Positions 1 through 64,000 of a DNA stretch of 64,000 bases are shown one piece after another; positions within the stretch are counted from its first letter, which is position 1, and every line of letters starts with the position of its first letter. The notes below the pieces were generated by a model, which worked only from the letters and a program-made list of their open reading frames with translations, was not told where the DNA came from and did not search any database. The translations under genes and the position numbers were made by a program. This DNA comes from Escherichia coli (GTDB lineage Bacteria > Pseudomonadota > Gammaproteobacteria > Enterobacterales > Enterobacteriaceae), in assembly GCF_022846255.1 (NCBI RefSeq), contig NZ_AP025682.1; one strand, 5' to 3'.

Positions 1-1
1 G

Positions 2-229
2 GCGATAAGCGCGATGTATGAGTTAATCGAGTGGTGGGCAGCGCTGGCAATGGGCCAGGGCGCAGATGATTTTCTCGGTACTCAAGGCGACCCGTGGGAT
101 ACGCAATCCGATATGTTCTGCGCACTACTGGGCGCATTAACGACGGTGATATTCCTCGCCCGCTTTCATTGCCGCCAGCTACGGCGCTTTGGCTTAATCA
201 CCAGAGCGCCGGAAGCGATTACCCCTTAA
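2..229 (+). CDS. C-terminal part of a membrane-type protein, open to the window start; possibly YjdF-like inner membrane protein
   Basis: ORF track 14..229, frame open back to position 2; hydrophobic stretches; stop TAA 227..229 overlaps the melA stop (226..228) on the opposite strand; identity not verified. Confidence 0.45.
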   Translation, partial: AISAMYELIEWWAALAMGQGADDFLGTQGDPWDTQSDMFCALLGALTTVIFLARFHCRQLRRFGLITRAPEAITP

Positions 230-1581
230 CGGTGCAACCAGCCTGGCAGCCAGTCGCCGTGGGCGGCAATCAGGTCGTCAACAAGAGCATATATTTCGTC
301 AATGCCCAGCACGGCGGCAGTATGCGGGTCCATCATCGCGGCGTGGTAAACACGGTCGCGGTTTTCCGTAAGAATGGCTTCGGTCAGCAGCGTCTGTACG
401 TTGATGTTGGTTTGCATCAGAGCGGCCAGATGCGAAGGTAGCGTACCGACTTTGGTCGGCTGAATGCCATTAGCATCAACCAGACAGGCTACTTCCACGC
501 AACATCCTTGTGGCAGGTTATCAATCAATCCATCGTTACGGACGTTGCCGTAAATCACACTCGGCTCGCCAGTCCAGATAGCGTTCATGATTGTGCTGGC
601 ATATTCCCGTGACGGTTTAATATCAATCCGGGAGGCGTTCTTATACTCCTCCAGCTCTTTATGCCAGTTCGCCAGCTGCTCGACGCAGCGTTTCGGGTAC
701 TCATCCAGCGGTACTTTATAACGCTCAATCAAATCCTCACGACCTGGCTTAATAAACCACGGCGTGTACTCAGCAAAATGTTCTGACGATTCCGTGACGA
801 AGTAGCCCAGCTTTTTGAACATTTCGTAGCGCACAATATTCTGGCAGCGAGTATTGCCATGAATATTCGGCTTCGGTGCCTGCCCTGCTTCATAAGCCGC
901 CAGCAGTTCCGGGTAGAGATTCACGTAACTGCCGTCGGCGGTTTTGCGCTCCAGTTCCAGGTAAAACGCCATATGGTTGATACCTGCGCAACGGTAACGC
1001 AGCGTAGCCGGATCGATATTGAGGTCACGCGCCAGCTCTTCCGCCGTTCCCTGCACCGAATGGCACAGCCCTACCTGCTTGATATGCGGATAGCGGGCAT
1101 ACATCGCCCAGGTATTCATCGCCATTGGGTTAACGTAGTTGAGCATGGTGGCATCGGGGCAGACTTCCGTCATGTCCTCGCAAATTTGCCACAGGTGCGG
1201 AATGGTACGTAGCGCGCGCATAATACCGCCCGGCCCCAACGTATCGGCAATGGTTTGTTCCAGACCATGCCGCTTACAGACCTCGAAATCAGTCACCGTG
1301 CAAGGTTCATAACCGCCAATCTGAAATGCCACCACCACAAAATCAGCATCCTGTAAGGCTTCTTTCTGTTGGGTGTGGCAGGTGATTTTGCCGCTGGCCC
1401 CTGCTGAATCCATCAGCTTACGCACCACAATGTGCGACTCTTCCAGGCGGGTGGGATCAATGTCCATCAGGGCAATATGCGCCGTTTTCAGCGCCTCGCG
1501 ATGGAACACATCACCAAGAATATTTTTAACGAAAATCGTCGAACCAGCGCCGATAAATGTAATTTTAGGTGCAGACATCAT
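226..1581 (-). CDS. melA: alpha-galactosidase (melibiase), GH4 family
   Basis: ORF track 451 aa; translation recognised as E. coli MelA; divergent from an AraC-type regulator as in the mel locus. Confidence 0.9.
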   Translation of the reverse strand: MMSAPKITFIGAGSTIFVKNILGDVFHREALKTAHIALMDIDPTRLEESHIVVRKLMDSAGASGKITCHTQQKEALQDADFVVVAFQIGGYEPCTVTDFEVCKRHGLEQTIADTLGPGGIMRALRTIPHLWQICEDMTEVCPDATMLNYVNPMAMNTWAMYARYPHIKQVGLCHSVQGTAEELARDLNIDPATLRYRCAGINHMAFYLELERKTADGSYVNLYPELLAAYEAGQAPKPNIHGNTRCQNIVRYEMFKKLGYFVTESSEHFAEYTPWFIKPGREDLIERYKVPLDEYPKRCVEQLANWHKELEEYKNASRIDIKPSREYASTIMNAIWTGEPSVIYGNVRNDGLIDNLPQGCCVEVACLVDANGIQPTKVGTLPSHLAALMQTNINVQTLLTEAILTENRDRVYHAAMMDPHTAAVLGIDEIYALVDDLIAAHGDWLPGWLHR

Positions 1582-1863
1582 GCAGATCTCCTGGCTTGCT
1601 TGAATGACTTCATCATGGCAGGCGATATCGCAGAAAACCTCCGGTTTCCCGGTTGAGCATTCCCAAAAACTCAGATCCTAAGTGGCACATCAATAGATCT
1701 GAGTTTATGGGAATAAATTACCTGAAAAGCTGAATAATCGACCCCAGTCTTCTCATCCGCTCTCCTCGCACCTCCAGGGAGAGAAATAAAACCGTGCGCC
1801 TGTTCGCAGTCATCCTCCCTCACTCCTGCCATAATTCTGATATTCCAGGAAAGAGAGTCATCC
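1582..1863. promoter_or_regulatory. melR / melA divergent promoter region with repeated MelR-type operator-like sequences
   Basis: Intergenic between divergent melA and melR; related ~18-nt elements in both orientations (about 1631..1653, 1661..1678, 1697..1712); SD-like AGGAG just upstream of the melA start. Confidence 0.5.
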
Positions 1864-2772
1864 ATGAATACAGATACGTTTATGTGCAGCAGCGACGAAA
1901 AGCAGACCCGTAGCCCACTGTCGCTGTATTCAGAATACCAGCGGATGGAAATTGAGTTTCGCGCACCGCATATCATGCCCACCAGCCACTGGCATGGTCA
2001 GGTCGAAGTGAATGTGCCTTTCGATGGCGATGTGGAATACCTGATCAACAATGAAAAAGTGAATATCAATCAGGGTCATATCACGCTGTTCTGGGCCTGT
2101 ACACCGCACCAACTAACAGATACCGGAACCTGTCAGAGCATGGCGATTTTTAATCTGCCGATGCATCTGTTTCTCTCCTGGCCGCTGGATAAAGACCTGA
2201 TTAACCACGTTACTCACGGCATGGTGATCAAATCACTGGCGACACAGCAACTTAGCCCGTTTGAAGTGCGCCGCTGGCAGCAGGAATTAAACAGTCCGAA
2301 CGAGCAAATTCGCCAGCTCGCCATTGATGAAATTGGCCTGATGCTCAAGCGATTTAGCCTCTCTGGCTGGGAACCGATTCTGGTCAATAAAACCTCGCGC
2401 ACACACAAAAACAGCGTCTCGCGCCATGCGCAATTTTATGTCAGCCAGATGCTGGGCTTTATTGCCGAAAACTATGATCAGGCGCTGACCATCAACGATG
2501 TGGCTGAGCACGTCAAACTTAACGCCAACTATGCAATGGGGATATTCCAGCGGGTCATGCAATTGACGATGAAACAGTACATAACCGCGATGCGCATCAA
2601 CCACGTTCGCGCGTTACTGAGCGATACCGATAAAAGTATTCTCGATATTGCCCTGACGGCAGGCTTTCGTTCGAGTAGCCGTTTTTACAGCACGTTCGGC
2701 AAATATGTCGACATGTCGCCGCAACAATACCGCAAACTTAGCCAACAGCGCCGCCAGACGTTTCCCGGCTAA
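1864..2772 (+). CDS. melR: AraC-family melibiose operon activator
   Basis: ORF track 302 aa; C-terminal AraC-type HTH region; position divergent from melA. Confidence 0.9.
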   Translation: MNTDTFMCSSDEKQTRSPLSLYSEYQRMEIEFRAPHIMPTSHWHGQVEVNVPFDGDVEYLINNEKVNINQGHITLFWACTPHQLTDTGTCQSMAIFNLPMHLFLSWPLDKDLINHVTHGMVIKSLATQQLSPFEVRRWQQELNSPNEQIRQLAIDEIGLMLKRFSLSGWEPILVNKTSRTHKNSVSRHAQFYVSQMLGFIAENYDQALTINDVAEHVKLNANYAMGIFQRVMQLTMKQYITAMRINHVRALLSDTDKSILDIALTAGFRSSSRFYSTFGKYVDMSPQQYRKLSQQRRQTFPG

Positions 2773-2967
2773 AGACGATATCAGTATCAGCCAAAAAAAT
2801 AGTTTAGCCGTCGATAATAAGCAGTGAAAATAATTTAAAATAATCACATAACGTGTTGTTTATAAAAATAAATATTTCAAAAATGTTTGTTTTTCACGCG
2901 CTTTACAGCCCGAAAAGGCCGGAAGATACTTGCCCGCAACGAAGATTCCTTCATAACCGGGTAAGCA

Positions 2968-5238
2968 ATGATGAAAGTATTAATTGTTGAAAGCGAGTTT
3001 CTCCATCAAGACACCTGGGTCGGTAACGCCGTTGAGCGTCTGGCAGATGCTTTAAGCCAGCAAAATGTTACCGTGATTAAATCCACCTCCTTTGATGATG
3101 GTTTTGCCATTCTCTCTTCAAACGAAGCCATTGACTGCCTGATGTTCAGCTATCAAATGGAACATCCGGACGAACATCAAAACGTCAGACAATTGATCGG
3201 TAAGCTTCATGAGCGCCAACAAAACGTGCCGGTCTTCCTGTTGGGCGATCGGGAAAAAGCCCTCGCCGCAATGGACCGGGATCTGCTGGAGCTTGTCGAT
3301 GAATTCGCCTGGATTCTGGAAGATACTGCCGACTTTATCGCCGGACGCGCCGTTGCCGCGATGACCCGCTACCGCCAGCAGCTGTTGCCGCCACTGTTCA
3401 GCGCGCTGATGAAATATAGCGACATCCATGAATATTCCTGGGCAGCGCCAGGCCACCAGGGCGGCGTTGGTTTTACTAAAACACCCGCCGGACGTTTCTA
3501 CCATGACTACTATGGTGAAAATCTGTTCCGCACCGACATGGGCATCGAACGCACTTCCCTCGGTTCTTTGCTTGACCATACTGGCGCATTTGGCGAAAGC
3601 GAAAAATATGCCGCACGCGTATTTGGTGCCGATCGCTCCTGGTCGGTAGTCGTCGGTACTTCCGGCTCTAACCGCACCATCATGCAGGCTTGCATGACCG
3701 ATAACGATGTCGTGGTCGTTGACCGTAACTGCCATAAATCCATCGAACAAGGCTTGATGCTGACAGGCGCGAAACCGGTCTACATGGTGCCAAGCCGCAA
3801 CCGCTACGGCATTATCGGGCCAATCTATCCGCAGGAAATGCAACCTGAAACCTTGCAGAAGAAAATCAGTGAAAGCCCGCTGACCAAAGACAAAGCCGGG
3901 CAAAAACCGTCTTACTGCGTGGTGACCAACTGCACCTATGACGGCGTGTGTTATAACGCTAGAGAAGCACAGGATCTGCTGGAAAAAACCTCCGATCGTC
4001 TGCACTTTGACGAAGCCTGGTACGGCTATGCACGTTTCAACCCGATCTATGCCGATCACTATGCCATGCGCGGCGAACCTGGCGATCACAACGGTCCTAC
4101 CGTTTTCGCCACCCACTCCACCCACAAACTGCTGAATGCGCTGTCCCAGGCCTCTTATATTCATGTACGTGAAGGTCGTGGGGCGATTAACTTCTCCCGC
4201 TTCAACCAGGCCTACATGATGCATGCCACCACCTCCCCGCTGTATGCCATCTGCGCATCCAACGACGTGGCGGTGTCGATGATGGACGGCAACAGCGGCC
4301 TGTCACTGACCCAGGAAGTGATCGACGAAGCGGTTGATTTCCGTCAGGCGATGGCGCGGCTATATAAAGAGTTCACCGCTGACGGTAGCTGGTTCTTCAA
4401 ACCGTGGAACAAAGAAGTCGTCACCGACCCACAAACCGGCAAAACCTATGACTTTGCTGACGCACCAACCAAACTGCTGACCACCGTTCAGGACTGCTGG
4501 GTCATGCATCCGGGCGAAAGCTGGCACGGCTTCAAAGATATTCCGGATAACTGGAGTATGCTCGACCCAATTAAAGTCAGCATCCTTGCTCCGGGAATGG
4601 GTGAAGATGGTGAACTGGAAGAAACCGGTGTTCCGGCGGCGCTGGTCACTGCCTGGCTTGGTCGCCACGGCATTGTGCCTACCCGCACCACTGACTTCCA
4701 AATTATGTTCCTGTTCTCTATGGGCGTAACCCGTGGGAAATGGGGGACTCTGGTTAACACCCTTTGCTCCTTCAAACGCCACTATGACGCCAACACACCG
4801 CTGGCGCAGGTGATGCCGGAACTTGTTGAACAATATCCTGACACTTACGCGAACATGGGGATTCACGATCTGGGTGACACCATGTTTGCCTGGCTGAAAG
4901 AAAACAACCCTGGCGCACGGTTGAACGAAGCCTATTCCGGCCTGCCGGTGGCGGAAATCACCCCGCGTGAAGCGTACAACGCGATTGTCGACAACAATGT
5001 CGAACTGGTATCCATTGAAAACCTGCCAGGACGCATCGCGGCAAACTCAGTTATCCCGTATCCGCCAGGAATCCCGATGCTGCTGTCTGGTGAAAACTTC
5101 GGCGATAAAAACAGTCCGCAAGTAAGTTATTTACGCTCGCTGCAATCCTGGGACCATCATTTCCCTGGATTTGAACACGAAACAGAAGGGACAGAAATTA
5201 TTGATGGTATTTACCACGTTATGTGTGTGAAAGCGTAA
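2968..5238 (+). CDS. adiA: biodegradative (acid-inducible) arginine decarboxylase
   Basis: ORF track 756 aa; recognised as AdiA (PLP-dependent Orn/Lys/Arg decarboxylase fold); the start may be the second ATG at 2971. Confidence 0.9.
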   Translation: MMKVLIVESEFLHQDTWVGNAVERLADALSQQNVTVIKSTSFDDGFAILSSNEAIDCLMFSYQMEHPDEHQNVRQLIGKLHERQQNVPVFLLGDREKALAAMDRDLLELVDEFAWILEDTADFIAGRAVAAMTRYRQQLLPPLFSALMKYSDIHEYSWAAPGHQGGVGFTKTPAGRFYHDYYGENLFRTDMGIERTSLGSLLDHTGAFGESEKYAARVFGADRSWSVVVGTSGSNRTIMQACMTDNDVVVVDRNCHKSIEQGLMLTGAKPVYMVPSRNRYGIIGPIYPQEMQPETLQKKISESPLTKDKAGQKPSYCVVTNCTYDGVCYNAREAQDLLEKTSDRLHFDEAWYGYARFNPIYADHYAMRGEPGDHNGPTVFATHSTHKLLNALSQASYIHVREGRGAINFSRFNQAYMMHATTSPLYAICASNDVAVSMMDGNSGLSLTQEVIDEAVDFRQAMARLYKEFTADGSWFFKPWNKEVVTDPQTGKTYDFADAPTKLLTTVQDCWVMHPGESWHGFKDIPDNWSMLDPIKVSILAPGMGEDGELEETGVPAALVTAWLGRHGIVPTRTTDFQIMFLFSMGVTRGKWGTLVNTLCSFKRHYDANTPLAQVMPELVEQYPDTYANMGIHDLGDTMFAWLKENNPGARLNEAYSGLPVAEITPREAYNAIVDNNVELVSIENLPGRIAANSVIPYPPGIPMLLSGENFGDKNSPQVSYLRSLQSWDHHFPGFEHETEGTEIIDGIYHVMCVKA

Positions 5239-5355
5239 CCACTATTCCGCTGAAGGCGTAATTGTTAAATAACATTACGCCGCCTGGCTTGAGGCCTTTT
5301 AAGTATGGCAACGTTTTCATAAAAATTGCTGCAAACAAAAAATGTCATGCTTTTT

Positions 5356-5382
5356 GCGCGGTCCCACCCCGCGCTTTTTTTT
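5356..5382 (+). terminator. intrinsic terminator downstream of adiA
   Basis: GC hairpin gcgcgg-tcccacc-ccgcgc followed by a run of 8 T; an A-run upstream gives a bidirectional look. Confidence 0.6.
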
Positions 5383-5573
5383 GCCTGTTATTTATCCTTT
5401 TTTTAGCCTGTAAAAAAATATGTACATGAGAAATTACTATAAAAATTTGTAATATTAGTAAAACTCGTTATTTTTATGCATGTTTATATTCATCATACAA
5501 TTATATAACCATTTCCCGGTATCGCTTTGCTTTAGCGAGAACTGGTCTTTTATTCGCACTCAGGAGTACATGT

Positions 5574-6335
5574 ATGAGGATTTGCAGCGACCAACCTTGT
5601 ATTGTTTTATTGACTGAAAAAGATGTCTGGATAAGGGTGAATGGGAAAGAACCTATTAGCCTTAAAGCTAACCATATGGCGTTATTAAATTGTGAAAATA
5701 ATATTATCGACGTCTCCTCTCTTAATAACACTTTGGTTGCTCATATTAGTCACGACATCATCAAAGATTACCTCCGGTTTCTGAATAAAGATCTCTCGCA
5801 AATACCAGTATGGCAACGTAGCGCTACGCCCATCCTCACCCTGCCATGCCTGACGCCAGACGTCTTTCGCGTTGCCGCGCAACATAGCATGATGCCCGCT
5901 GAAACTGAGTCAGAAAAGGAACGAACACGTGCATTATTATTCACTGTGCTATCCCGTTTTCTCGACAGTAAAAAATTCCTTTCACTAATGATGTATATGT
6001 TACGTAATTGTGTAAGTGACAGCGTTTATCAAATTATTGAAAGCGATATCCACAAAGACTGGAATCTTAGTATGGTAGCCAGTTGTTTATGTCTTAGCCC
6101 AAGTCTGTTAAAGAAAAAGCTGAAAAGCGAAAACACCAGTTATAGCCAAATAATCACCACCTGCCGCATGCGTTATGCCGTAAATGAATTAATGATGGAC
6201 GGTAAAAATATCTCTCAGGTATCACAGTCCTGCGGCTACAACAGTACGTCGTACTTTATTTCTGTCTTTAAAGACTTCTACGGTATGACGCCGCTGCATT
6301 ATGTTAGTCAGCACAGAGAACGCACTGTCGCCTGA
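5574..6335 (+). CDS. adiY: AraC-family regulator of the arginine-dependent acid resistance genes
   Basis: ORF track 253 aa; AraC-type C-terminus; sits between adiA and adiC. Confidence 0.85.
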   Translation: MRICSDQPCIVLLTEKDVWIRVNGKEPISLKANHMALLNCENNIIDVSSLNNTLVAHISHDIIKDYLRFLNKDLSQIPVWQRSATPILTLPCLTPDVFRVAAQHSMMPAETESEKERTRALLFTVLSRFLDSKKFLSLMMYMLRNCVSDSVYQIIESDIHKDWNLSMVASCLCLSPSLLKKKLKSENTSYSQIITTCRMRYAVNELMMDGKNISQVSQSCGYNSTSYFISVFKDFYGMTPLHYVSQHRERTVA

Positions 6336-6471
6336 TTTTTAACCTTAACGAAGAGCTATATTAATAACGGCATCAGCGATAACCCGGCCGATAATAATTC
6401 AACTATCGAATGCAGGCGTATGATATGACGTAATTTATTGTCACGAAGCTCGCCTTCGCAGGAGTTTAATT

Positions 6472-7809
6472 ATGTCTTCGGATGCTGATGCTCACAAAGT
6501 GGGCTTAATCCCCGTCACCCTGATGGTGTCGGGGAATATTATGGGGTCAGGTGTTTTTCTGTTACCTGCAAACCTGGCCTCCACTGGCGGGATTGCCATT
6601 TATGGATGGTTGGTGACGATTATCGGTGCGCTGGGGCTCTCGATGGTATACGCCAAAATGTCGTTCCTCGACCCAAGTCCTGGTGGTTCTTACGCTTACG
6701 CCCGCCGCTGCTTTGGCCCGTTTCTCGGTTATCAAACCAACGTCCTCTACTGGCTGGCCTGCTGGATCGGCAATATCGCCATGGTGGTCATTGGCGTAGG
6801 ATATTTAAGTTACTTCTTCCCGATTCTGAAAGATCCACTGGTATTAACCATTACCTGCGTCGTGGTGCTATGGATCTTCGTCCTGCTGAATATTGTCGGT
6901 CCGAAAATGATCACCCGCGTGCAGGCCGTTGCCACCGTGCTGGCGCTGATCCCCATCGTCGGGATTGCCGTATTTGGCTGGTTCTGGTTCCGTGGTGAAA
7001 CCTATATGGCGGCATGGAACGTCAGCGGCCTGGGCACCTTCGGCGCGATTCAAAGTACCCTTAACGTTACGCTGTGGTCGTTCATCGGTGTGGAAAGTGC
7101 CTCCGTTGCCGCTGGTGTGGTGAAAAACCCGAAACGCAACGTCCCTATCGCCACCATTGGTGGGGTATTGATTGCCGCCGTTTGCTATGTACTCTCCACC
7201 ACCGCGATTATGGGGATGATCCCTAATGCCGCACTGCGCGTTTCTGCCTCGCCATTCGGTGATGCCGCACGGATGGCGTTGGGTGACACCGCCGGGGCCA
7301 TTGTTTCCTTCTGCGCAGCTGCGGGTTGCTTAGGTTCACTGGGCGGCTGGACGTTGCTGGCGGGTCAAACGGCGAAAGCCGCTGCCGATGACGGACTGTT
7401 CCCACCGATTTTTGCCCGTGTAAATAAAGCGGGTACGCCAGTGGCGGGGCTGATTATCGTCGGTATTTTGATGACCATCTTCCAGCTCAGTAGCATTTCG
7501 CCAAACGCGACCAAAGAGTTCGGTCTGGTTTCTTCCGTCTCGGTCATCTTTACACTGGTGCCATATCTTTACACCTGTGCGGCGTTACTGCTGCTCGGCC
7601 ACGGTCACTTTGGTAAAGCACGCCCGGCATATCTGGCAGTTACTACCATTGCCTTCCTCTACTGCATCTGGGCCGTGGTGGGGTCCGGGACGAAAGAGGT
7701 TATGTGGTCATTTGTCACCCTGATGGTCATCACCGCCATGTATGCGCTGAATTACAACCGGCTGCATAAAAACCCGTATCCCTTAGATGCACCAATAAGC
7801 AAAGATTAA
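6472..7809 (+). CDS. adiC: arginine:agmatine antiporter (APC family)
   Basis: ORF track 445 aa; polytopic membrane protein recognised as AdiC. Confidence 0.9.
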
Positions 7810-7834
7810 TTCCCCTTAATCCAGCAAACATAAA

Positions 7835-7872
7835 AGCCAACCTTAAGAACTTAAGGTTGGCTTAATTTTGCT
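7835..7872 (+). terminator. adiC intrinsic terminator (long hairpin plus T-rich tail)
   Basis: Inverted repeat agccaaccttaag / cttaaggttggct followed by taattttgctttg. Confidence 0.6.
7850..7866 (+). promoter_or_regulatory. PmrA (BasR) box-like direct repeat CTTAAG-N5-CTTAAT upstream of eptA
   Basis: cttaag gttgg cttaat about 47 nt upstream of the eptA ATG; matches the PmrA half-site pattern; further CTTAAT/CTTAAG hexamers at 7815 and 7842. Confidence 0.55.
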
Positions 7873-7912
7873 TTGCGAGCATATGCGCACTTTGTTCGAT
7901 GGAAACACCGTG

Positions 7913-9556
7913 ATGTTGAAGCGCCTACTAAAAAGACCCTCTTTGAATTTACTCGCCTGGCTATTGTTAGCCGCTTTTTATATCTCTATCTGCCTGAATA
8001 TTGCCTTTTTTAAACAGGTGTTGCAGGCGCTGCCGCTGGACTCGCTGCATAACGTACTGGTTTTCTTGTCGATGCCGGTCGTCGCCTTCAGCGTGATTAA
8101 TATTGTCCTGACACTAAGCTCTTTCTTGTGGCTTAATCGACCGCTGGCCTGCCTGTTTATTCTGGTTGGCGCGGCTGCACAATATTTCATAATGACTTAC
8201 GGCATCGTCATCGACCGCTCGATGATTGCCAATATTATTGATACCACTCCGGCAGAAAGTTATGCGTTGATGACGCCGCAAATGTTATTAACGCTGGGAT
8301 TCAGCGGCGTGCTTGCTGCGCTGATTGCCTGCTGGATTAAAATCAAACCAGCCACCTCGCGCCTGCGCAGTGTTCTTTTCCGTGGAGCCAATATTCTGGT
8401 TTCTGTACTGCTGATTTTGCTGGTCGCCGCACTGTTTTATAAAGACTACGCCTCGTTGTTTCGCAATAACAAAGAGCTGGTGAAATCCTTAAGCCCCTCT
8501 AACAGCATTGTTGCCAGCTGGTCATGGTACTCCCATCAGCGACTGGCAAATCTGCCGCTGGTGCGAATTGGTGAAGACGCGCACCGCAACCCGTTAATGC
8601 AGAACGAAAAACGTAAAAATTTGACCATCCTGATTGTCGGCGAAACCTCGCGGGCGGAGAACTTCTCCCTCAACGGCTACCCGCGTGAAACTAACCCGCG
8701 GCTGGCAAAAGATAACGTGGTCTATTTTCCTAATACCGCATCTTGCGGCACGGCAACGGCAGTTTCAGTACCGTGCATGTTCTCGGATATGCCGCGTGAG
8801 CACTACAAAGAAGAGCTGGCACAGCACCAGGAAGGCGTGCTGGATATCATTCAGCGAGCGGGCATCAACGTGCTGTGGAATGACAACGATGGCGGCTGTA
8901 AAGGCGTTTGCGATCGCGTACCTCACCAGAACGTCACCGCGCTGAACCTGCCTGGTCAGTGCATCAACGGCGAGTGCTATGATGAAGTACTGTTCCACGG
9001 GCTGGAAGATTACATCAATAACCTGCAGGGTGATGGCGTGATTGTCTTACACACCATCGGCAGCCACGGCCCGACCTATTACAACCGCTATCCGCCGCAG
9101 TTCAGGAAATTTACCCCAACCTGCGACACTAACGAGATCCAGACCTGTACCCAAGAGCAACTGGTGAACACTTACGACAACACGCTGGTTTACGTCGACT
9201 ATATTGTTGATAAAGCGATTAATCTGCTGAAAGAACATCAGGATAAATTTACCACCAGCCTGGTTTATCTTTCTGACCACGGTGAATCGTTAGGTGAAAA
9301 TGGCATCTATCTGCACGGTCTGCCTTATGCCATCGCCCCGGATAGCCAAAAACAGGTGCCGATGCTGCTGTGGCTGTCGGAGGATTATCAAAAACGGTAT
9401 CAGGTTGACCAGAACTGCCTGCAAAAACAGGCGCAAACGCAACACTATTCACAAGACAATTTATTCTCAACCTTATTGGGCCTGACTGGCGTTGAGACGA
9501 AGTATTACCAGGCTGCGGATGATATTCTGCAAACTTGCAGGAGAGTGAGTGAATGA
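7913..9556 (+). CDS. eptA: lipid A phosphoethanolamine transferase
   Basis: ORF track 7868..9556 trimmed to the internal ATG giving 547 aa ([10 protein letters not shown]...); sulfatase-type C-terminal domain; stop overlaps the basR start. Confidence 0.88.
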
Positions 9557-10221
9557 AAATTCTGATTGTTGAAGACGATACGCTGTTATTGCAGGGATTG
9601 ATTCTGGCGGCGCAAACCGAAGGCTACGCGTGCGATGGCGTGACAACCGCGCGGATGGCGGAACAAAGCCTTGAGGCCGGTCATTACAGCCTGGTGGTAC
9701 TGGATTTAGGGTTACCCGACGAAGATGGACTGCATTTTCTCGCCCGTATCCGGCAGAAAAAATACACCCTGCCGGTACTGATCCTCACCGCTCGCGATAC
9801 GCTGACCGACAAAATCGCCGGGCTGGATGTCGGTGCCGATGACTATCTGGTGAAGCCTTTTGCGCTGGAAGAGTTACACGCCCGTATCCGCGCCCTGCTA
9901 CGACGCCATAATAATCAGGGCGAAAGTGAGCTGATTGTTGGCAATCTGACGCTGAATATGGGTCGCCGTCAGGTATGGATGGGCGGTGAAGAGTTGATTC
10001 TGACGCCCAAAGAATATGCTCTGCTGTCACGGTTAATGCTCAAAGCAGGCAGCCCGGTGCATCGGGAAATTCTCTACAACGACATCTATAACTGGGACAA
10101 TGAACCCTCGACCAACACCCTGGAAGTGCATATCCACAATCTGCGCGACAAAGTGGGCAAAGCCCGTATCCGCACCGTGCGCGGATTTGGCTATATGCTG
10201 GTCGCAAATGAGGAAAACTAA
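9553..10221 (+). CDS. basR: two-component response regulator (OmpR family) BasR/PmrA
   Basis: ORF track 222 aa; receiver domain plus winged-helix; ATGA overlap with eptA. Confidence 0.9.
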
Positions 10222-10230
10222 TTGAATCTG

Positions 10231-11322
10231 ATGCGTTTTCTGCGCCGACCAATATCGCTGCGCCAACGGCTGATATTGACCATCGGGGCCATTTTGTTGG
10301 TGTTTGAGCTGATCAGCGTCTTCTGGCTATGGCATGAAAGTACCGAGCAGATTCAGCTGTTTGAGCAGGCGCTACGCGACAATCGTAACAACGATCGCCA
10401 CATCATGCGTGAGATCCGCGAGGCGGTCGCCAGCCTGATTGTCCCCGGCGTCTTTATGGTCAGCCTGACGCTATTTATCTGCTATCAGGCGGTACGCCGC
10501 ATCACCCGCCCGCTGGCGGAGCTGCAAAAAGAGCTGGAAGCGCGCACCGCCGACAACTTAACGCCCATTGCCATTCACAGCGCCACCCTCGAAATCGAAG
10601 CGGTGGTTTCGGCGTTAAACGATCTGGTCAGTCGCCTGACCAGCACGCTGGATAACGAAAGGTTGTTTACCGCTGACGTCGCGCACGAACTGCGAACGCC
10701 ACTGGCGGGGGTGCGTTTGCATCTGGAACTGCTGGCGAAAACGCATCACATTGATGTAGCACCGTTAGTGGCACGACTTGATCAGATGATGGAGAGCGTC
10801 TCCCAGCTGCTGCAACTGGCGCGTGCCGGACAGTCATTTTCTTCCGGTAATTATCAACATGTAAAACTGCTGGAAGATGTCATTCTCCCCTCGTATGACG
10901 AACTTAGTACCATGCTCGACCAGCGCCAGCAAACCCTGCTATTGCCAGAGAGCGCCGCCGACATCACCGTTCAGGGTGATGCAACCCTGCTGCGGATGTT
11001 ATTGCGAAACCTGGTAGAAAACGCCCATCGTTATAGCCCACAAGGCAGCAACATTATGATTAAGCTGCAAGAAGATGGCGGAGCGGTCATGGCCGTTGAA
11101 GATGAAGGGCCGGGTATTGATGAGAGTAAATGCGGGGAGTTGAGTAAAGCGTTTGTACGAATGGACAGCCGTTATGGCGGAATTGGTCTGGGGTTAAGTA
11201 TTGTCAGCCGCATTACACAGTTGCATCACGGGCAGTTTTTCCTGCAAAACCGGCAAGAGACTTCCGGCACGCGGGCCTGGATACGGCTGAAAAAAGATCA
11301 GTACGTGGCAAACCAGATATAA
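10231..11322 (+). CDS. basS: sensor histidine kinase BasS/PmrB
   Basis: ORF track begins at TTG 10222; the ATG at 10231 gives 363 aa; HisKA H-box (ADVAHELRTPL) and ATPase domain. Confidence 0.88.
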   Translation: MRFLRRPISLRQRLILTIGAILLVFELISVFWLWHESTEQIQLFEQALRDNRNNDRHIMREIREAVASLIVPGVFMVSLTLFICYQAVRRITRPLAELQKELEARTADNLTPIAIHSATLEIEAVVSALNDLVSRLTSTLDNERLFTADVAHELRTPLAGVRLHLELLAKTHHIDVAPLVARLDQMMESVSQLLQLARAGQSFSSGNYQHVKLLEDVILPSYDELSTMLDQRQQTLLLPESAADITVQGDATLLRMLLRNLVENAHRYSPQGSNIMIKLQEDGGAVMAVEDEGPGIDESKCGELSKAFVRMDSRYGGIGLGLSIVSRITQLHHGQFFLQNRQETSGTRAWIRLKKDQYVANQI

Positions 11323-11387
11323 AGAAAGCTGCTGACCACCAGCACGCTGAACACGGTAGTTAAACTTTCATAAACACGGTTTTTCAT
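11298..11387 (-). CDS. pmrR: 29-aa membrane peptide PmrR (MKNRVYESLTTVFSVLVVSSFLYIWFATY)
   Basis: Hand-translated small ORF missing from the ORF track; strong SD GGAGGAGAG upstream; single hydrophobic helix; overlaps the last 25 nt of basS on the opposite strand. Confidence 0.75.
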   Translation of the reverse strand: MKNRVYESLTTVFSVLVVSSFLYIWFATY

Positions 11388-11431
11388 TGCACTCTCCTCC
11401 GTTAACCTGGAGGAGAGTATGCGCGTCAGAG

Positions 11432-11448
11432 ATTAAGTGAACCTTAAG
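11432..11448 (-). promoter_or_regulatory. PmrA box-like CTTAAG-N5-CTTAAT (minus-strand reading) upstream of pmrR
   Basis: Plus strand attaag tgaac cttaag; the reverse complement reproduces the same half-site arrangement seen upstream of eptA. Confidence 0.5.
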
Positions 11449-11498
11449 AGTTCAATTGACCTGATAAGACAGCGTCACATCAGGCCATCCGTTTCAGC

Positions 11499-13001
11499 TT
11501 ATTCATCAATTCGCGGATGTTGCTGCACCAGGCGGGTACGTTTCGCCTGCAAATCGGCAATCTCGTGGTCAATATCATCGATTTTCTGCTCGATATTATC
11601 GTAATGCTCGACGAGAATTTCCTTCGCTTCCTGTATATCTGACGCCGCTGGTGTCGCACCTTTCAACGGTCGATTCGCCGTCTCTTTCATGGTTACGCCG
11701 GTGATTAAACCAACCACCGCCACTACCATCAGGTAATAGGCAGGCATCATCAGATTCTGCGAGCTTTCGACCAGCCAGGCCGCCAGCGTTGGCGTCAGAC
11801 CGGCAACCAGCACCGAAATATTAAATGCCGCCGCCAGCGCGCTGTAACGGATATGCGTCGGGAACATCGCAGGCAAGGTAGAAGCCATAACGCCCGTAAA
11901 GCAGTTAAGGATCACCGCCAGCATCAATAAGCCGGCAAAAATCAGGCCGATGACGTTACTGTTAATCAGAATAAACGCCGGGATCGCCAACACAAACAGT
12001 GCAACACTACCAAGAAGCACAAACGGACGACGGCCAAAACGGTCACTCAGCAAGCCCATCACCGGTTGAACAAACAGCATACCGATCATAATGGCGATAA
12101 TAATCAGCACCCCGTGGTCTTCGGAGTAATGCAGGTTATGCGACAAATAACTCGGCATATAGGTCAGCAACATGTAGTAAGTCACGTTGGTGGCAATTAC
12201 CAGACCAATACATGTCAACAGGCTGCGCCAGTGTTTGGTGGCAATCTCTTTAAACGAGACTTTCGGGCCATCCTGCAAACCTTCGCGGTCGCCCTGTTCC
12301 AGTTTATCGACATGCTGCTGGAACGCCGGAGTCTCTTCCAGCGCATGGCGCAGGTAAAGCCCGATAATCCCTAACGGCAGAGCGATAAAGAACGGAATAC
12401 GCCAGCCCCAATCGAGGAAGTTCTCTTCGCCGACAATGGTCGAAATTAACACCACTACGCCAGCTCCCAGCACAAACCCGGCAATAGAACCAAAGTCCAG
12501 CCAGCTGCCCATAAAGCCACGTTTACGGTCAGGGGAGTATTCCGCAACAAATATTGACGCCCCGGTATATTCACCGCCGACCGAGAAACCTTGTGCCATC
12601 TTACAGATCAACAGCAGAATCGGTGCCCAAATACCAATCGTGTCGTAGGACGGTATTAAGCCAATACAGAACGTACTGATCGACATAATCACAATAGTGA
12701 TAGCGAGGATCTTCTGGCGACCATATTTATCGCCCAACATACCAAAGAAGAGCCCGCCAAGCGGTCGAATCAGAAAGGGAACGGAGAAAGTGGCGAGTGC
12801 AGCAACCATCTGCACGCTGGGGTCAGCCCCCGGGAAAAAAACTTTACCTAATGCGTAAGCAACAAAACCATAAACACCAAAATCGAACCATTCCATTGCA
12901 TTACCCAGTGATGCTGCGGTAATGGCTTTACGCAGTTTACCGTCATCAATAATGGTGACATCACGAAGGGTAATCGGTTTTACTTTTTTCCTTTTCAGCA
13001 T
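11499..13001 (-). CDS. proP: proline/glycine betaine:H+ symporter, osmosensing MFS transporter
   Basis: ORF track 11499..13034 trimmed to the start giving 500 aa (MLKRKKVKPITL...); MFS with C-terminal coiled-coil. Confidence 0.9.
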   Translation of the reverse strand: MLKRKKVKPITLRDVTIIDDGKLRKAITAASLGNAMEWFDFGVYGFVAYALGKVFFPGADPSVQMVAALATFSVPFLIRPLGGLFFGMLGDKYGRQKILAITIVIMSISTFCIGLIPSYDTIGIWAPILLLICKMAQGFSVGGEYTGASIFVAEYSPDRKRGFMGSWLDFGSIAGFVLGAGVVVLISTIVGEENFLDWGWRIPFFIALPLGIIGLYLRHALEETPAFQQHVDKLEQGDREGLQDGPKVSFKEIATKHWRSLLTCIGLVIATNVTYYMLLTYMPSYLSHNLHYSEDHGVLIIIAIMIGMLFVQPVMGLLSDRFGRRPFVLLGSVALFVLAIPAFILINSNVIGLIFAGLLMLAVILNCFTGVMASTLPAMFPTHIRYSALAAAFNISVLVAGLTPTLAAWLVESSQNLMMPAYYLMVVAVVGLITGVTMKETANRPLKGATPAASDIQEAKEILVEHYDNIEQKIDDIDHEIADLQAKRTRLVQQHPRIDE

Positions 13002-13264
13002 AGCTTTCCTCGCAGAGTTGGCCCATTTCCGCAAACGCCAGAAAAATCAGCGCGACGGCCGCAAAAGGGGAGCGGGAATTGCAGGATGCAATCTCTGTAA
13101 CAAGCGTAGCGGGTTTGCTTACACCCTCCGGTTAAGGAATGTACAATCAAACCAGTTGACGCCTGAATTGGGCAGTTAATGACCTTTTTACCCTACCAGT
13201 GTTTAAATTTGTGATCAACTTCACACATGTATTTCGTTTAGGACTCATTGGTGTAACTGATTAT

Positions 13265-14143
13265 TTACACCAAATTTACAGAGAAGATTTCCTCGACCAT
13301 TGCCCCCGCCAGACGCTGCGCTGAACAGAGTCGTGGCATCCCCAGCGCGACAGTTTGCCAACGTTGGGTCACTGACCAGCAAACGGGTTGTTTATCTGCC
13401 GTGGTCCACTTTCCCAGCCAACTTAAAAAATCAGCATGATCCCCGCCCGTCGGAATGGTCGAAGAGGCAAACCACTGATGGTAATAGTGACGCGTGGTCG
13501 GGGCCGCATTGATACTCTCTGCCAGATGTTGTGTCGCTTTCACGCGCAAATCACCCAGCAACAACGCCACCGCTTGCGGGCTTCCCAGACGAAAGGCATC
13601 GCCAAATGCACCCCAGCGCAACTCCTCCAGAACGATAAAACAGCGCCCAGGCAACGACCAGGCGTTATACGCCCCAGCACGCCAGCGGGTAAAAATTTGC
13701 TCGCTCTGATCACCTGCCTGCACCAGTAGGCCTCGTTGCGTTAACGCCTTTTCCTTCCAGCGACAACGGGCTGAAAACCACTCATACAAGGCGGCTATTT
13801 GCTGGGGGAGCTCAGGGAAAGCAGAGTGCTGGCGGTGATCCATTTTTTGCAGCAGCGCCAGATGTTGCGCGATCTGCGTCAGCGCCAGATGACCGGGATC
13901 CAGCATCGACGCCAGTTTTTCCACCAATGTCAGACGCAGGCTAAGCGGCGCATTTAACATCCCGCCGTTCGTCCATGCCTGAAGCTGCACACGCGCAAGA
14001 AGTTCCTGCATCAGTCGTTCACGAAACTGCTGCTGATGGGCTTGTGGATGGCGGGCATCATCGCCCTGCGCCAGATCCACTAAAAAGCGCGGATGAACCG
14101 ACTCCAGCACGCGACCGGGGCCGTCCAGTAACGTCTTGGTCAA
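13265..14143 (-). CDS. yjcZ: conserved protein YjcZ (CrfC partner)
   Basis: ORF track 292 aa; 4-nt overlap with the upstream crfC stop suggests co-translation. Confidence 0.8.
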   Translation of the reverse strand: MTKTLLDGPGRVLESVHPRFLVDLAQGDDARHPQAHQQQFRERLMQELLARVQLQAWTNGGMLNAPLSLRLTLVEKLASMLDPGHLALTQIAQHLALLQKMDHRQHSAFPELPQQIAALYEWFSARCRWKEKALTQRGLLVQAGDQSEQIFTRWRAGAYNAWSLPGRCFIVLEELRWGAFGDAFRLGSPQAVALLLGDLRVKATQHLAESINAAPTTRHYYHQWFASSTIPTGGDHADFLSWLGKWTTADKQPVCWSVTQRWQTVALGMPRLCSAQRLAGAMVEEIFSVNLV

Positions 14144-16368
14144 TATCGTTCTGCCGTGAAAAGTGTTTGAATATCATCGCGTAACAGCTGAGCGTCGGTG
14201 CAAATCCAGCTGTGAGTCATCACAGCCTGCTGCAATTGCTGCTGCATCAGCCTGACCACCGATTCATTTTGTTGACGCAGAGCCAGGCTTTCGCGTAAAC
14301 GCGTCTGTAATTCCGTCAAACATGAAGCGAACTCAGCGAAAAAAGTATTCATGCCTGCCGTAACAGATTCATCGACCTGCTCTGCCAGAACTTTAGCCAT
14401 TTGTTGGCAATAAAGATCGACTTCTGCGCTTAATGCTCGTTGCAACACACTGTAATCAACCGTCTCTGTCGGGGATTTCTCATTTCCCCGTCCCCAGTCG
14501 GGCTGATTCAACCAGCGCGAAAAAGTCTCACGCACAACGCCTAAACGCGTGCTCTGCTCGTCCGTTGCTTCCTGGCGCGAAATGACTTCACTGAACAGCT
14601 GGCGAGTGTTGAAGTGGGGAACTGCGCCGTGAAAAACAGGAAAATGAAACCCAGGACGAAACCCTGACTCGCTCAATTCCATTTTGATTTGTTGCTCAAT
14701 GGGGCGAATAACATCGGTTAACACCCGGCAAAGGGTAGATTCCAGCTCGGCAAAACGCAGCGTAAAGTCGCGACAGATGGTGTTCTGCGCCGTCTGTAAC
14801 AGTGTCTCACAGCGGGTACGAATCTCGCTTAACGGCTCCGAATCATCCTGAAACAACGCGGCTAACTGTGCATTCAGCGCATCTTGCTGTTGACGCAGAA
14901 AGTGGTTGGCGGAGGTCAGGGCCAGCTCGATTTCATGTTTAATCTCGCCGCTCACCTGCGCCTGATTGAGTTGAAATAGCTGCAAACTTTCTTCGACCTG
15001 ATGGATATTTTGCCGCAATTGTTCACAAGCGACGTTTAACCCGTGCGCACGAAAATCCAGGTATTCCCGCGCCTGCTGCGCGTAATTCAACAGTTTATGC
15101 ACGGCAGATCGCAGAGCATACAACGAGGCGTTAGCGTAAGCGGCATGAAGCAACGCCTGAATTGGCTGGGCGAACAGCGAATCTTCCCACAACTGATCGG
15201 CAGCATGACGAATATGTTCGAGGTCAGCCAGATCGGCATGACGCCAGCGCCTGCCGAGCGCGGCATGGGCAAAATCTTCCACCCAGCGTTGTTGTTGGGG
15301 GTCCGGCAGTCTGCCGCTGCTAGCTAACTCATGGCGAGCCCGATTCGCCAGATAGCCCCACATCGAAGATACCGGAAATATCTGCCCTGGCGTAACGCAG
15401 CCTTTCATCAACGTCCCGGAAATCAGCGCCCGCACCTGTTCGGCGTCGTCACTGTTACGATCCTGTTGATCGAACTTATTGACCAGCACATACAGCGGCA
15501 CCGATTGCCCCACCGCCAAAATCGCCTCACGGACCTCTTCATCGGAGATCGATTTCAGTTGCGTATAATCCAGCACCGCCAGTACCGCCGAGGCGCGTGC
15601 CAGCTGCTGGTTAAGCATTTTTTGCAGATGCGGTTGCCCGGCTTCATTTGGCCCGGGGGTATCCAGTAACGTCAATTGACCGGGATAACTCTCCAGCCCC
15701 GCCAGATGGACAAACTCCACTTCAATCACGGGAATATGCTCAATGGCGGCGTAAGCAGAAAAAGGAAAATCGACGTCCAGCGCCTTCGCCAGTCGCACCA
15801 AATCATTCAAACTTTTCAGACAATGAAAAATAGGCTGGGCACCCAGATAATATTTTTCGAAAGCGACGCCATTTTCGATCCGCTGCATAAGCGCACGCAT
15901 ATCTTTATCTATTTCCAGCACATCGGTCAGATGCTTAATATCGCAATCACGCAGGCGCTGTTGTAATTTTTGAATTAAACAATCGATTGGCGCGACATGT
16001 GAAAAATGCAGTACCGGTTCCTTTTGCCCGGGCGTATGGCGAATAAGCGTCGGCAGCGCAGTCATTGGGCGATTACGATTAGGCAAAACCTCCGTACCAA
16101 CAATGGCATTAATGGTGGTTGATTTCCCTGCTTTCATGGTACCGACAATCGCCAGCACCATTTCCAGTCGGGAAATTTTACGCAACTCATTATTCAGCAT
16201 CGCGTGACGTTCGGCGATATTAGGCTGACTCCAGGGTAAAGCCAGTTGTGGCGCATCGTCTCCTGGGACAGAGAGAGGCATTTTTTCCAGTAACTGCAAC
16301 TGTTGGCGAGAAAGCTGTAACAGGCGTTCAGCCTCCTGACTTAACTCATACAGGGTCTGTGTGTACAT
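14140..16368 (-). CDS. crfC: dynamin-like GTPase CrfC (YjdA)
   Basis: ORF track 742 aa; P-loop GTMKAGKST near the N-terminus; long coiled-coil regions. Confidence 0.85.
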   Translation of the reverse strand: MYTQTLYELSQEAERLLQLSRQQLQLLEKMPLSVPGDDAPQLALPWSQPNIAERHAMLNNELRKISRLEMVLAIVGTMKAGKSTTINAIVGTEVLPNRNRPMTALPTLIRHTPGQKEPVLHFSHVAPIDCLIQKLQQRLRDCDIKHLTDVLEIDKDMRALMQRIENGVAFEKYYLGAQPIFHCLKSLNDLVRLAKALDVDFPFSAYAAIEHIPVIEVEFVHLAGLESYPGQLTLLDTPGPNEAGQPHLQKMLNQQLARASAVLAVLDYTQLKSISDEEVREAILAVGQSVPLYVLVNKFDQQDRNSDDAEQVRALISGTLMKGCVTPGQIFPVSSMWGYLANRARHELASSGRLPDPQQQRWVEDFAHAALGRRWRHADLADLEHIRHAADQLWEDSLFAQPIQALLHAAYANASLYALRSAVHKLLNYAQQAREYLDFRAHGLNVACEQLRQNIHQVEESLQLFQLNQAQVSGEIKHEIELALTSANHFLRQQQDALNAQLAALFQDDSEPLSEIRTRCETLLQTAQNTICRDFTLRFAELESTLCRVLTDVIRPIEQQIKMELSESGFRPGFHFPVFHGAVPHFNTRQLFSEVISRQEATDEQSTRLGVVRETFSRWLNQPDWGRGNEKSPTETVDYSVLQRALSAEVDLYCQQMAKVLAEQVDESVTAGMNTFFAEFASCLTELQTRLRESLALRQQNESVVRLMQQQLQQAVMTHSWICTDAQLLRDDIQTLFTAERY

Positions 16369-16769
16369 AGAAAATTCTTCCTTAAAGCAAATTTTGTTAC
16401 TTTTATTTAGCCAGATTGTTTTTGAGTTCTGTTTTCGGCTTTTATAATTACTGCAAGAAATAATTTTATATTTAGAGTGTTGTTTTTTATTAGAATAAAT
16501 AATGTCTTCCGATACGTTTAAAACGTCAGAAAGATAAAAATATCATTTGAATTAAAAAAAGAACAAGTAGAGCATTAACCTTATCTTAAATAATAAATGG
16601 AGGCAAAAAGATTATTTTCTTTTTGCGTTTCCTTTCAAATGAAAACGATCGTCGTCTAAAATCAGCAGTACCCCCGACAAACTCAGGGATTTTGTGTATA
16701 ATTGCGGCCTTTTTCGGCAATCTGCCGTTTTTTGGCGCTTTTGCCCTGCTGACTTTTGAGGAAATCCAC

Positions 16770-17105
16770 ATGTCATTACCACACTGCCCAAAATGCAACT
16801 CCGAATACACCTACGAAGATAACGGCATGTACATCTGCCCGGAATGTGCCTACGAATGGAACGACGCAGAACCTGCACAGGAAAGCGACGAGCTGATCGT
16901 TAAAGATGCTAACGGCAATCTGCTGGCTGACGGCGACAGCGTTACCATCATTAAAGATCTGAAGGTGAAAGGTAGCTCTTCGATGCTGAAAATTGGCACC
17001 AAAGTGAAAAACATCCGCCTGGTTGAAGGCGACCATAACATCGATTGCAAAATCGACGGTTTTGGTCCGATGAAACTGAAATCTGAGTTTGTGAAAAAGA
17101 ACTGA
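16770..17105 (+). CDS. yjdM: zinc-ribbon protein YjdM (PhnA)
   Basis: ORF track 16623..17105 trimmed to ATG 16770 (111 aa, [19 protein letters not shown]...); CxxC...CxxC zinc ribbon. Confidence 0.85.
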
Positions 17106-17123
17106 TTGTATTGTGATCGGTAA

Positions 17124-17199
17124 GCCGGATAAGGCGCTCGCGCCGCATCCGGCAACGATGCCGACAGCCTGATGCGACGCTGACCGCGTCTTATCAGGC
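17124..17199. repeat. REP (repetitive extragenic palindrome) pair
   Basis: gccggataaggcgctcgcgccgcatccggc and gcctgatgcgacgctgaccgcgtcttatcaggc; typical REP stem-loops. Confidence 0.75.
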
Positions 17200-17264
17200 T
17201 TCCCTCTCATCTGTATAAATTTCGAACTACACTTAACTGGCTTCTCTTAACTGAGGTCACCATC

Positions 17265-17708
17265 ATGCCGTTAAGTCCCTACCTCTCTTTTGCCGGTAAC
17301 TGTGCCGACGCAATTGCTTATTATCAACGTACGTTGGGCGCTGAACTGCTCTATAAAATCAGCTTCGGCGAAATGCCAAAATCAGCGCAGGACAGCGCCG
17401 AGAACTGCCCTTCCGGAATGCAATTTCCCGATACCGCCATCGCCCACGCCAATGTGCGCATTGCCGGAAGCGATATCATGATGAGCGATGCTATACCGTC
17501 AGGAAAAGCCAGCTACTCCGGCTTTACGCTGGTGCTCGATTCGCAACAGGTCGAAGAAGGAAAACGCTGGTTTGACAACCTTGCCGCTAACGGAAAAATC
17601 GAAATGGCCTGGCAGGAAACTTTCTGGGCGCATGGCTTCGGCAAAGTCACCGATAAATTTGGCGTACCGTGGATGATTAATGTCGTCAAACAACAACCAA
17701 CGCACTAA
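17265..17708 (+). CDS. yjdN: glyoxalase/bleomycin-resistance-fold protein YjdN (PhnB)
   Basis: ORF track 147 aa. Confidence 0.8.
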   Translation: MPLSPYLSFAGNCADAIAYYQRTLGAELLYKISFGEMPKSAQDSAENCPSGMQFPDTAIAHANVRIAGSDIMMSDAIPSGKASYSGFTLVLDSQQVEEGKRWFDNLAANGKIEMAWQETFWAHGFGKVTDKFGVPWMINVVKQQPTH

Positions 17709-17763
17709 CCCGCCGGGAGGGCCGCCCTCCCGCACTGTCATCGAATTCCCGTTAACTCTTCAT

Positions 17764-17796
17764 CTGTTAGTCACTTTTAATTAACCAAATCGTCAC
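17764..17796 (+). promoter_or_regulatory. putative Pho box (PhoB-binding direct repeats) of the phnC promoter
   Basis: ctgttagtcac ttttaattaac caaatcgtcac, 11-nt phased repeats with TGTYA/GTCAC cores about 45 to 75 nt upstream of the phnC ATG; another CTGTCAT at 17735. Confidence 0.5.
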
Positions 17797-17840
17797 AATA
17801 ATCCGCCACGATGGAGCCACTTTTTTAGGGAGGCTGCATC

Positions 17841-18629
17841 ATGCAAACGATTATCCGTGTCGAGAAGCTCGCCAAAACCTTCAATCAGCATCAGGCGCTG
17901 CACGCGGTTGATCTGAACATTCATCACGGTGAAATGGTGGCTCTGCTTGGGCCGTCGGGTTCCGGCAAATCCACCCTTTTACGTCACTTAAGCGGTTTGA
18001 TTACCGGCGATAAATCTGCCGGTAGCCATATCGAGCTGCTGGGCCGCACAGTCCAGCGCGAAGGCCGCCTGGCCCGCGATATCCGCAAAAGCCGCGCCAA
18101 CACCGGCTACATCTTCCAACAATTCAACCTGGTGAATCGCCTGAGCGTACTGGAGAACGTGCTGATTGGCGCGCTCGGCAGCACGCCATTCTGGCGCACC
18201 TGTTTTAGCTACTTCACCCGCGAGCAGAAACAGCGCGCGTTACAGGCGCTGACCCGCGTTGGCATGGTGCACTTTGCCCATCAGCGCGTTTCCACACTCT
18301 CCGGCGGCCAGCAACAGCGTGTGGCGATTGCCCGCGCGCTGATGCAGCAGGCGAAGGTGATTCTGGCCGATGAACCCATCGCCTCGCTGGACCCGGAATC
18401 AGCGCGCATCGTGATGGACACCCTGCGCGACATCAACCAGAACGACGGCATTACCGTGGTCGTCACGCTGCATCAGGTGGATTACGCCCTGCGCTACTGC
18501 GAACGCATCGTCGCCCTGCGCCAGGGGCACGTCTTCTACGACGGCAGCAGCCAACAGTTTGATAACGAACGTTTTGACCATCTCTACCGCAGCATTAACC
18601 GCGTCGAAGAGAACGCGAAAGCTGCCTGA
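17841..18629 (+). CDS. phnC: phosphonate ABC transporter ATP-binding protein
   Basis: ORF track 262 aa; Walker [13 protein letters not shown] signature LSGGQQQR. Confidence 0.9.
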
Positions 18630-18653
18630 CATCCCCATCATTGAGGAAAACGA

Positions 18654-19670
18654 ATGAACGCTAAGATAATTGCCTCGCTGGCCTTCACCAGCATGTTCAG
18701 CCTCAGCACCCTGTTAAGCCCGGCGCACGCCGAAGAGCAGGAAAAGGCGCTGAATTTCGGCATTATTTCAACGGAATCACAGCAAAACCTGAAACCGCAA
18801 TGGACGCCGTTCTTACAGGATATGGAAAAGAAGCTGGGCGTGAAAGTGAACGCCTTCTTTGCCCCGGACTACGCGGGCATTATCCAGGGAATGCGTTTTA
18901 ATAAAGTGGATATCGCCTGGTACGGCAACCTGTCGGCAATGGAAGCGGTGGATCGCGCCAACGGTCAGGTCTTCGCCCAGACGGTCGCGGCAGATGGATC
19001 GCCGGGTTACTGGAGCGTGTTGATCGTCAACAAAGATAGTCCGATCAACAACCTGAACGATCTGCTGGCGAAGCGGAAAGATCTCACCTTCGGCAATGGC
19101 GATCCTAACTCTACCTCCGGCTTCCTCGTCCCCGGTTACTACGTCTTCGCTAAAAACAATATCTCCGCCAGCGACTTTAAGCGCACCGTCAACGCCGGGC
19201 ATGAAACCAACGCCCTCGCCGTCGCTAACAAGCAAGTGGATGTCGCCACCAACAACACCGAAAACCTCGACAAGCTGAAAACCTCCGCGCCGGAGAAGCT
19301 GAAAGAACTGAAGGTGATCTGGAAATCACCGCTGATCCCTGGCGATCCGATCGTCTGGCGCAAAAATCTTTCCGAAACCACTAAAGACAAGATCTACGAC
19401 TTCTTTATGAATTACGGCAAAACGCCGGAAGAGAAAGCGGTGCTGGAACGCCTGGGCTGGGCCCCGTTCCGCGCCTCCAGCGACCTGCAACTGGTGCCGA
19501 TTCGCCAGCTCGCACTGTTTAAAGAGATGCAAAGCGTGAAGGACAACAAAGGGCTGAACGAACAGGACAAGCTGGCAAAAACCACTGCCATTCAGGTGCA
19601 ACTGGATGATTTGGACCGCCTGAACAACGCGTTAAGCGCAATGAGTTCGGTGAGTAAAGCGGTGCAGTAA
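18654..19670 (+). CDS. phnD: phosphonate ABC transporter periplasmic binding protein
   Basis: ORF track 338 aa; N-terminal signal peptide. Confidence 0.9.
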
Positions 19671-19673
19671 ATC

Positions 19674-19759
19674 GTAGGTCGGATAAGACGCCCGGCGTCG
19701 CATCCGACAATGTGCAGACGTTGATGCCGGATGCGGTGCAAGCACCTTATCCGGCCTAC
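19674..19759. repeat. REP pair between phnD and phnE
   Basis: gtaggtcggataagacgcccggcgtcgcatccgaca and gatgccggatgcggtgcaagcaccttatccggcctac. Confidence 0.75.
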
Positions 19760-19774
19760 AGACCGGAGCCAAAC

Positions 19775-20554
19775 ATGCAAACCATCACCATCGCCCCACC
19801 CAAGCGCAGCTGGTTCTCGCTTCTGAGCTGGGCCGTTGTTATCGCCGTGCTGGTCGTCTCGTGGCAGGGCGCGGAAATGGCCCCGCTTACGCTGATTAAA
19901 GATGGCGGCAACATGGCGACGTTCGCCGCCGACTTCTTCCCGCCCGATTTCAGCCAGTGGCAGGATTACCTCACCGAAATGGCCGTCACGCTGCAAATCG
20001 CCGTCTGGGGCACCGCGCTGGCGGTGGTTCTCTCCATCCCCTTCGGCCTGATGAGCGCTGAAAACCTGGTACCGTGGTGGGTCTACCAACCTGTACGCCG
20101 CCTGATGGACGCCTGCCGCGCCATTAACGAAATGGTCTTCGCCATGCTGTTCGTGGTCGCCGTCGGCCTCGGCCCGTTCGCTGGCGTGCTGGCGCTGTTT
20201 ATCCACACCACCGGCGTACTTTCCAAACTGCTTTCCGAAGCGGTAGAAGCGATTGAACCCGGCCCGGTGGAGGGCATTCGCGCCACTGGTGCCAACAAGC
20301 TGGAAGAGATCCTCTACGGCGTACTACCGCAGGTCATGCCGCTGCTGATTTCCTACTCTCTCTATCGCTTCGAATCCAACGTCCGCTCGGCGACCGTCGT
20401 CGGTATGGTTGGCGCGGGCGGAATTGGCGTCACGCTGTGGGAAGCGATTCGCGGTTTCCAGTTCCAGCAAACCTGCGCCCTGATGGTGCTCATCATCGTC
20501 ACGGTCAGCCTGCTGGATTTCCTCTCTCAACGGTTGCGTAAGCACTTTATCTGA
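19775..20554 (+). CDS. phnE: phosphonate ABC transporter permease (intact reading frame)
   Basis: ORF track 19712..20554 starts inside the REP; ATG 19775 with SD GGAG gives 259 aa (MQTITIAPP...); no frameshift. Confidence 0.85.
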
Positions 20555-20574
20555 TAAGCGAGGCATTGATATCT

Positions 20575-21300
20575 ATGCACTTGTCTACACATCCGACCAG
20601 CTACCCAACACGCTATCAGGAGATAGCCGCAAAACTTGAGCAGGAGCTTCGTCAACACTACCGCTGCGGCGACTATCTTCCCGCCGAGCAGCAACTGGCG
20701 GCGCGCTTTGAGGTGAACCGCCACACCCTGCGCCGCGCCATCGACCAACTGGTGGAAAAAGGCTGGGTACAGCGCCGTCAGGGCGTCGGCGTACTGGTGC
20801 TGATGCGCCCGTTCGATTACCCGCTCAATGCCCAGGCGCGTTTTAGCCAGAACCTGCTGGACCAGGGCAGCCATCCCACCAGCGAAAAATTGCTATCGGT
20901 GCTGCGCCCCGCCTCCGGTCACGTCGCTGACGCGCTGGGGATAACCGAGGGGGAGAACGTTATCCACCTGCGCACCCTGCGTCGGGTCAACGGCGTCGCG
21001 CTCTGTTTAATCGACCACTACTTTGCGGACCTCACCCTCTGGCCGACGCTTCAATGCTTTGACAGCGGTTCGCTACACGATTTTCTGCGCGAGCAAACGG
21101 GGATTACGCTACGACGCAGTCAGACGCGGATCAGCGCCCGCCGCGCCCAGGCCAAAGAGTGCCAGCGTCTTGAAATTCCGAATATGTCGCCGCTGCTGTG
21201 CGTGCGCACCCTTAACCACCGTGACGGTGAAAGCAGCCCGGCGGAATACTCCGTCAGCCTGACACGCGCCGACATGATTGAATTCACTATGGAGCACTGA
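20575..21300 (+). CDS. phnF: GntR-family repressor of the phn operon
   Basis: ORF track begins at TTG 20566; ATG 20575 gives 241 aa; GntR HTH plus UTRA domain. Confidence 0.85.
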   Translation: MHLSTHPTSYPTRYQEIAAKLEQELRQHYRCGDYLPAEQQLAARFEVNRHTLRRAIDQLVEKGWVQRRQGVGVLVLMRPFDYPLNAQARFSQNLLDQGSHPTSEKLLSVLRPASGHVADALGITEGENVIHLRTLRRVNGVALCLIDHYFADLTLWPTLQCFDSGSLHDFLREQTGITLRRSQTRISARRAQAKECQRLEIPNMSPLLCVRTLNHRDGESSPAEYSVSLTRADMIEFTMEH

Positions 21301-21753
21301 ATGCACGCAGATACCGCGACCCGCCAGCACTGGATGTCCGTGCTGGCGCACAGCCAACCGGCTGAACTGGCAGCCCGCCTGAACGCGCTGAACATCACCG
21401 CCGACTATGAAGTAATCCGCGCCGCTGAAACCGGCCTGGTGCAGATTCAGGCGCGGATGGGTGGCACCGGCGAACGCTTTTTTGCTGGCGACGCCACGCT
21501 CACCCGCGCCGCCGTACGCCTGACTGACGGCACGCTCGGCTACAGCTGGGTGCTGGGGCGCGACAAACAGCACGCCGAACGCTGCGCGCTGATCGACGCG
21601 CTGATGCAGCAAACCCGCCATTTTCAAAACTTATCAGAAACTCTTATTGCCCCGCTGAACGCTGACCGTATGGCACGCATTGCCGCACGCCAGGCCGAAG
21701 TAAACGCCAGCCGGGTCGACTTCTTTACGATGGTTCGCGGAGATAACGCATGA
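21301..21753 (+). CDS. phnG: C-P lyase complex subunit
   Basis: ORF track 150 aa; operon position. Confidence 0.85.
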
Positions 21754-22334
21754 CCCTGGAAACCGCTTTTATGCTTCCCGTGCAGGATGCCCAGCACAGT
21801 TTTCGTCGCCTGTTAAAGGCCATGAGCGAGCCGGGCGTGATTGTCGCCCTGCATCAGCTCAAACGCGGCTGGCAGCCGCTGAATATCGCCACCACCAGCG
21901 TGCTGCTGACGCTGGCCGATAACGACACGCCGGTGTGGCTTTCTGCGCCATTAAGTAACGATATCGTCAGCCAGAGCCTGCGTTTTCATACCAACGCGCC
22001 GCTGGTCAATCAGCCGGAACTGGCGACCTTCGCGGTAACGGATGAGGCGATTTCCAGCGAACAGCTTAACGCCCTTTCCAGCGGCACCGCTGTTGCGCCA
22101 GAAGCGGGCGCGACGCTGATTTTACAGGTCGTCAGCCTGAGCGGCGGGCGCATGCTGCGCCTTACTGGCGCGGGTATTGCCGAAGAACGAATGATCGCCC
22201 CGCAGCTGCCGGAGTGCATTCTGCACGAACTTACCGAGCGCCCGCACCCGTTCCCGCTCGGCATCGACCTGATCCTGACCTGCGGCGAGCGCCTGCTGGC
22301 TATCCCGCGAACCACTCATGTGGAGGTGTGCTGA
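21750..22334 (+). CDS. phnH: C-P lyase complex subunit
   Basis: ORF track 194 aa; 4-nt overlap with phnG. Confidence 0.85.
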
Positions 22335-23398
22335 TGTACGTTGCCGTGAAAGGGGGCGAGAAGGCGATCGACGCCGCCCACGCCCTGCAAGAGAGCCGAC
22401 GCCGGGGCAATACCGATTTGCCTGAACTGAGCGTCGCCCAGATTGAACAGCAGCTTAATCTTGCAGTAGATCGCGTGATGACCGAAGGCGGCATTGCCGA
22501 CCGCGAACTGGCGGCGCTGGCGCTGAAACAGGCCAGCGGCGATAACGTCGAAGCGATTTTCCTGCTACGCGCCTACCGCACCACGCTGGCGAAGCTTGCG
22601 GTGAGCGAGCCGCTCGACACCACGGAGATGCGTCTCGAACGGCGTATTTCAGCGGTTTATAAAGATATTCCCGGCGGCCAGCTGCTTGGCCCAACCTACG
22701 ACTACACCCATCGCCTGCTCAATTTCACCCTGCTGGCAAACGGCGAAGCGCCGACGCTGACCACCGCCGACAGCGAACAACAGCCGTCGCCGCACGTTTT
22801 CAGCCTGCTGGCGCGTCAGGGGCTGGCGAAGTTTGAAGAAGATAGCGGCGCACAGCCGGACGACATCACCCGCACGCCGCCGGTTTACCCCTGCTCACGC
22901 TCCTCCCGCCTGCAACAATTAATGCGCGGCGACGAAGGCTATTTGCTGGCGCTGGCCTACTCCACCCAGCGTGGTTACGGACGCAATCATCCGTTCGCAG
23001 GCGAAATCCGCAGCGGCTATATCGACGTGTCGATTGTGCCGGAAGAGCTGGGATTTGCGGTGAACGTCGGCGAACTGCTGATGACCGAATGTGAAATGGT
23101 CAACGGTTTTATCGACCCGCCGGATGAGCCGCCGCACTTCACGCGCGGCTACGGGCTGGTGTTCGGCATGAGCGAGCGCAAAGCGATGGCGATGGCGCTG
23201 GTTGACCGCGCTCTACAAGCCCCGGAGTACGGCGAGCACGCGACAGGCCCGGCGCAGGATGAAGAGTTCGTGCTGGCGCATGCCGACAACGTCGAAGCCG
23301 CAGGCTTTGTCTCGCACCTTAAACTCCCGCACTACGTCGATTTCCAGGCCGAACTGGAGCTACTCAAACGTCTGCAACAGGAGCAGAACCATGGCTAA
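22334..23398 (+). CDS. phnI: C-P lyase complex subunit (nucleosidase-like)
   Basis: ORF track 22214..23398 trimmed to ATG 22334 (354 aa, [13 protein letters not shown]...), which overlaps the phnH stop. Confidence 0.85.
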   Translation: MYVAVKGGEKAIDAAHALQESRRRGNTDLPELSVAQIEQQLNLAVDRVMTEGGIADRELAALALKQASGDNVEAIFLLRAYRTTLAKLAVSEPLDTTEMRLERRISAVYKDIPGGQLLGPTYDYTHRLLNFTLLANGEAPTLTTADSEQQPSPHVFSLLARQGLAKFEEDSGAQPDDITRTPPVYPCSRSSRLQQLMRGDEGYLLALAYSTQRGYGRNHPFAGEIRSGYIDVSIVPEELGFAVNVGELLMTECEMVNGFIDPPDEPPHFTRGYGLVFGMSERKAMAMALVDRALQAPEYGEHATGPAQDEEFVLAHADNVEAAGFVSHLKLPHYVDFQAELELLKRLQQEQNHG

Positions 23399-24236
23399 TC
23401 TGAGCGGCTACAACTTTGCCTACCTCGACGAGCAGACCAAACGCATGATCCGCCGCGCCATCTTAAAAGCGGTGGCGATCCCCGGTTATCAGGTGCCGTT
23501 TGGCGGGCGCGAGATGCCGATGCCGTACGGCTGGGGAACTGGTGGTATCCAGCTTACCGCCAGCGTGATTGGCGAAAGCGATGTGCTGAAGGTGATTGAC
23601 CAGGGCGCGGACGACACCACCAACGCGGTGTCGATCCGTAACTTCTTTAAGCGCGTGACCGGGGTAAACACTACCGAACGCACGGACGATGCGACGCTTA
23701 TCCAGACGCGCCATCGCATCCCCGAAACGCCGCTCACCGAAGATCAGATCATTATTTTCCAGGTGCCGATCCCCGAACCGCTGCGCTTTATCGAGCCGCG
23801 CGAAACGGAAACCCGCACCATGCACGCGCTGGAGGAGTACGGCGTGATGCAGGTGAAACTGTATGAAGATATCGCCCGCTTCGGTCATATCGCCACCACC
23901 TATGCCTATCCGGTGAAGGTGAACGGGCGCTACGTGATGGACCCGTCGCCGATCCCGAAATTCGATAACCCGAAAATGGACATGATGCCCGCCCTGCAGC
24001 TGTTCGGCGCAGGGCGCGAGAAGCGCATCTATGCGGTGCCGCCGTTTACCCGCGTGGAAAGTCTCGATTTCGACGATCACCCGTTCACCGTTCAGCAGTG
24101 GGATGAGCCATGCGCCATCTGCGGATCGACCCACAGCTATCTCGACGAAGTGGTGCTGGATGACGCCGGAAACCGCATGTTTGTCTGCTCCGATACCGAT
24201 TATTGCCGCCAACAGAGCGAGGCAAAAAACCAATGA
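23391..24236 (+). CDS. phnJ: C-P lyase catalytic subunit (radical SAM-related, Cys-rich C-terminus)
   Basis: ORF track 23202..24236 trimmed to ATG 23391 (281 aa, MANLSGYNFAYLDEQTKR...); CxxCxxxxxC cluster. Confidence 0.85.
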   Translation: MANLSGYNFAYLDEQTKRMIRRAILKAVAIPGYQVPFGGREMPMPYGWGTGGIQLTASVIGESDVLKVIDQGADDTTNAVSIRNFFKRVTGVNTTERTDDATLIQTRHRIPETPLTEDQIIIFQVPIPEPLRFIEPRETETRTMHALEEYGVMQVKLYEDIARFGHIATTYAYPVKVNGRYVMDPSPIPKFDNPKMDMMPALQLFGAGREKRIYAVPPFTRVESLDFDDHPFTVQQWDEPCAICGSTHSYLDEVVLDDAGNRMFVCSDTDYCRQQSEAKNQ

Positions 24237-24991
24237 ATCAACCGTTACTTTCGGTCAATAACCTGACCCACCTTTACGCGCCGGGCAAAGGCTTTAGCGA
24301 TGTCTCTTTTGATTTATGGCCGGGGGAAGTGCTGGGCATCGTCGGGGAATCCGGCTCCGGGAAGACCACGCTGCTGAAGTCGATCTCCGCGCGCCTGACG
24401 CCGCAGCAGGGGGAAATTCGCTATGAAAACCGTTCCCTCTATGGCATGAGCGAGGCCGACCGCCGTCGCCTGCTGCGCACCGAATGGGGCGTGGTGCATC
24501 AGCATCCACTCGACGGCCTGCGCCGCCAGGTGTCGGCAGGCGGCAATATCGGCGAGCGGCTGATGGCGACCGGGGCGCGTCATTACGGCGATATTCGTGC
24601 CACCGCGCAGAAGTGGCTGGAAGAGGTGGAAATTCCCGCCAACCGGATCGACGACCTGCCGACCACCTTTTCCGGCGGTATGCAGCAGCGTTTGCAGATT
24701 GCCCGCAACCTGGTGACGCATCCGAAGCTGGTATTTATGGACGAGCCAACCGGCGGGCTGGATGTATCTGTGCAGGCGCGCCTGCTCGACCTGCTGCGCG
24801 GCCTGGTGGTGGAGCTGAACCTGGCGGTGGTGATTGTCACCCACGATTTAGGCGTCGCCCGCCTGCTGGCGGACCGTTTGCTGGTGATGAAGCAGGGGCA
24901 AGTAGTGGAGAGTGGGTTAACCGACCGCGTGCTCGACGACCCGCATCACCCGTATACCCAGCTGCTGGTGTCATCTGTTTTGCAGAATTGA
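24233..24991 (+). CDS. phnK: C-P lyase-associated ABC-type ATPase
   Basis: ORF track trimmed to ATG 24233 (252 aa); Walker [10 protein letters not shown]. Confidence 0.85.
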
Positions 24992-25082
<91 letters not shown>

Positions 25083-25101
25083 CCGAACCACGAGGCGAAA
25101 A

Positions 25102-25782
25102 ATGATTAACGTACAAAACGTCAGTAAAACCTTCATCCTGCATCAGCAAAACGGCGTGCGCCTGCCCGTATTACAACGTGCCTCGCTCACCGTCAACGCA
25201 GGCGAATGCGTGGTGCTTCACGGCCACTCCGGCAGCGGAAAATCAACCCTGCTGCGCTCGCTGTACGCCAACTATCTGCCCGACGAAGGGCAAATCCAGA
25301 TCAAACACGGTGAGGAATGGGTAGACCTGGTCACCGCGCCAGCCCGCAAAGTGGTGGAGATCCGCAAAACCACCATCGGCTGGGTGAGCCAGTTTCTGCG
25401 CGTCATCCCGCGTATTTCGGCACTGGAAGTGGTGATGCAGCCTCTGCTCGATACCGGCGTACCGCGTGAAGCCTGCGCCGCTAAAGCCGCCCGATTACTG
25501 ACGCGCCTGAACGTGCCTGAACGCCTGTGGCACCTGGCACCATCGACCTTCTCCGGCGGCGAACAGCAGCGCGTCAACATCGCCCGTGGCTTTATCGTCG
25601 ACTATCCGATTCTGCTGCTGGATGAACCCACCGCCTCGCTGGACGCTAAAAACAGCGCCGCGGTGGTGGAATTAATTCGCGAAGCCAAAGCCCGTGGCGC
25701 GGCCATCGTCGGTATCTTCCATGACGAAGCCGTACGCAATGACGTCGCCGACCGCCTGCACCCAATGGGAGTCTCTTCATGA
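25102..25782 (+). CDS. phnL: C-P lyase-associated ABC-type ATPase
   Basis: ORF track 24484..25782 is an over-extension through the REP; ATG 25102 gives 226 aa ([11 protein letters not shown]...); Walker [10 protein letters not shown]. Confidence 0.85.
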
Positions 25783-26915
25783 TTATCAATAACGTCAAAC
25801 TGGTGCTGGAAAACGAAGTGGTGCACGGTTCACTGGAAGTACAGGATGGCAAAATTCGCGCCTTTGCCGAAAGCCAGAGCCGCCAGCCGGAAGCGATGGA
25901 CGGCGAAGGTGGCTGGCTGCTGCCGGGGCTGATTGAGCTGCATACCGATAATCTGGATAAATTCTTCACCCCGCGTCCAAAAGTGGACTGGCCCGCCCAC
26001 TCGGCAATGAGTAGCCACGACGCGCTGATGGTGGCGAGCGGCATCACCACCGTGCTGGACGCGGTGGCGATTGGCGACGTGCGCGACGGCGGCGATCGGC
26101 TGGAGAATCTGGAGAAGATGATCAACGCCATCGAAGAGACGCAGAAACGCGGCGTCAACCGCGCCGAGCACCGCCTGCACCTGCGCTGCGAACTGCCGCA
26201 CCACACCACGTTGCCGCTGTTTGAAAAACTGGTGCAGCGCGAACCGGTGACGCTGGTATCGCTGATGGACCACTCGCCAGGCCAGCGCCAGTTCGCCAAT
26301 CGCGAGAAGTATCGCGAATATTATCAGGGCAAATATTCCCTCACCGATGCGCAGATGCAGCAGTACGAAGAGGAACAGCTGGCGCTTGCCGCACGCTGGT
26401 CACAGCCTAATCGCGAAACTATCGCCGCAATGTGCCGCGCGCGACACATTGCCCTCGCCAGCCACGATGACGCCACGCACGCCCACGTTGCCGAATCCCA
26501 CCAGCTTGGCAGCGTGATCGCCGAATTTCCCACCACGTTCGAAGCGGCAGAAGCCTCGCGCAAGCATGGCATGAACGTGCTGATGGGCGCGCCGAATATC
26601 GTGCGCGGCGGTTCGCACTCCGGCAACGTGGCGGCCAGTGAACTGGCGCAGCTTGGCCTGCTGGATATCCTCTCTTCCGATTACTACCCCGCCAGCCTGC
26701 TCGATGCGGCATTTCGCGTCGCCGATGACGAGATCAACCGCTTTACGCTGCCGCAGGCGGTGAAGCTGGTGACTAAAAATCCGGCGCAGGCGCTTAATCT
26801 TCAGGATCGCGGGGTGATTGGCGAGGGCAAACGCGCCGACCTGGTGCTGGCGCATCGCAAGGGCAACCACATTCATATCGACCACGTCTGGCGTCAGGGT
26901 AAAAGGGTGTTCTGA
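25779..26915 (+). CDS. phnM: amidohydrolase-family ribose-triphosphate phosphonate diphosphohydrolase
   Basis: ORF track 378 aa. Confidence 0.85.
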
Positions 26916-27472
26916 TGACGGGAAAACTGATTTGGTTAATGGGGGCCTCTGGCTCCGGAAAAGACAGTCTGTTGACGGAACTCCGCCAGCGGGAACAAAC
27001 TCAGCTACTGGTAGCGCATCGCTACATCACGCGTGATGCCAGCGCCGGAAGTGAAAATCATATCGCCTTAAGCGAGCGGGAGTTTTTTACCCGCGCGGGG
27101 CAAAATCTGTTGGCCCTGAGCTGGCATGCTAATGGTTTGTATTACGGTGTCGGCATTGAGATCGACCTCTGGCTGCACGCCGGATTCGACGTCGTGGTTA
27201 ACGGCTCACGCGCCCACCTGCCGCAGGCGCGGGCGCGTTATCAATCGGCGCTGCTGCCCATCTGTTTACAGGTTTCGCCGGAGATCCTGCGCCAGCGCCT
27301 GGAAAACCGTGGCCGCGAAAACGCCAGTGAAATTAATGCCCGGCTGGCGCGCGCCGCCCGCTATACTCCTCAGGATTGCCATACACTCAATAATGACGGC
27401 AGCCTGCGCCAGTCGGTCGACACGCTGCTGACGCTGATTCATCAGAAGGAGAAACACCATGCCTGCTTGTGA
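26915..27472 (+). CDS. phnN: ribose 1,5-bisphosphate phosphokinase
   Basis: ORF track 185 aa; P-loop GASGSGKDS; 1-nt overlap with phnM. Confidence 0.85.
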
Positions 27473-27893
27473 ACTTCGCCCGGCAACGCAGTACGACACC
27501 GACGCGGTTTACGCGCTGATTTGTGAGCTAAAACAAGCGGAGTTTGACCACCAGGCGTTTCGCGTGGGCTTTAACGCCAACCTGCGCGACCCGAACATGC
27601 GCTACCATCTGGCGCTGTTGGATGGCGAGGTTGTCGGCATGATCGGCCTGCATTTGCAGTTTCATCTGCATCATGTCAACTGGATCGGCGAAATTCAGGA
27701 ACTGGTGGTGATGCCGCAGGCGCGCGGTCTGAACGTCGGCAGTAAATTACTGGCATGGGCAGAAGAAGAAGCCCGCCAGGCTGGGGCCGAAATGATCGAG
27801 CTTTCCACCAACGTGAAGCGCCACGACGCGCACCGTTTTTACCTGCGTGAAGGCTACGAGCAGAGCCACTTCCGCTTCACCAAGGAGCTGTAA
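27459..27893 (+). CDS. phnO: GNAT aminoalkylphosphonate N-acetyltransferase
   Basis: ORF track 144 aa. Confidence 0.85.
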
Positions 27894-27894
27894 T

Positions 27895-28653
27895 ATGAGC
27901 CTGACCCTCACGCTCACCGGCACCGGCTGCGCACAGGGCGTTCCGGCATGGGGCTGCGAGTGCGTAGCCTGCGCCAGAGCGCGGCGCTCACCGCAGTATC
28001 GCCGCCAGCCGTGCAGCGGCGTAGTGAAGTTTAACGAGGCGATCACCCTGATCGACGCCGGGCTGCACGATCTCGCCGATCGCTGGTCGCCCGGATCGTT
28101 CCAGCAGTTTTTACTGACGCACTACCATATGGATCACGTCCAGGGGCTGTTTCCGCTGCGCTGGGGCGTGGGCAATCAGATCCCGGTCTACGGTCCACCG
28201 GATGAGCAGGGCTGCGACGATCTGTTTAAACATCCGGGCCTGCTTGATTTCAGCCACACGGTGGAGCCGTTTGTGGTGTTTGATTTGCAGGGGTTGCAGG
28301 TCACGCCGCTGCCGCTTAACCATTCGAAACTCACTTTCGGCTATTTACTGGAAACGGCGCACAGCCGGGTGGCGTGGCTATCTGACACCGCAGGCCTGCC
28401 GGAAAAAACGCTGAAATTTTTACGCAATAATCAGCCGCAGGTAATGGTGATTGATTGCAGCCACCCGCCGCGCGAGGATGCACCGCGTAATCACTGTGAT
28501 TTAAATACCGTGCTGGCGCTGAATGAGGTTATCCGCTCGCCGCGCGTGATTCTGACCCATATCAGCCACCGGTTTGATGCGTGGCTGATGGAAAACGCGC
28601 TACCATCGGGGTTTGAGGCGGGGTTTGATGGGATGGAGATTGAGGTGGCGTGA
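27895..28653 (+). CDS. phnP: metallo-beta-lactamase-fold phosphodiesterase
   Basis: ORF track 27847..28653 trimmed to ATG 27895 (252 aa, [11 protein letters not shown]...); HYHMDH motif. Confidence 0.85.
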
Positions 28654-28680
28654 GGGAAAATACCCGCGCCGGCCCCTATA

Positions 28681-29010
28681 TCAACGCCCATACTCATCTT
28701 CCATTCTCCGCTCTTCATCTTCCAGTTGCCGACGCTCCTGATCAAGCTGGCGCTGGCGATCGTCCAGCTGCCTGCGGCGATCTTCAAACTGGCGGCGGCG
28801 GTCATCATATTGTCTGCGCCGATCGTCGCTCACTTCACGCTGCCAGCCGTCGTCGCGCGAATCTTCATAGTCTCGCCCACGGTCAGGGTTATAAGCGTCG
28901 TTAATCGCCTGCTGAATATTGCCAATGGTGTCGTCGATAATATCGGCCTGGGCCGGAACGGTGGACAGCGTGAGCAGGGTGAATAAAAGAAATAGCGGAA
29001 AGCGTTTCAT
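28681..29010 (-). CDS. yjdP: secreted protein YjdP with charged heptad-like repeats
   Basis: ORF track 109 aa; signal peptide then reiterated RRRQxDD-type units. Confidence 0.8.
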   Translation of the reverse strand: MKRFPLFLLFTLLTLSTVPAQADIIDDTIGNIQQAINDAYNPDRGRDYEDSRDDGWQREVSDDRRRQYDDRRRQFEDRRRQLDDRQRQLDQERRQLEDEERRMEDEYGR

Positions 29011-29078
29011 TAGCCAACCTCAAAAAGAAACTCTATCCACATTAGTCATTACTCATCCATGCAAGTAGTGGATGAATC

Positions 29079-29528
29079 TCAATTTCTCCGCTGCTCTATT
29101 GCCGTAATCGCCTCCACGCGTTGTTGATGACGACCGCCTTCGTACTGTGCGCCCAGCCACGCATCGACAATCATTTTTGCCAGTTCGAGGCCAACCACTC
29201 GTGAACCAAAAGCCAGCACGTTGGTATCGTTATGCTGCCGCGAAAGTTGCGCGGAATAAGGTTCGCTACAAACGACCGCGCGAATTCCGGCAAACTTGTT
29301 CGCCGCTATCGAAATACCGACGCCAGTGCCACAAATCAAAATCCCGCCATCAGCCTCTCCGCCAGCAACGGCCAGTGCGACTTGACTGGCGTAATGCGGA
29401 TAATCAGTACGCTCTGACGACCAGGTTCCTTTATCAATCACTTCAACGCCACGCTCAACTAAATGTGCCACTATTTCATGTTTTAAAATGAAACCGACAT
29501 GATCACAGCCAAATGCAATCTTTTTCAT
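29079..29528 (-). CDS. rpiB: ribose-5-phosphate isomerase B / allose-6-phosphate isomerase
   Basis: ORF track 149 aa; RpiB/LacAB family. Confidence 0.9.
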   Translation of the reverse strand: MKKIAFGCDHVGFILKHEIVAHLVERGVEVIDKGTWSSERTDYPHYASQVALAVAGGEADGGILICGTGVGISIAANKFAGIRAVVCSEPYSAQLSRQHNDTNVLAFGSRVVGLELAKMIVDAWLGAQYEGGRHQQRVEAITAIEQRRN

Positions 29529-29886
29529 TCATCTTCCCCGCCCGTGCAAAACTTCACAATCAAAAAACATTTGTGATGTAAATGAATTAAAAACATCCAA
29601 AATCGATGAAATCCGCCTTCCCGATCTGTTTTACAGAGTTACATCTGGCAGCGCAATAGCGTTAAAGACACTCACTATCCAGCAACATCTATCATCTAAT
29701 AAACCAGGAAGACAAATAACATCATGTTTTTAAAGTGATTAAATGAAATAAAATTTTAAGCTACTCTCCATTATTCACAACAAAACAAACTTTATAAATT
29801 TTATTTTTTTGTGAAGTTACCAGCATCTTTTCTGTTCTTGCTGTGGTGATATAGTGGCGTCTTCAATTCAAGGACAAGAGAACGTG

Positions 29887-30777
29887 ATGAGCCAGTCAGA
29901 GTTTGATTCAGCGCTTCCGAACGGTATCGGGTTAGCGCCTTACCTGCGAATGAAGCAGGAAGGAATGACAGAAAACGAAAGCCGCATCGTGGAGTGGTTA
30001 CTCAAACCCGGTAACCTGAGTTGTGCACCCGCAATTAAAGATGTCGCAGAAGCTCTGGCGGTATCTGAAGCGATGATCGTTAAGGTATCAAAGCTGCTGG
30101 GGTTTAGCGGCTTTCGTAACTTACGCAGTGCGCTGGAAGATTATTTTTCTCAGTCAGAACAAGTATTGCCTTCCGAGTTGGCTTTTGATGAAGCGCCGCA
30201 GGATGTGGTGAATAAGGTATTTAACATCACTTTACGCACCATTATGGAAGGTCAGTCGATCGTCAACGTTGATGAGATCCACCGTGCCGCCCGCTTTTTC
30301 TATCAGGCCAGACAGCGGGATTTGTACGGTGCCGGAGGATCAAATGCTATCTGTGCTGATGTACAGCACAAGTTTTTGCGCATTGGCGTACGCTGCCAGG
30401 CCTATCCGGACGCTCACATCATGATGATGTCTGCTTCGTTGTTACAGGAAGGAGATGTGGTGCTGGTGGTGACTCATTCCGGGCGGACCAGTGATGTAAA
30501 AGCGGCTGTAGAACTGGCAAAAAAGAACGGGGCAAAGATTATTTGTATAACGCATAGCTATCATTCACCAATAGCGAAGCTGGCCGATTATATTATTTGC
30601 TCACCGGCCCCGGAAACACCGTTATTAGGTCGTAATGCCTCGGCAAGAATATTACAACTGACTTTGCTGGACGCGTTTTTTGTCTCTGTCGCCCAGCTCA
30701 ACATTGAACAAGCTAATATTAATATGCAAAAAACCGGCGCAATTGTTGATTTCTTCTCACCAGGCGCGCTGAAATAA
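29887..30777 (+). CDS. rpiR: RpiR/AlsR family repressor (HTH plus SIS domain)
   Basis: ORF track 29854..30777 trimmed to ATG 29887 (296 aa, MSQSEFDSALPNG...). Confidence 0.85.
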   Translation: MSQSEFDSALPNGIGLAPYLRMKQEGMTENESRIVEWLLKPGNLSCAPAIKDVAEALAVSEAMIVKVSKLLGFSGFRNLRSALEDYFSQSEQVLPSELAFDEAPQDVVNKVFNITLRTIMEGQSIVNVDEIHRAARFFYQARQRDLYGAGGSNAICADVQHKFLRIGVRCQAYPDAHIMMMSASLLQEGDVVLVVTHSGRTSDVKAAVELAKKNGAKIICITHSYHSPIAKLADYIICSPAPETPLLGRNASARILQLTLLDAFFVSVAQLNIEQANINMQKTGAIVDFFSPGALK

Positions 30778-30835
30778 GAAAAAGGTAATTCCGCCATCGC
30801 GGAGTTACCTCTCCCCTTACCGTGAGAACATGATT

Positions 30836-31771
30836 ATGAATAAATATCTGAAATATTTCAGCGGCACACTCGTGGGCTTAATGTTGTCAACCAGCGCTTT
30901 TGCTGCCGCCGAATATGCCGTCGTATTGAAAACACTCTCCAATCCATTTTGGGTAGATATGAAAAAAGGCATTGAAGATGAAGCAAAAACGCTGGGCGTC
31001 AGCGTTGATATTTTTGCCTCTCCTTCAGAAGGCGATTTTCAATCTCAATTGCAGTTATTTGAAGATCTCAGTAATAAAAATTACAAAGGTATCGCCTTCG
31101 CACCATTATCCTCAGTGAACCTGGTCATGCCTGTTGCCCGCGCATGGAAAAAAGGCATTTATCTGGTCAATCTCGATGAAAAAATCGACATGGATAATCT
31201 GAAAAAAGCAGGCGGTAATGTGGAAGGTTTTGTCACCACCGATAATGTTGCCGTCGGGGCGAAAGGCGCGTCATTCATTATTGACAAGCTGGGTGCCGAA
31301 GGGGGTGAAGTCGCAATCATTGAGGGTAAAGCCGGTAACGCCTCCGGTGAAGCGCGTCGTAATGGTGCCACCGAAGCCTTCAAAAAAGCAAGCCAGATCA
31401 AGCTTGTCGCCAGCCAGCCTGCCGACTGGGACCGTATTAAAGCACTGGATGTCGCCACTAACGTGTTGCAACGTAATCCGAATATTAAAGCGATCTATTG
31501 CGCGAATGACACGATGGCAATGGGTGTTGCTCAGGCAGTCGCAAACGCTGGAAAAACGGGCAAAGTGTTGGTCGTCGGTACAGATGGCATTCCGGAAGCC
31601 CGCAAAATGGTGGAAGCCGGACAAATGACCGCGACGGTTGCCCAGAACCCGGCGGATATCGGTGCAACGGGTCTGAAGCTGATGGTTGACGCTGAGAAAT
31701 CCGGCAAGGTTATCCCGCTGGATAAAGCACCGGAATTTAAACTGGTCGATTCAATCCTGGTCACTCAATAA
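30836..31771 (+). CDS. alsB: D-allose ABC transporter periplasmic binding protein
   Basis: ORF track begins 30830; ATG 30836 gives 311 aa with a signal peptide. Confidence 0.88.
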   Translation: MNKYLKYFSGTLVGLMLSTSAFAAAEYAVVLKTLSNPFWVDMKKGIEDEAKTLGVSVDIFASPSEGDFQSQLQLFEDLSNKNYKGIAFAPLSSVNLVMPVARAWKKGIYLVNLDEKIDMDNLKKAGGNVEGFVTTDNVAVGAKGASFIIDKLGAEGGEVAIIEGKAGNASGEARRNGATEAFKKASQIKLVASQPADWDRIKALDVATNVLQRNPNIKAIYCANDTMAMGVAQAVANAGKTGKVLVVGTDGIPEARKMVEAGQMTATVAQNPADIGATGLKLMVDAEKSGKVIPLDKAPEFKLVDSILVTQ

Positions 31772-31780
31772 AACTGAATG

Positions 31781-31865
31781 ATGCCGGATGATGATGCTAA
31801 TGAAGTGTCTTATCCGGCCAACAAAATAACCTGAACGTAGACCTGATAAACGTAGCCATCAGGCA
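31781..31865. repeat. REP-like palindromic elements between alsB and alsA
   Basis: gatgccggatg...cttatccggcc and gacctgataaacgtagccatcaggc. Confidence 0.6.
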
Positions 31866-31897
31866 ATAATACGATATTTCGTGCAGAGAGGTTATTT

Positions 31898-33430
31898 ATG
31901 GCCACGCCATATATATCGATGGCGGGGATCGGCAAGTCCTTTGGTCCGGTTCACGCATTAAGGTCGGTTAATTTAACGGTTTATCCTGGTGAAATACATG
32001 CATTACTAGGAGAAAATGGTGCAGGTAAATCTACGCTAATGAAAGTGTTATCCGGAATACATGAGCCGACCAAAGGCACCATTACCATTAATAACATTAA
32101 CTATAACAAACTGGATCATAAATTAGCGGCACAACTCGGTATCGGGATTATTTATCAGGAACTCAGCGTTATTGATGAATTAACCGTACTGGAAAATTTA
32201 TATATTGGTCGTCATCTGACGAAAAAAATCTGCGGTGTCAATATTATCGACTGGCGAGAAATGCGTGTCCGCGCCGCCATGATGTTATTACGCGTGGGCT
32301 TGAAAGTTGATTTAGATGAGAAAGTGGCGAACTTATCTATCAGCCACAAGCAGATGCTGGAAATTGCCAAAACGCTGATGCTCGACGCCAAAGTCATCAT
32401 CATGGATGAACCCACCTCCTCACTCACCAATAAAGAGGTGGACTATTTGTTTCTGATCATGAATCAGTTGCGTAAGGAGGGTACGGCCATCGTCTATATC
32501 TCGCATAAATTGGCGGAAATTCGCCGTATTTGCGACCGCTATACGGTGATGAAAGACGGCAGCAGCGTTTGCAGCGGCATGGTGAGCGATGTGTCAAATG
32601 ACGATATCGTCCGTCTGATGGTAGGCCGCGAACTGCAAAACCGTTTTAACGCGATGAAGGAGAATGTCAGCAACCTTGCGCACGATACGGTTTTTGAGGT
32701 GCGCAACGTCACCAGCCGTGACAGAAAAAAGGTCCGGGATATCTCATTTAGCGTCTGCCGGGGAGAAATATTAGGCTTTGCCGGACTGGTCGGTTCCGGA
32801 CGTACTGAACTGATGAACTGCCTGTTTGGCGTTGATAAACGCGCTGGCGGAGAAATCCGTCTTAATGGTAAAGATATCTCTCCACGTTCTCCCCTGGATG
32901 CCGTGAAAAAAGGGATGGCTTACATCACTGAAAGCCGCCGGGATAACGGCTTTTTCCCCAACTTTTCTATCGCTCAGAACATAGCTATCAGCCGCAGTCT
33001 GAAAGACGGCGGCTATAAAGGCGCGATGGGGTTGTTTCATGAAGTTGACGAGCAACGTACCGCTGAAGCCCAGCGCGAACTGCTGGCGCTGAAATGTCAT
33101 TCGGTAAACCAGAACATCACTGAACTCTCCGGCGGTAACCAGCAGAAAGTCCTGATCTCCAAATGGCTGTGCTGTCGCCCGGAAGTGATCATTTTCGATG
33201 AACCTACCCGTGGCATCGATGTTGGCGCGAAAGCCGAAATTTACAAAGTGATGCGCCAACTGGCGGACGACGGAAAAGTCATCCTGATGGTGTCATCTGA
33301 ACTACCTGAAATTATCACCGTCTGCGACCGCATCGCCGTGTTCTGCGAAGGACGACTGACGCAAATCCTGACGAATCGCGATGACATGAGCGAAGAGGAG
33401 ATTATGGCATGGGCTTTACCACAAGAGTAA
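31898..33430 (+). CDS. alsA: D-allose ABC transporter ATPase (duplicated ABC domains)
   Basis: ORF track 510 aa; two Walker A motifs. Confidence 0.9.
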   Translation: MATPYISMAGIGKSFGPVHALRSVNLTVYPGEIHALLGENGAGKSTLMKVLSGIHEPTKGTITINNINYNKLDHKLAAQLGIGIIYQELSVIDELTVLENLYIGRHLTKKICGVNIIDWREMRVRAAMMLLRVGLKVDLDEKVANLSISHKQMLEIAKTLMLDAKVIIMDEPTSSLTNKEVDYLFLIMNQLRKEGTAIVYISHKLAEIRRICDRYTVMKDGSSVCSGMVSDVSNDDIVRLMVGRELQNRFNAMKENVSNLAHDTVFEVRNVTSRDRKKVRDISFSVCRGEILGFAGLVGSGRTELMNCLFGVDKRAGGEIRLNGKDISPRSPLDAVKKGMAYITESRRDNGFFPNFSIAQNIAISRSLKDGGYKGAMGLFHEVDEQRTAEAQRELLALKCHSVNQNITELSGGNQQKVLISKWLCCRPEVIIFDEPTRGIDVGAKAEIYKVMRQLADDGKVILMVSSELPEIITVCDRIAVFCEGRLTQILTNRDDMSEEEIMAWALPQE

Positions 33431-34389
33431 AAAGCGAAGCGAGCGAGAAGAAACCGTTCAACTTTGCGCTGTTCTGGGATAAATACGGTACTTTTTTTAT
33501 CCTGGCGATCATCGTCGCCATTTTTGGTTCGCTGTCGTCAGAATATTTTCTGACCACCAATAATATTACCCAGATTTTTGTGCAAAGCTCCGTGACGGTA
33601 CTGATCGGCATGGGGGAATTCTTCGCTATCCTGGTCGCCGGTATCGACCTTTCGGTTGGCGCGATTCTGGCGCTTTCCGGTATGGTGACCGCTAAACTGA
33701 TGTTGGCAGGTATTGATCCGTTTCTCGCGGCGCTAATTGGCGGTGTACTGGTTGGCGGCGCACTGGGGGCGATCAACGGCTGCCTGGTCAACTGGACGGG
33801 ACTACACCCGTTCATTATCACCCTTGGCACCAACGCTATTTTCCGTGGGATCACGCTGGTGATCTCCGATGCCAACTCGGTATACGGCTTCTCATTTGAC
33901 TTCGTGAACTTCTTTGCCGCCAGCGTAATTGGGATACCTGTCCCCGTTATCTTCTCGCTAATTGTCGCGCTCATCCTTTGGTTTCTGACAACGCGTATGC
34001 GGCTCGGGCGCAACATCTACGCACTGGGCGGCAACAAAAACTCGGCGTTCTATTCCGGGATTGACGTGAAATTCCACATCCTGGTGGTGTTTATCATCTC
34101 CGGTGTTTGTGCAGGTCTGGCAGGCGTCGTCTCAACTGCACGACTCGGTGCCGCAGAACCGCTTGCCGGTATGGGTTTTGAAACCTATGCCATTGCCAGC
34201 GCTATCATTGGCGGCACCAGTTTCTTCGGCGGCAAGGGGCGCATTTTCTCTGTGGTGATTGGCGGGTTGATCATCGGCACCATCAACAACGGTCTGAATA
34301 TTTTGCAGGTACAAACCTATTACCAACTGGTGGTGATGGGCGGATTAATTATCGCGGCTGTCGCCCTTGACCGTCTTATCAGTAAGTAA
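33409..34389 (+). CDS. alsC: D-allose ABC transporter permease
   Basis: ORF track 326 aa; overlaps the alsA end. Confidence 0.9.
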   Translation: MGFTTRVKSEASEKKPFNFALFWDKYGTFFILAIIVAIFGSLSSEYFLTTNNITQIFVQSSVTVLIGMGEFFAILVAGIDLSVGAILALSGMVTAKLMLAGIDPFLAALIGGVLVGGALGAINGCLVNWTGLHPFIITLGTNAIFRGITLVISDANSVYGFSFDFVNFFAASVIGIPVPVIFSLIVALILWFLTTRMRLGRNIYALGGNKNSAFYSGIDVKFHILVVFIISGVCAGLAGVVSTARLGAAEPLAGMGFETYAIASAIIGGTSFFGGKGRIFSVVIGGLIIGTINNGLNILQVQTYYQLVVMGGLIIAAVALDRLISK

Positions 34390-34399
34390 GGAATTGAAC

Positions 34400-36008
<1,609 letters not shown>

Positions 36009-36014
36009 GTAAAG

Positions 36015-36051
36015 CGTTGGCACAGTAGCGCAATATCCCGCTGTGCCAACG
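36015..36051 (+). terminator. hairpin downstream of alsK (probable als operon terminator)
   Basis: 11-nt inverted repeat cgttggcacag / ctgtgccaacg; no clean T-run. Confidence 0.4.
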
Positions 36052-36280
36052 ACAGGTACAATATATATAATAATTACATAAAACAGCCCATATTATTCCC
36101 AGCAATGATAGTTCTACTGTAATTTTCCCTCTTCAGCACAAATGCCTAATAAAATGGCTCGTTCCGCTCACACTTCCACTTATTAAATTCGCAAATTCCC
36201 AATTATGATAACGCCAGCTTTAAATGACGTATTTTGCATGGATTACATATTTACGACATAAATGATAAATGGAGATTTAT

Positions 36281-38266
36281 ATGAATAACTCTCGGTTATT
36301 CCGTTTGAGCAGGATTGTTATTGCGTTCACTGCCGCCAGCGGCATGATGATAAATACCGCTTACGCAACAGATGAAGCGAAAGCTGCCACTCAATATACC
36401 CAACAGGTTAATCAGAATTACGCCAAATCATTACCGTTTAGCGATCGTCAGGATTTTGACGATGCTCAGCGTGGATTTATCGCTCCGCTGCTGGATGAAG
36501 GTATTCTGCGTGATGCGAACGGTAAAATTTACTACCGCGCGAATGATTACAAATTTGATATTAATGCCGCTGCGCCGGAAACCGTAAACCCCAGCCTGTG
36601 GCGTCAGTCGCAGATCAACGGCATTTCAGGCCTGTTCAAAGTCACCGATAAAATGTATCAGGTGCGCGGCCAGGATATCTCTAACATTACGTTCGTTGAG
36701 GGCGAGAAAGGCATTATTGTTATTGACCCACTGGTGACGCCACCTGCCGCAAAAGCCGCACTTGACCTTTACTTCCAGCATCGTCCGCAAAAACCGATTG
36801 TTGCCGTTATCTACACTCACAGCCACGCCGACCACTATGGCGGCGTGAAAGGCATCATCTCTGAAGCCGATGTTAAATCCGGCAAAGTTCAGGTGATTGC
36901 TCCAGCTGGCTTTATGGACGAAGCCATCAGCGAAAACGTGCTGGCGGGTAACATCATGAGCCGCCGTGCGCTCTACTCTTACGGTCTGTTACTGCCGCGT
37001 AACACGCAAGGCAATGTGGGTAATGGCCTTGGCGTGACGCTGGCAACGGGCGACCCGAGCATTATTGCACCGACTAAAACTATCGTCAGAACTGGCGAGA
37101 AGATGATTATCGACGGCCTGGAGTTTGACTTCCTGATGACCCCAGGTAGCGAAGCGCCAGCCGAAATGCACTTCTATATTCCGGCCCTGAAAGCCCTGTG
37201 TACCGCCGAGAACGCCACGCATACCCTGCACAACTTCTACACTCTGCGCGGCGCGAAAACCCGCGACACCAGCAAGTGGACCGAGTATCTGAACGAAACG
37301 TTGGATATGTGGGGTAACGACGCGGAAGTACTGTTTATGCCGCACACCTGGCCGGTCTGGGGCAATAAGCATATCAATGATTATATTGGTAAATATCGCG
37401 ATACTATCAAGTACATTCACGACCAGACCCTGCACCTGGCGAACCAGGGCTACACCATGAATGAAATCGGCGACATGATTAAGCTGCCGCCTGCGCTTGC
37501 CAATAACTGGGCCAGCCGCGGCTATTACGGTTCTGTCAGCCACAACGCCCGCGCGGTATATAACTTCTATCTTGGCTATTACGACGGTAACCCGGCTAAC
37601 CTGCATCCGTATGGTCAGGTGGAGATGGGTAAACGTTACGTGCAGGCGCTGGGCGGTTCTGCCCGCGTCATCAACCTGGCGCAAGAAGCGAACAAGCAAG
37701 GTGATTATCGCTGGTCGGCAGAACTGCTGAAACAGGTGATTGCCGCCAACCCGGGTGACCAGGTCGCGAAGAATCTGCAAGCGAATAACTTTGAACAGCT
37801 GGGCTATCAGGCCGAGTCCGCCACATGGCGCGGTTTCTACCTGACCGGCGCGAAAGAGCTGCGCGAAGGGGTGCATAAGTTCAGCCACGGCACCACCGGT
37901 TCCCCGGACACCATTCGTGGGATGTCGGTCGAAATGCTGTTCGACTTTATGGCCGTTCGCCTCGATAGCACGAAAGCCGCAGGTAAAAATATCAGCCTGA
38001 ACTTCAATATGAGCAACGGCGATAACCTCAACCTGATGCTGAACGATAGCGTGCTTAACTACCGTAAAACGCTGCAATCGCAAGCCGACGCCTCTTTCTA
38101 CATTAGCCGTGAAGATCTGCACGCCGTGCTGACCGGACAGGCTAAAATGGCCGATCTGGTGAAAGCGAAGAAAGCCAAAATTATTGGCAATGGCGCGAAA
38201 CTGGAAGAAATTATCGCCTGTCTGGATAATTTCGATTTGTGGGTGAATATCGTAACCCCAAATTAA
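36281..38266 (+). CDS. yjcS: alkyl/aryl sulfatase, metallo-beta-lactamase fold
   Basis: ORF track 36269..38266 trimmed to ATG 36281 (661 aa); signal peptide; [10 protein letters not shown] zinc-binding motif. Confidence 0.85.
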
Positions 38267-38473
38267 TGTCACTCGCTTTTGGGGGCGCTGAAGCCCCCAA
38301 AGCATTTGCTTTAAAAATATATACAGCCAATTAATAAATAAAATATATAAGTTATGAATGCGGTGGCTGAATAAAGCTATTTTTATTCATCGAGAAAATA
38401 GCCATACTGACGCCTTCAATGGATATTGATATTCACTACAGATATTGTTCGCAGCAGACAGGATGTATTTAAT

Positions 38474-38749
38474 ATGCCAACAGTTCTCTCTCGCATGGCG
38501 ATGCAACTCAAAAAAACAGCCTGGATAATTCCCGTCTTCATGGTTTCGGGATGCTCATTATCTCCGGCAATCCCGGTGATCGGCGCTTATTATCCCGGCT
38601 GGTTTTTCTGCGCCATTGCCAGCCTTATTTTGACGCTCATCACGAGGCGAATTATTCAGCGGACAAATATCAATCTGGCATTTGTCGGAATTATTTATAC
38701 CGCCCTTTTTGCTCTCTACGCCATGCTGTTCTGGCTGGCATTTTTCTAA
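38474..38749 (+). CDS. ytcA: small lipoprotein YtcA
   Basis: ORF track 38426..38749 trimmed to ATG 38474 (91 aa); lipobox MVSGC; just upstream of mdtN. Confidence 0.75.
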   Translation: MPTVLSRMAMQLKKTAWIIPVFMVSGCSLSPAIPVIGAYYPGWFFCAIASLILTLITRRIIQRTNINLAFVGIIYTALFALYAMLFWLAFF

Positions 38750-38767
38750 TCTATTTGAGACGCGCTC

Positions 38768-39799
38768 ATGGAAAGTACGCCGAAAAAAGCTCCTCGCAGT
38801 AAATTCCCTGCTCTGTTAGTGGTTGCGTTGGCGCTGGTTGCCCTTGTTTTCGTTATCTGGCGCGTAGACAGTGCGCCATCAACTAATGACGCTTACGCGT
38901 CAGCAGATACCATTGATGTGGTGCCGGAAGTCAGCGGTCGCATTGTAGAACTGGCGGTCACCGACAACCAGGCGGTGAAACAGGGCGATTTGCTGTTCCG
39001 CATTGACCCGCGCCCGTACGAAGCCAATCTGGCGAAAGCTGAAGCCTCCCTCGCGGCGCTGGATAAGCAAATTATGCTCACCCAGCGTAGCGTTGACGCA
39101 CAACAGTTTGGTGCCGACTCGGTTAATGCCACGGTAGAAAAAGCCCGTGCCGCCGCGAAACAAGCCAGCGATACGTTACGCCGTACCGAACCGCTACTGC
39201 GAGAAGGTTTTGTTTCTGCGGAAGAGGTTGACCGTGCAAGAACCGCACAGCGTGCGGCAGAAGCGGACCTTAATGCCGTATTGTTGCAGGCGCAGTCAGC
39301 CGCCAGCTCCGTCAGCGGCGTGGATGCGCTGGTGGCGCAACGTGCGGCAGTCGAAGCGGATATTGCGTTGACGAAACTGCATCTGGAAATGGCGACCGTT
39401 CGCGCGCCGTTTGATGGCCGGGTCATTTCCCTCAAAACCTCCGTCGGGCAGTTTGCATCTGCGATGCGCCCTATTTTCACTCTAATCGACACTCGTCACT
39501 GGTACGTGATTGCCAACTTCCGCGAAACCGATCTGAAAAATATTCGCTCGGGTACACTCGCAACCATTCGCCTGATGAGCGACAGCGGCAAAACCTTCGA
39601 GGGTAAAGTGGATTCGATTAGCTACGGCGTGCTACCGGATGACGGCGGCCTGGTGCTGGGCGGCCTGCCGAAAGTGTCACGGTCTATTAACTGGGTCCGC
39701 GTTGCCCAGCGTTTTCCGGTCAAAATCATGGTTGATAAACCTGACCCGGAAATGTTCCGCATCGGCGCTTCGGCAGTCGCTAATCTTGAGCCACAATAA
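38768..39799 (+). CDS. mdtN: multidrug efflux membrane fusion protein
   Basis: ORF track 343 aa; HlyD-type periplasmic adaptor. Confidence 0.88.
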   Translation: MESTPKKAPRSKFPALLVVALALVALVFVIWRVDSAPSTNDAYASADTIDVVPEVSGRIVELAVTDNQAVKQGDLLFRIDPRPYEANLAKAEASLAALDKQIMLTQRSVDAQQFGADSVNATVEKARAAAKQASDTLRRTEPLLREGFVSAEEVDRARTAQRAAEADLNAVLLQAQSAASSVSGVDALVAQRAAVEADIALTKLHLEMATVRAPFDGRVISLKTSVGQFASAMRPIFTLIDTRHWYVIANFRETDLKNIRSGTLATIRLMSDSGKTFEGKVDSISYGVLPDDGGLVLGGLPKVSRSINWVRVAQRFPVKIMVDKPDPEMFRIGASAVANLEPQ

Positions 39800-41850
39800 T
39801 GAGCGCGCTCAACTCCCTGCCATTACCGGTGGTCAGGCTGCTGGCGTTCTTTCATGAAGAGTTAAGCGAGCGGCGACCAGGGCGCGTGCCACAGACGATG
39901 CAACTCTGGGTAGGTTGCCTGCTGGTGATTCTGATCTCGATGACTTTTGAGATCCCTTTTGTGGCGTTATCACTGGCAGTGCTGTTTTACGGTATTCAGT
40001 CGAACGCGTTTTACACCAAATTTGTCGCGATCTTGTTTGTGGTTGCCACGGTGCTGGAGATCGCCAGCCTGTTTTTGATCTACAAATGGTCATATGGCGA
40101 ACCGTTGATCCGATTGATCATCGCCGGGCCGATCCTGATGGGCTGCATGTTTTTGATGCGCACCCATCGGCTGGGACTGGTCTTTTTCGCCGTCGCCATT
40201 GTCGCTATTTACGGGCAAACCTTCCCCGCTATGCTCGACTATCCGGAAGCGGTCGTGCGCTTAACGCTGTGGTGTATCGTTGTTGGCCTCTATCCAACCT
40301 TGCTGATGACGTTAATCGGCGTGCTGTGGTTTCCCAGTCGTGCCATTACGCAGATGCATCAGGCGCTTAATGATCGGCTTGATGATGCCATTAGCCACCT
40401 GACGGACAGCCTCGCACCGCTACCCGAAACGCGGATTGAAAGAGAGGCGCTGGCGCTGCAAAAACTCAATGTCTTTTGCCTCGCGGATGATGCCAACTGG
40501 CGAACCCAGAGCGCATGGTGGCAAAGCTGCGTGGCAACGGTAACCTACATTTACTCGACGCTGAATCGCTACGATCCCACCTCTTTTGCTGATTCTCAGG
40601 CAATTATTGAATTCCGACAAAAATTAGCTTCAGAAATCAACAAGCTGCAGCATTCCATTACCGAAGGTCAGTGCTGGCAAAGCGACTGGCGGATCAGTGA
40701 AAGTGAAGCGATGACGGCACGGGAATGTAACCTGGAGAATATCTGCCAGACGCTGTTACAGCTTGGTCAGATGGACCCGAATACGCCGCCAACGCCCGCA
40801 GCCAAACCGCCATCAATGGTCGCCGATGCTTTTACCAATCCAGACTATATGCGCTACGCGGTAAAAACGCTGCTCGCCTGTTTGATCTGTTACACCTTCT
40901 ACAGCGGCGTGGACTGGGAAGGCATTCATACCTGTATGCTGACCTGCGTGATCGTCGCTAATCCAAATGTCGGTTCGTCGTACCAGAAGATGGTGCTGCG
41001 TTTTGGTGGGGCCTTTTGCGGCGCGATTCTGGCGCTGTTATTCACGCTACTGGTCATGCCCTGGCTGGACAATATTGTCGAATTGCTGTTTGTGCTGGCA
41101 CCGATTTTCCTGTTGGGCGCATGGATTGCCACCAGCTCTGAACGCTCTTCTTATATCGGCACACAGATGGTGGTCACCTTCGCGCTCGCCACGCTCGAAA
41201 ACGTTTTTGGCCCGGTGTACGACCTGGTGGAAATTCGCGATCGCGCTCTGGGTATCATCATTGGTACCGTGGTGTCGGCGGTGATTTACACCTTTGTCTG
41301 GGCTGAAAGCGAAGCGCGCACGCTGCCGCAAAAACTGGCTGGCGCGCTGGGTATGTTGAGTAAAGTAATGCGGATCCCACGCCAGCAGGAAGTCACGGCT
41401 CTGCGCACTTATCTGCACATTCGCATAGGTCTGCATGCGGCGTTTAATGCCTGTGAAGAGATGTGCCAACGCGTGGTGCTGGAGCGTCAACTGGACAGCG
41501 AAGAACGCGCATTACTGATTGAACGTTCGCAAACGGTTATTCGTCAGGGCCGCGATATTCTTCACGCCTGGGATGCCACCTGGAACTCGGCGCAGGCGCT
41601 GGATAACGCACTACAGCCGGACAGAGCAGGTCAGTTTGCCGACGCCCTGGAGAAATACGCTGCCGGTGTGGCTACCGCACTCAGTCATTCTCCTCAAATA
41701 ACGTTAGAAGAGACATCCGCCTCGCAGGCCATTCTGCCCACCTTATTAAAACAGGAGCAACACGTCTGCCAGCTTTTCGCCCGCTTGCCAGACTGGACAG
41801 CCCCGGCATTAACGCCCGCCACGGAACAGGCACAAGGAGCCACGCAATGA
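39799..41850 (+). CDS. mdtO: multidrug efflux inner-membrane component
   Basis: ORF track 683 aa; 1-nt overlap with mdtN. Confidence 0.88.
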   Translation: MSALNSLPLPVVRLLAFFHEELSERRPGRVPQTMQLWVGCLLVILISMTFEIPFVALSLAVLFYGIQSNAFYTKFVAILFVVATVLEIASLFLIYKWSYGEPLIRLIIAGPILMGCMFLMRTHRLGLVFFAVAIVAIYGQTFPAMLDYPEAVVRLTLWCIVVGLYPTLLMTLIGVLWFPSRAITQMHQALNDRLDDAISHLTDSLAPLPETRIEREALALQKLNVFCLADDANWRTQSAWWQSCVATVTYIYSTLNRYDPTSFADSQAIIEFRQKLASEINKLQHSITEGQCWQSDWRISESEAMTARECNLENICQTLLQLGQMDPNTPPTPAAKPPSMVADAFTNPDYMRYAVKTLLACLICYTFYSGVDWEGIHTCMLTCVIVANPNVGSSYQKMVLRFGGAFCGAILALLFTLLVMPWLDNIVELLFVLAPIFLLGAWIATSSERSSYIGTQMVVTFALATLENVFGPVYDLVEIRDRALGIIIGTVVSAVIYTFVWAESEARTLPQKLAGALGMLSKVMRIPRQQEVTALRTYLHIRIGLHAAFNACEEMCQRVVLERQLDSEERALLIERSQTVIRQGRDILHAWDATWNSAQALDNALQPDRAGQFADALEKYAAGVATALSHSPQITLEETSASQAILPTLLKQEQHVCQLFARLPDWTAPALTPATEQAQGATQ

Positions 41851-43313
41851 TCAATCGTCAACTTTCACGTCTGCTGTTGTGCAGCATTCTCGGCAGCACG
41901 ACGCTGATTTCCGGCTGTGCCCTGGTACGTAAGGATTCTGCGCCTCATCAACAGCTCAAACCGGAGCAAATCAAACTGGCCGATGATATTCATCTTGCCA
42001 GCTCCGGCTGGCCGCAGGCGCAGTGGTGGAAACAACTCAATGACCCGCAGCTGGATTCGCTGATCCAACGGACGCTAAGTGGTTCACACCCCCTCGCCGA
42101 AGCGAAACTGCGGGAAGAAAAAGCGCAGTCCCAGGCCGATTTGTTAGATGCCGGTTCACAATTACAGGTCGCAGCGTTAGGGATGCTCAACCGCCAACGC
42201 GTCTCGGCGAACGGCTTTTTAAGCCCTTATGCGATGGATGCGCCAGCACTGGGTATGGACGGGCCGTACTATACGGAAGCCACAGTCGGTTTGTTTGCCG
42301 GACTGGATCTCGATTTGTGGGGTGTGCATCGCTCAGCGGTTGCTGCCGCCATTGGCGCGCATAATGCCGCGCTGGCAGAAACCGCAGCAGTAGAGCTATC
42401 GCTGACCACGGGCGTAGCGCAGCTTTATTACAGTATGCAGGCCAGCTATCAGATGCTCGATCTGTTAGAACAAACTCGCGATGTGATTGATTACGCGGTG
42501 AAAGCGCACCAGAGTAAAGTGGCGCACGGTCTGGAAGCGCAAGTGCCTTTCCACGGCGCGCGGGCACAGATTCTGGCGGTCGATAAACAAATTGCTGCCG
42601 TTAAAGGGCAAATCACCGAAACGAGAGAATCTCTGCGCGCATTGATTGGCGCGGGCGCCAGCGATATGCCGGAGATCAAACCGGTGGCATTACCGCGAGT
42701 CCAGACCGGCATTCCGGCAACGCTCTCTTATGAGTTGCTCGCCAGACGCCCGGATCTGCAAGCCATGCGCTGGTATGTTCAGGCGTCATTAGATCAGGTG
42801 GATTCCGCGCGGGCGTTGTTCTACCCGAGCTTTGATATCAAAGCGTTTTTCGGCCTGGATTCTATCCACCTGGATACCTTATTCAAAAAAACCAGTCGCC
42901 AGTTCAACTTCATCCCGGGTCTGAAATTGCCGCTGTTTGACGGTGGACGGTTGAATGCCAATCTCGAAGGCACGCGCGCCGCCAGCAACATGATGATTGA
43001 ACGTTACAACCAGTCAGTACTGAACGCGGTGCGCGACGTTGCCGTCAACGGCACGCGTCTGCAAACGCTTAACGACGAGCGAGAGATGCAGGCTGAACGC
43101 GTGGAAGCAACGCGCTTCACCCAGCGCGCTGCCGAGGCCGCCTACCAGCGCGGCTTAACCAGCCGCTTACAGGCCACCGAAGCCCGGTTGCCAGTGCTTG
43201 CCGAGGAGATGTCATTACTGATGCTGGACAGCCGCCGGGTGATCCAAAGCATTCAGTTGATGAAATCGCTGGGCGGCGGGTATCAGGCGGCTCCCGTCGT
43301 CGAGAAAAAATAA
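41847..43313 (+). CDS. mdtP: multidrug efflux outer-membrane factor lipoprotein
   Basis: ORF track 488 aa; lipobox LISGC; overlaps the mdtO end. Confidence 0.88.
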   Translation: MINRQLSRLLLCSILGSTTLISGCALVRKDSAPHQQLKPEQIKLADDIHLASSGWPQAQWWKQLNDPQLDSLIQRTLSGSHPLAEAKLREEKAQSQADLLDAGSQLQVAALGMLNRQRVSANGFLSPYAMDAPALGMDGPYYTEATVGLFAGLDLDLWGVHRSAVAAAIGAHNAALAETAAVELSLTTGVAQLYYSMQASYQMLDLLEQTRDVIDYAVKAHQSKVAHGLEAQVPFHGARAQILAVDKQIAAVKGQITETRESLRALIGAGASDMPEIKPVALPRVQTGIPATLSYELLARRPDLQAMRWYVQASLDQVDSARALFYPSFDIKAFFGLDSIHLDTLFKKTSRQFNFIPGLKLPLFDGGRLNANLEGTRAASNMMIERYNQSVLNAVRDVAVNGTRLQTLNDEREMQAERVEATRFTQRAAEAAYQRGLTSRLQATEARLPVLAEEMSLLMLDSRRVIQSIQLMKSLGGGYQAAPVVEKK

Positions 43314-43320
43314 AATGTCT

Positions 43321-43355
43321 ACCGCGTGATGGCTGTCACGCGGTATTTCGTTTCG
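43321..43355 (+). terminator. mdtP terminator hairpin
   Basis: accgcgtga-tggctg-tcacgcggt followed by atttcgtttcg. Confidence 0.55.
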
Positions 43356-43400
43356 TCACGTCAAAACTGACGACAGCCTGTTTTTCGTCAGAGTTTTGAA
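43355..43400 (+). promoter_or_regulatory. upstream activating palindromes (FhlA-type UAS) of the fdhF promoter
   Basis: Inverted repeats tcaaaactgacga / tcgtcagagttttga about 70 to 115 nt upstream of the sigma-54 element. Confidence 0.45.
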
Positions 43401-43443
43401 TAAATAGTGCCCGTAATATCAGGGAATGACCCCAAATAAAATG

Positions 43444-43460
43444 TGGCATAAAAGATGCAT
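43444..43460 (+). promoter_or_regulatory. sigma-54 (-24/-12) promoter of fdhF
   Basis: tGGcataaaagatGCa: GG at 43445..43446 and GC at 43457..43458 with the canonical 10-nt spacing. Confidence 0.65.
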
Positions 43461-43510
43461 ACTGTAGTCGAGAGCGCGTATGCGTGATTTGATTAACTGG
43501 AGCGAGACCG

Positions 43511-45658
43511 ATGAAAAAAGTCGTCACGGTTTGCCCCTATTGCGCGTCAGGTTGCAAAATCAACCTGGTCGTCGATAACGGCAAAATCGTCCGGGCGGAG
43601 GCAGCGCAGGGGAAAACCAACCAGGGTACCCTGTGTCTGAAGGGTTATTATGGCTGGGACTTCATTAACGATACCCAGATCCTGACCCCGCGCCTGAAAA
43701 CCCCCATGATCCGTCGCCAGCGTGGCGGCAAACTCGAACCTGTTTCCTGGGATGAGGCACTGAATTACGTTGCCGAGCGCCTGAGCGCCATCAAAGAGAA
43801 GTACGGTCCGGATGCCATCCAGACGACCGGCTCCTCGCGTGGTACGGGTAACGAAACCAACTATGTAATGCAAAAATTTGCGCGCGCCGTTATTGGTACC
43901 AATAACGTTGACTGCTGCGCTCGTGTCTGACACGGCCCATCGGTTGCAGGTCTGCACCAATCGGTCGGTAATGGCGCAATGAGCAATGCTATTAACGAAA
44001 TTGATAATACCGATTTAGTGTTCGTTTTCGGGTATAACCCGGCGGATTCCCACCCAATCGTGGCGAATCACGTAATTAACGCTAAACGTAACGGGGCGAA
44101 AATTATCGTCTGCGATCCGCGCAAAATTGAAACTGCGCGCATTGCTGACATGCACATTGCATTGAAAAACGGCTCGAACATCGCGCTGTTGAATGCGATG
44201 GGCCATGTCATTATTGAAGAAAATCTGTACGACAAAGCGTTCGTCGCTTCCCGTACAGAAGGCTTTGAAGAGTATCGTAAAATCGTTGAAGGCTACACGC
44301 CGGAGTCGGTTGAAGATATCACCGGCGTCAGCGCCAGTGAGATTCGTCAGGCGGCATGGATGTATGCCCAGGCGAAAAGCGCCGCCATCCTGTGGGGCAT
44401 GGGTGTAACCCAGTTCTACCAGGGCGTGGAAACCGTGCGTTCTCTGACCAGCCTCGCGATGCTGACCGGTAACCTCGGTAAGCCACATGCGGGTGTTAAC
44501 CCGGTTCGTGGTCAGAACAACGTACAGGGTGCCTGCGATATGGGCGCGCTGCCGGATACGTATCCGGGATACCAGTACGTGAAAGATCCGGCTAACCGCG
44601 AGAAATTCGCCAAAGCCTGGGGCGTGGAAAGCCTGCCCGCTCATACCGGTTATCGCATCAGCGAGCTGCCGCACCGCGCAGCGCATGGTGAAGTGCGTGC
44701 CGCGTACATTATGGGCGAAGATCCGCTACAAACTGACGCGGAGCTGTCGGCAGTACGTAAAGCCTTTGAAGATCTGGAACTGGTCATCGTTCAGGACATC
44801 TTTATGACCAAAACCGCGTCGGCGGCGGATGTCATTTTACCGTCAACGTCGTGGGGCGAGCATGAAGGCGTGTTTACTGCGGCTGACCGTGGCTTCCAGC
44901 GTTTCTTTAAAGCAGTTGAACCGAAATGGGATCTGAAAACGGACTGGCAGATTATCAGTGAAATCGCCACCCGTATGGGTTATCCGATGCACTACAACAA
45001 CACCCAGGAGATCTGGGATGAGTTGCGTCATCTGTGCCCGGATTTCTACGGTGCGACTTACGAGAAAATGGGCGAACTGGGCTTCATTCAGTGGCCTTGC
45101 CGCGATACTTCAGATGCCGATCAGGGGACTTCTTATCTGTTTAAAGAGAAGTTTGATACCCCGAACGGTCTGGCGCAGTTCTTCACCTGCGACTGGGTAG
45201 CGCCAATCGACAAACTCACCGACGAGTACCCGATGGTACTGTCAACGGTGCGTGAAGTTGGTCACTACTCTTGCCGTTCGATGACCGGTAACTGTGCGGC
45301 ACTGGCGGCGCTGGCTGATGAACCTGGCTACGCACAAATCAATACCGAAGACGCCAAACGTCTGGGTATTGAAGATGAGGCATTGGTTTGGGTGCACTCG
45401 CGTAAAGGCAAAATTATCACCCGTGCGCAGGTCAGCGATCGTCCGAACAAAGGGGCGATTTACATGACCTACCAGTGGTGGATTGGTGCCTGTAACGAGC
45501 TGGTTACCGAAAACTTAAGCCCGATTACGAAAACGCCGGAATACAAATACTGCGCCGTGCGCGTCGAGCCGATCGCCGATCAGCGCGCCGCCGAGCAGTA
45601 TGTGATTGACGAGTACAACAAGTTGAAAACTCGCCTGCGCGAAGCGGCACTGGCGTAA
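43511..45658 (+). CDS. fdhF: formate dehydrogenase H, selenocysteine-containing molybdoenzyme (in-frame UGA 43928..43930 read as Sec)
   Basis: ORF track splits it into 43511..43930 and 43979..45658, both in one frame; Cys-rich N-terminal Fe-S motif; SECIS hairpin directly after the UGA; total 715 codons. Confidence 0.9.
43931..43975 (+). other. SECIS stem-loop for selenocysteine insertion in fdhF mRNA
   Basis: cacggcccatcggttgcaggtctgcaccaatcggtcggtaatggc immediately 3' of the in-frame TGA. Confidence 0.75.
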
Positions 45659-45671
45659 TACAGTCCTTTCT

Positions 45672-45699
45672 ACAGCCTCCTTTCGGAGGCTGTTTTTTT
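45672..45699 (+). terminator. fdhF intrinsic terminator
   Basis: acagcctcc-tttc-ggaggctgt followed by a T-run. Confidence 0.8.
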
Positions 45700-45751
45700 A
45701 TCCATTCGAACTCTTTATACTGGTTACTCCCTACCCAATCGTATTATCAAA

Positions 45752-46441
45752 ATGAAAAAAATTATCGCATTGATGTTGTTTTTGACATTCTTTGCCCACG
45801 CGAACGACTCCGAGCCTGGCAGCCAGTATTTAAAGGCAGCAGAGGCCGGAGACCGACGCGCACAATATTTTCTTGCCGACAGCTGGTTTAGCTCCGGCGA
45901 TTTGAGCAAAGCCGAATATTGGGCACAGAAAGCCGCCGACAGCGGTGATGCCGATGCCTGCGCGCTGTTGGCGCAGATCAAAATCACCAATCCGGTCAGT
46001 CTGGACTATCCACAAGCAAAAGTTCTTGCAGAGAAAGCGGCGCAAGCGGGCAGTAAAGAAGGTGAAGTAACGCTGGCGCATATTCTGGTAAATACTCAAG
46101 CGGGTAAACCGGATTATCCAAAGGCAATTTCGCTGTTAGAAAACGCCTCGGAAGATCTGGAGAACGACTCTGCCGTCGATGCCCAAATGCTGCTTGGTTT
46201 GATTTACGCCAACGGCGTGGGCATTAAGGCCGACGATGACAAGGCAACCTGGTATTTCAAACGCAGCTCTGCGATTTCCCGAACCGGTTATTCCGAGTAC
46301 TGGGCGGGAATGATGTTCTTAAACGGTGAAGAAGGTTTTATCGAGAAGAACAAACAAAAGGCGCTGCACTGGTTAAATCTGAGCTGTATGGAAGGGTTTG
46401 ATACCGGGTGTGAAGAGTTTGAAAAATTAACTAACGGTTAA
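45752..46441 (+). CDS. yjcO: Sel1-repeat (TPR-like) periplasmic protein
   Basis: ORF track 229 aa; signal peptide and Sel1-like repeats. Confidence 0.8.
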   Translation: MKKIIALMLFLTFFAHANDSEPGSQYLKAAEAGDRRAQYFLADSWFSSGDLSKAEYWAQKAADSGDADACALLAQIKITNPVSLDYPQAKVLAEKAAQAGSKEGEVTLAHILVNTQAGKPDYPKAISLLENASEDLENDSAVDAQMLLGLIYANGVGIKADDDKATWYFKRSSAISRTGYSEYWAGMMFLNGEEGFIEKNKQKALHWLNLSCMEGFDTGCEEFEKLTNG

Positions 46442-46443
46442 GG

Positions 46444-46481
46444 TAGGCCTGATAAGACGCGGTAAGCGTCGCATCAGGCAT
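46444..46481. repeat. REP element between yjcO and gltP
   Basis: gtaggcctgataagacgcggtaagcgtcgcatcaggca; adjacent GC hairpin gccggg...cccggc at 46491..46510. Confidence 0.7.
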
Positions 46482-46519
46482 CCACATATTGCCGGGTGGA
46501 TATCCCCGGCAATCTTCAA

Positions 46520-47833
46520 TTATTGATCCGCAGTTTTATCAAATTTGCCCAGCACTTCACGCTCATAAGCCAGCGCTTTCTTACGGTCAAATTTGTGTTC
46601 CCACTTGGCAATCACCAGCACCGCCAGCGCATTACCCACCACGTTCAGCGCAGTACGCGCCATATCGAGGATACGGTCAACACCGGCAATAAACGCCAGA
46701 CCTTCCAGCGGAATACCTACGCTACCCAGCGTTGCCAGCAGCACCACAAACGACACGCCCGGCACGCCAGCAATCCCTTTCGAGGTCACCATCAGCGTCA
46801 GCACCAGAATGATTTCCTGCCAGATGGACAGGTCAATGCCATACAGCTGAGCGATGAAAATAGCGGCAATACTTTGATACAGCGTCGAACCATCAAGGTT
46901 AAAAGAGTAACCGGTCGGCACCACGAAACTGGTGATCGACGCCGGTGCACCGTAGGCTTCCATCTTCTCAATAATTCGCGGCAGCACGCTTTCAGAACTG
47001 GCAGTGGAGTACGCCAGAATCAGCTCATCTTTCAGAATACGAATCAGGATCCAGACACTTAACCCGCACAGGCGCGCCACAATTCCCAGTACGACCAGCG
47101 CGAAGAACAGAATGGCGAAATGCACCAACAGCACCAGTTTCGCCAGTGGCCACAGAGACGAGAAACCAAAGTTAGCCACCGTCACCGCAATCAGCGCAAA
47201 CACACCCACCGGCGCATAACGCATCACCATGTGAGTCACTTTAAACATGGTTTCAGAGATGGAGCGGAAAACGGTCACCAGCGGTTCACGATGCGTCGCG
47301 GGCAGGGATGAAAGCCCCAGACCAAACAGCACCGAGAAGAAGATGATCGGCAGCATTTCGCCTTTCGCCATCGACGCCACGATGTTCGTCGGCACCAGCG
47401 ACAAAATCGTGCCCATAATGCCGTGGGAACTGCTTTGTACCGCTTCCGTGGTGCTCTGATATTTCGAGATATCGACGGTCGCCAGCTGCGACATATCCAC
47501 CCCGGCACCGGGCTGGAAGACGTTCGCCAGAGTGATCCCCAAAATGATGGCGACGGTGGTGATCACCTCGAAGTAGATAATGGTTTTCGCACCAATACGC
47601 CCGAGCTGTTTGGCATCACCAACACCCGCGATACCCACCACCAGCGTGGAGATCACAATCGGCACAACAATCATTTTGATCAGATGGATGAAGATATCAC
47701 CCGCCGGAGAGAGCAAATTGACGACCAGCCAGTCGCGGCTGTCGCTATGGTAGTGCAGGTAGCTTCCCAGGAGAATGCCCAGCACCATAGCAAACAGAAT
47801 CTGCCAGGCCAGGCTGAATTTTATATTTTTCAT
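46520..47833 (-). CDS. gltP: glutamate/aspartate:proton symporter (DAACS family)
   Basis: ORF track 437 aa. Confidence 0.9.
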   Translation of the reverse strand: MKNIKFSLAWQILFAMVLGILLGSYLHYHSDSRDWLVVNLLSPAGDIFIHLIKMIVVPIVISTLVVGIAGVGDAKQLGRIGAKTIIYFEVITTVAIILGITLANVFQPGAGVDMSQLATVDISKYQSTTEAVQSSSHGIMGTILSLVPTNIVASMAKGEMLPIIFFSVLFGLGLSSLPATHREPLVTVFRSISETMFKVTHMVMRYAPVGVFALIAVTVANFGFSSLWPLAKLVLLVHFAILFFALVVLGIVARLCGLSVWILIRILKDELILAYSTASSESVLPRIIEKMEAYGAPASITSFVVPTGYSFNLDGSTLYQSIAAIFIAQLYGIDLSIWQEIILVLTLMVTSKGIAGVPGVSFVVLLATLGSVGIPLEGLAFIAGVDRILDMARTALNVVGNALAVLVIAKWEHKFDRKKALAYEREVLGKFDKTADQ

Positions 47834-48175
47834 CAGAATAACTTCCTCAATGGAGCGCCGTTCCCCGTTCAGAAACGCGAGAACGTGACATACTGCCAGG
47901 GCATGAATTGTGTTGCGTTGGTTTGTAGATTTTTTTAACGCTTATGATCAGTATCATTTGCGCGGTATGTTGCGCAACCCTTTAACAACAGAGCTTTTCG
48001 CTGCATTAATGCATAATAACGCGAGTTTATGGCAGGATTAATGAATAACCATTTGTTATAGAAGGATTTTTATTTGTTTAATCTGCAATAATACTGATTG
48101 GTGATTATTTTTGATTATATGTTCATTCGATTATTTTTTATGCAGCTCAATAACATAATCTTCATCACCAGATGA

Positions 48176-48772
48176 TTAATCTGATTTCCGCTGCAACAAT
48201 TTCGCCATATTAATCGACTCGACCAGCTGTGTCCGGTTGATCCGGGGTGAGTTGAGATCCATCACTTTTTGCCATAGTTCGATGGCTTGCGCGTAGTTCG
48301 CCTGCATAAACGCATCGGAAGCCAGCAGCATCAGAGCGGTGATTTCGTTAGAGTCCAGCGCGAGGGCTCTGTCGATCATTGCGCGAGCCTGGACGGTCAT
48401 ATGTTGGCTGGCCTGGTAATACAGCACCGTCGCCAGCGCCGCATACAGTTCAGCGTTCTCACCACGTAGTTGCAACGCCTGACGGTACGCCAGCAGCGAA
48501 TTGCTGTAATCGTTTTGCCACAGATAATACTCGCCCAGTAACGCCCACTGTTCGCTGTTTTGTGGATTAGCACGGATTTTATCCTGCAATGCCTGAAGCT
48601 GCGCTTCCGGGGTTTGCTGGCTGGCAAACTGATGCAGCGGATCGCGCTGACGCTGATACTCCGCACGTACCGCCTGCCATTTTGGACTTAACAGATAACT
48701 GCCGACACAGAGAAATACCATCAAAATCGTGAGTGTTGTCAGCATTTTCACCGGTATTTGGGGCTGTTTCAT
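48176..48772 (-). CDS. nrfG: TPR protein for heme attachment to NrfA
   Basis: ORF track 48176..48838 trimmed to the start giving 198 aa ([13 protein letters not shown]...). Confidence 0.8.
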
Positions 48773-49152
48773 CGCTTCGCCCTCACTCGCCAGAGGATCA
48801 GTGCCATCAGCAGTAACAACACTACTGGCAGCGCCCACAACACCAGCGTCTGACCCGTTAACGGTGGGTTATAGCGAACAAAATCTCCGTAGCGTTCGGT
48901 CATCCAGCCAATGATTTCGACTTCACTTTTCCCCTCTTCCACCATGGTGTAAACCTGATGGCGCATACTGACTGCCACCGGCGCATTGGATTCCAGTAAG
49001 TTCTGATTCTGGCACTGCGGACAACGTAACTGGCTGGCAATATTTAACGCCTGTTCCTGTTGTTGCGGATTGGCGAATTGCCAGGTGTCTACAACCTGAG
49101 CGCGCGCAAAACAGGTAAATAACAGCAGTAGCGTGAGAAGCCCTTTATTCAT
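48769..49152 (-). CDS. nrfF: thiol-disulfide/heme lyase component
   Basis: ORF track 127 aa; CxxC...CQNQ motif; overlaps its neighbours. Confidence 0.85.
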
Positions 49153-50827
49153 CGCGCTTCCTTCCCCACCATCCGCTTAACAATGCGCCCGAAATCATCA
49201 ACAATCCTCCCCCCCAGATCCAGCGCACACCGCTTTGTACATACAAACGAAATGCGTAACGATCCGCTCCGGTTTTCTCTCCCATGACCGCATACCAGTC
49301 ATGGATGCCGTTCCAGCGAATTGACGGTTCCATCATTTGCTGACGACGTGCTTCGTAAAAACGCCGCTCCGGCGTTAATTCACCAATGCGTTGCTGATGG
49401 TCAAACAGTGCCACTATCGCTTTTTCGCTGGTGTAATTGCCTTTGGCTTGCAGATCGAGGCGCTCAAAACGGAAGGTGTATCCTGCCAGCGTCACCTGCT
49501 GACCCGGCTGTAAATTCAGGCTGATCTCCTGACGGCTGACGCTGGAAACCACAATCCCCGCGGCAAATAACAGCACGCCCGCATGCGCCAGCAGCGCCGG
49601 AAGCTGAGCACGTTTGCCAGAGACAAACGTCGCCAGCACAATCACCACCAGCATCAACAGAGCAAACGGTAACGTCGCGCGGTTAAAATACGGCGCGCCA
49701 ACGGAGAGGCGTCCCCAGCCCAGCAGGCCGTAAATCATCGGATAAAGCGTTCCCACCAGCACGATCAGTAGCACTGCGCAAAACAGCAACAGCGTAGCGA
49801 GGATTAACATTTCCCGCGATAACCCCGAAAAACGCACCGCCGGGCCACCGTCCCGCGCTCGCCAGCCATACAGAGCCAGAGACGCAAGGCTAATCAGTGC
49901 AAACAGGCTGAACAACGGCACGGCGCGGACGTTATCCAGCGCGAACGCATGAACCGAAACCAGAATGCCAGAACGGACAATTAAGGTGCCCAGCAGCGAC
50001 AGCATCAGAGTTACTATCGCCAGCAACAGCGACCAGTGGCGGAAAATCCCCCGCTGGCGTGTCAGGGATAAACTGTGCAGCAGCGCTGTGGCAGAAAGCC
50101 AGGGTAATAACGACGCGTTTTCCACCGGATCCCAGAACCACCAGCCGCCCCAGCCCAGTTCGCAATAGGCCCACCAGGAACCGAGGATGATCCCCGCCGT
50201 TAATGCGCTCCAGCCAGGTAGTGCCCAACGCCAGCAAATTCGGGCGCTGGCACCATCAAGCTCGCCGCGCAGTAAACTCGCCAGTGCCACGCTCGCCGCC
50301 ACCATCAAACCGCCGTAGCCGAGATAAAGCAGCGGTGGATGAAAGATAAGACCGGGATGTTGCAGCATCGGATTGAGATCGCGGCCTTCGATTGCTGGTG
50401 GAAATATCCGCACGAAGGGATCGGACCACAGCACCACAAACAGTAGCAGTGTGGCGAGCATGAGAGATAAAACGGCTAGCGTCAGCGGAAATAGCGGATC
50501 GGTTTGCTGTCGATAATGCCAGGCAAACAGCGCGCTCCAGGCGGAAAGCAGCAGCACCCAAAGCAGCAGCGAACCTTCATGACCGCCCCACACCGCCGCC
50601 AGTTTGAGTTCCCACGACAGCAGGCTATAGCTATGTTGGGCGACATAAATGACCGAGAAATCGCTGATGAGAAAACAATACGTCAGTACGCCAAAGGCGA
50701 GCAGCAGGAGCGCGAACTGCGCCAGAATGCCGATGCAAGTGAGTCGCATCATGGCAGGCCAGCGCAACCGCACTCCCGCGAAGGCCGTCAACGGGGTCAA
50801 CACGTTGACCCCGAGACTTAACAACAA
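49145..50827 (-). CDS. nrfE: CcmF-like heme lyase for the nitrite reductase
   Basis: ORF track 560 aa; the true start may be a few codons downstream; polytopic membrane protein. Confidence 0.8.
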   Translation of the reverse strand: MLLSLGVNVLTPLTAFAGVRLRWPAMMRLTCIGILAQFALLLLAFGVLTYCFLISDFSVIYVAQHSYSLLSWELKLAAVWGGHEGSLLLWVLLLSAWSALFAWHYRQQTDPLFPLTLAVLSLMLATLLLFVVLWSDPFVRIFPPAIEGRDLNPMLQHPGLIFHPPLLYLGYGGLMVAASVALASLLRGELDGASARICWRWALPGWSALTAGIILGSWWAYCELGWGGWWFWDPVENASLLPWLSATALLHSLSLTRQRGIFRHWSLLLAIVTLMLSLLGTLIVRSGILVSVHAFALDNVRAVPLFSLFALISLASLALYGWRARDGGPAVRFSGLSREMLILATLLLFCAVLLIVLVGTLYPMIYGLLGWGRLSVGAPYFNRATLPFALLMLVVIVLATFVSGKRAQLPALLAHAGVLLFAAGIVVSSVSRQEISLNLQPGQQVTLAGYTFRFERLDLQAKGNYTSEKAIVALFDHQQRIGELTPERRFYEARRQQMMEPSIRWNGIHDWYAVMGEKTGADRYAFRLYVQSGVRWIWGGGLLMISGALLSGWWGRKRDE

Positions 50828-50882
50828 CGCCAGAAAACTGACTTCAGGAAGGAATACGTCCAGAAACCACCTCTGTTCTGGC

Positions 50883-51839
50883 TTACGCCACCGTTAACTG
50901 CCCGGCGTAGAGAATGAAAAAGCGCAGCATCAACACGCCGACCAGGCTGGCCCCACATGCCGCCAGCACGGCAGGAATGCCGGAACTGCGATTGACCCAC
51001 GGTTTGAGCAACATTGGCACAATCAGCCCCAGCCCGGCGACACCAAGCCAGAACCACCACGTCCAGAAACCGCCGCCCAATGCCGCCACCAGCGCACGCA
51101 CTTTACCGTCATCGCCCAGCGCCAGACCGACAAAAAACGCCACCAGCAGGAAGATTTCACCCCATACCACGGGGATTTCCATACGGTGTACAAAGTGCGC
51201 TTCCGTGGAATGCGGGTTACTGCGTTGCCGTATCGCCATGGCGATCAGCGCCACCGCCGCACCAGACGAGATGCCGGAGAAGAGGAACAGCACCGGCAGG
51301 ATCGGGTTATTGAGGAACGGATACGATTTCAGCGCCGACAGCAGAAAGCCGGTATAAGCCCCCAACAACACCGCCAGCACCAGCATCAATGTTTCCAGTC
51401 CGCGATGAACGGGCGTCAGCAGGCTCAAGACCTTTTGCACGATCCCCAGCTTCGGCAACCAGCGTTGTTGCAGGGCAAGCAAATCATGTTCAAAGATTTT
51501 CGCCAGCCACAGCACCAGCACCACCATGTAAAGCTGAAACAGCATCACCCCCATCGACATCACCGAGGTAAAACTGTAGTGGAACATCAGCTTCCAGAAG
51601 GTCCACGGTCTTGTCAGGTGGAAGACGAGGATCAACAGACCGAGGATCACCGCGCCAGGCCCGACAATCAGCGTGGTGCGCAACAACGTACTGTCTGCAC
51701 CGCCCGCCTGCGGGTAGACACGACGTAACAGCACGGCCAGCGTCACCAGACCGGCAGAAATACCAATCAAAAACAGGTAGATGGCAATCGGCCAGTCCCA
51801 CACCAGCGATTCAAAATGAAATGCGGAAGTCTGCGTCAT
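50883..51839 (-). CDS. nrfD: nitrite reductase membrane quinol-oxidising subunit (NrfD/PsrC family)
   Basis: ORF track 318 aa. Confidence 0.88.
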   Translation of the reverse strand: MTQTSAFHFESLVWDWPIAIYLFLIGISAGLVTLAVLLRRVYPQAGGADSTLLRTTLIVGPGAVILGLLILVFHLTRPWTFWKLMFHYSFTSVMSMGVMLFQLYMVVLVLWLAKIFEHDLLALQQRWLPKLGIVQKVLSLLTPVHRGLETLMLVLAVLLGAYTGFLLSALKSYPFLNNPILPVLFLFSGISSGAAVALIAMAIRQRSNPHSTEAHFVHRMEIPVVWGEIFLLVAFFVGLALGDDGKVRALVAALGGGFWTWWFWLGVAGLGLIVPMLLKPWVNRSSGIPAVLAACGASLVGVLMLRFFILYAGQLTVA

Positions 51840-52507
51840 TGGCTCACCTCCCCGTATTTAAACGGTACGCGGTACAGCTTCGGTTTGGTTCCCAGCGCCA
51901 GCTTGTAGCGGTAAGTGGGCTTCTGGCGCAGCAGTTGCGAAATCTCACTGCTGGGATCGTCCAGATTGCCAAACGTCAGCGCCTTCGTCGGGCAAGCCTC
52001 AACGCACGCGGGCAGCTTACCGGCCTGCAAATGGGTCTTACGGCAGAAATCGCATTTGTCCGCCGTCTTCGTGACCGGATGGATAAAGCGCACGCGGTAC
52101 GGACAGGCGGCGATGCAGTACTGACAACCGACACAGAGATCCGGATTAACATCGACAATCCCACTGGCAGCGTCGCGAAAAGACGCACCGGTCGGGCAAA
52201 CGTCAACGCACGGCGCATGATCGCAGTGCTGGCAAGACTTACGGAAGAAGCGATATTTCACATCAGGAAATTCGCCCTGCGGCTCGCTACGAATAATCGT
52301 CAGGCGCGAGACGCCTTCCGGCACCTTGTTCACTTCCCGACAAGCATCCATACAGGCGGTACAGCCGATGCATAACGACTCGTCATGCACCATGCCGTAA
52401 CGCACCCCATTGATATTCAACGTTTTCGCCACCACGCGTCCTGCGGTGCCGCTGACGGCGGCCAGCACGCCGACGCCGGTGAGAAACTGGCGACGAGACC
52501 AGGTCAT
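51836..52507 (-). CDS. nrfC: 4Fe-4S ferredoxin-type subunit
   Basis: ORF track 223 aa; Tat-type signal; several CxxCxxCxxxCP motifs. Confidence 0.88.
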
Positions 52508-53070
52508 GGCTGCTCCTTAAGCAACGGAACAGACGCCGGGTTAAAGTTCGGATTGGTGCGCTGATCGCTGTGGCAATCGACGCAAATCTTAATCCGTCCT
52601 TTGTCACTTAACGTCTGCATCGTATCTTGCTGTGGATGCAGGGAATGGCAGCTGGCGCACGCCACTTTGGTTACGTGGACATCGTGCGGCCAGAACGCTT
52701 TTTGCAACTGTTCCGGCAGATGGCAGGACATACAGACGCTGTTCTGCTCTCCAACCTTGTACATCGGCTCGTTAAAGCGCATCACATCCTTCACCCCTTC
52801 GCGGTGTTGCGGTGATGGCTGACCGTGGCAGTTGGTGCAGGTGACCGGCAGTTTGTTATTCGGGTTGATAACAGAAGCATGTTTGCCATGCATACCTTCG
52901 GTATCTGGCTTATGACAGTCCAGACAGGCGGCATCCGGGTTACGCTGCTGGGTAACTTCGTAGCGATCACCAGATGCCTGCGCCGCAGGGGTAGCGGTAA
53001 TTCCGTTCAGGCTCCACAACATGCCCGACGCCAGCACCCCGGCAGTTAATAACGAACGTAATACGCTCAT
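52504..53070 (-). CDS. nrfB: pentaheme cytochrome c
   Basis: ORF track trimmed to 188 aa (MSVLRSLL...); five CxxCH motifs. Confidence 0.88.
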
Positions 53071-53114
53071 ATTCACTCCATTGTGTTTTCCGCCCCTTGC
53101 GAGGCGGAACGGGG

Positions 53115-54942
<1,828 letters not shown>

Positions 54943-56901
54943 ATGAGTCAAATTCACAAACACACCATTCCTGCCAACATCGCAGACCGTTGCCTGATAA
55001 ACCCTCAGCAGTACGAGGCGATGTATCAACAATCTATTAACGCACCTGATACCTTCTGGGGCGAACAGGGAAAAATTCTCGACTGGATCAAACCGTACCA
55101 GAAGGTGAAAAACACCTCCTTTGCCCCCGGTAATGTGTCCATTAAATGGTACGAGGACGGCACGCTGAATCTGGCGGCAAACTGCCTTGACCGCCATCTG
55201 CAAGAAAACGGCGCTCGTACCGCCATCATCTGGGAAGGCGACGACGCCAGCCAGAGCAAACATATCAGCTATAAAGAGCTGCACCGCGACGTCTGCCGCT
55301 TCGCCAATACCCTGCTCGAGCTGGGCATTAAAAAAGGTGATGTGGTGGCGATTTATATGCCGATGGTGCCGGAAGCCGCGGTCGCGATGCTGGCCTGCGC
55401 CCGCATTGGCGCGGTGCATTCGGTAATTTTCGGCGGCTTCTCGCCGGAAGCCGTTGCCGGGCGCATTATCGATTCTAACTCACGGTTGGTGATCACTTCC
55501 GACGAAGGCGTGCGCGCCGGGCGTAGTATTCCGCTGAAGAAAAACGTTGATGACGCGCTGAAAAACCCGAACGTCACCAGCGTAGAGCATGTGGTGGTAC
55601 TGAAGCGTACTGGCGGAAAAATCGACTGGCAGGAAGGGCGCGACCTGTGGTGGCACGACCTGGTTGAGCAAGCCAGCGATCAGCACCAGGCGGAAGAGAT
55701 GAACGCCGAAGATCCGCTGTTTATTCTCTACACCTCCGGTTCTACCGGGAAGCCGAAAGGCGTGCTGCACACTACCGGCGGTTATCTGGTGTACGCGGCG
55801 CTGACCTTTAAATATGTCTTTGATTATCATCCGGGTGATATCTACTGGTGCACCGCCGATGTGGGCTGGGTTACCGGACACAGTTATTTGCTGTACGGCC
55901 CGCTGGCCTGCGGCGCGACCACGCTGATGTTTGAAGGCGTACCGAACTGGCCGACGCCTGCCCGTATGGCGCAGGTGGTGGACAAGCATCAGGTCAATAT
56001 TCTCTATACCGCGCCCACGGCGATTCGTGCGCTGATGGCGGAAGGTGATAAAGCGATCGAAGGTACTGACCGTTCGTCGCTGCGCATTCTCGGTTCTGTG
56101 GGCGAGCCAATTAACCCGGAAGCGTGGGAGTGGTACTGGAAAAAAATCGGCAACGAGAAATGCCCGGTGGTCGACACCTGGTGGCAGACAGAAACTGGCG
56201 GTTTCATGATCACCCCGCTGCCTGGCGCTACCGAGCTAAAAGCCGGTTCGGCAACACGTCCGTTCTTCGGCGTGCAACCGGCGCTGGTCGATAACGAAGG
56301 TCACCCGCTGGAAGGGGCCACCGAAGGCAGCCTGGTGATTACTGACTCCTGGCCGGGTCAGGCGCGTACGCTGTTTGGCGATCACGAACGTTTTGAGCAG
56401 ACCTACTTCTCCACCTTCAAAAATATGTATTTCAGCGGCGACGGCGCGCGTCGCGATGAAGATGGCTATTACTGGATCACCGGGCGCGTGGACGACGTGC
56501 TGAACGTCTCCGGTCACCGCCTGGGGACGGCAGAGATTGAGTCGGCGCTGGTGGCGCATCCGAAAATTGCCGAAGCCGCTGTGGTCGGTATTCCGCACAA
56601 TATTAAAGGTCAGGCGATCTACGCCTACGTCACGCTTAATCACGGGGAGGAACCGTCACCAGAACTGTACGCAGAAGTCCGCAACTGGGTGCGTAAAGAG
56701 ATTGGCCCGCTGGCGACGCCAGACGTGCTGCACTGGACCGACTCCCTGCCTAAAACCCGCTCCGGCAAAATTATGCGCCGTATTCTGCGCAAAATTGCGG
56801 CGGGCGATACCAGCAACCTGGGCGATACCTCGACGCTTGCCGATCCTGGCGTAGTCGAGAAGCTGCTTGAAGAGAAGCAGGCCATCGCGATGCCATCGTA
56901 A
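54943..56901 (+). CDS. acs: acetyl-CoA synthetase
   Basis: ORF track 652 aa; AMP-binding motif [11 protein letters not shown]. Confidence 0.92.
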
Positions 56902-56910
56902 CCCACAATT

Positions 56911-57025
56911 GCCGGATGCGCTCCGGGCAACAAGTCGGAAACGATTTGTAGGCCTGATAAGACGCGACAGCGTCGCATCAGGCGTTGATTGCCGGATGCG
57001 GCGTGAATGCCTTATCCGGCCTACA
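56911..57025. repeat. REP cluster downstream of acs
   Basis: Three REP-like units with the gccggatgcg... and gcctgataagacgcg... cores. Confidence 0.7.
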
Positions 57026-57112
57026 TTCGGCAAGGGTTACCCAAGCGTTAACCTTCTCCCATAAGGGAGCGGGAATTAAAACAATCCCTACATTACCTCT
57101 GGAGAATCTGTG

Positions 57113-59073
<1,961 letters not shown>

Positions 59074-59082
59074 TCTCTCCCC

Positions 59083-59113
59083 TTCCCCGGTCGCTTGATC
59101 GGGGAATTTCTTC
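59083..59113 (+). terminator. actP intrinsic terminator, shared with the convergent LrgB-like gene
   Basis: ttccccg-gtcgcttgat-cggggaa followed by tttcttc; the LrgB-like stop codon lies in the T-tail. Confidence 0.6.

Positions 59114-64000: not shown

Follow-up and report, generated by a model that had tools for sequence, protein, structure and literature searches.

The window, by which we mean the whole stretch of 64,000 nucleotides of Escherichia coli DNA that was analysed, carries the phosphonate uptake and C-P lyase genes in one run from phnC to phnP. The short tandem repeat considered here lies in phnE, the third gene of this operon, whose predicted product is the membrane permease of PhnCDE, an ABC importer of phosphonates. 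The features, with their positions in the window, are as follows.

17709..17840 (+): phnC upstream region with the Pho-regulated promoter, 131/132 bases identical to K-12
17841..18629 (+): phnC, ATP-binding subunit, 262 aa; NF007438, 606 bits, full length; K-12 length
18654..19670 (+): phnD, periplasmic phosphonate-binding protein, 338 aa; TIGR03431, 376.5 bits; K-12 length
19775..20554 (+): phnE, permease subunit of the PhnCDE importer; ATG at 19775, 259 codons plus stop
20180..20187 (+): 8-nt unit 1, GCTGGCGT, the unit duplicated in K-12 and lost in revertants (PMC6469041)
20188..20195 (+): 8-nt unit 2, GCTGGCGC, the terminal variant unit, last in two-, three- and four-unit alleles
20575..21300 (+): phnF, GntR-type regulator, 241 aa; NF007486, 515.6 bits, full length
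21301..28653 (+): phnG-phnP, ten C-P lyase pathway genes, all open and of K-12 length

All 14 genes from phnC to phnP are open, start with ATG, end in one terminal stop and have exactly the K-12 lengths. Upstream of them, the sequence CTGTTAGTCACTTTTAATTAAC... at about 17764 is presumably the Pho box of the phnC promoter. PhnG and PhnH match their own NCBIfam equivalogs, while the identity of PhnI-PhnP is taken from synteny and length only. PhnI (354 aa, full length, 22334-23398) matched no NCBIfam family at E <= 1e-10; this probably reflects a gap in NCBIfam and not a peculiarity of phnI itself. PhnI orthologues in related loci carry Pfam PF05861. Judged by its genes, the window apparently has a complete operon for phosphonate uptake and C-P lyase.

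The phnE reading frame runs from 19775 to 20554 without an internal stop, and the original prediction of an uninterrupted gene of 259 codons is thereby borne out. Starting instead from the in-frame GTG at 19712, which precedes the ATG by 63 nt, would lengthen the product to 280 aa; the RefSeq start of the orthologue in the nearest genome is the ATG and not this GTG. When the stretch 19712-19774 was included in the query, the first 52 query bases were left unmatched by BLAST in several genomes (match from base 53), so lineages differ in their phnD-phnE spacer. The predicted protein scored 311.5 bits against the NCBIfam equivalog TIGR01097 (cut-off 216.7), with residues 16-258 aligned to profile positions 8-251 of 252, and its gene is preceded by phnC and phnD and followed by phnF and the C-P lyase genes. 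Exactly the same 259-aa protein is extremely common in public assemblies (36,531 index blocks), where its gene is invariably flanked by phnD and phnF and the protein has the ABC-permease domain PF00528 (BPD_transp_1). Downstream of the repeat, an EAA-type motif of 19 residues can be read in the translation, which we take, from general knowledge of ABC permeases, to be the cytoplasmic EAA loop.

Read directly, the repeat consists of two adjacent octamers, GCTGGCGT and GCTGGCGC, alike at 7/8 positions, in agreement with the two near-identical 8-mers first noticed at 20180-20195. In both the window and K-12, nt 406 of the reading frame (codon 136) is the first base of the tract, and the perfect period-8 stretch measures 15 nt in the window versus 23 nt in K-12. 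Tandem Repeats Finder reported no repeat within window positions 19700-20600, because two octamer copies lie below any score threshold. Adjacent 8-mers with at most one mismatch were found at 16 loci in the window, compared with 16.4 ± 3.1 expected from first-order Markov simulations. The octamer pair in phnE is no commoner than chance, and it matters only as the homologue of the published K-12 frameshift site.

Direct alignment with K-12 MG1655 (NC_000913.3) gave GCTGGCGT GCTGGCGT GCTGGCGC in K-12 and GCTGGCGT GCTGGCGC in the window, with flanks that agree at every base over the preceding 54 nt and the following 38 nt. The K-12 gene is annotated as the pseudogene phnE1 (b4583), its translation going out of frame after ...FAGVLA (codon 141) and meeting a stop at codon 190; RefSeq labels the three- and four-unit phnE genes as 'frameshifted' pseudogenes. 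The claim that K-12 carries an extra 8-bp unit that shifts the frame is thus confirmed, and the alignment, named beforehand as the check for an equal count in K-12, returned three units against two. When one K-12 unit was removed in silico, the gene encoded a 259-aa protein that differs from the window PhnE only by L23I (258/259). At the nucleotide level, the two phnE genes differ by 35 substitutions in 764 non-repeat positions, 34 of them synonymous, which on the sequence indicates strong and continued purifying selection. Identity to K-12 is 94.5% in phnE, 95.9% over the surrounding 6.4 kb and about 96% over the operon.

The published accounts describe the same site. The K-12 gene was noted to have 'three, not two' units (PMC7566553), K-12 revertants lose one unit by slippage (PMC4759930), and in a sequenced revertant 5'-GCTGGCGT was deleted at positions 407-414 of the reading frame by this route (PMC6469041), as had been stated for the cryptic K-12 gene at the outset. 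Phosphonate-proficient strains include E. coli B and selected K-12 revertants (PMC3463581). All four papers cite Makino 1991 and Iqbal 2004.

The two-unit count had also been taken to show that the window is not from K-12 MG1655. This conclusion holds on account of the 35 phnE substitutions; the argument from the count does not, because RefSeq contains a two-unit MG1655 derivative (NZ_CP032679.1) that is 100% identical to the in silico revertant, and repeat count alone cannot exclude the K-12 lineage. That the window itself is a K-12 revertant was considered and is ruled out by the same substitutions. The window has no close match among 5,426 complete E. coli genomes in RefSeq: identity reached at most 98.0% over 12000-32000, with many B2-type strains tied, and 99.1% over 40000-60000. 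The nearest phnE was that of strain A20 from bat faeces in Mexico (99.6%).

Compared with the alleles already described, the window gene is orthologous to the cryptic phn(EcoK0) phnE of K-12 (phnE1, b4583) and shares its flanks and unit, but the K-12 allele has three units, a frameshift and a stop at codon 190, whereas with its two units the window gene stays open. It corresponds to the functional phnE of phn(EcoB) and phn(EcoK+) (Makino et al. 1991; Iqbal et al. 2004) in gene, nt-406 site and unit GCTGGCGT, and likewise in having two units and an in-frame product of 259 aa, of which 258 residues are those of the K-12 revertant. The window haplotype, however, lies 35 substitutions from K-12, and its allele is very probably ancestral rather than a revertant.

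The distribution of the alleles was followed in the 5,426 complete genomes with allele-specific short queries whose 28-base seed spans the tract. phnE was matched in 5,394 of them, the other 32 having no phnE match. Three units were found as a full-length match in 998 genomes, and 14 further genomes gave partial matches to the three-unit query, one of which, read directly, has four units. Two units with window-type flanks were present in 2,462 genomes; this total is a lower bound, since the allele counts leave out about 1,500 genomes, such as those of the Z503 type, in which other SNPs in the flanks disrupt the 28-base seed. A synonymous variant, GCTGGCGTACTGGCGC, whose units are alike at 6/8 positions only, was found in 409 genomes; this change (GTG to GTA) is accompanied by a flank change from GGC to GGT.

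The four-unit allele belongs to strain TB4328 (NZ_AP038823.1; chicken meat, Viet Nam), in which three copies of GCTGGCGT are followed by GCTGGCGC; the tract is 16 nt longer and the gene is annotated as frameshifted. The four-unit count is this one genome read directly, and 13 others share its partial-match pattern. A 55-mer query for four units was non-discriminating, as two overlapping pieces on three-unit genomes were joined into '100% coverage'. A search of the species-representative genome collection with the pattern CCGTTCGCTGGCGT N{0,24} GCTGGCGCTGTTTATCCA, covering 2-5 units, gave no match; this exact pattern would miss an E. coli representative with a flank or GTA variant.

Two sets of records stood apart in the census. 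In NZ_CP122499.1 (strain W409), the match to the phnE query covers no more than its initial 233 bases, and the annotated features there read 'hypothetical protein | phnF', which in sequence terms suggests an internal deletion or rearrangement of phnE. Five phnE places were counted as 'on plasmids'; the 94,239-bp record NZ_CP048307.1 (strain 9) carries the chromosomal phn and fdhF-acs-nrf region. Such 'plasmid' places are probably chromosome fragments or misassigned replicons.

K-12 phnE has a synonymous G at nt 491 (GAG), homologous to window position 20257, where every other haplotype read has GAA. An exact 41-mer around this G matched 359 genomes, and the 30 of these 359 that were listed all look like K-12 laboratory derivatives, nearly all of them recognisably so, or have K-12-like strain names. 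The nt-491 G thus appears to be private to K-12 and could serve as a lineage marker. About 640 of the 998 three-unit genomes lack this SNP and so apparently do not derive from K-12; they make up roughly 12-13% of the collection, and hosts and sources of three-unit strains outside K-12 include human, dog, duck, chicken and frog-farm sediment.

The haplotypes on which the alleles reside were also compared, the three- and four-unit alleles being represented by a sample of 11 sequences out of a far larger set (998 three-unit genomes). All ten three-unit alleles read lie on one phnE haplotype, 0-2 substitutions from K-12, and so does the four-unit allele. The two-unit alleles sampled occur on many haplotypes, 12-36 substitutions from K-12, and the window haplotype is 34-35 substitutions from the sampled three- and four-unit haplotype. 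The K-12-type haplotype (at least 99.9% identity) was found with two units in only 5 genomes. A three-unit construct with the window-type downstream SNPs had no full-length counterpart better than 95.6% in the 5,426 genomes, and the best matches were K-12-type alleles.

Taken together, we put at roughly 93% the reading that the window holds the common in-frame two-unit phnE within an intact 14-gene phnCDEFGHIJKLMNOP operon, the gene being switched off in K-12 through tandem duplication of one unit by slippage. The duplicated GCTGGCGT adds 8 bases in K-12, so that the frame is lost after codon 141 and translation stops at codon 190, and this truncation would remove the cytoplasmic EAA loop and the C-terminal membrane helices of PhnE. 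From general knowledge of ABC permeases, phosphonate import is therefore expected to be blocked in K-12, although the C-P lyase genes are present. Units would be gained and lost by slipped-strand mispairing during replication, the mechanism given in the literature, and the slipped intermediate is predicted to pair over 15 bp in the three-unit allele versus only 7 bp in the two-unit allele. From this difference the two-unit state should be much more stable, and we infer that events from three to two and from three to four units are much likelier than those from two to three. In the lineages with GCTGGCGTACTGGCGC, where the units agree at only 6/8 positions, slippage should be still less likely. 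A very stable two-unit state, at least in the K-12 background, would be argued against by the work of Iqbal in 2004, in which the unit is said to have been re-inserted frequently in K-12 Phn+ revertants. The census fits the inferred rarity of gains from two to three units: going by the haplotypes sampled, the duplication seems to have a single origin, or few, and to persist on one haplotype, where it occasionally contracts or expands. The best reading of the window phnE would be a stable ancestral ON allele and not one phase of an active switch.

An active switch would mean that the two units are the ON phase of a contingency locus and that the clone happened to be sequenced while ON, and we consider this unlikely. 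Tract length does change in nature, the K-12-type haplotype showing two, three and four units on a near-identical gene, and the local context of the window, which shares with K-12 the 54 nt leading up to the tract and the 38 nt beyond it, would permit the same events; Iqbal 2004, to judge by its title, describes reversible phase variation in K-12. Copy-number variants within a near-identical lineage were found for the K-12-type haplotype and not for that of the window. No three-unit allele with window-type SNPs was seen in the 5,426 genomes, where the best candidates were K-12-type at 95.6%, and the ten sampled three-unit alleles and the four-unit allele share a single haplotype 34-35 substitutions from that of the window. 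The tract of the window moreover offers a perfect repeat of just 7 bp, and two-copy 8-mers occur there at chance frequency. The contingency loci of Neisseria and Haemophilus are alike in that a gene is switched on or off by the copy number of a short tandem unit within its coding sequence, a likeness that extends to the K-12-type phnE haplotype with its 2, 3 and 4 copies. They differ in that the phnE tract has only 2-4 octamer copies, in the window a 15-nt period-8 stretch, and in that the phnE OFF allele looks single in origin, confined to one haplotype and not recurring across lineages.

The pathway might also be non-functional in spite of an open phnE, through a missense, regulatory or downstream lesion, which we regard as very unlikely. 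Room for such a lesion is left by PhnI-PhnP, assessed by length and open frame only, with PhnI lacking an NCBIfam match; against it, the exact 259-aa PhnE is among the commonest in public assemblies, and the conservative L23I is all that separates it from the protein of the K-12 revertant. In addition, 14/14 genes have the K-12 length, the region upstream of phnC is identical at 131/132 bases, and the strongly synonymous substitutions point to continued purifying selection. That the window allele is a recent revertant of a three-unit ancestor, and not the ancestral state, is scarcely credible: such revertants do arise readily in K-12 (PMC6469041, PMC4759930) and RefSeq includes a few with the K-12-type haplotype, but 35 substitutions separate the window from the one haplotype on which three units were seen, every other sampled haplotype has two, and no three-unit relative of the window haplotype was found in the 5,426 genomes.

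With the common two-unit allele as the preferred reading, the functional state claimed for phnE at the start is what the intact reading frame, the intact operon and the near-identical protein predict, and the strain of the window would be expected, when starved of phosphate, to draw its phosphorus from phosphonates. The polymorphism is already known, and the window phnE shows it in the ordinary state. For the window itself it carries little weight beyond showing an apparently complete operon and a sequence that is not K-12.

Functional PhnCDE can also take up phosphate (PMC6469041), and in K-12 either phosphonate use or phosphate uptake through PhnCDE needs reversion. The value of the census is modest: the OFF allele is common outside K-12, its sampled copies are on one haplotype and a four-unit form exists in one genome. 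It nevertheless qualifies two common descriptions, of the defect as peculiar to K-12 and of the locus as a switch that reverses freely. Tentatively, and with the odds leaning against it, the three-unit phnE may be neither a laboratory oddity of K-12 nor a freely equilibrating phase switch but an OFF allele of single origin, linked to one haplotype and maintained in E. coli in nature, because about 640 carriers are apparently not K-12 derivatives and only 5 genomes on the haplotype have two units despite easy reversion in the laboratory. If this is true, selection would keep PhnCDE import off in that lineage, for example against the uptake of toxic phosphonates, and the two-unit allele of the window would be a stable ancestral ON allele rather than the phase of a switch.

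Follow-up and report, generated by a model that had tools for sequence, protein, structure and literature searches.

The window analysed here is a stretch of 64,000 nucleotides from Escherichia coli (contig NZ_AP025682.1 of assembly GCF_022846255.1), in which the yjdP coding sequence occupies positions 28681..29010 on the minus strand, with an ATG start and 109 codons followed by a stop codon at 28681-28683. The translated protein of 109 amino acids (MKRFPLFLLFTLLTLSTVPAQADIIDDTIGNIQQAINDAYNPDRGRDYEDSRDDGWQREVSDDRRRQYDDRRRQFEDRRRQLDDRQRQLDQERRQLEDEERRMEDEYGR) begins with MKRFPLFLLFTLLTLSTVPAQA and continues as DIIDD...SDD RRRQYDD RRRQFED RRRQLDD RQRQLDQ ERRQLED EERRMED EYGR, and its RRRQxDD-like heptad units are exactly those that the initial annotation had described for this region. 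The identification as yjdP, made in that annotation from the letters of the sequence, was borne out by the 100% DNA identity to the gene of E. coli Nissle 1917, by the single RefSeq protein accession that the window protein shares with K-12 YjdP, and by a match to the family model NF041443 (see below). Of 5426 complete E. coli genomes, 5404 contain a match, annotated as 'DDRRRQL repeat protein YjdP'. The window gene differs from that of K-12 at four nucleotides, each a synonymous change at a third codon position in the yjdP frame, and the minus-strand frame is therefore the coding one. Two open reading frames that cross the repeat in antisense (28726..28986 and 28650..28904, both on the plus strand) were rejected as genes, since the substitutions and the family conservation track the yjdP frame; they are by-products of the repeat. 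The convergent arrangement with the last part of the phn operon was also confirmed, as phnP ends at 28653 and leaves a gap of 27 nt to yjdP; a simple terminator scan found no intrinsic terminator between the two genes. The gene upstream of yjdP is rpiB, also on the minus strand, with its end at 29079.

YjdP is already known and named, and the window protein is a full member of the family with no difference from it. It matched the NCBIfam model NF041443 (DDRRRQL_YjdP, equivalog) with 147.9 bits against a cut-off of 90 (E = 8.9e-44), residues 1-103 being aligned with positions 1-101 of the 101 in the profile, and Pfam PF28054 'YjdP' is recorded as a precomputed match for all homologues listed, among them sequences with 99-100% identity to the window protein. 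A search of our local Pfam copy returned no PF28054 match; its sub-threshold matches to DUF7900, Arm-DNA-bind_5 and DUF4140 were of low complexity and were dismissed. The NF041443 and PF28054 entries carry no functional annotation. The family name itself describes the heptad repeat, and as the curators have already chosen 'DDRRRQL repeat protein', the observation of the heptads by itself adds nothing new.

The family has few members: in an exhaustive HMMER scan of 1.84 billion representatives, only 54 matched with E <= 0.001, and the weakest of these are unrelated charged-repeat proteins. A scan of one genome per species gave at least 80 yjdP loci. The listed loci belong to Escherichia, Citrobacter, Enterobacter, Klebsiella, Raoultella, Kosakonia, Kluyvera, Leclercia, Lelliottia, Yokenella, Pluralibacter, Atlantibacter, Phytobacter, Pseudocitrobacter, Trabulsiella, Huaxiibacter, Dryocola and Pseudenterobacter, all of them enterobacterial genera, and the remaining ones are labelled 'Enterobacteriaceae bacterium'. 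Among the matches listed, members of the family are thus named from Enterobacteriaceae only, and no Salmonella locus was among them (at least 80 loci). One listed locus stands under the label Chryseobacterium, and this label is probably wrong.

From the sequence and its conservation, residues 1-22 (28945..29010, minus strand) were predicted to form a signal peptide of the Sec type, in which a positively charged n-region (MKR) is followed by a hydrophobic core of 15 residues (FPLFLLFTLLTLSTV) and by PAQA, with A-Q-A directly before the cleavage point. Cleavage by signal peptidase I is predicted after Ala22, the next residue being Asp, and A-x-A followed by Asp or Asn is present in 75 of 77 YjdP orthologues, so that the typical signal peptide noted earlier at this start was upheld by its n- and h-regions and by the A-x-A rule. 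Cys is absent from the whole protein; YjdP therefore has no lipobox (L-[AS]-[GA]-C) and is not a lipoprotein.

The mature protein would consist of 87 amino acids (about 11 kDa, pI 4.6, net charge -8, GRAVY -2.28), of which 55% are charged, with 20 Arg and no Lys; summed over the mature parts of 77 species, the ratio of Arg to Lys is 1439:22. Its N-terminal segment, residues 23-40 (DIIDDTIGNIQQAINDAY; 28891..28944, minus strand), is nearly invariant across genera in the family alignments. The helical hydrophobic moment of this segment is 1.91, compared with 0.74 +/- 0.37 for shuffled sequences (fraction of shuffles reaching the observed value, 0.0016), which points to an amphipathic helix, and AlphaFold2 also modelled it as helical, with low confidence (pLDDT about 57-65). 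The resemblance between this N-terminal motif and an EbhA repeat (E = 0.2) was attributed to chance. The segment is followed by an acidic linker, residues 41-61 (NPDRGRDYEDSRDDGWQREVS; 28828..28890, minus strand), whose length and sequence differ among genera while its richness in D, S, R and Y stays. Residues 44-51 of the linker have a pLDDT below 50 in the AlphaFold2 model, and the linker is probably disordered.

The rest of the mature protein is largely made of six heptads, residues 62-103 (DDRRRQY DDRRRQF EDRRRQL DDRQRQL DQERRQL EDEERRM; 28702..28827, minus strand). The 21-nt periodicity of the DNA, which had been proposed by inspection, was confirmed. Tandem Repeats Finder detected an array of period 21 at 28755-28827, with 3.5 copies, 73% matches and no indels. 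At a lag of 21 nt, the identity within nucleotides 160-327 of the gene was 0.578, compared with 0.339 +/- 0.040 for codon-shuffled controls, which preserve the composition, the codon usage and the 3-nt rhythm (z = 6.0; none of 5000 shuffles reached the observed value). This lag was the best among all lags, and none of 2000 shuffles equalled it at any lag that is a multiple of 3. At the protein level, the identity at a lag of 7 within residues 51-109 was 0.52 against 0.16 +/- 0.05, a value reached by none of 10000 shuffles.

Each heptad unit has its own position-specific sequence, which is kept over about 20 genera, with an information content of 3.3-3.9 bits in every one of the seven heptad registers. 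Six hydrophobic positions with a spacing of 7 were found in 73 of 77 species. The values of 5 or 7 obtained in a few species are artefacts that arose in the counting at the array ends. Among 62 unique sequences, the hydrophobic residue of a heptad is invariant or almost so (for example, Y in 60/62, L in 58/62, L in 62/62 and L in 61/62 at four of the positions), indicating a contact seam. The heptad segment contains 70% charged residues, and pairs of opposite charge outnumber those of the same charge by 17:1 at i+3 (z = 3.4 against shuffles) and by 16:1 at i+4 (z = 3.3), a dominance that is the signature of a salt-bridge-stabilised helix.

AlphaFold2, run with an alignment of 24 sequences, placed residues 54-108 in one helix with a block-mean pLDDT of 84-97 over about residues 61-105; for the whole model the confidence was lower (pLDDT 72, pTM 0.36), the high confidence being limited to the heptad helix. 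The six Arg/Asp/Gln heptads are thus predicted with high confidence to form one helix of 45-55 residues, and the 'single long charged helix' of the initial annotation stands in the form of one predicted helix. No relatives of known function were found by sequence or structure in the searches of the local Pfam copy, of PDB profiles and with Foldseek. Nothing significant emerged from the PDB profile search, in which the A-repeats of the streptococcal M6 protein scored best (E = 0.03), and Foldseek returned zero matches for the AlphaFold2 model against the PDB, as is expected for a lone helix.

The initial annotation had also suggested that the number of heptads could vary by slippage, and we compared the gene among strains and species in this respect. 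The longest exact direct repeat in yjdP is 10 nt, and the heptad units use different Arg codons. In 5384 of 5405 records from complete E. coli genomes, at least 80% of the heptad half was covered in one place (more than 99.6% without a length change); no record was below 90% identity, and in all 59 full matches sampled the matched span equalled that of the query. At most 21 of the 5405 records therefore deviate in this half. Among the deviating alleles, one with five units, present in 16 complete genomes and also widespread in draft assemblies, arose by a 21-nt deletion between direct repeats of GATCGCCGC. A second 21-nt deletion (P0025) is independent of it, a separate allele (P0024) is without the C-terminal unit, strain 2024CK-00535 has a 72-nt deletion with a product of 85 amino acids, and an E. 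albertii allele of eight units derives from a 42-nt duplication. Such rare alleles indicate that replication slippage, or recombination between short homologous stretches, takes place, but its products stay rare.

In these respects the heptads do not behave as a slippage-prone coding repeat (73% matches, a longest repeat of 10 nt and no more than 21 deviants in 5405). The suggested variation was retained only for the rare alleles with five or eight units; as a general property of the array it was largely refuted, as the units have diverged and the repeat number is nearly constant in the E. coli records and over the species with six hydrophobic positions. The unit-specific conservation and the count of six over about 20 genera show that the heptads are not a variable repeat driven by slippage, and the array is old and fixed at six units. 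The strong constraint on the number of heptads suggests that the length of the helix probably matters.

The length variation among strains sits instead in a 9-nt repeat of the signal peptide, absent from the initial annotation, and only in lineages whose copies of this unit have become perfect. In the window, two imperfect units, TTCACCCTG CTCACGCTG (FTL LTL; 28966..28983, minus strand), lie in the hydrophobic core. The variable tract is built from the unit TTCACGCTG (Phe-Thr-Leu), with two imperfect copies in the window and in K-12 and three in strain rl0044, whose yjdP also has a premature stop codon. Perfect copies number 5 in JJ1886 (an ST131 strain), 6 in g1-11, 7 in R13 and 12 in AREA_487, and the expansion lengthens the hydrophobic core from 15 to about 24-45 residues. 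Our first genome sample held yjdP genes of 339 and 357 nt, and the alignment places their extra bases in the signal peptide. With its flanks, the 5-copy allele was at least 99% identical to 302 records and 95-99% identical to a further 175, so that about 9% of the complete genomes have an expanded tract. The 9-nt unit qualifies as a slippage-prone repeat only in the JJ1886-type lineage, as opposed to the window with its two imperfect copies. This hypervariable repeat of JJ1886-type strains amounts to a natural experiment on the maximum length of the hydrophobic core of a signal peptide.

Upstream of yjdP, a motif resembling an RcsB box, TGAGATTCATCCAC, was found at 29068..29081 on the minus strand, where it overlaps the rpiB stop codon (29079-29081). 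It fits the RcsB box consensus TN(G/A)GAN4TC(T/C)NA (PMC7913699) at every specified position but the last, which is C and not A, and it is close to the validated box of osmC (TGAGATTTATCCTA) and to the rprA box (TTGAGACGAATCTGA) (PMC7913699). All 77 of 77 species have the motif T-G-[AG]-G-A-N4-T-C-[CT] 70-75 nt ahead of the ATG, and in 54 of them the distance is exactly 72 nt. The block TTGAGAWTCMTCC is invariant in five lineages with differing upstream genes. In most E. coli yjdP is preceded by rpiB; in Citrobacter and O157-like E. coli a gene for a hybrid histidine kinase takes this place, in E. albertii it is yjcS, and in a distant relative it is a divergent gene of the metallo-beta-lactamase fold. 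When 76 unique upstream regions were aligned on the box, the information content was near zero upstream of it, reached a high level across some 18 nt (a.TTGAGAtTcCTCCgCTaC) and increased once more at a conserved TAnnnT 23 nt downstream of the box. In the window the latter corresponds to TAATGT (29039..29044, minus strand), a candidate -10 hexamer. If this hexamer serves as the -10 element, the box would extend from about -49 to -36, which is the usual location of RcsB boxes in activated promoters such as those of osmC and rprA.

No consensus promoter was detected ahead of yjdP in a simple sigma-70 scan, a result that fits an activator-dependent promoter but is not positive evidence for one. 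A ribosome-binding site, GAGG (29018..29021, minus strand), lies 7 nt upstream of the ATG, and its 'gaG' core is kept in the family alignment. Two further candidates were discarded: a copy of the box with one mismatch inside eptA (9379-9391 of the window) was at chance level, and a CpxR site read by eye from GTAAT..TAATG upstream of the gene was rejected because this pattern is not conserved in other genera. The conserved upstream box of RcsB type is the new point of the present analysis.

Published expression data bear on this point. In an RNA-seq study, inhibition of LolCDE raised yjdP mRNA from an FPKM of 10.6 to 100-112 (9.5- and 10.6-fold), together with wca, yjbEFGH, rcsA, osmC and ivy (PMC5105897). 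The authors ascribed the response to the LolCDE inhibitor to Rcs, Cpx and sigma-S together (PMC5105897), and since the inhibitor also induces the Cpx and sigma-S regulons, the induction of yjdP is not specific to Rcs. A CsiR ChIP-seq peak has been located inside yjdP, with 3.5-fold repression on induction of CsiR (PMC5217608). In the E. coli papers that a literature search on yjdP retrieved, the gene otherwise stood only in incidental table entries, and a search for b4487 gave nothing relevant; PMC2731931 makes no mention of yjdP, the supplements of PMC5343319, PMC13098195, PMC12057083 and PMC7888660 contained nothing on it, and the literature search found no rcsB-mutant, RcsB binding or ChIP, or transcription start data for the gene. 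Judged from the box and its conservation, yjdP appears to be an envelope-stress gene under direct control of RcsB. The conserved promoter of RcsB type would link YjdP, present in almost every E. coli, to envelope stress. The Rcs-type envelope stress response is triggered by beta-lactams, polymyxin, lysozyme and inhibitors of lipoprotein trafficking.

Our preferred reading, to which we assign a probability of about 0.62, is that YjdP is an exported protein made from its own RcsB-activated promoter, with a salt-bridged helix of six heptads and with the Leu/Tyr stripe and the N-terminal helix as contact surfaces. RcsB would activate this promoter when bound at the box, whose centre lies about 42 bp ahead of the transcription start predicted near 29032, some 7 nt downstream of TAATGT, and YjdP would therefore be made on perturbation of the outer membrane, of lipoprotein trafficking or of peptidoglycan. 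In the periplasm the helix would be stiffened by a dense network of Asp/Glu-Arg salt bridges at i/i+3 and i/i+4, and self-association or the binding of a partner would probably take place through the invariant Leu/Tyr stripe and the N-terminal amphipathic helix. A further-reaching version is that YjdP is an unrecognised core member of the Rcs system, activated directly by RcsB from a box kept over about 20 genera, that its invariant N-terminal amphipathic helix and its lysine-free heptads bind a specific periplasmic target with a critical length of the helix, and that (FTL)n tunes or abolishes the export in JJ1886-type strains; we consider this conceivable at somewhat less than even odds.

The features of the helix could be explained in other ways. 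It may be an SAH (ER/K-type) domain, that is, a monomeric rigid rod of about 6-7 nm which as a spacer or ruler would position the N-terminal helix in the periplasm. The 70% charge, the enrichment of opposite charges at i+3 and i+4 (z about 3.3-3.4), a helical wheel in which the charges are interleaved (L, R, D, R, D, Q, R) with no separate acidic or basic face, and the uninterrupted helix of the AlphaFold2 model all agree with such a rod. However, a hydrophobic residue at every seventh position (L 62/62, L 61/62, Y 60/62) is unneeded in a pure SAH, and its acidic residues are mainly Asp, which forms helices less readily than the Glu usual in SAH domains. YjdP has the opposite-charge density at i/i+4 and also the conserved Leu/Tyr seam; we hold the rod only tentatively and lean against it. 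Alternatively, the heptads may make up a coiled coil with a half-polar core, formed as a homo-oligomer or by pairing with a partner, in which Leu would take position d and Arg position a, and Arg at g would form ion pairs with Asp/Glu at e as in leucine zippers. The strict period of 7 with Leu/Tyr/Phe/Met conserved at one position is consistent with this arrangement, as is the presence of Arg at g and Asp/Glu at e in the Leu-d register; the sole weak PDB match, the 7-residue A-repeats of the M6 protein, likewise has one hydrophobic residue per heptad, but this match lacks significance and stems from a common periodicity rather than from homology. The hydrophobic a and d positions of a canonical coiled coil or leucine zipper were not found: a hydrophobic residue occupies only one core position of the two, and the Arg or Gln at the other should destabilise a canonical dimer. 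We consider the coiled coil rather unlikely.

Two other explanations depart further from a helix with contact surfaces. YjdP might act without a partner as a hydrophilin-like acidic 'sponge' in the periplasm, buffering cations, cationic antimicrobial peptides or lysozyme, or retaining water under osmotic or desiccation stress. Its GRAVY of -2.28, charge of -8, pI of 4.6 and acidic, probably disordered linker would suit this role, and so would its induction together with Rcs stress genes, including the colanic acid genes and ivy, which encodes a lysozyme inhibitor. But the N-terminal helix and every heptad are conserved position by position more strongly than a bulk role would require, the induced expression is moderate (FPKM about 100), and the glycine content of 4.6% is under the 6% of the hydrophilin criterion; we regard the sponge as improbable. 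Finally, the gene could be a contingency locus in which slipped-strand mispairing alters the number of heptads between strains. The 5-unit alleles in 16 genomes, the second 21-nt deletion, the 8-unit E. albertii allele and the short direct repeats that flank them are what such a locus would produce, whereas units only 73% alike, exact repeats of at most 10 nt, the deviation of no more than 21 among 5405 records, the six units kept over about 20 genera and the location of the truly variable tract in the 9-nt repeat of the signal peptide together render this explanation very improbable.

The preferred reading, of an exported helical protein under RcsB control, can be set beside several known systems. 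Braun's lipoprotein Lpp, a trimeric coiled coil of the periplasm, is likewise short and mostly one heptad-repeat helix, but YjdP has neither a lipobox or Cys nor the C-terminal Lys for attachment to peptidoglycan, and the core of its heptads is largely polar. CpxP, Spy and ZraP (LTXXQ) resemble YjdP in being small, helical, exported (as predicted for YjdP) and induced by envelope stress, whereas YjdP is without LTXXQ motifs, without an LTXXQ Pfam match at E <= 1 and without a match to a PDB fold. With the SAH domains of myosin X, myosin VI and caldesmon, YjdP shares the very high charge density, the opposite-charge network at i/i+4 and, as modelled, a long helix that stands alone, yet its charges are nearly all Arg and Asp, a hydrophobic residue recurs every seven positions, and the protein is bacterial and predicted to be periplasmic. 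The products of the Rcs regulon (osmC, rprA, ivy, osmB, yjbEFGH and ymgD) show no sequence similarity to YjdP, but several of them are small and exported, as YjdP is predicted to be, and yjdP shares with members of this regulon a similar box (osmC and rprA) and the co-induction on inhibition of LolCDE.

The hydrophobic core of the YjdP signal peptide is encoded in part by a 9-nt in-frame repeat, TTCACGCTG (Phe-Thr-Leu; window 28966-28983, minus strand), and the same repeat was found at the same site in other strains (L001:1528-1572, and also in loci L012, L013 and L014). Two imperfect copies are present in the window and in K-12, and strains of the JJ1886-type lineage of E. coli carry 5, 6, 7 or 12 perfect copies; an expanded allele occurs in approximately 9% of complete E. 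coli genomes. In the case of the 12-copy allele, the RefSeq annotation has chosen an internal start codon for yjdP. One 9-nt unit more is also found in the signal peptide of strain rl0044 (L002:1501-1839), where yjdP is a pseudogene owing to a change of codon 46 from CGA to TGA, and a 72-nt in-frame deletion has removed three heptads from yjdP of strain 2024CK-00535 (L005).

The mature YjdP of the window (28684-28944, minus strand) has 20 Arg and no Lys residues, and the Arg:Lys ratio summed over the proteins from 77 species (loci L017-L096, one genome per species) was 1439:22. The preference for Arg over Lys is extreme.

Upstream of yjdP, a conserved RcsB-box-like motif (window 29068-29081, minus strand) overlaps the rpiB stop codon, which is the TGA within its TTGAGA. 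The distance from the motif to the yjdP ATG was unchanged in lineages with other genes in place of rpiB. A one-mismatch copy, TTGATAATCCTCC, inside eptA and upstream of basR (window 9379-9391, minus strand) was at chance level in a shuffle control and was dropped.

A yjdP locus of the usual enterobacterial type, with the motif, is present in the record labelled 'Chryseobacterium sp. 18061' (L024), an assembly that has probably been mislabelled or contaminated. On the phnP side, yjdP and phnP are separated in Citrobacter by the insertion of a higB-like toxin gene with an HTH gene next to it, likely a higBA pair. The spacing between yjdP and phnP is 27 nt in the window (28654-28680) and in JJ1886, as opposed to 146 nt in K-12 (L004:1831-1976), and no terminator-like hairpin was seen in the window gap between the convergent genes; one study (PMC5100583) locates a G-quadruplex/hairpin element, REP-like in kind, in the K-12 gap. 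A hybrid sensor kinase/response regulator gene (L003:1-1416; L015:667-2931), which corresponds to the OI167 island of PMC10128022, takes the place of als-rpiB immediately 5' of yjdP in Citrobacter as well as in O157-like E. coli.

Follow-up and report, generated by a model that had tools for sequence, protein, structure and literature searches.

How is the selenoprotein gene fdhF of E. coli switched on, and how much of the answer can be read from the DNA in front of it? Its product, formate dehydrogenase H, is the selenoprotein of formate hydrogenlyase. The fdhF promoter is among the founding examples of sigma-54 promoters outside nitrogen control, and fdhF-lacZ is the standard formate-responsive reporter. 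We analysed a stretch of 64,000 nucleotides of the E. coli chromosome (contig NZ_AP025682.1; hereafter the window), in which the original prediction had placed a sigma-54 promoter with an upstream palindromic enhancer ahead of this gene. The reading we favor, with a probability of roughly 95%, is that the region is the native formate-inducible control region of E. coli fdhF, consisting of a sigma-54 promoter and an FhlA enhancer about 100 bp upstream.

The locus and its sigma-54 promoter

In 5419 of 5426 complete E. coli genomes, positions 43300-43560 have a match of at least 95% identity, where the annotation runs from the end of mdtP into the start of fdhF. The gene order of K-12 MG1655 (mdtO, mdtP, fdhF, yjcO, gltP) is the same arrangement, on the opposite strand. 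The mdtP-fdhF intergenic region is 197 bp long (43314-43510), and 195 of these bases are identical to K-12. The two exceptions, at 43321 (in the stem of the mdtP terminator) and 43435 (in the spacer), lie outside the motifs; neither the sigma-54 motif nor any enhancer half-site is altered. The promoter and its enhancer are thus long known and not new: locus and sequence are those of K-12 fdhFp, from which nothing of substance differs beyond these two strain polymorphisms. The K-12 promoter and its FhlA upstream activating sequence were reportedly described by Birkmann et al. 1987, Birkmann & Bock 1989, Schlensog et al. 1994, and Leonhartsberger et al. 2000. The features that concern us are the following:

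43320-43345, with a tail to 43355: intrinsic terminator of mdtP, a stem of 10-11 bp (TACCGCGTGA / TCACGCGGTA) followed by TTTCGTTTCG
43351..43373, + strand: enhancer (upstream activating sequence) block A, TTTCGTCA-CGTCA-AAAC-TGACG-A, at -119 to -97 from the predicted start
43359..43372: core palindrome of block A, CGTCA-AAAC-TGACG, cgtcaaaactgacg = CGTCAAAACTGACG, at -111 to -98 with its centre at -104.5
43381..43400, + strand: enhancer block B, TTTTTCGTCAG and then aGTTTTGAa, with a fourth CGTCA half-site at 43386-90
43410..43428: block C, a conserved spacer block, CCCGTAATATCAGGGAAT, midway between enhancer and promoter
43444..43459, + strand: sigma-54 (-24/-12) promoter TGGCATAAAAGATGCA, with GG at -25/-24 and GC at -13/-12
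43470, + strand: predicted transcription start, 12 nt after the C of the GC, equivalent to NC_000913.3 position 4299407, giving a 41-nt leader
43499..43502, + strand: Shine-Dalgarno GGAG, 8 nt before the ATG
43511..45658, + strand: fdhF coding sequence, 715 codons, with an in-frame UGA (selenocysteine 140) at 43929-43931
43923-43977: SECIS_2 (Rfam, 87.1 bits), which starts just before the in-frame UGA (codon 140) and extends downstream

A reading of the region as a riboswitch or small RNA was rejected, as an Rfam scan of 43250-44150 returned the fdhF SECIS inside the gene only.

A GG-N10-GC motif had been claimed at 43444..43459, some 50 nt upstream of the fdhF ATG, and the position proved exact. 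In the element tGGcataaaagatGCa, exactly 10 nt separate the doublets GG (43445-46) and GC (43457-58); the element is co-oriented with fdhF and ends 51 nt before the ATG at 43511. The loose sigma-54 consensus is unusable alone as evidence, since it occurs at chance frequency: allowing at most one mismatch, 5 were found vs. 6.6 expected in 64 kb of shuffled sequence. The promoter scan that had been suggested as a check was run with a matrix of RpoN counts from 186 promoters, printed in PMC7658346, whose extended consensus is TGGCAC-N5-TTGCW. With this matrix, the fdhF site scored 13.8 of a maximum of 21 bits and ranked third among about 128,000 positions in the window. Among the top three matches it alone is intergenic and ahead of a co-oriented gene, and it is the best intergenic match in the window.

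Two intragenic sites outscore the fdhF promoter, one at 18084-18099 (-), TGGCGCGGCTTTTGCG, in a phn gene, and the other at 41756-41771 (-), TGGCAGACGTGTTGCT, antisense in mdtO. These sites, together with the chance frequency of the loose consensus, are what could be said for the GG-N10-GC being a chance match, with a sigma-70 promoter driving fdhF. Neither mdtO nor the phn gene, however, is mentioned in the main text of the sigma-54 ChIP-seq study PMC4591121. The fdhF site itself is occupied in vivo: the 17-mer GTGGCATAAAAGATGCA (43443-43459, the motif with the preceding G) is letter for letter site OS41 of that study, a sigma-54 ChIP-seq peak on the fdhF strand with a fold-above-threshold of 41, marked "C" for experimentally confirmed in EcoCyc (PMC4591121). 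The motif is also conserved in 79 of 81 upstream regions, as detailed below. A sigma-70 promoter scan of 43200-43600 found no sigma-70-like promoter, and such a promoter for fdhF was rejected on this ground. A fortuitous motif is accordingly the kind of explanation to which we give next to no credence. Genomic SELEX adds that the RpoN holoenzyme binds the fdhF-mdtP spacer in vitro (PMC8743547). The sigma-54 assignment is thus upheld by the identity with OS41, by binding of the spacer in SELEX, by the matrix rank, and by conservation.

The start at 43470 is a prediction from motif geometry. It agrees with Table 1 of PMC4591121, where the predicted start is 19 bp downstream of the motif centre, leaving 41 bp to fdhF. 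An imperfect inverted repeat (AAAAGATGCATAC / GTATGCGTGATTT, 43450-43462 / 43478-43490, 77% complementary) spans the -12 element and the early leader; as its left arm is upstream of the predicted start, no mRNA hairpin is possible.

Dependence on sigma-54, on FhlA, and on formate comes from the literature. In Salmonella, the orthologous sequence TGGCATAAAACATGCATA is bound by sigma-54, and fdhF expression is 29-fold sigma-54-dependent, with FhlA as the assigned activator (PMC3844500); a Salmonella review also lists the gene as FhlA-activated (PMC4987338). In Proteus, formate induces the fdhF promoter, and mutation of fhlA or rpoN lowers its activity (PMC7658346). FhlA senses formate and binds upstream of fdhF (PMC11291172, PMC11841067), and E. 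coli fdhF has been placed in the formate-FhlA regulon (PMC11841067).

The enhancer and its activator

Block A contains three CGWCA half-sites, two as tandem direct copies (43354-58 and 43359-63) and one as an inverted copy (43368-72). The core CGTCAAAACTGACG is a perfect palindrome with 5-nt arms around a 4-nt centre (5+4+5), and we infer it to be the primary FhlA dimer site. Block B is built from the same material. The octamer TTTCGTCA of block A (43351-58) is repeated there 32 bp, or three helical turns, away, and the right part of block B is an inverted copy of the core centre (TCAAAACT at 43361-68 and AGTTTTGA at 43392-99, complementary at 8 of 8 positions). The element within it, tcgtcagagttttga = TCGTCAGAGTTTTGA at 43385-43399, has by itself only 3-nt arms in E. 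coli (TCA-N6-TGA). Altogether the half-site cluster spans -119 to -70. In 1989 Birkmann & Bock reportedly placed an upstream activating sequence that responds to formate some 110 bp ahead of the start, a position with which block A agrees. Earlier still, in 1987, Birkmann et al. are said to have found that fdhF depends on ntrA (rpoN), and that an rpoN deletion abolishes its expression.

Two inverted-repeat elements had been claimed here. The first stands as a perfect palindrome; the second is better described as a half-site block, a poor palindrome alone in E. coli. Their positions were as claimed, except that the conserved enhancer begins 4-8 bp further left, at the octamer of block A. The claim that they lie at the distance expected of an enhancer holds as well, since the palindrome falls inside the range of 70-150 bp upstream that is usual for such elements (PMC3844500).

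Two copies of CGWCA-N4-TGWCG lie in the window, compared to 0.33 expected per 64 kb. The second copy, CGACAACAATGTCG at 4989-5002, is probably a chance match, since none of the 15 best sigma-54 matrix sites in the window is nearby.

The case for FhlA was extended by comparing the K-12 regulatory regions of other FhlA-controlled operons: hycA-hypA, hydN, and hyfA. Upstream of hydN, CGTCA-CTAG-TGTCG is found about 70 bp upstream of a TGGCAT motif, and upstream of hyfA, CGACA-CGGG-TGTCG is found about 104 bp upstream of the sigma-54 motif. By base counting in the printed sequences, the distances from palindrome to GG are 69.5 and 103.5 bp, respectively, as against 79.5 bp at fdhF, while the 5+4+5 palindrome is common to all three. 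The hycA-hypA intergenic region differs from fdhF in that its three CGWCA half-sites stand in other arrangements and serve two divergent promoters, being located between two divergent sigma-54 motifs. Counts of TCGWCA are 3 at fdhF, 3 at hycA-hypA, and 2 at hydN, when 0.19-0.28 are expected; hyfA is enriched weakly (1 vs. 0.33). Thus, the promoters of the formate regulon (hycA, hypA, hydN-hypF, and hyfA) resemble that of fdhF in having sigma-54 -24/-12 elements with clustered CGWCA half-sites about 70-105 bp upstream. As judged from these sequences, the CGWCA half-site, often as a 5+4+5 palindrome, is the shared enhancer element of FhlA-controlled operons. The published FhlA matrix of 13 sites has a core, GWC-N6-GWC, that is in agreement with it.

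That matrix, 14 nt long (TGWC-N6-GWCA), is a poor guide to the site all the same: CGTCAAAACTGACG scores 8.2 of 17.7 bits and ranks 103rd in the window, a score that is not discriminating, although the GTC-N6-GAC core fits. Another model is the FhlA consensus CATTTCGTACGAAATG, quoted in the review PMC4987338 from Leonhartsberger et al. 2000. At fdhF its best match is 9 of 16, the chance level, equalled at about 400 other positions of the window (one strand scanned), and at hycA-hypA, hydN, and hyfA it matches 9-10 of 16, so that none of the four regions rises above chance. Only its TTTCGT half is present at fdhF, three times (at 43346, 43351, and 43383). Because the consensus is at chance level in all four regions, it is a poor scanning tool, and a mismatch to it does not count against function. 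With the matrix score weak and the consensus at chance, sequence models alone would not assign FhlA to the fdhF site.

Could the enhancer of a genuine sigma-54 promoter, then, serve mainly another protein, either the FhlA paralog HyfR or a NorR-like binder of GT-N7-AC? The near-identical palindrome upstream of hyfA belongs to the operon that encodes HyfR, whose site cannot be told from that of FhlA by sequence; the weak fit of the FhlA matrix points the same way, and NorR, too, has a short inverted repeat of a similar kind as its consensus. However, FhlA is the activator that the literature names for fdhF in E. coli, Salmonella, and Proteus alike, and the same palindrome stands before hydN, a member of the FhlA regulon. 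The GTCA-N4-TGAC of the core moreover amounts to GT-N8-AC, not the GT-N7-AC of NorR. A different principal activator therefore seems to us very unlikely. That FhlA is the activator, as originally proposed, is sustained by the dependence reported in the literature, by conservation at fixed spacing, and by recurrence of the palindrome at hydN and hyfA.

Conservation and spacing in the Enterobacteriaceae

A scan with one genome per species returned 80 fdhF loci, and the conservation counts below are over 81 Enterobacteriaceae upstream regions. The loci come from Escherichia, Salmonella, Citrobacter, Klebsiella, Kluyvera, Enterobacter, Kosakonia, Pluralibacter, Atlantibacter, Arsenophonus, and others. 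The sigma-54 motif, as TGGYA-N7-YGCW, is kept in 79 of 81 regions, and the palindrome in 77 in its loose form and in 73 in its strict form. Alignment of the regions gave sharply bounded conserved blocks within variable sequence, the flanks being unconserved:

43351-43373: block A, TTTCGWCACGTCA-N4-TGACGA, conserved at about 90% or more outside the N4 centre, with unconserved sequence to the left
43381-43391: block B, TTTTTCGTCAG, in which TTCGTCAG is conserved at 90% or more, and then GTTTTGA at about 80%
43410-43428: block C, CCCGTAATATCAGGGAAT, mostly at 80-90%, with a few columns at 40-70%
43444-43461: block D, the sigma-54 motif, at 90% or more except in the spacer columns 43451-43455 (about 40-90%)
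just before the ATG: block E, the Shine-Dalgarno region, at about 90% or more, including CTGGAGCGAGACCGATG

The consensus of block A is TCGWCACGTCA-N4-TGWCGA, with the columns TCG.CACGTCA and TGACGA at 90% or more in the 81 sequences. The element of block B reads GTCA-N6-TGAC in most other genera.

A homolog of mdtP is upstream in only 13 of the 80 loci, which implies that the conserved upstream sequence belongs to fdhF and travels with it. This bears on whether the palindromes are protein sites at all, or part of the mdtP terminator or of some other RNA or DNA hairpin. Their location invites the thought: they come directly after the mdtP stop codon and the terminator hairpin, whose T-tail TTTCGTTTCG runs into the first TTTCG of block A. 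Yet blocks A and B are conserved and the hairpin, outside Escherichia, is not; in the 67 loci with a different upstream gene, both blocks are kept and their distance to the sigma-54 motif is fixed. In addition, a 5-bp stem is too weak for a terminator, and no Rfam family matches the intergenic region. A hairpin function thus has a vanishingly small chance of being correct. As an mdtP terminator, the palindromes were ruled out outright, the real terminator being the separate hairpin at 43320-43345 and the blocks being conserved without mdtP.

The spacing between enhancer and promoter is constrained as well. The palindrome centre is 79.5 bp from the first G of the GG in 62 loci, 80.5 bp in 7, 70.5 bp in 7, and 71.5 bp in 1, and these values form two classes, 79.5-80.5 bp (69 loci) and 70.5-71.5 bp (8 loci), about one helical turn apart. 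The distance from promoter to ATG, on the other hand, takes many values between 51 and 84. The variable promoter-ATG distance and the quantised enhancer-promoter spacing suggest that indels are tolerated downstream of the promoter but between the elements only as about one turn. On sequence grounds this is consistent with face-of-helix dependence, short of proof. The short class is from related genomes (Pluralibacter and allies), probably one clade, so that the phase argument may rest on a single indel. Cross-genus conservation and the fixed spacing show that the elements are real.

Some genomes depart from this pattern. The sigma-54 motif, the palindrome, or both are degraded or missing, with fdhF otherwise conserved, in Entomohabitans teleogrylli, Leclercia sp. 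29361, Enterobacter sp. BIGb0383, and Phytobacter massiliensis (loci L074, L078, L081, and L055; locus positions about 2250-2500). The promoter in these four regions could be decaying or rewired, or the gene could be a second fdhF copy. Another record, labelled 'Chryseobacterium sp. 18061' (L029, CACSKA010000007.1), contains an enterobacterial fdhF locus with 96% protein identity and promoter spacing of the Pluralibacter type, and is probably a mislabelled or contaminated assembly.

Block C is explained neither by the sigma-54 matrix nor by the FhlA half-site pattern. By eye, the spacer contains an IHF-like match, TATCAG-GGAA-TGA compared to WATCAA-N4-TTR, which with 2 mismatches in 9 specified positions is too weak to call. 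The neighbor of block C reads TACCCAC in most genera and resembles a NarL heptamer. A tentative and rather doubtful suggestion is that block C is the site of an additional factor, either a protein that bends DNA and so sets the geometry of the loop, or a nitrate- or oxygen-responsive repressor.

Mechanism and significance

The promoter would be expected to work as follows. RNA polymerase containing sigma-54 would bind at 43444-43459 as a closed complex that is unable to start alone. FhlA, an AAA+ ATPase activated by intracellular formate, would bind the cluster of CGWCA half-sites at 43351-43400 and reach the polymerase by looping out about 80 bp of intervening DNA. ATP hydrolysis would then open the promoter, and transcription would begin near 43470. 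The individual half-sites contacted by FhlA, as well as the exact start nucleotide, are inferred from the sequence. Sigma-54 occupancy is taken from the literature, and what the present analysis establishes is the elements themselves, the identity with OS41, the conservation, the fixed spacing, and the recurrence of the palindrome.

The scheme is shared with glnAp2 and its activator NtrC and with norV and NorR: a closed complex at GG-N10-GC, inverted-repeat enhancers 70-150 bp upstream, looping, and ATP hydrolysis. The fdhF activator differs from NtrC and NorR in that formate is sensed through the N-terminal domain, in place of phosphorylation or nitric oxide, and in the half-site, which is CGWCA.

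In sum, a real enhancer-dependent promoter can be recognised from raw sequence. The fdhF, hydN, and hyfA enhancers are all caught by the simple pattern CGWCA-N4-TGWCG, while the published FhlA matrix and consensus predict poorly. Across the Enterobacteriaceae, the spacing of enhancer and promoter varies by no more than a base pair or else by a whole helical turn. If an additional factor does act at block C, then together with the quantised spacing it would mean that this textbook promoter has a third, uncharacterised component.

Follow-up and report, generated by a model that had tools for sequence, protein, structure and literature searches.

Does the TGA at positions 43928-43930 of a 64,000-nucleotide stretch of Escherichia coli DNA (hereafter, the window) terminate a gene, or is it a sense codon within one? 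The list of open reading frames for the window contains an ORF of 139 amino acids at 43511..43930, which ends at this TGA, and a second ORF of 559 amino acids at 43979..45658. A first-pass annotation made from the sequence alone had read the pair as one selenoprotein gene, fdhF, with a stable SECIS hairpin directly after the TGA. Our analysis leads to the same answer. The interval 43511-45658 is almost certainly a single gene, E. coli fdhF, in which UGA codon 140 is read as selenocysteine by means of a SECIS element. No result of the analysis speaks against this reading. The features assigned in the window are listed in Table 1.

Table 1. Features assigned in the window, with coordinates, strand, and the basis for each assignment
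Feature	Position	Strand	Basis or remark
fdhF, complete CDS, 715 codons plus stop, Sec codon 140	43511..45658	+	Translation, PDB match, TIGR01591, RefSeq
UGA codon 140, decoded as selenocysteine	43928..43930	+	Aligns with X (Sec), residue 140 of the FDH-H crystal sequence
SECIS element, full Rfam SECIS_2 model, inside the CDS	43923..43977	+	RF01988 covariance model, RNAfold structure
Minimal SelB-binding minihelix, 17 nt, GGUUGCAGGUCUGCACC	43942..43958	+	nt 15-31, with U of UGA as nt 1
Codon 283, TGG (Trp); CGG (Arg) in reference FdhF; rare missense allele	44357..44359	+	C-to-T at 44357
Sigma-54-type -24/-12 promoter-like element, TGGCAT-N5-ATGCA	43444..43459	+	52 nt upstream of the fdhF start codon
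GGAG Shine-Dalgarno-like motif	43499..43502	+	8 nt before ATG, read from sequence
STnc630 sRNA, 182 bits	11291-11456	-	Rfam; overlaps the small pmrR ORF and the basS 3' end
naRNA4 (REP-type), intergenic spacer	17123-17200	+	Rfam
naRNA4 (REP-type), intergenic spacer	19677-19756	-	Rfam
naRNA4 (REP-type), intergenic spacer	56951-57021	-	Rfam

The Two ORFs Encode One Formate Dehydrogenase

The starts of the two ORFs are 468 nt (156 codons) apart, and the ORFs are therefore in the same frame, as the first-pass annotation had stated. Translation of 43511-45658 as one continuous frame encountered a single internal stop, at codon 140, and no change of frame between the ORFs.

For database searches the product was joined into a 715-residue sequence with Cys placed at residue 140. 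This sequence gave an end-to-end match to FDH-H with a score of 1665 bits, and 713 of its 715 residues are identical to the crystallized E. coli FDH-H chains (PDB 1AA6, 1FDI, 1FDO, 2IV2, and 7Z0T). The two non-identical residues are 140, given as X (selenocysteine) in the PDB sequences, and 283, where the PDB sequences have Arg and the window has Trp. The proposal that fdhF carries selenocysteine at the UGA is thus borne out: the joined product is FDH-H and the UGA falls at position 140 of the solved structure. The same Cys-substituted query scored 1092.8 bits against the NCBIfam equivalog TIGR01591 (formate dehydrogenase subunit alpha), for which the curated cut-off is 666.25, with residues 6-685 covering profile positions 1-672 of 672.

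FDH-H is a molybdenum- and selenium-containing enzyme and the formate-oxidizing subunit of the formate hydrogenlyase complex. The Sec140-His141 pair, Arg333, and Lys44, which are reportedly the catalytic and cofactor-ligating residues, are all present in the joined product and align with 1AA6. The same is true of the N-terminal Cys8, Cys11, Cys15, and Cys42, which we take from the FDH-H structure literature to be the 4Fe-4S motif.

The RefSeq annotations of strains GF131, FDAARGOS_1373, and K-12 each give a single fdhF CDS of 2148 nt over the same interval, and some records name the product [quoted passage not shown] By megablast, 5419 of 5426 complete E. coli genomes contain the 2.3-kb fdhF region. 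As a separate observation, 4 of 5420 fdhF matches were on records labeled as plasmids (for example NZ_CP048307.1 of strain 9, 94 kb long, at 32887-32957); such records may reflect pieces of chromosome submitted under a plasmid label, or else genuine transfer.

A SECIS Element Follows the UGA Codon

An Rfam scan of the whole window matched the SECIS_2 covariance model (RF01988) on the plus strand with a score of 87.1 bits and an E-value of 1.8e-17, over model positions 1-55 of 55. The gathering score for this family is 70. The hairpin that had been proposed to lie after the UGA, and whose quoted sequence is present exactly as written, is therefore a match to a curated bacterial SECIS family. 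The Rfam consensus structure is the same as the MFE structure predicted by RNAfold.

The E. coli fdhF SECIS has been described as a 40-nt hairpin in which the upper 17 nt (nt 15-31) are separated from the UGA by 11 nt and the bases U17, G23, and U24 are critical (PMC8659212), and the SECIS that follows UGA140 encodes residues 141-153 (PMC4513850). With the U of UGA (43928) as nt 1, the 11-nt spacer in the window is CACGGCCCAUC and occupies nt 4-14. Nucleotides 17 and 18, within the minihelix, are both U (43944/43945), with a bulge at one of the two in the MFE structure. The apical loop, GGUC, occupies nt 22-25 (43949-43952) and places G23 at 43950 and U24 at 43951. The spacer, the minihelix, U17, G23, and U24 are thus all at their published positions (PMC8659212, PMC4513850). 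Residues 141-153, HGPSVAGLHQSVG, are encoded by 43931-43969 and are identical to the corresponding residues of the FDH-H crystal sequence.

The description of the hairpin as stable needs qualification. RNAfold predicts the expected stem-loop for positions 43925-43980 (56 nt), with an energy of -17.5 kcal/mol. However, the 56-nt hairpin in isolation does not exceed shuffled sequence in stability, with a z-score of -0.76 against dinucleotide shuffles, 44 of 200 of which fold as well; its energy is uninformative as a test of significance. Its stability was to that extent overstated, and we relied instead on the covariance model and on folding in a longer context. In a 131-nt context the same hairpin is found in both the MFE and the centroid structures, with a z-score of -2.43, and 2 of 200 shuffles are as good. 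It is the Rfam covariance model, together with the end-to-end FDH-H match, that puts the SECIS beyond chance; folding energy does not.

Conservation of the Recoding Signal

The 71-nt segment centered on the UGA and SECIS is shared without a single difference by 5405 of 5420 E. coli records. Over the whole gene, fdhF in the window has 22 nucleotide differences from that of K-12, lying on both sides of the UGA; 21 are synonymous and one is a missense change, R283W. This synonymous pattern on both sides of the codon indicates that purifying selection has probably acted on the whole of a single frame, unlike the pattern of a pseudogene.

These data bear directly on the possibility that the TGA is a true nonsense mutation or a sequencing error and that fdhF is a pseudogene here. 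The mechanical ORF list does give two ORFs, and thousands of fdhF fragments are held publicly as separate "proteins." Yet the TGA and flanks conserved in the 5405 records are annotated there as part of one CDS, the codon aligns with the selenocysteine residue of the crystal structure, and a full-score SECIS lies directly after it. Moreover, 20 of the 21 differences from K-12 downstream of the TGA are synonymous, unlike decay. Because of the conservation and the SECIS match we regard the pseudogene interpretation as refuted and leave it practically no weight.

Outside E. coli, the fdhF genes of Raoultella ornithinolytica (L010) and of a Citrobacter koseri-type sequence (L011) agree with the window in the UGA, in the 11-nt length of the spacer, and in every base of the 17-nt minihelix. 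Their differences from the window are synonymous third-position changes only, at nt -4, 12, 33, 45, and 51 (U of UGA as nt 1), all outside nt 15-31. In the lower stem, one change gives a U-G wobble and one a U-U mismatch. This variation would be consistent with a requirement for the upper helix only, as far as two sequences can speak, being too few for a formal covariation test.

A further alternative is that the UGA is read through without selenocysteine, by near-cognate insertion of Trp or Cys, and that the hairpin is a mere by-product of the coding sequence. The unremarkable folding energy of the isolated hairpin would suit such an account, as would the mismatches tolerated in the lower stem of the Raoultella element. 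It does not explain why the minihelix, bulged U, and GGUC loop are invariant and stand at precisely the 11-nt distance from the UGA that the definition of the SelB-binding element requires, nor why the covariance score is far above the gathering threshold. In addition, SECIS-dependent selenocysteine insertion with an efficiency of ∼30-40% has been measured in vivo and in vitro on the identical fdhF fragment (PMC4513850). We consider near-cognate readthrough to have a negligible likelihood, and retain SECIS-directed insertion of selenocysteine as the explanation of the UGA.

Selenocysteine Machinery and Proposed Decoding

The window contains no tRNA gene, and the K-12 selAB, selC, and selD sequences gave no blastn match to it. 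Of 5426 complete E. coli genomes, 5425 contain selAB, 5425 contain selD, and 5424 contain selC. From this near-universal presence in the species we infer that selA, selB, selC, and selD are carried by the source genome; their absence would be exceptional.

For SelB binding and selenocysteine insertion we draw on established knowledge of the system, according to which decoding would proceed as follows. As the ribosome nears UGA140, nt 15-31 of the downstream mRNA (43942-43958) would fold into the 17-nt minihelix, complete with bulged U and GGUC loop. The minihelix would bind the C-terminal domain of SelB, the specialized elongation factor that carries Sec-tRNA(Sec) and GTP. The tethered SelB complex, competing with release factor 2 (RF2), would then supply selenocysteine at the A-site UGA. 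Translation would go on in the same frame through the hairpin, which itself codes for residues 141-153, and ribosomes that fail to recode would release a 139-residue fragment.

The R283W Allele

The first-pass annotation had expected selenocysteine versus cysteine at the UGA codon to be the only difference from FdhF. This is not the case, as the product also differs at residue 283. R283W is the only non-synonymous difference from K-12 fdhF. None of 5413 complete E. coli genomes contains an exact copy of the 71 nt around 44357, and the nearest matches depart from it at one base, that of the C-to-T change. The column of residue 283 reads R, K, R, R, and R in five distant solved formate dehydrogenases.

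A read error was considered as the origin of Trp283 and was rejected, given that three contigs in public collections encode the exact 559-residue fragment bearing it (GDA40011.1, from an E. coli WGS record). One of the three, a Logan contig of DRR102846, is 100% identical to positions 40979-48658 of the window (7.7 kb). A second Logan contig, from ERR9438629 (L006, positions 2533-4680), encodes the same protein with 21 synonymous differences in fdhF relative to 43511-45658, and its flanks differ from the window at ∼2% of positions. Trp283 thus sits on two fdhF haplotypes, presumably by recurrence or recombination.

Could the recoding be intact and the selenoprotein annotation right, but R283W make a hypomorphic fdhF allele with reduced formate hydrogenlyase activity? 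The change swaps a basic residue for Trp in a column that is R or K in the five solved enzymes, it is the sole non-synonymous change relative to K-12, and the allele is missing from the 5413 complete genomes searched. However, at least three public assemblies contain it, on two haplotypes 21 synonymous sites apart, and it therefore persists in nature; residue 283 is also outside the set of catalytic and cofactor-ligating residues named above. Judged from sequence comparison, a hypomorphic effect seems unlikely. It is likewise unlikely, in our estimate, that R283W has arisen repeatedly or spread by recombination and changes the activity or stability of FDH-H, so that some lineages have a naturally tuned or partly lost formate hydrogenlyase. 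R283W does not bear on the recoding mechanism. It is the sole element of this locus that is not textbook, and is a minor, strain-level curiosity.

Upstream Signals and Gene Neighborhood

Transcription of fdhF is formate-dependent and is driven by FhlA and sigma-54 (PMC11291172). The pattern TGGCAYN5WTGCW has a single match in the window, with ∼0.5 expected by chance. A lone match of this kind is not significant; its position upstream of fdhF fits the known regulation and is consistent with a putative promoter function. A Shine-Dalgarno-like motif precedes the start codon (Table 1).

The gene order in this part of the window is alsRBACEK-yjcS-ytcA-mdtNOP-fdhF-yjcO-gltP-nrfGFEDCBA-acs-yjcH-actP, colinear with K-12 in reverse orientation. 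A tblastn search with the 58 K-12 proteins of the region found 55 of them in the window, none with a gap. There was no match in the window for soxR and melB, which lie beyond its ends, or for yjcF. Of those found, ghxP is cut by the end of the window and the rdcB alignment covers 291 of 292 residues; the remaining orthologues are full length. The UGA of fdhF is the only in-frame stop among the K-12 orthologues in the window.

Complete E. coli genomes match the window at no more than ∼99% identity over 24 kb, and for this reason a Shigella-like origin, with fdhF decaying in a degraded genome, was considered. It was rejected, since the other K-12 orthologues are full length without stops or gaps, rdcB being one residue short. 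These orthologues being intact, the source genome is not one in decay.

Several other differences from related genomes were observed. In the complete genomes that resemble the window most over 24 kb, fdhF and yjcO are separated by a five-gene ABC-transporter cluster (L002, 23035-28105). This insert is missing from both the window and K-12 and accounts for the 6.3-kb difference in length from the top matches. The pentapeptide-repeat protein gene yjcF, which in K-12 lies in the actP-yjcE interval, has no counterpart in positions 59112-61192 of the window. That segment holds an LrgB-family ORF at 59112..59801 (minus strand) and a LysR-type regulator ORF at 60308..61192 (plus strand); FDAARGOS_1373 has LrgB-family and CidA/LrgA-family genes and a LysR regulator at the same position. 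Between phnD and phnF there is an uninterrupted 280-residue ORF (19712-20554) where K-12 annotates the phnE1 pseudogene, and phnE looks intact in this strain. At gathering level, the Rfam scan of the window returned four matches besides SECIS_2, one to STnc630 and three to naRNA4 (Table 1).

Split fdhF Fragments in Public Annotation

That simple ORF callers would split fdhF, as had been predicted, is evident from public protein clusters, which contain the exact 139-residue and 559-residue fragments. The cluster holding the shorter fragment has 2374 members and that holding the longer one 11377. The split halves (43511-43927 and 43979-45655 in the window) have been deposited from E. coli, Klebsiella, Citrobacter, Raoultella, and Enterobacter, some of them under the name "hypothetical protein, partial." The practical value of the locus lies in annotation. 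ORF tracks that treat UGA as a stop cut fdhF into 139- and 559-residue pieces, and scans should flag and merge such pieces and not call a pseudogene. On the opposite strand, a TTG-initiated ORF of 137 residues (43547-43960, minus strand) spans the UGA and SECIS. It lies wholly inside the conserved fdhF CDS and is most likely a chance ORF.

Comparison with Known Systems

The UGA and SECIS of fdhF are real and already fully known, being the founding and fully characterized example of bacterial selenocysteine insertion. With K-12 fdhF (b4079) the window shares the gene, its place between mdtP and yjcO, the UGA, and a 55-nt SECIS of unchanged sequence.

At the level of the protein, solved homologues among the formate dehydrogenases and the hydrogen-dependent CO2 reductase align over nearly the whole length of the product, with E-values of 1e-147 to 1e-197. 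They include FdhF of the Thermoanaerobacter kivui HDCR (PDB 7QV7), an F420-dependent formate dehydrogenase (PDB 9T1S), and Rhodobacter FdsA (PDB 6TG9), which belong to the same Mo/W-bis-PGD fold family and have a basic residue in the column of R283. Enzymes of these types differ from FDH-H in their partner subunits and electron acceptors.
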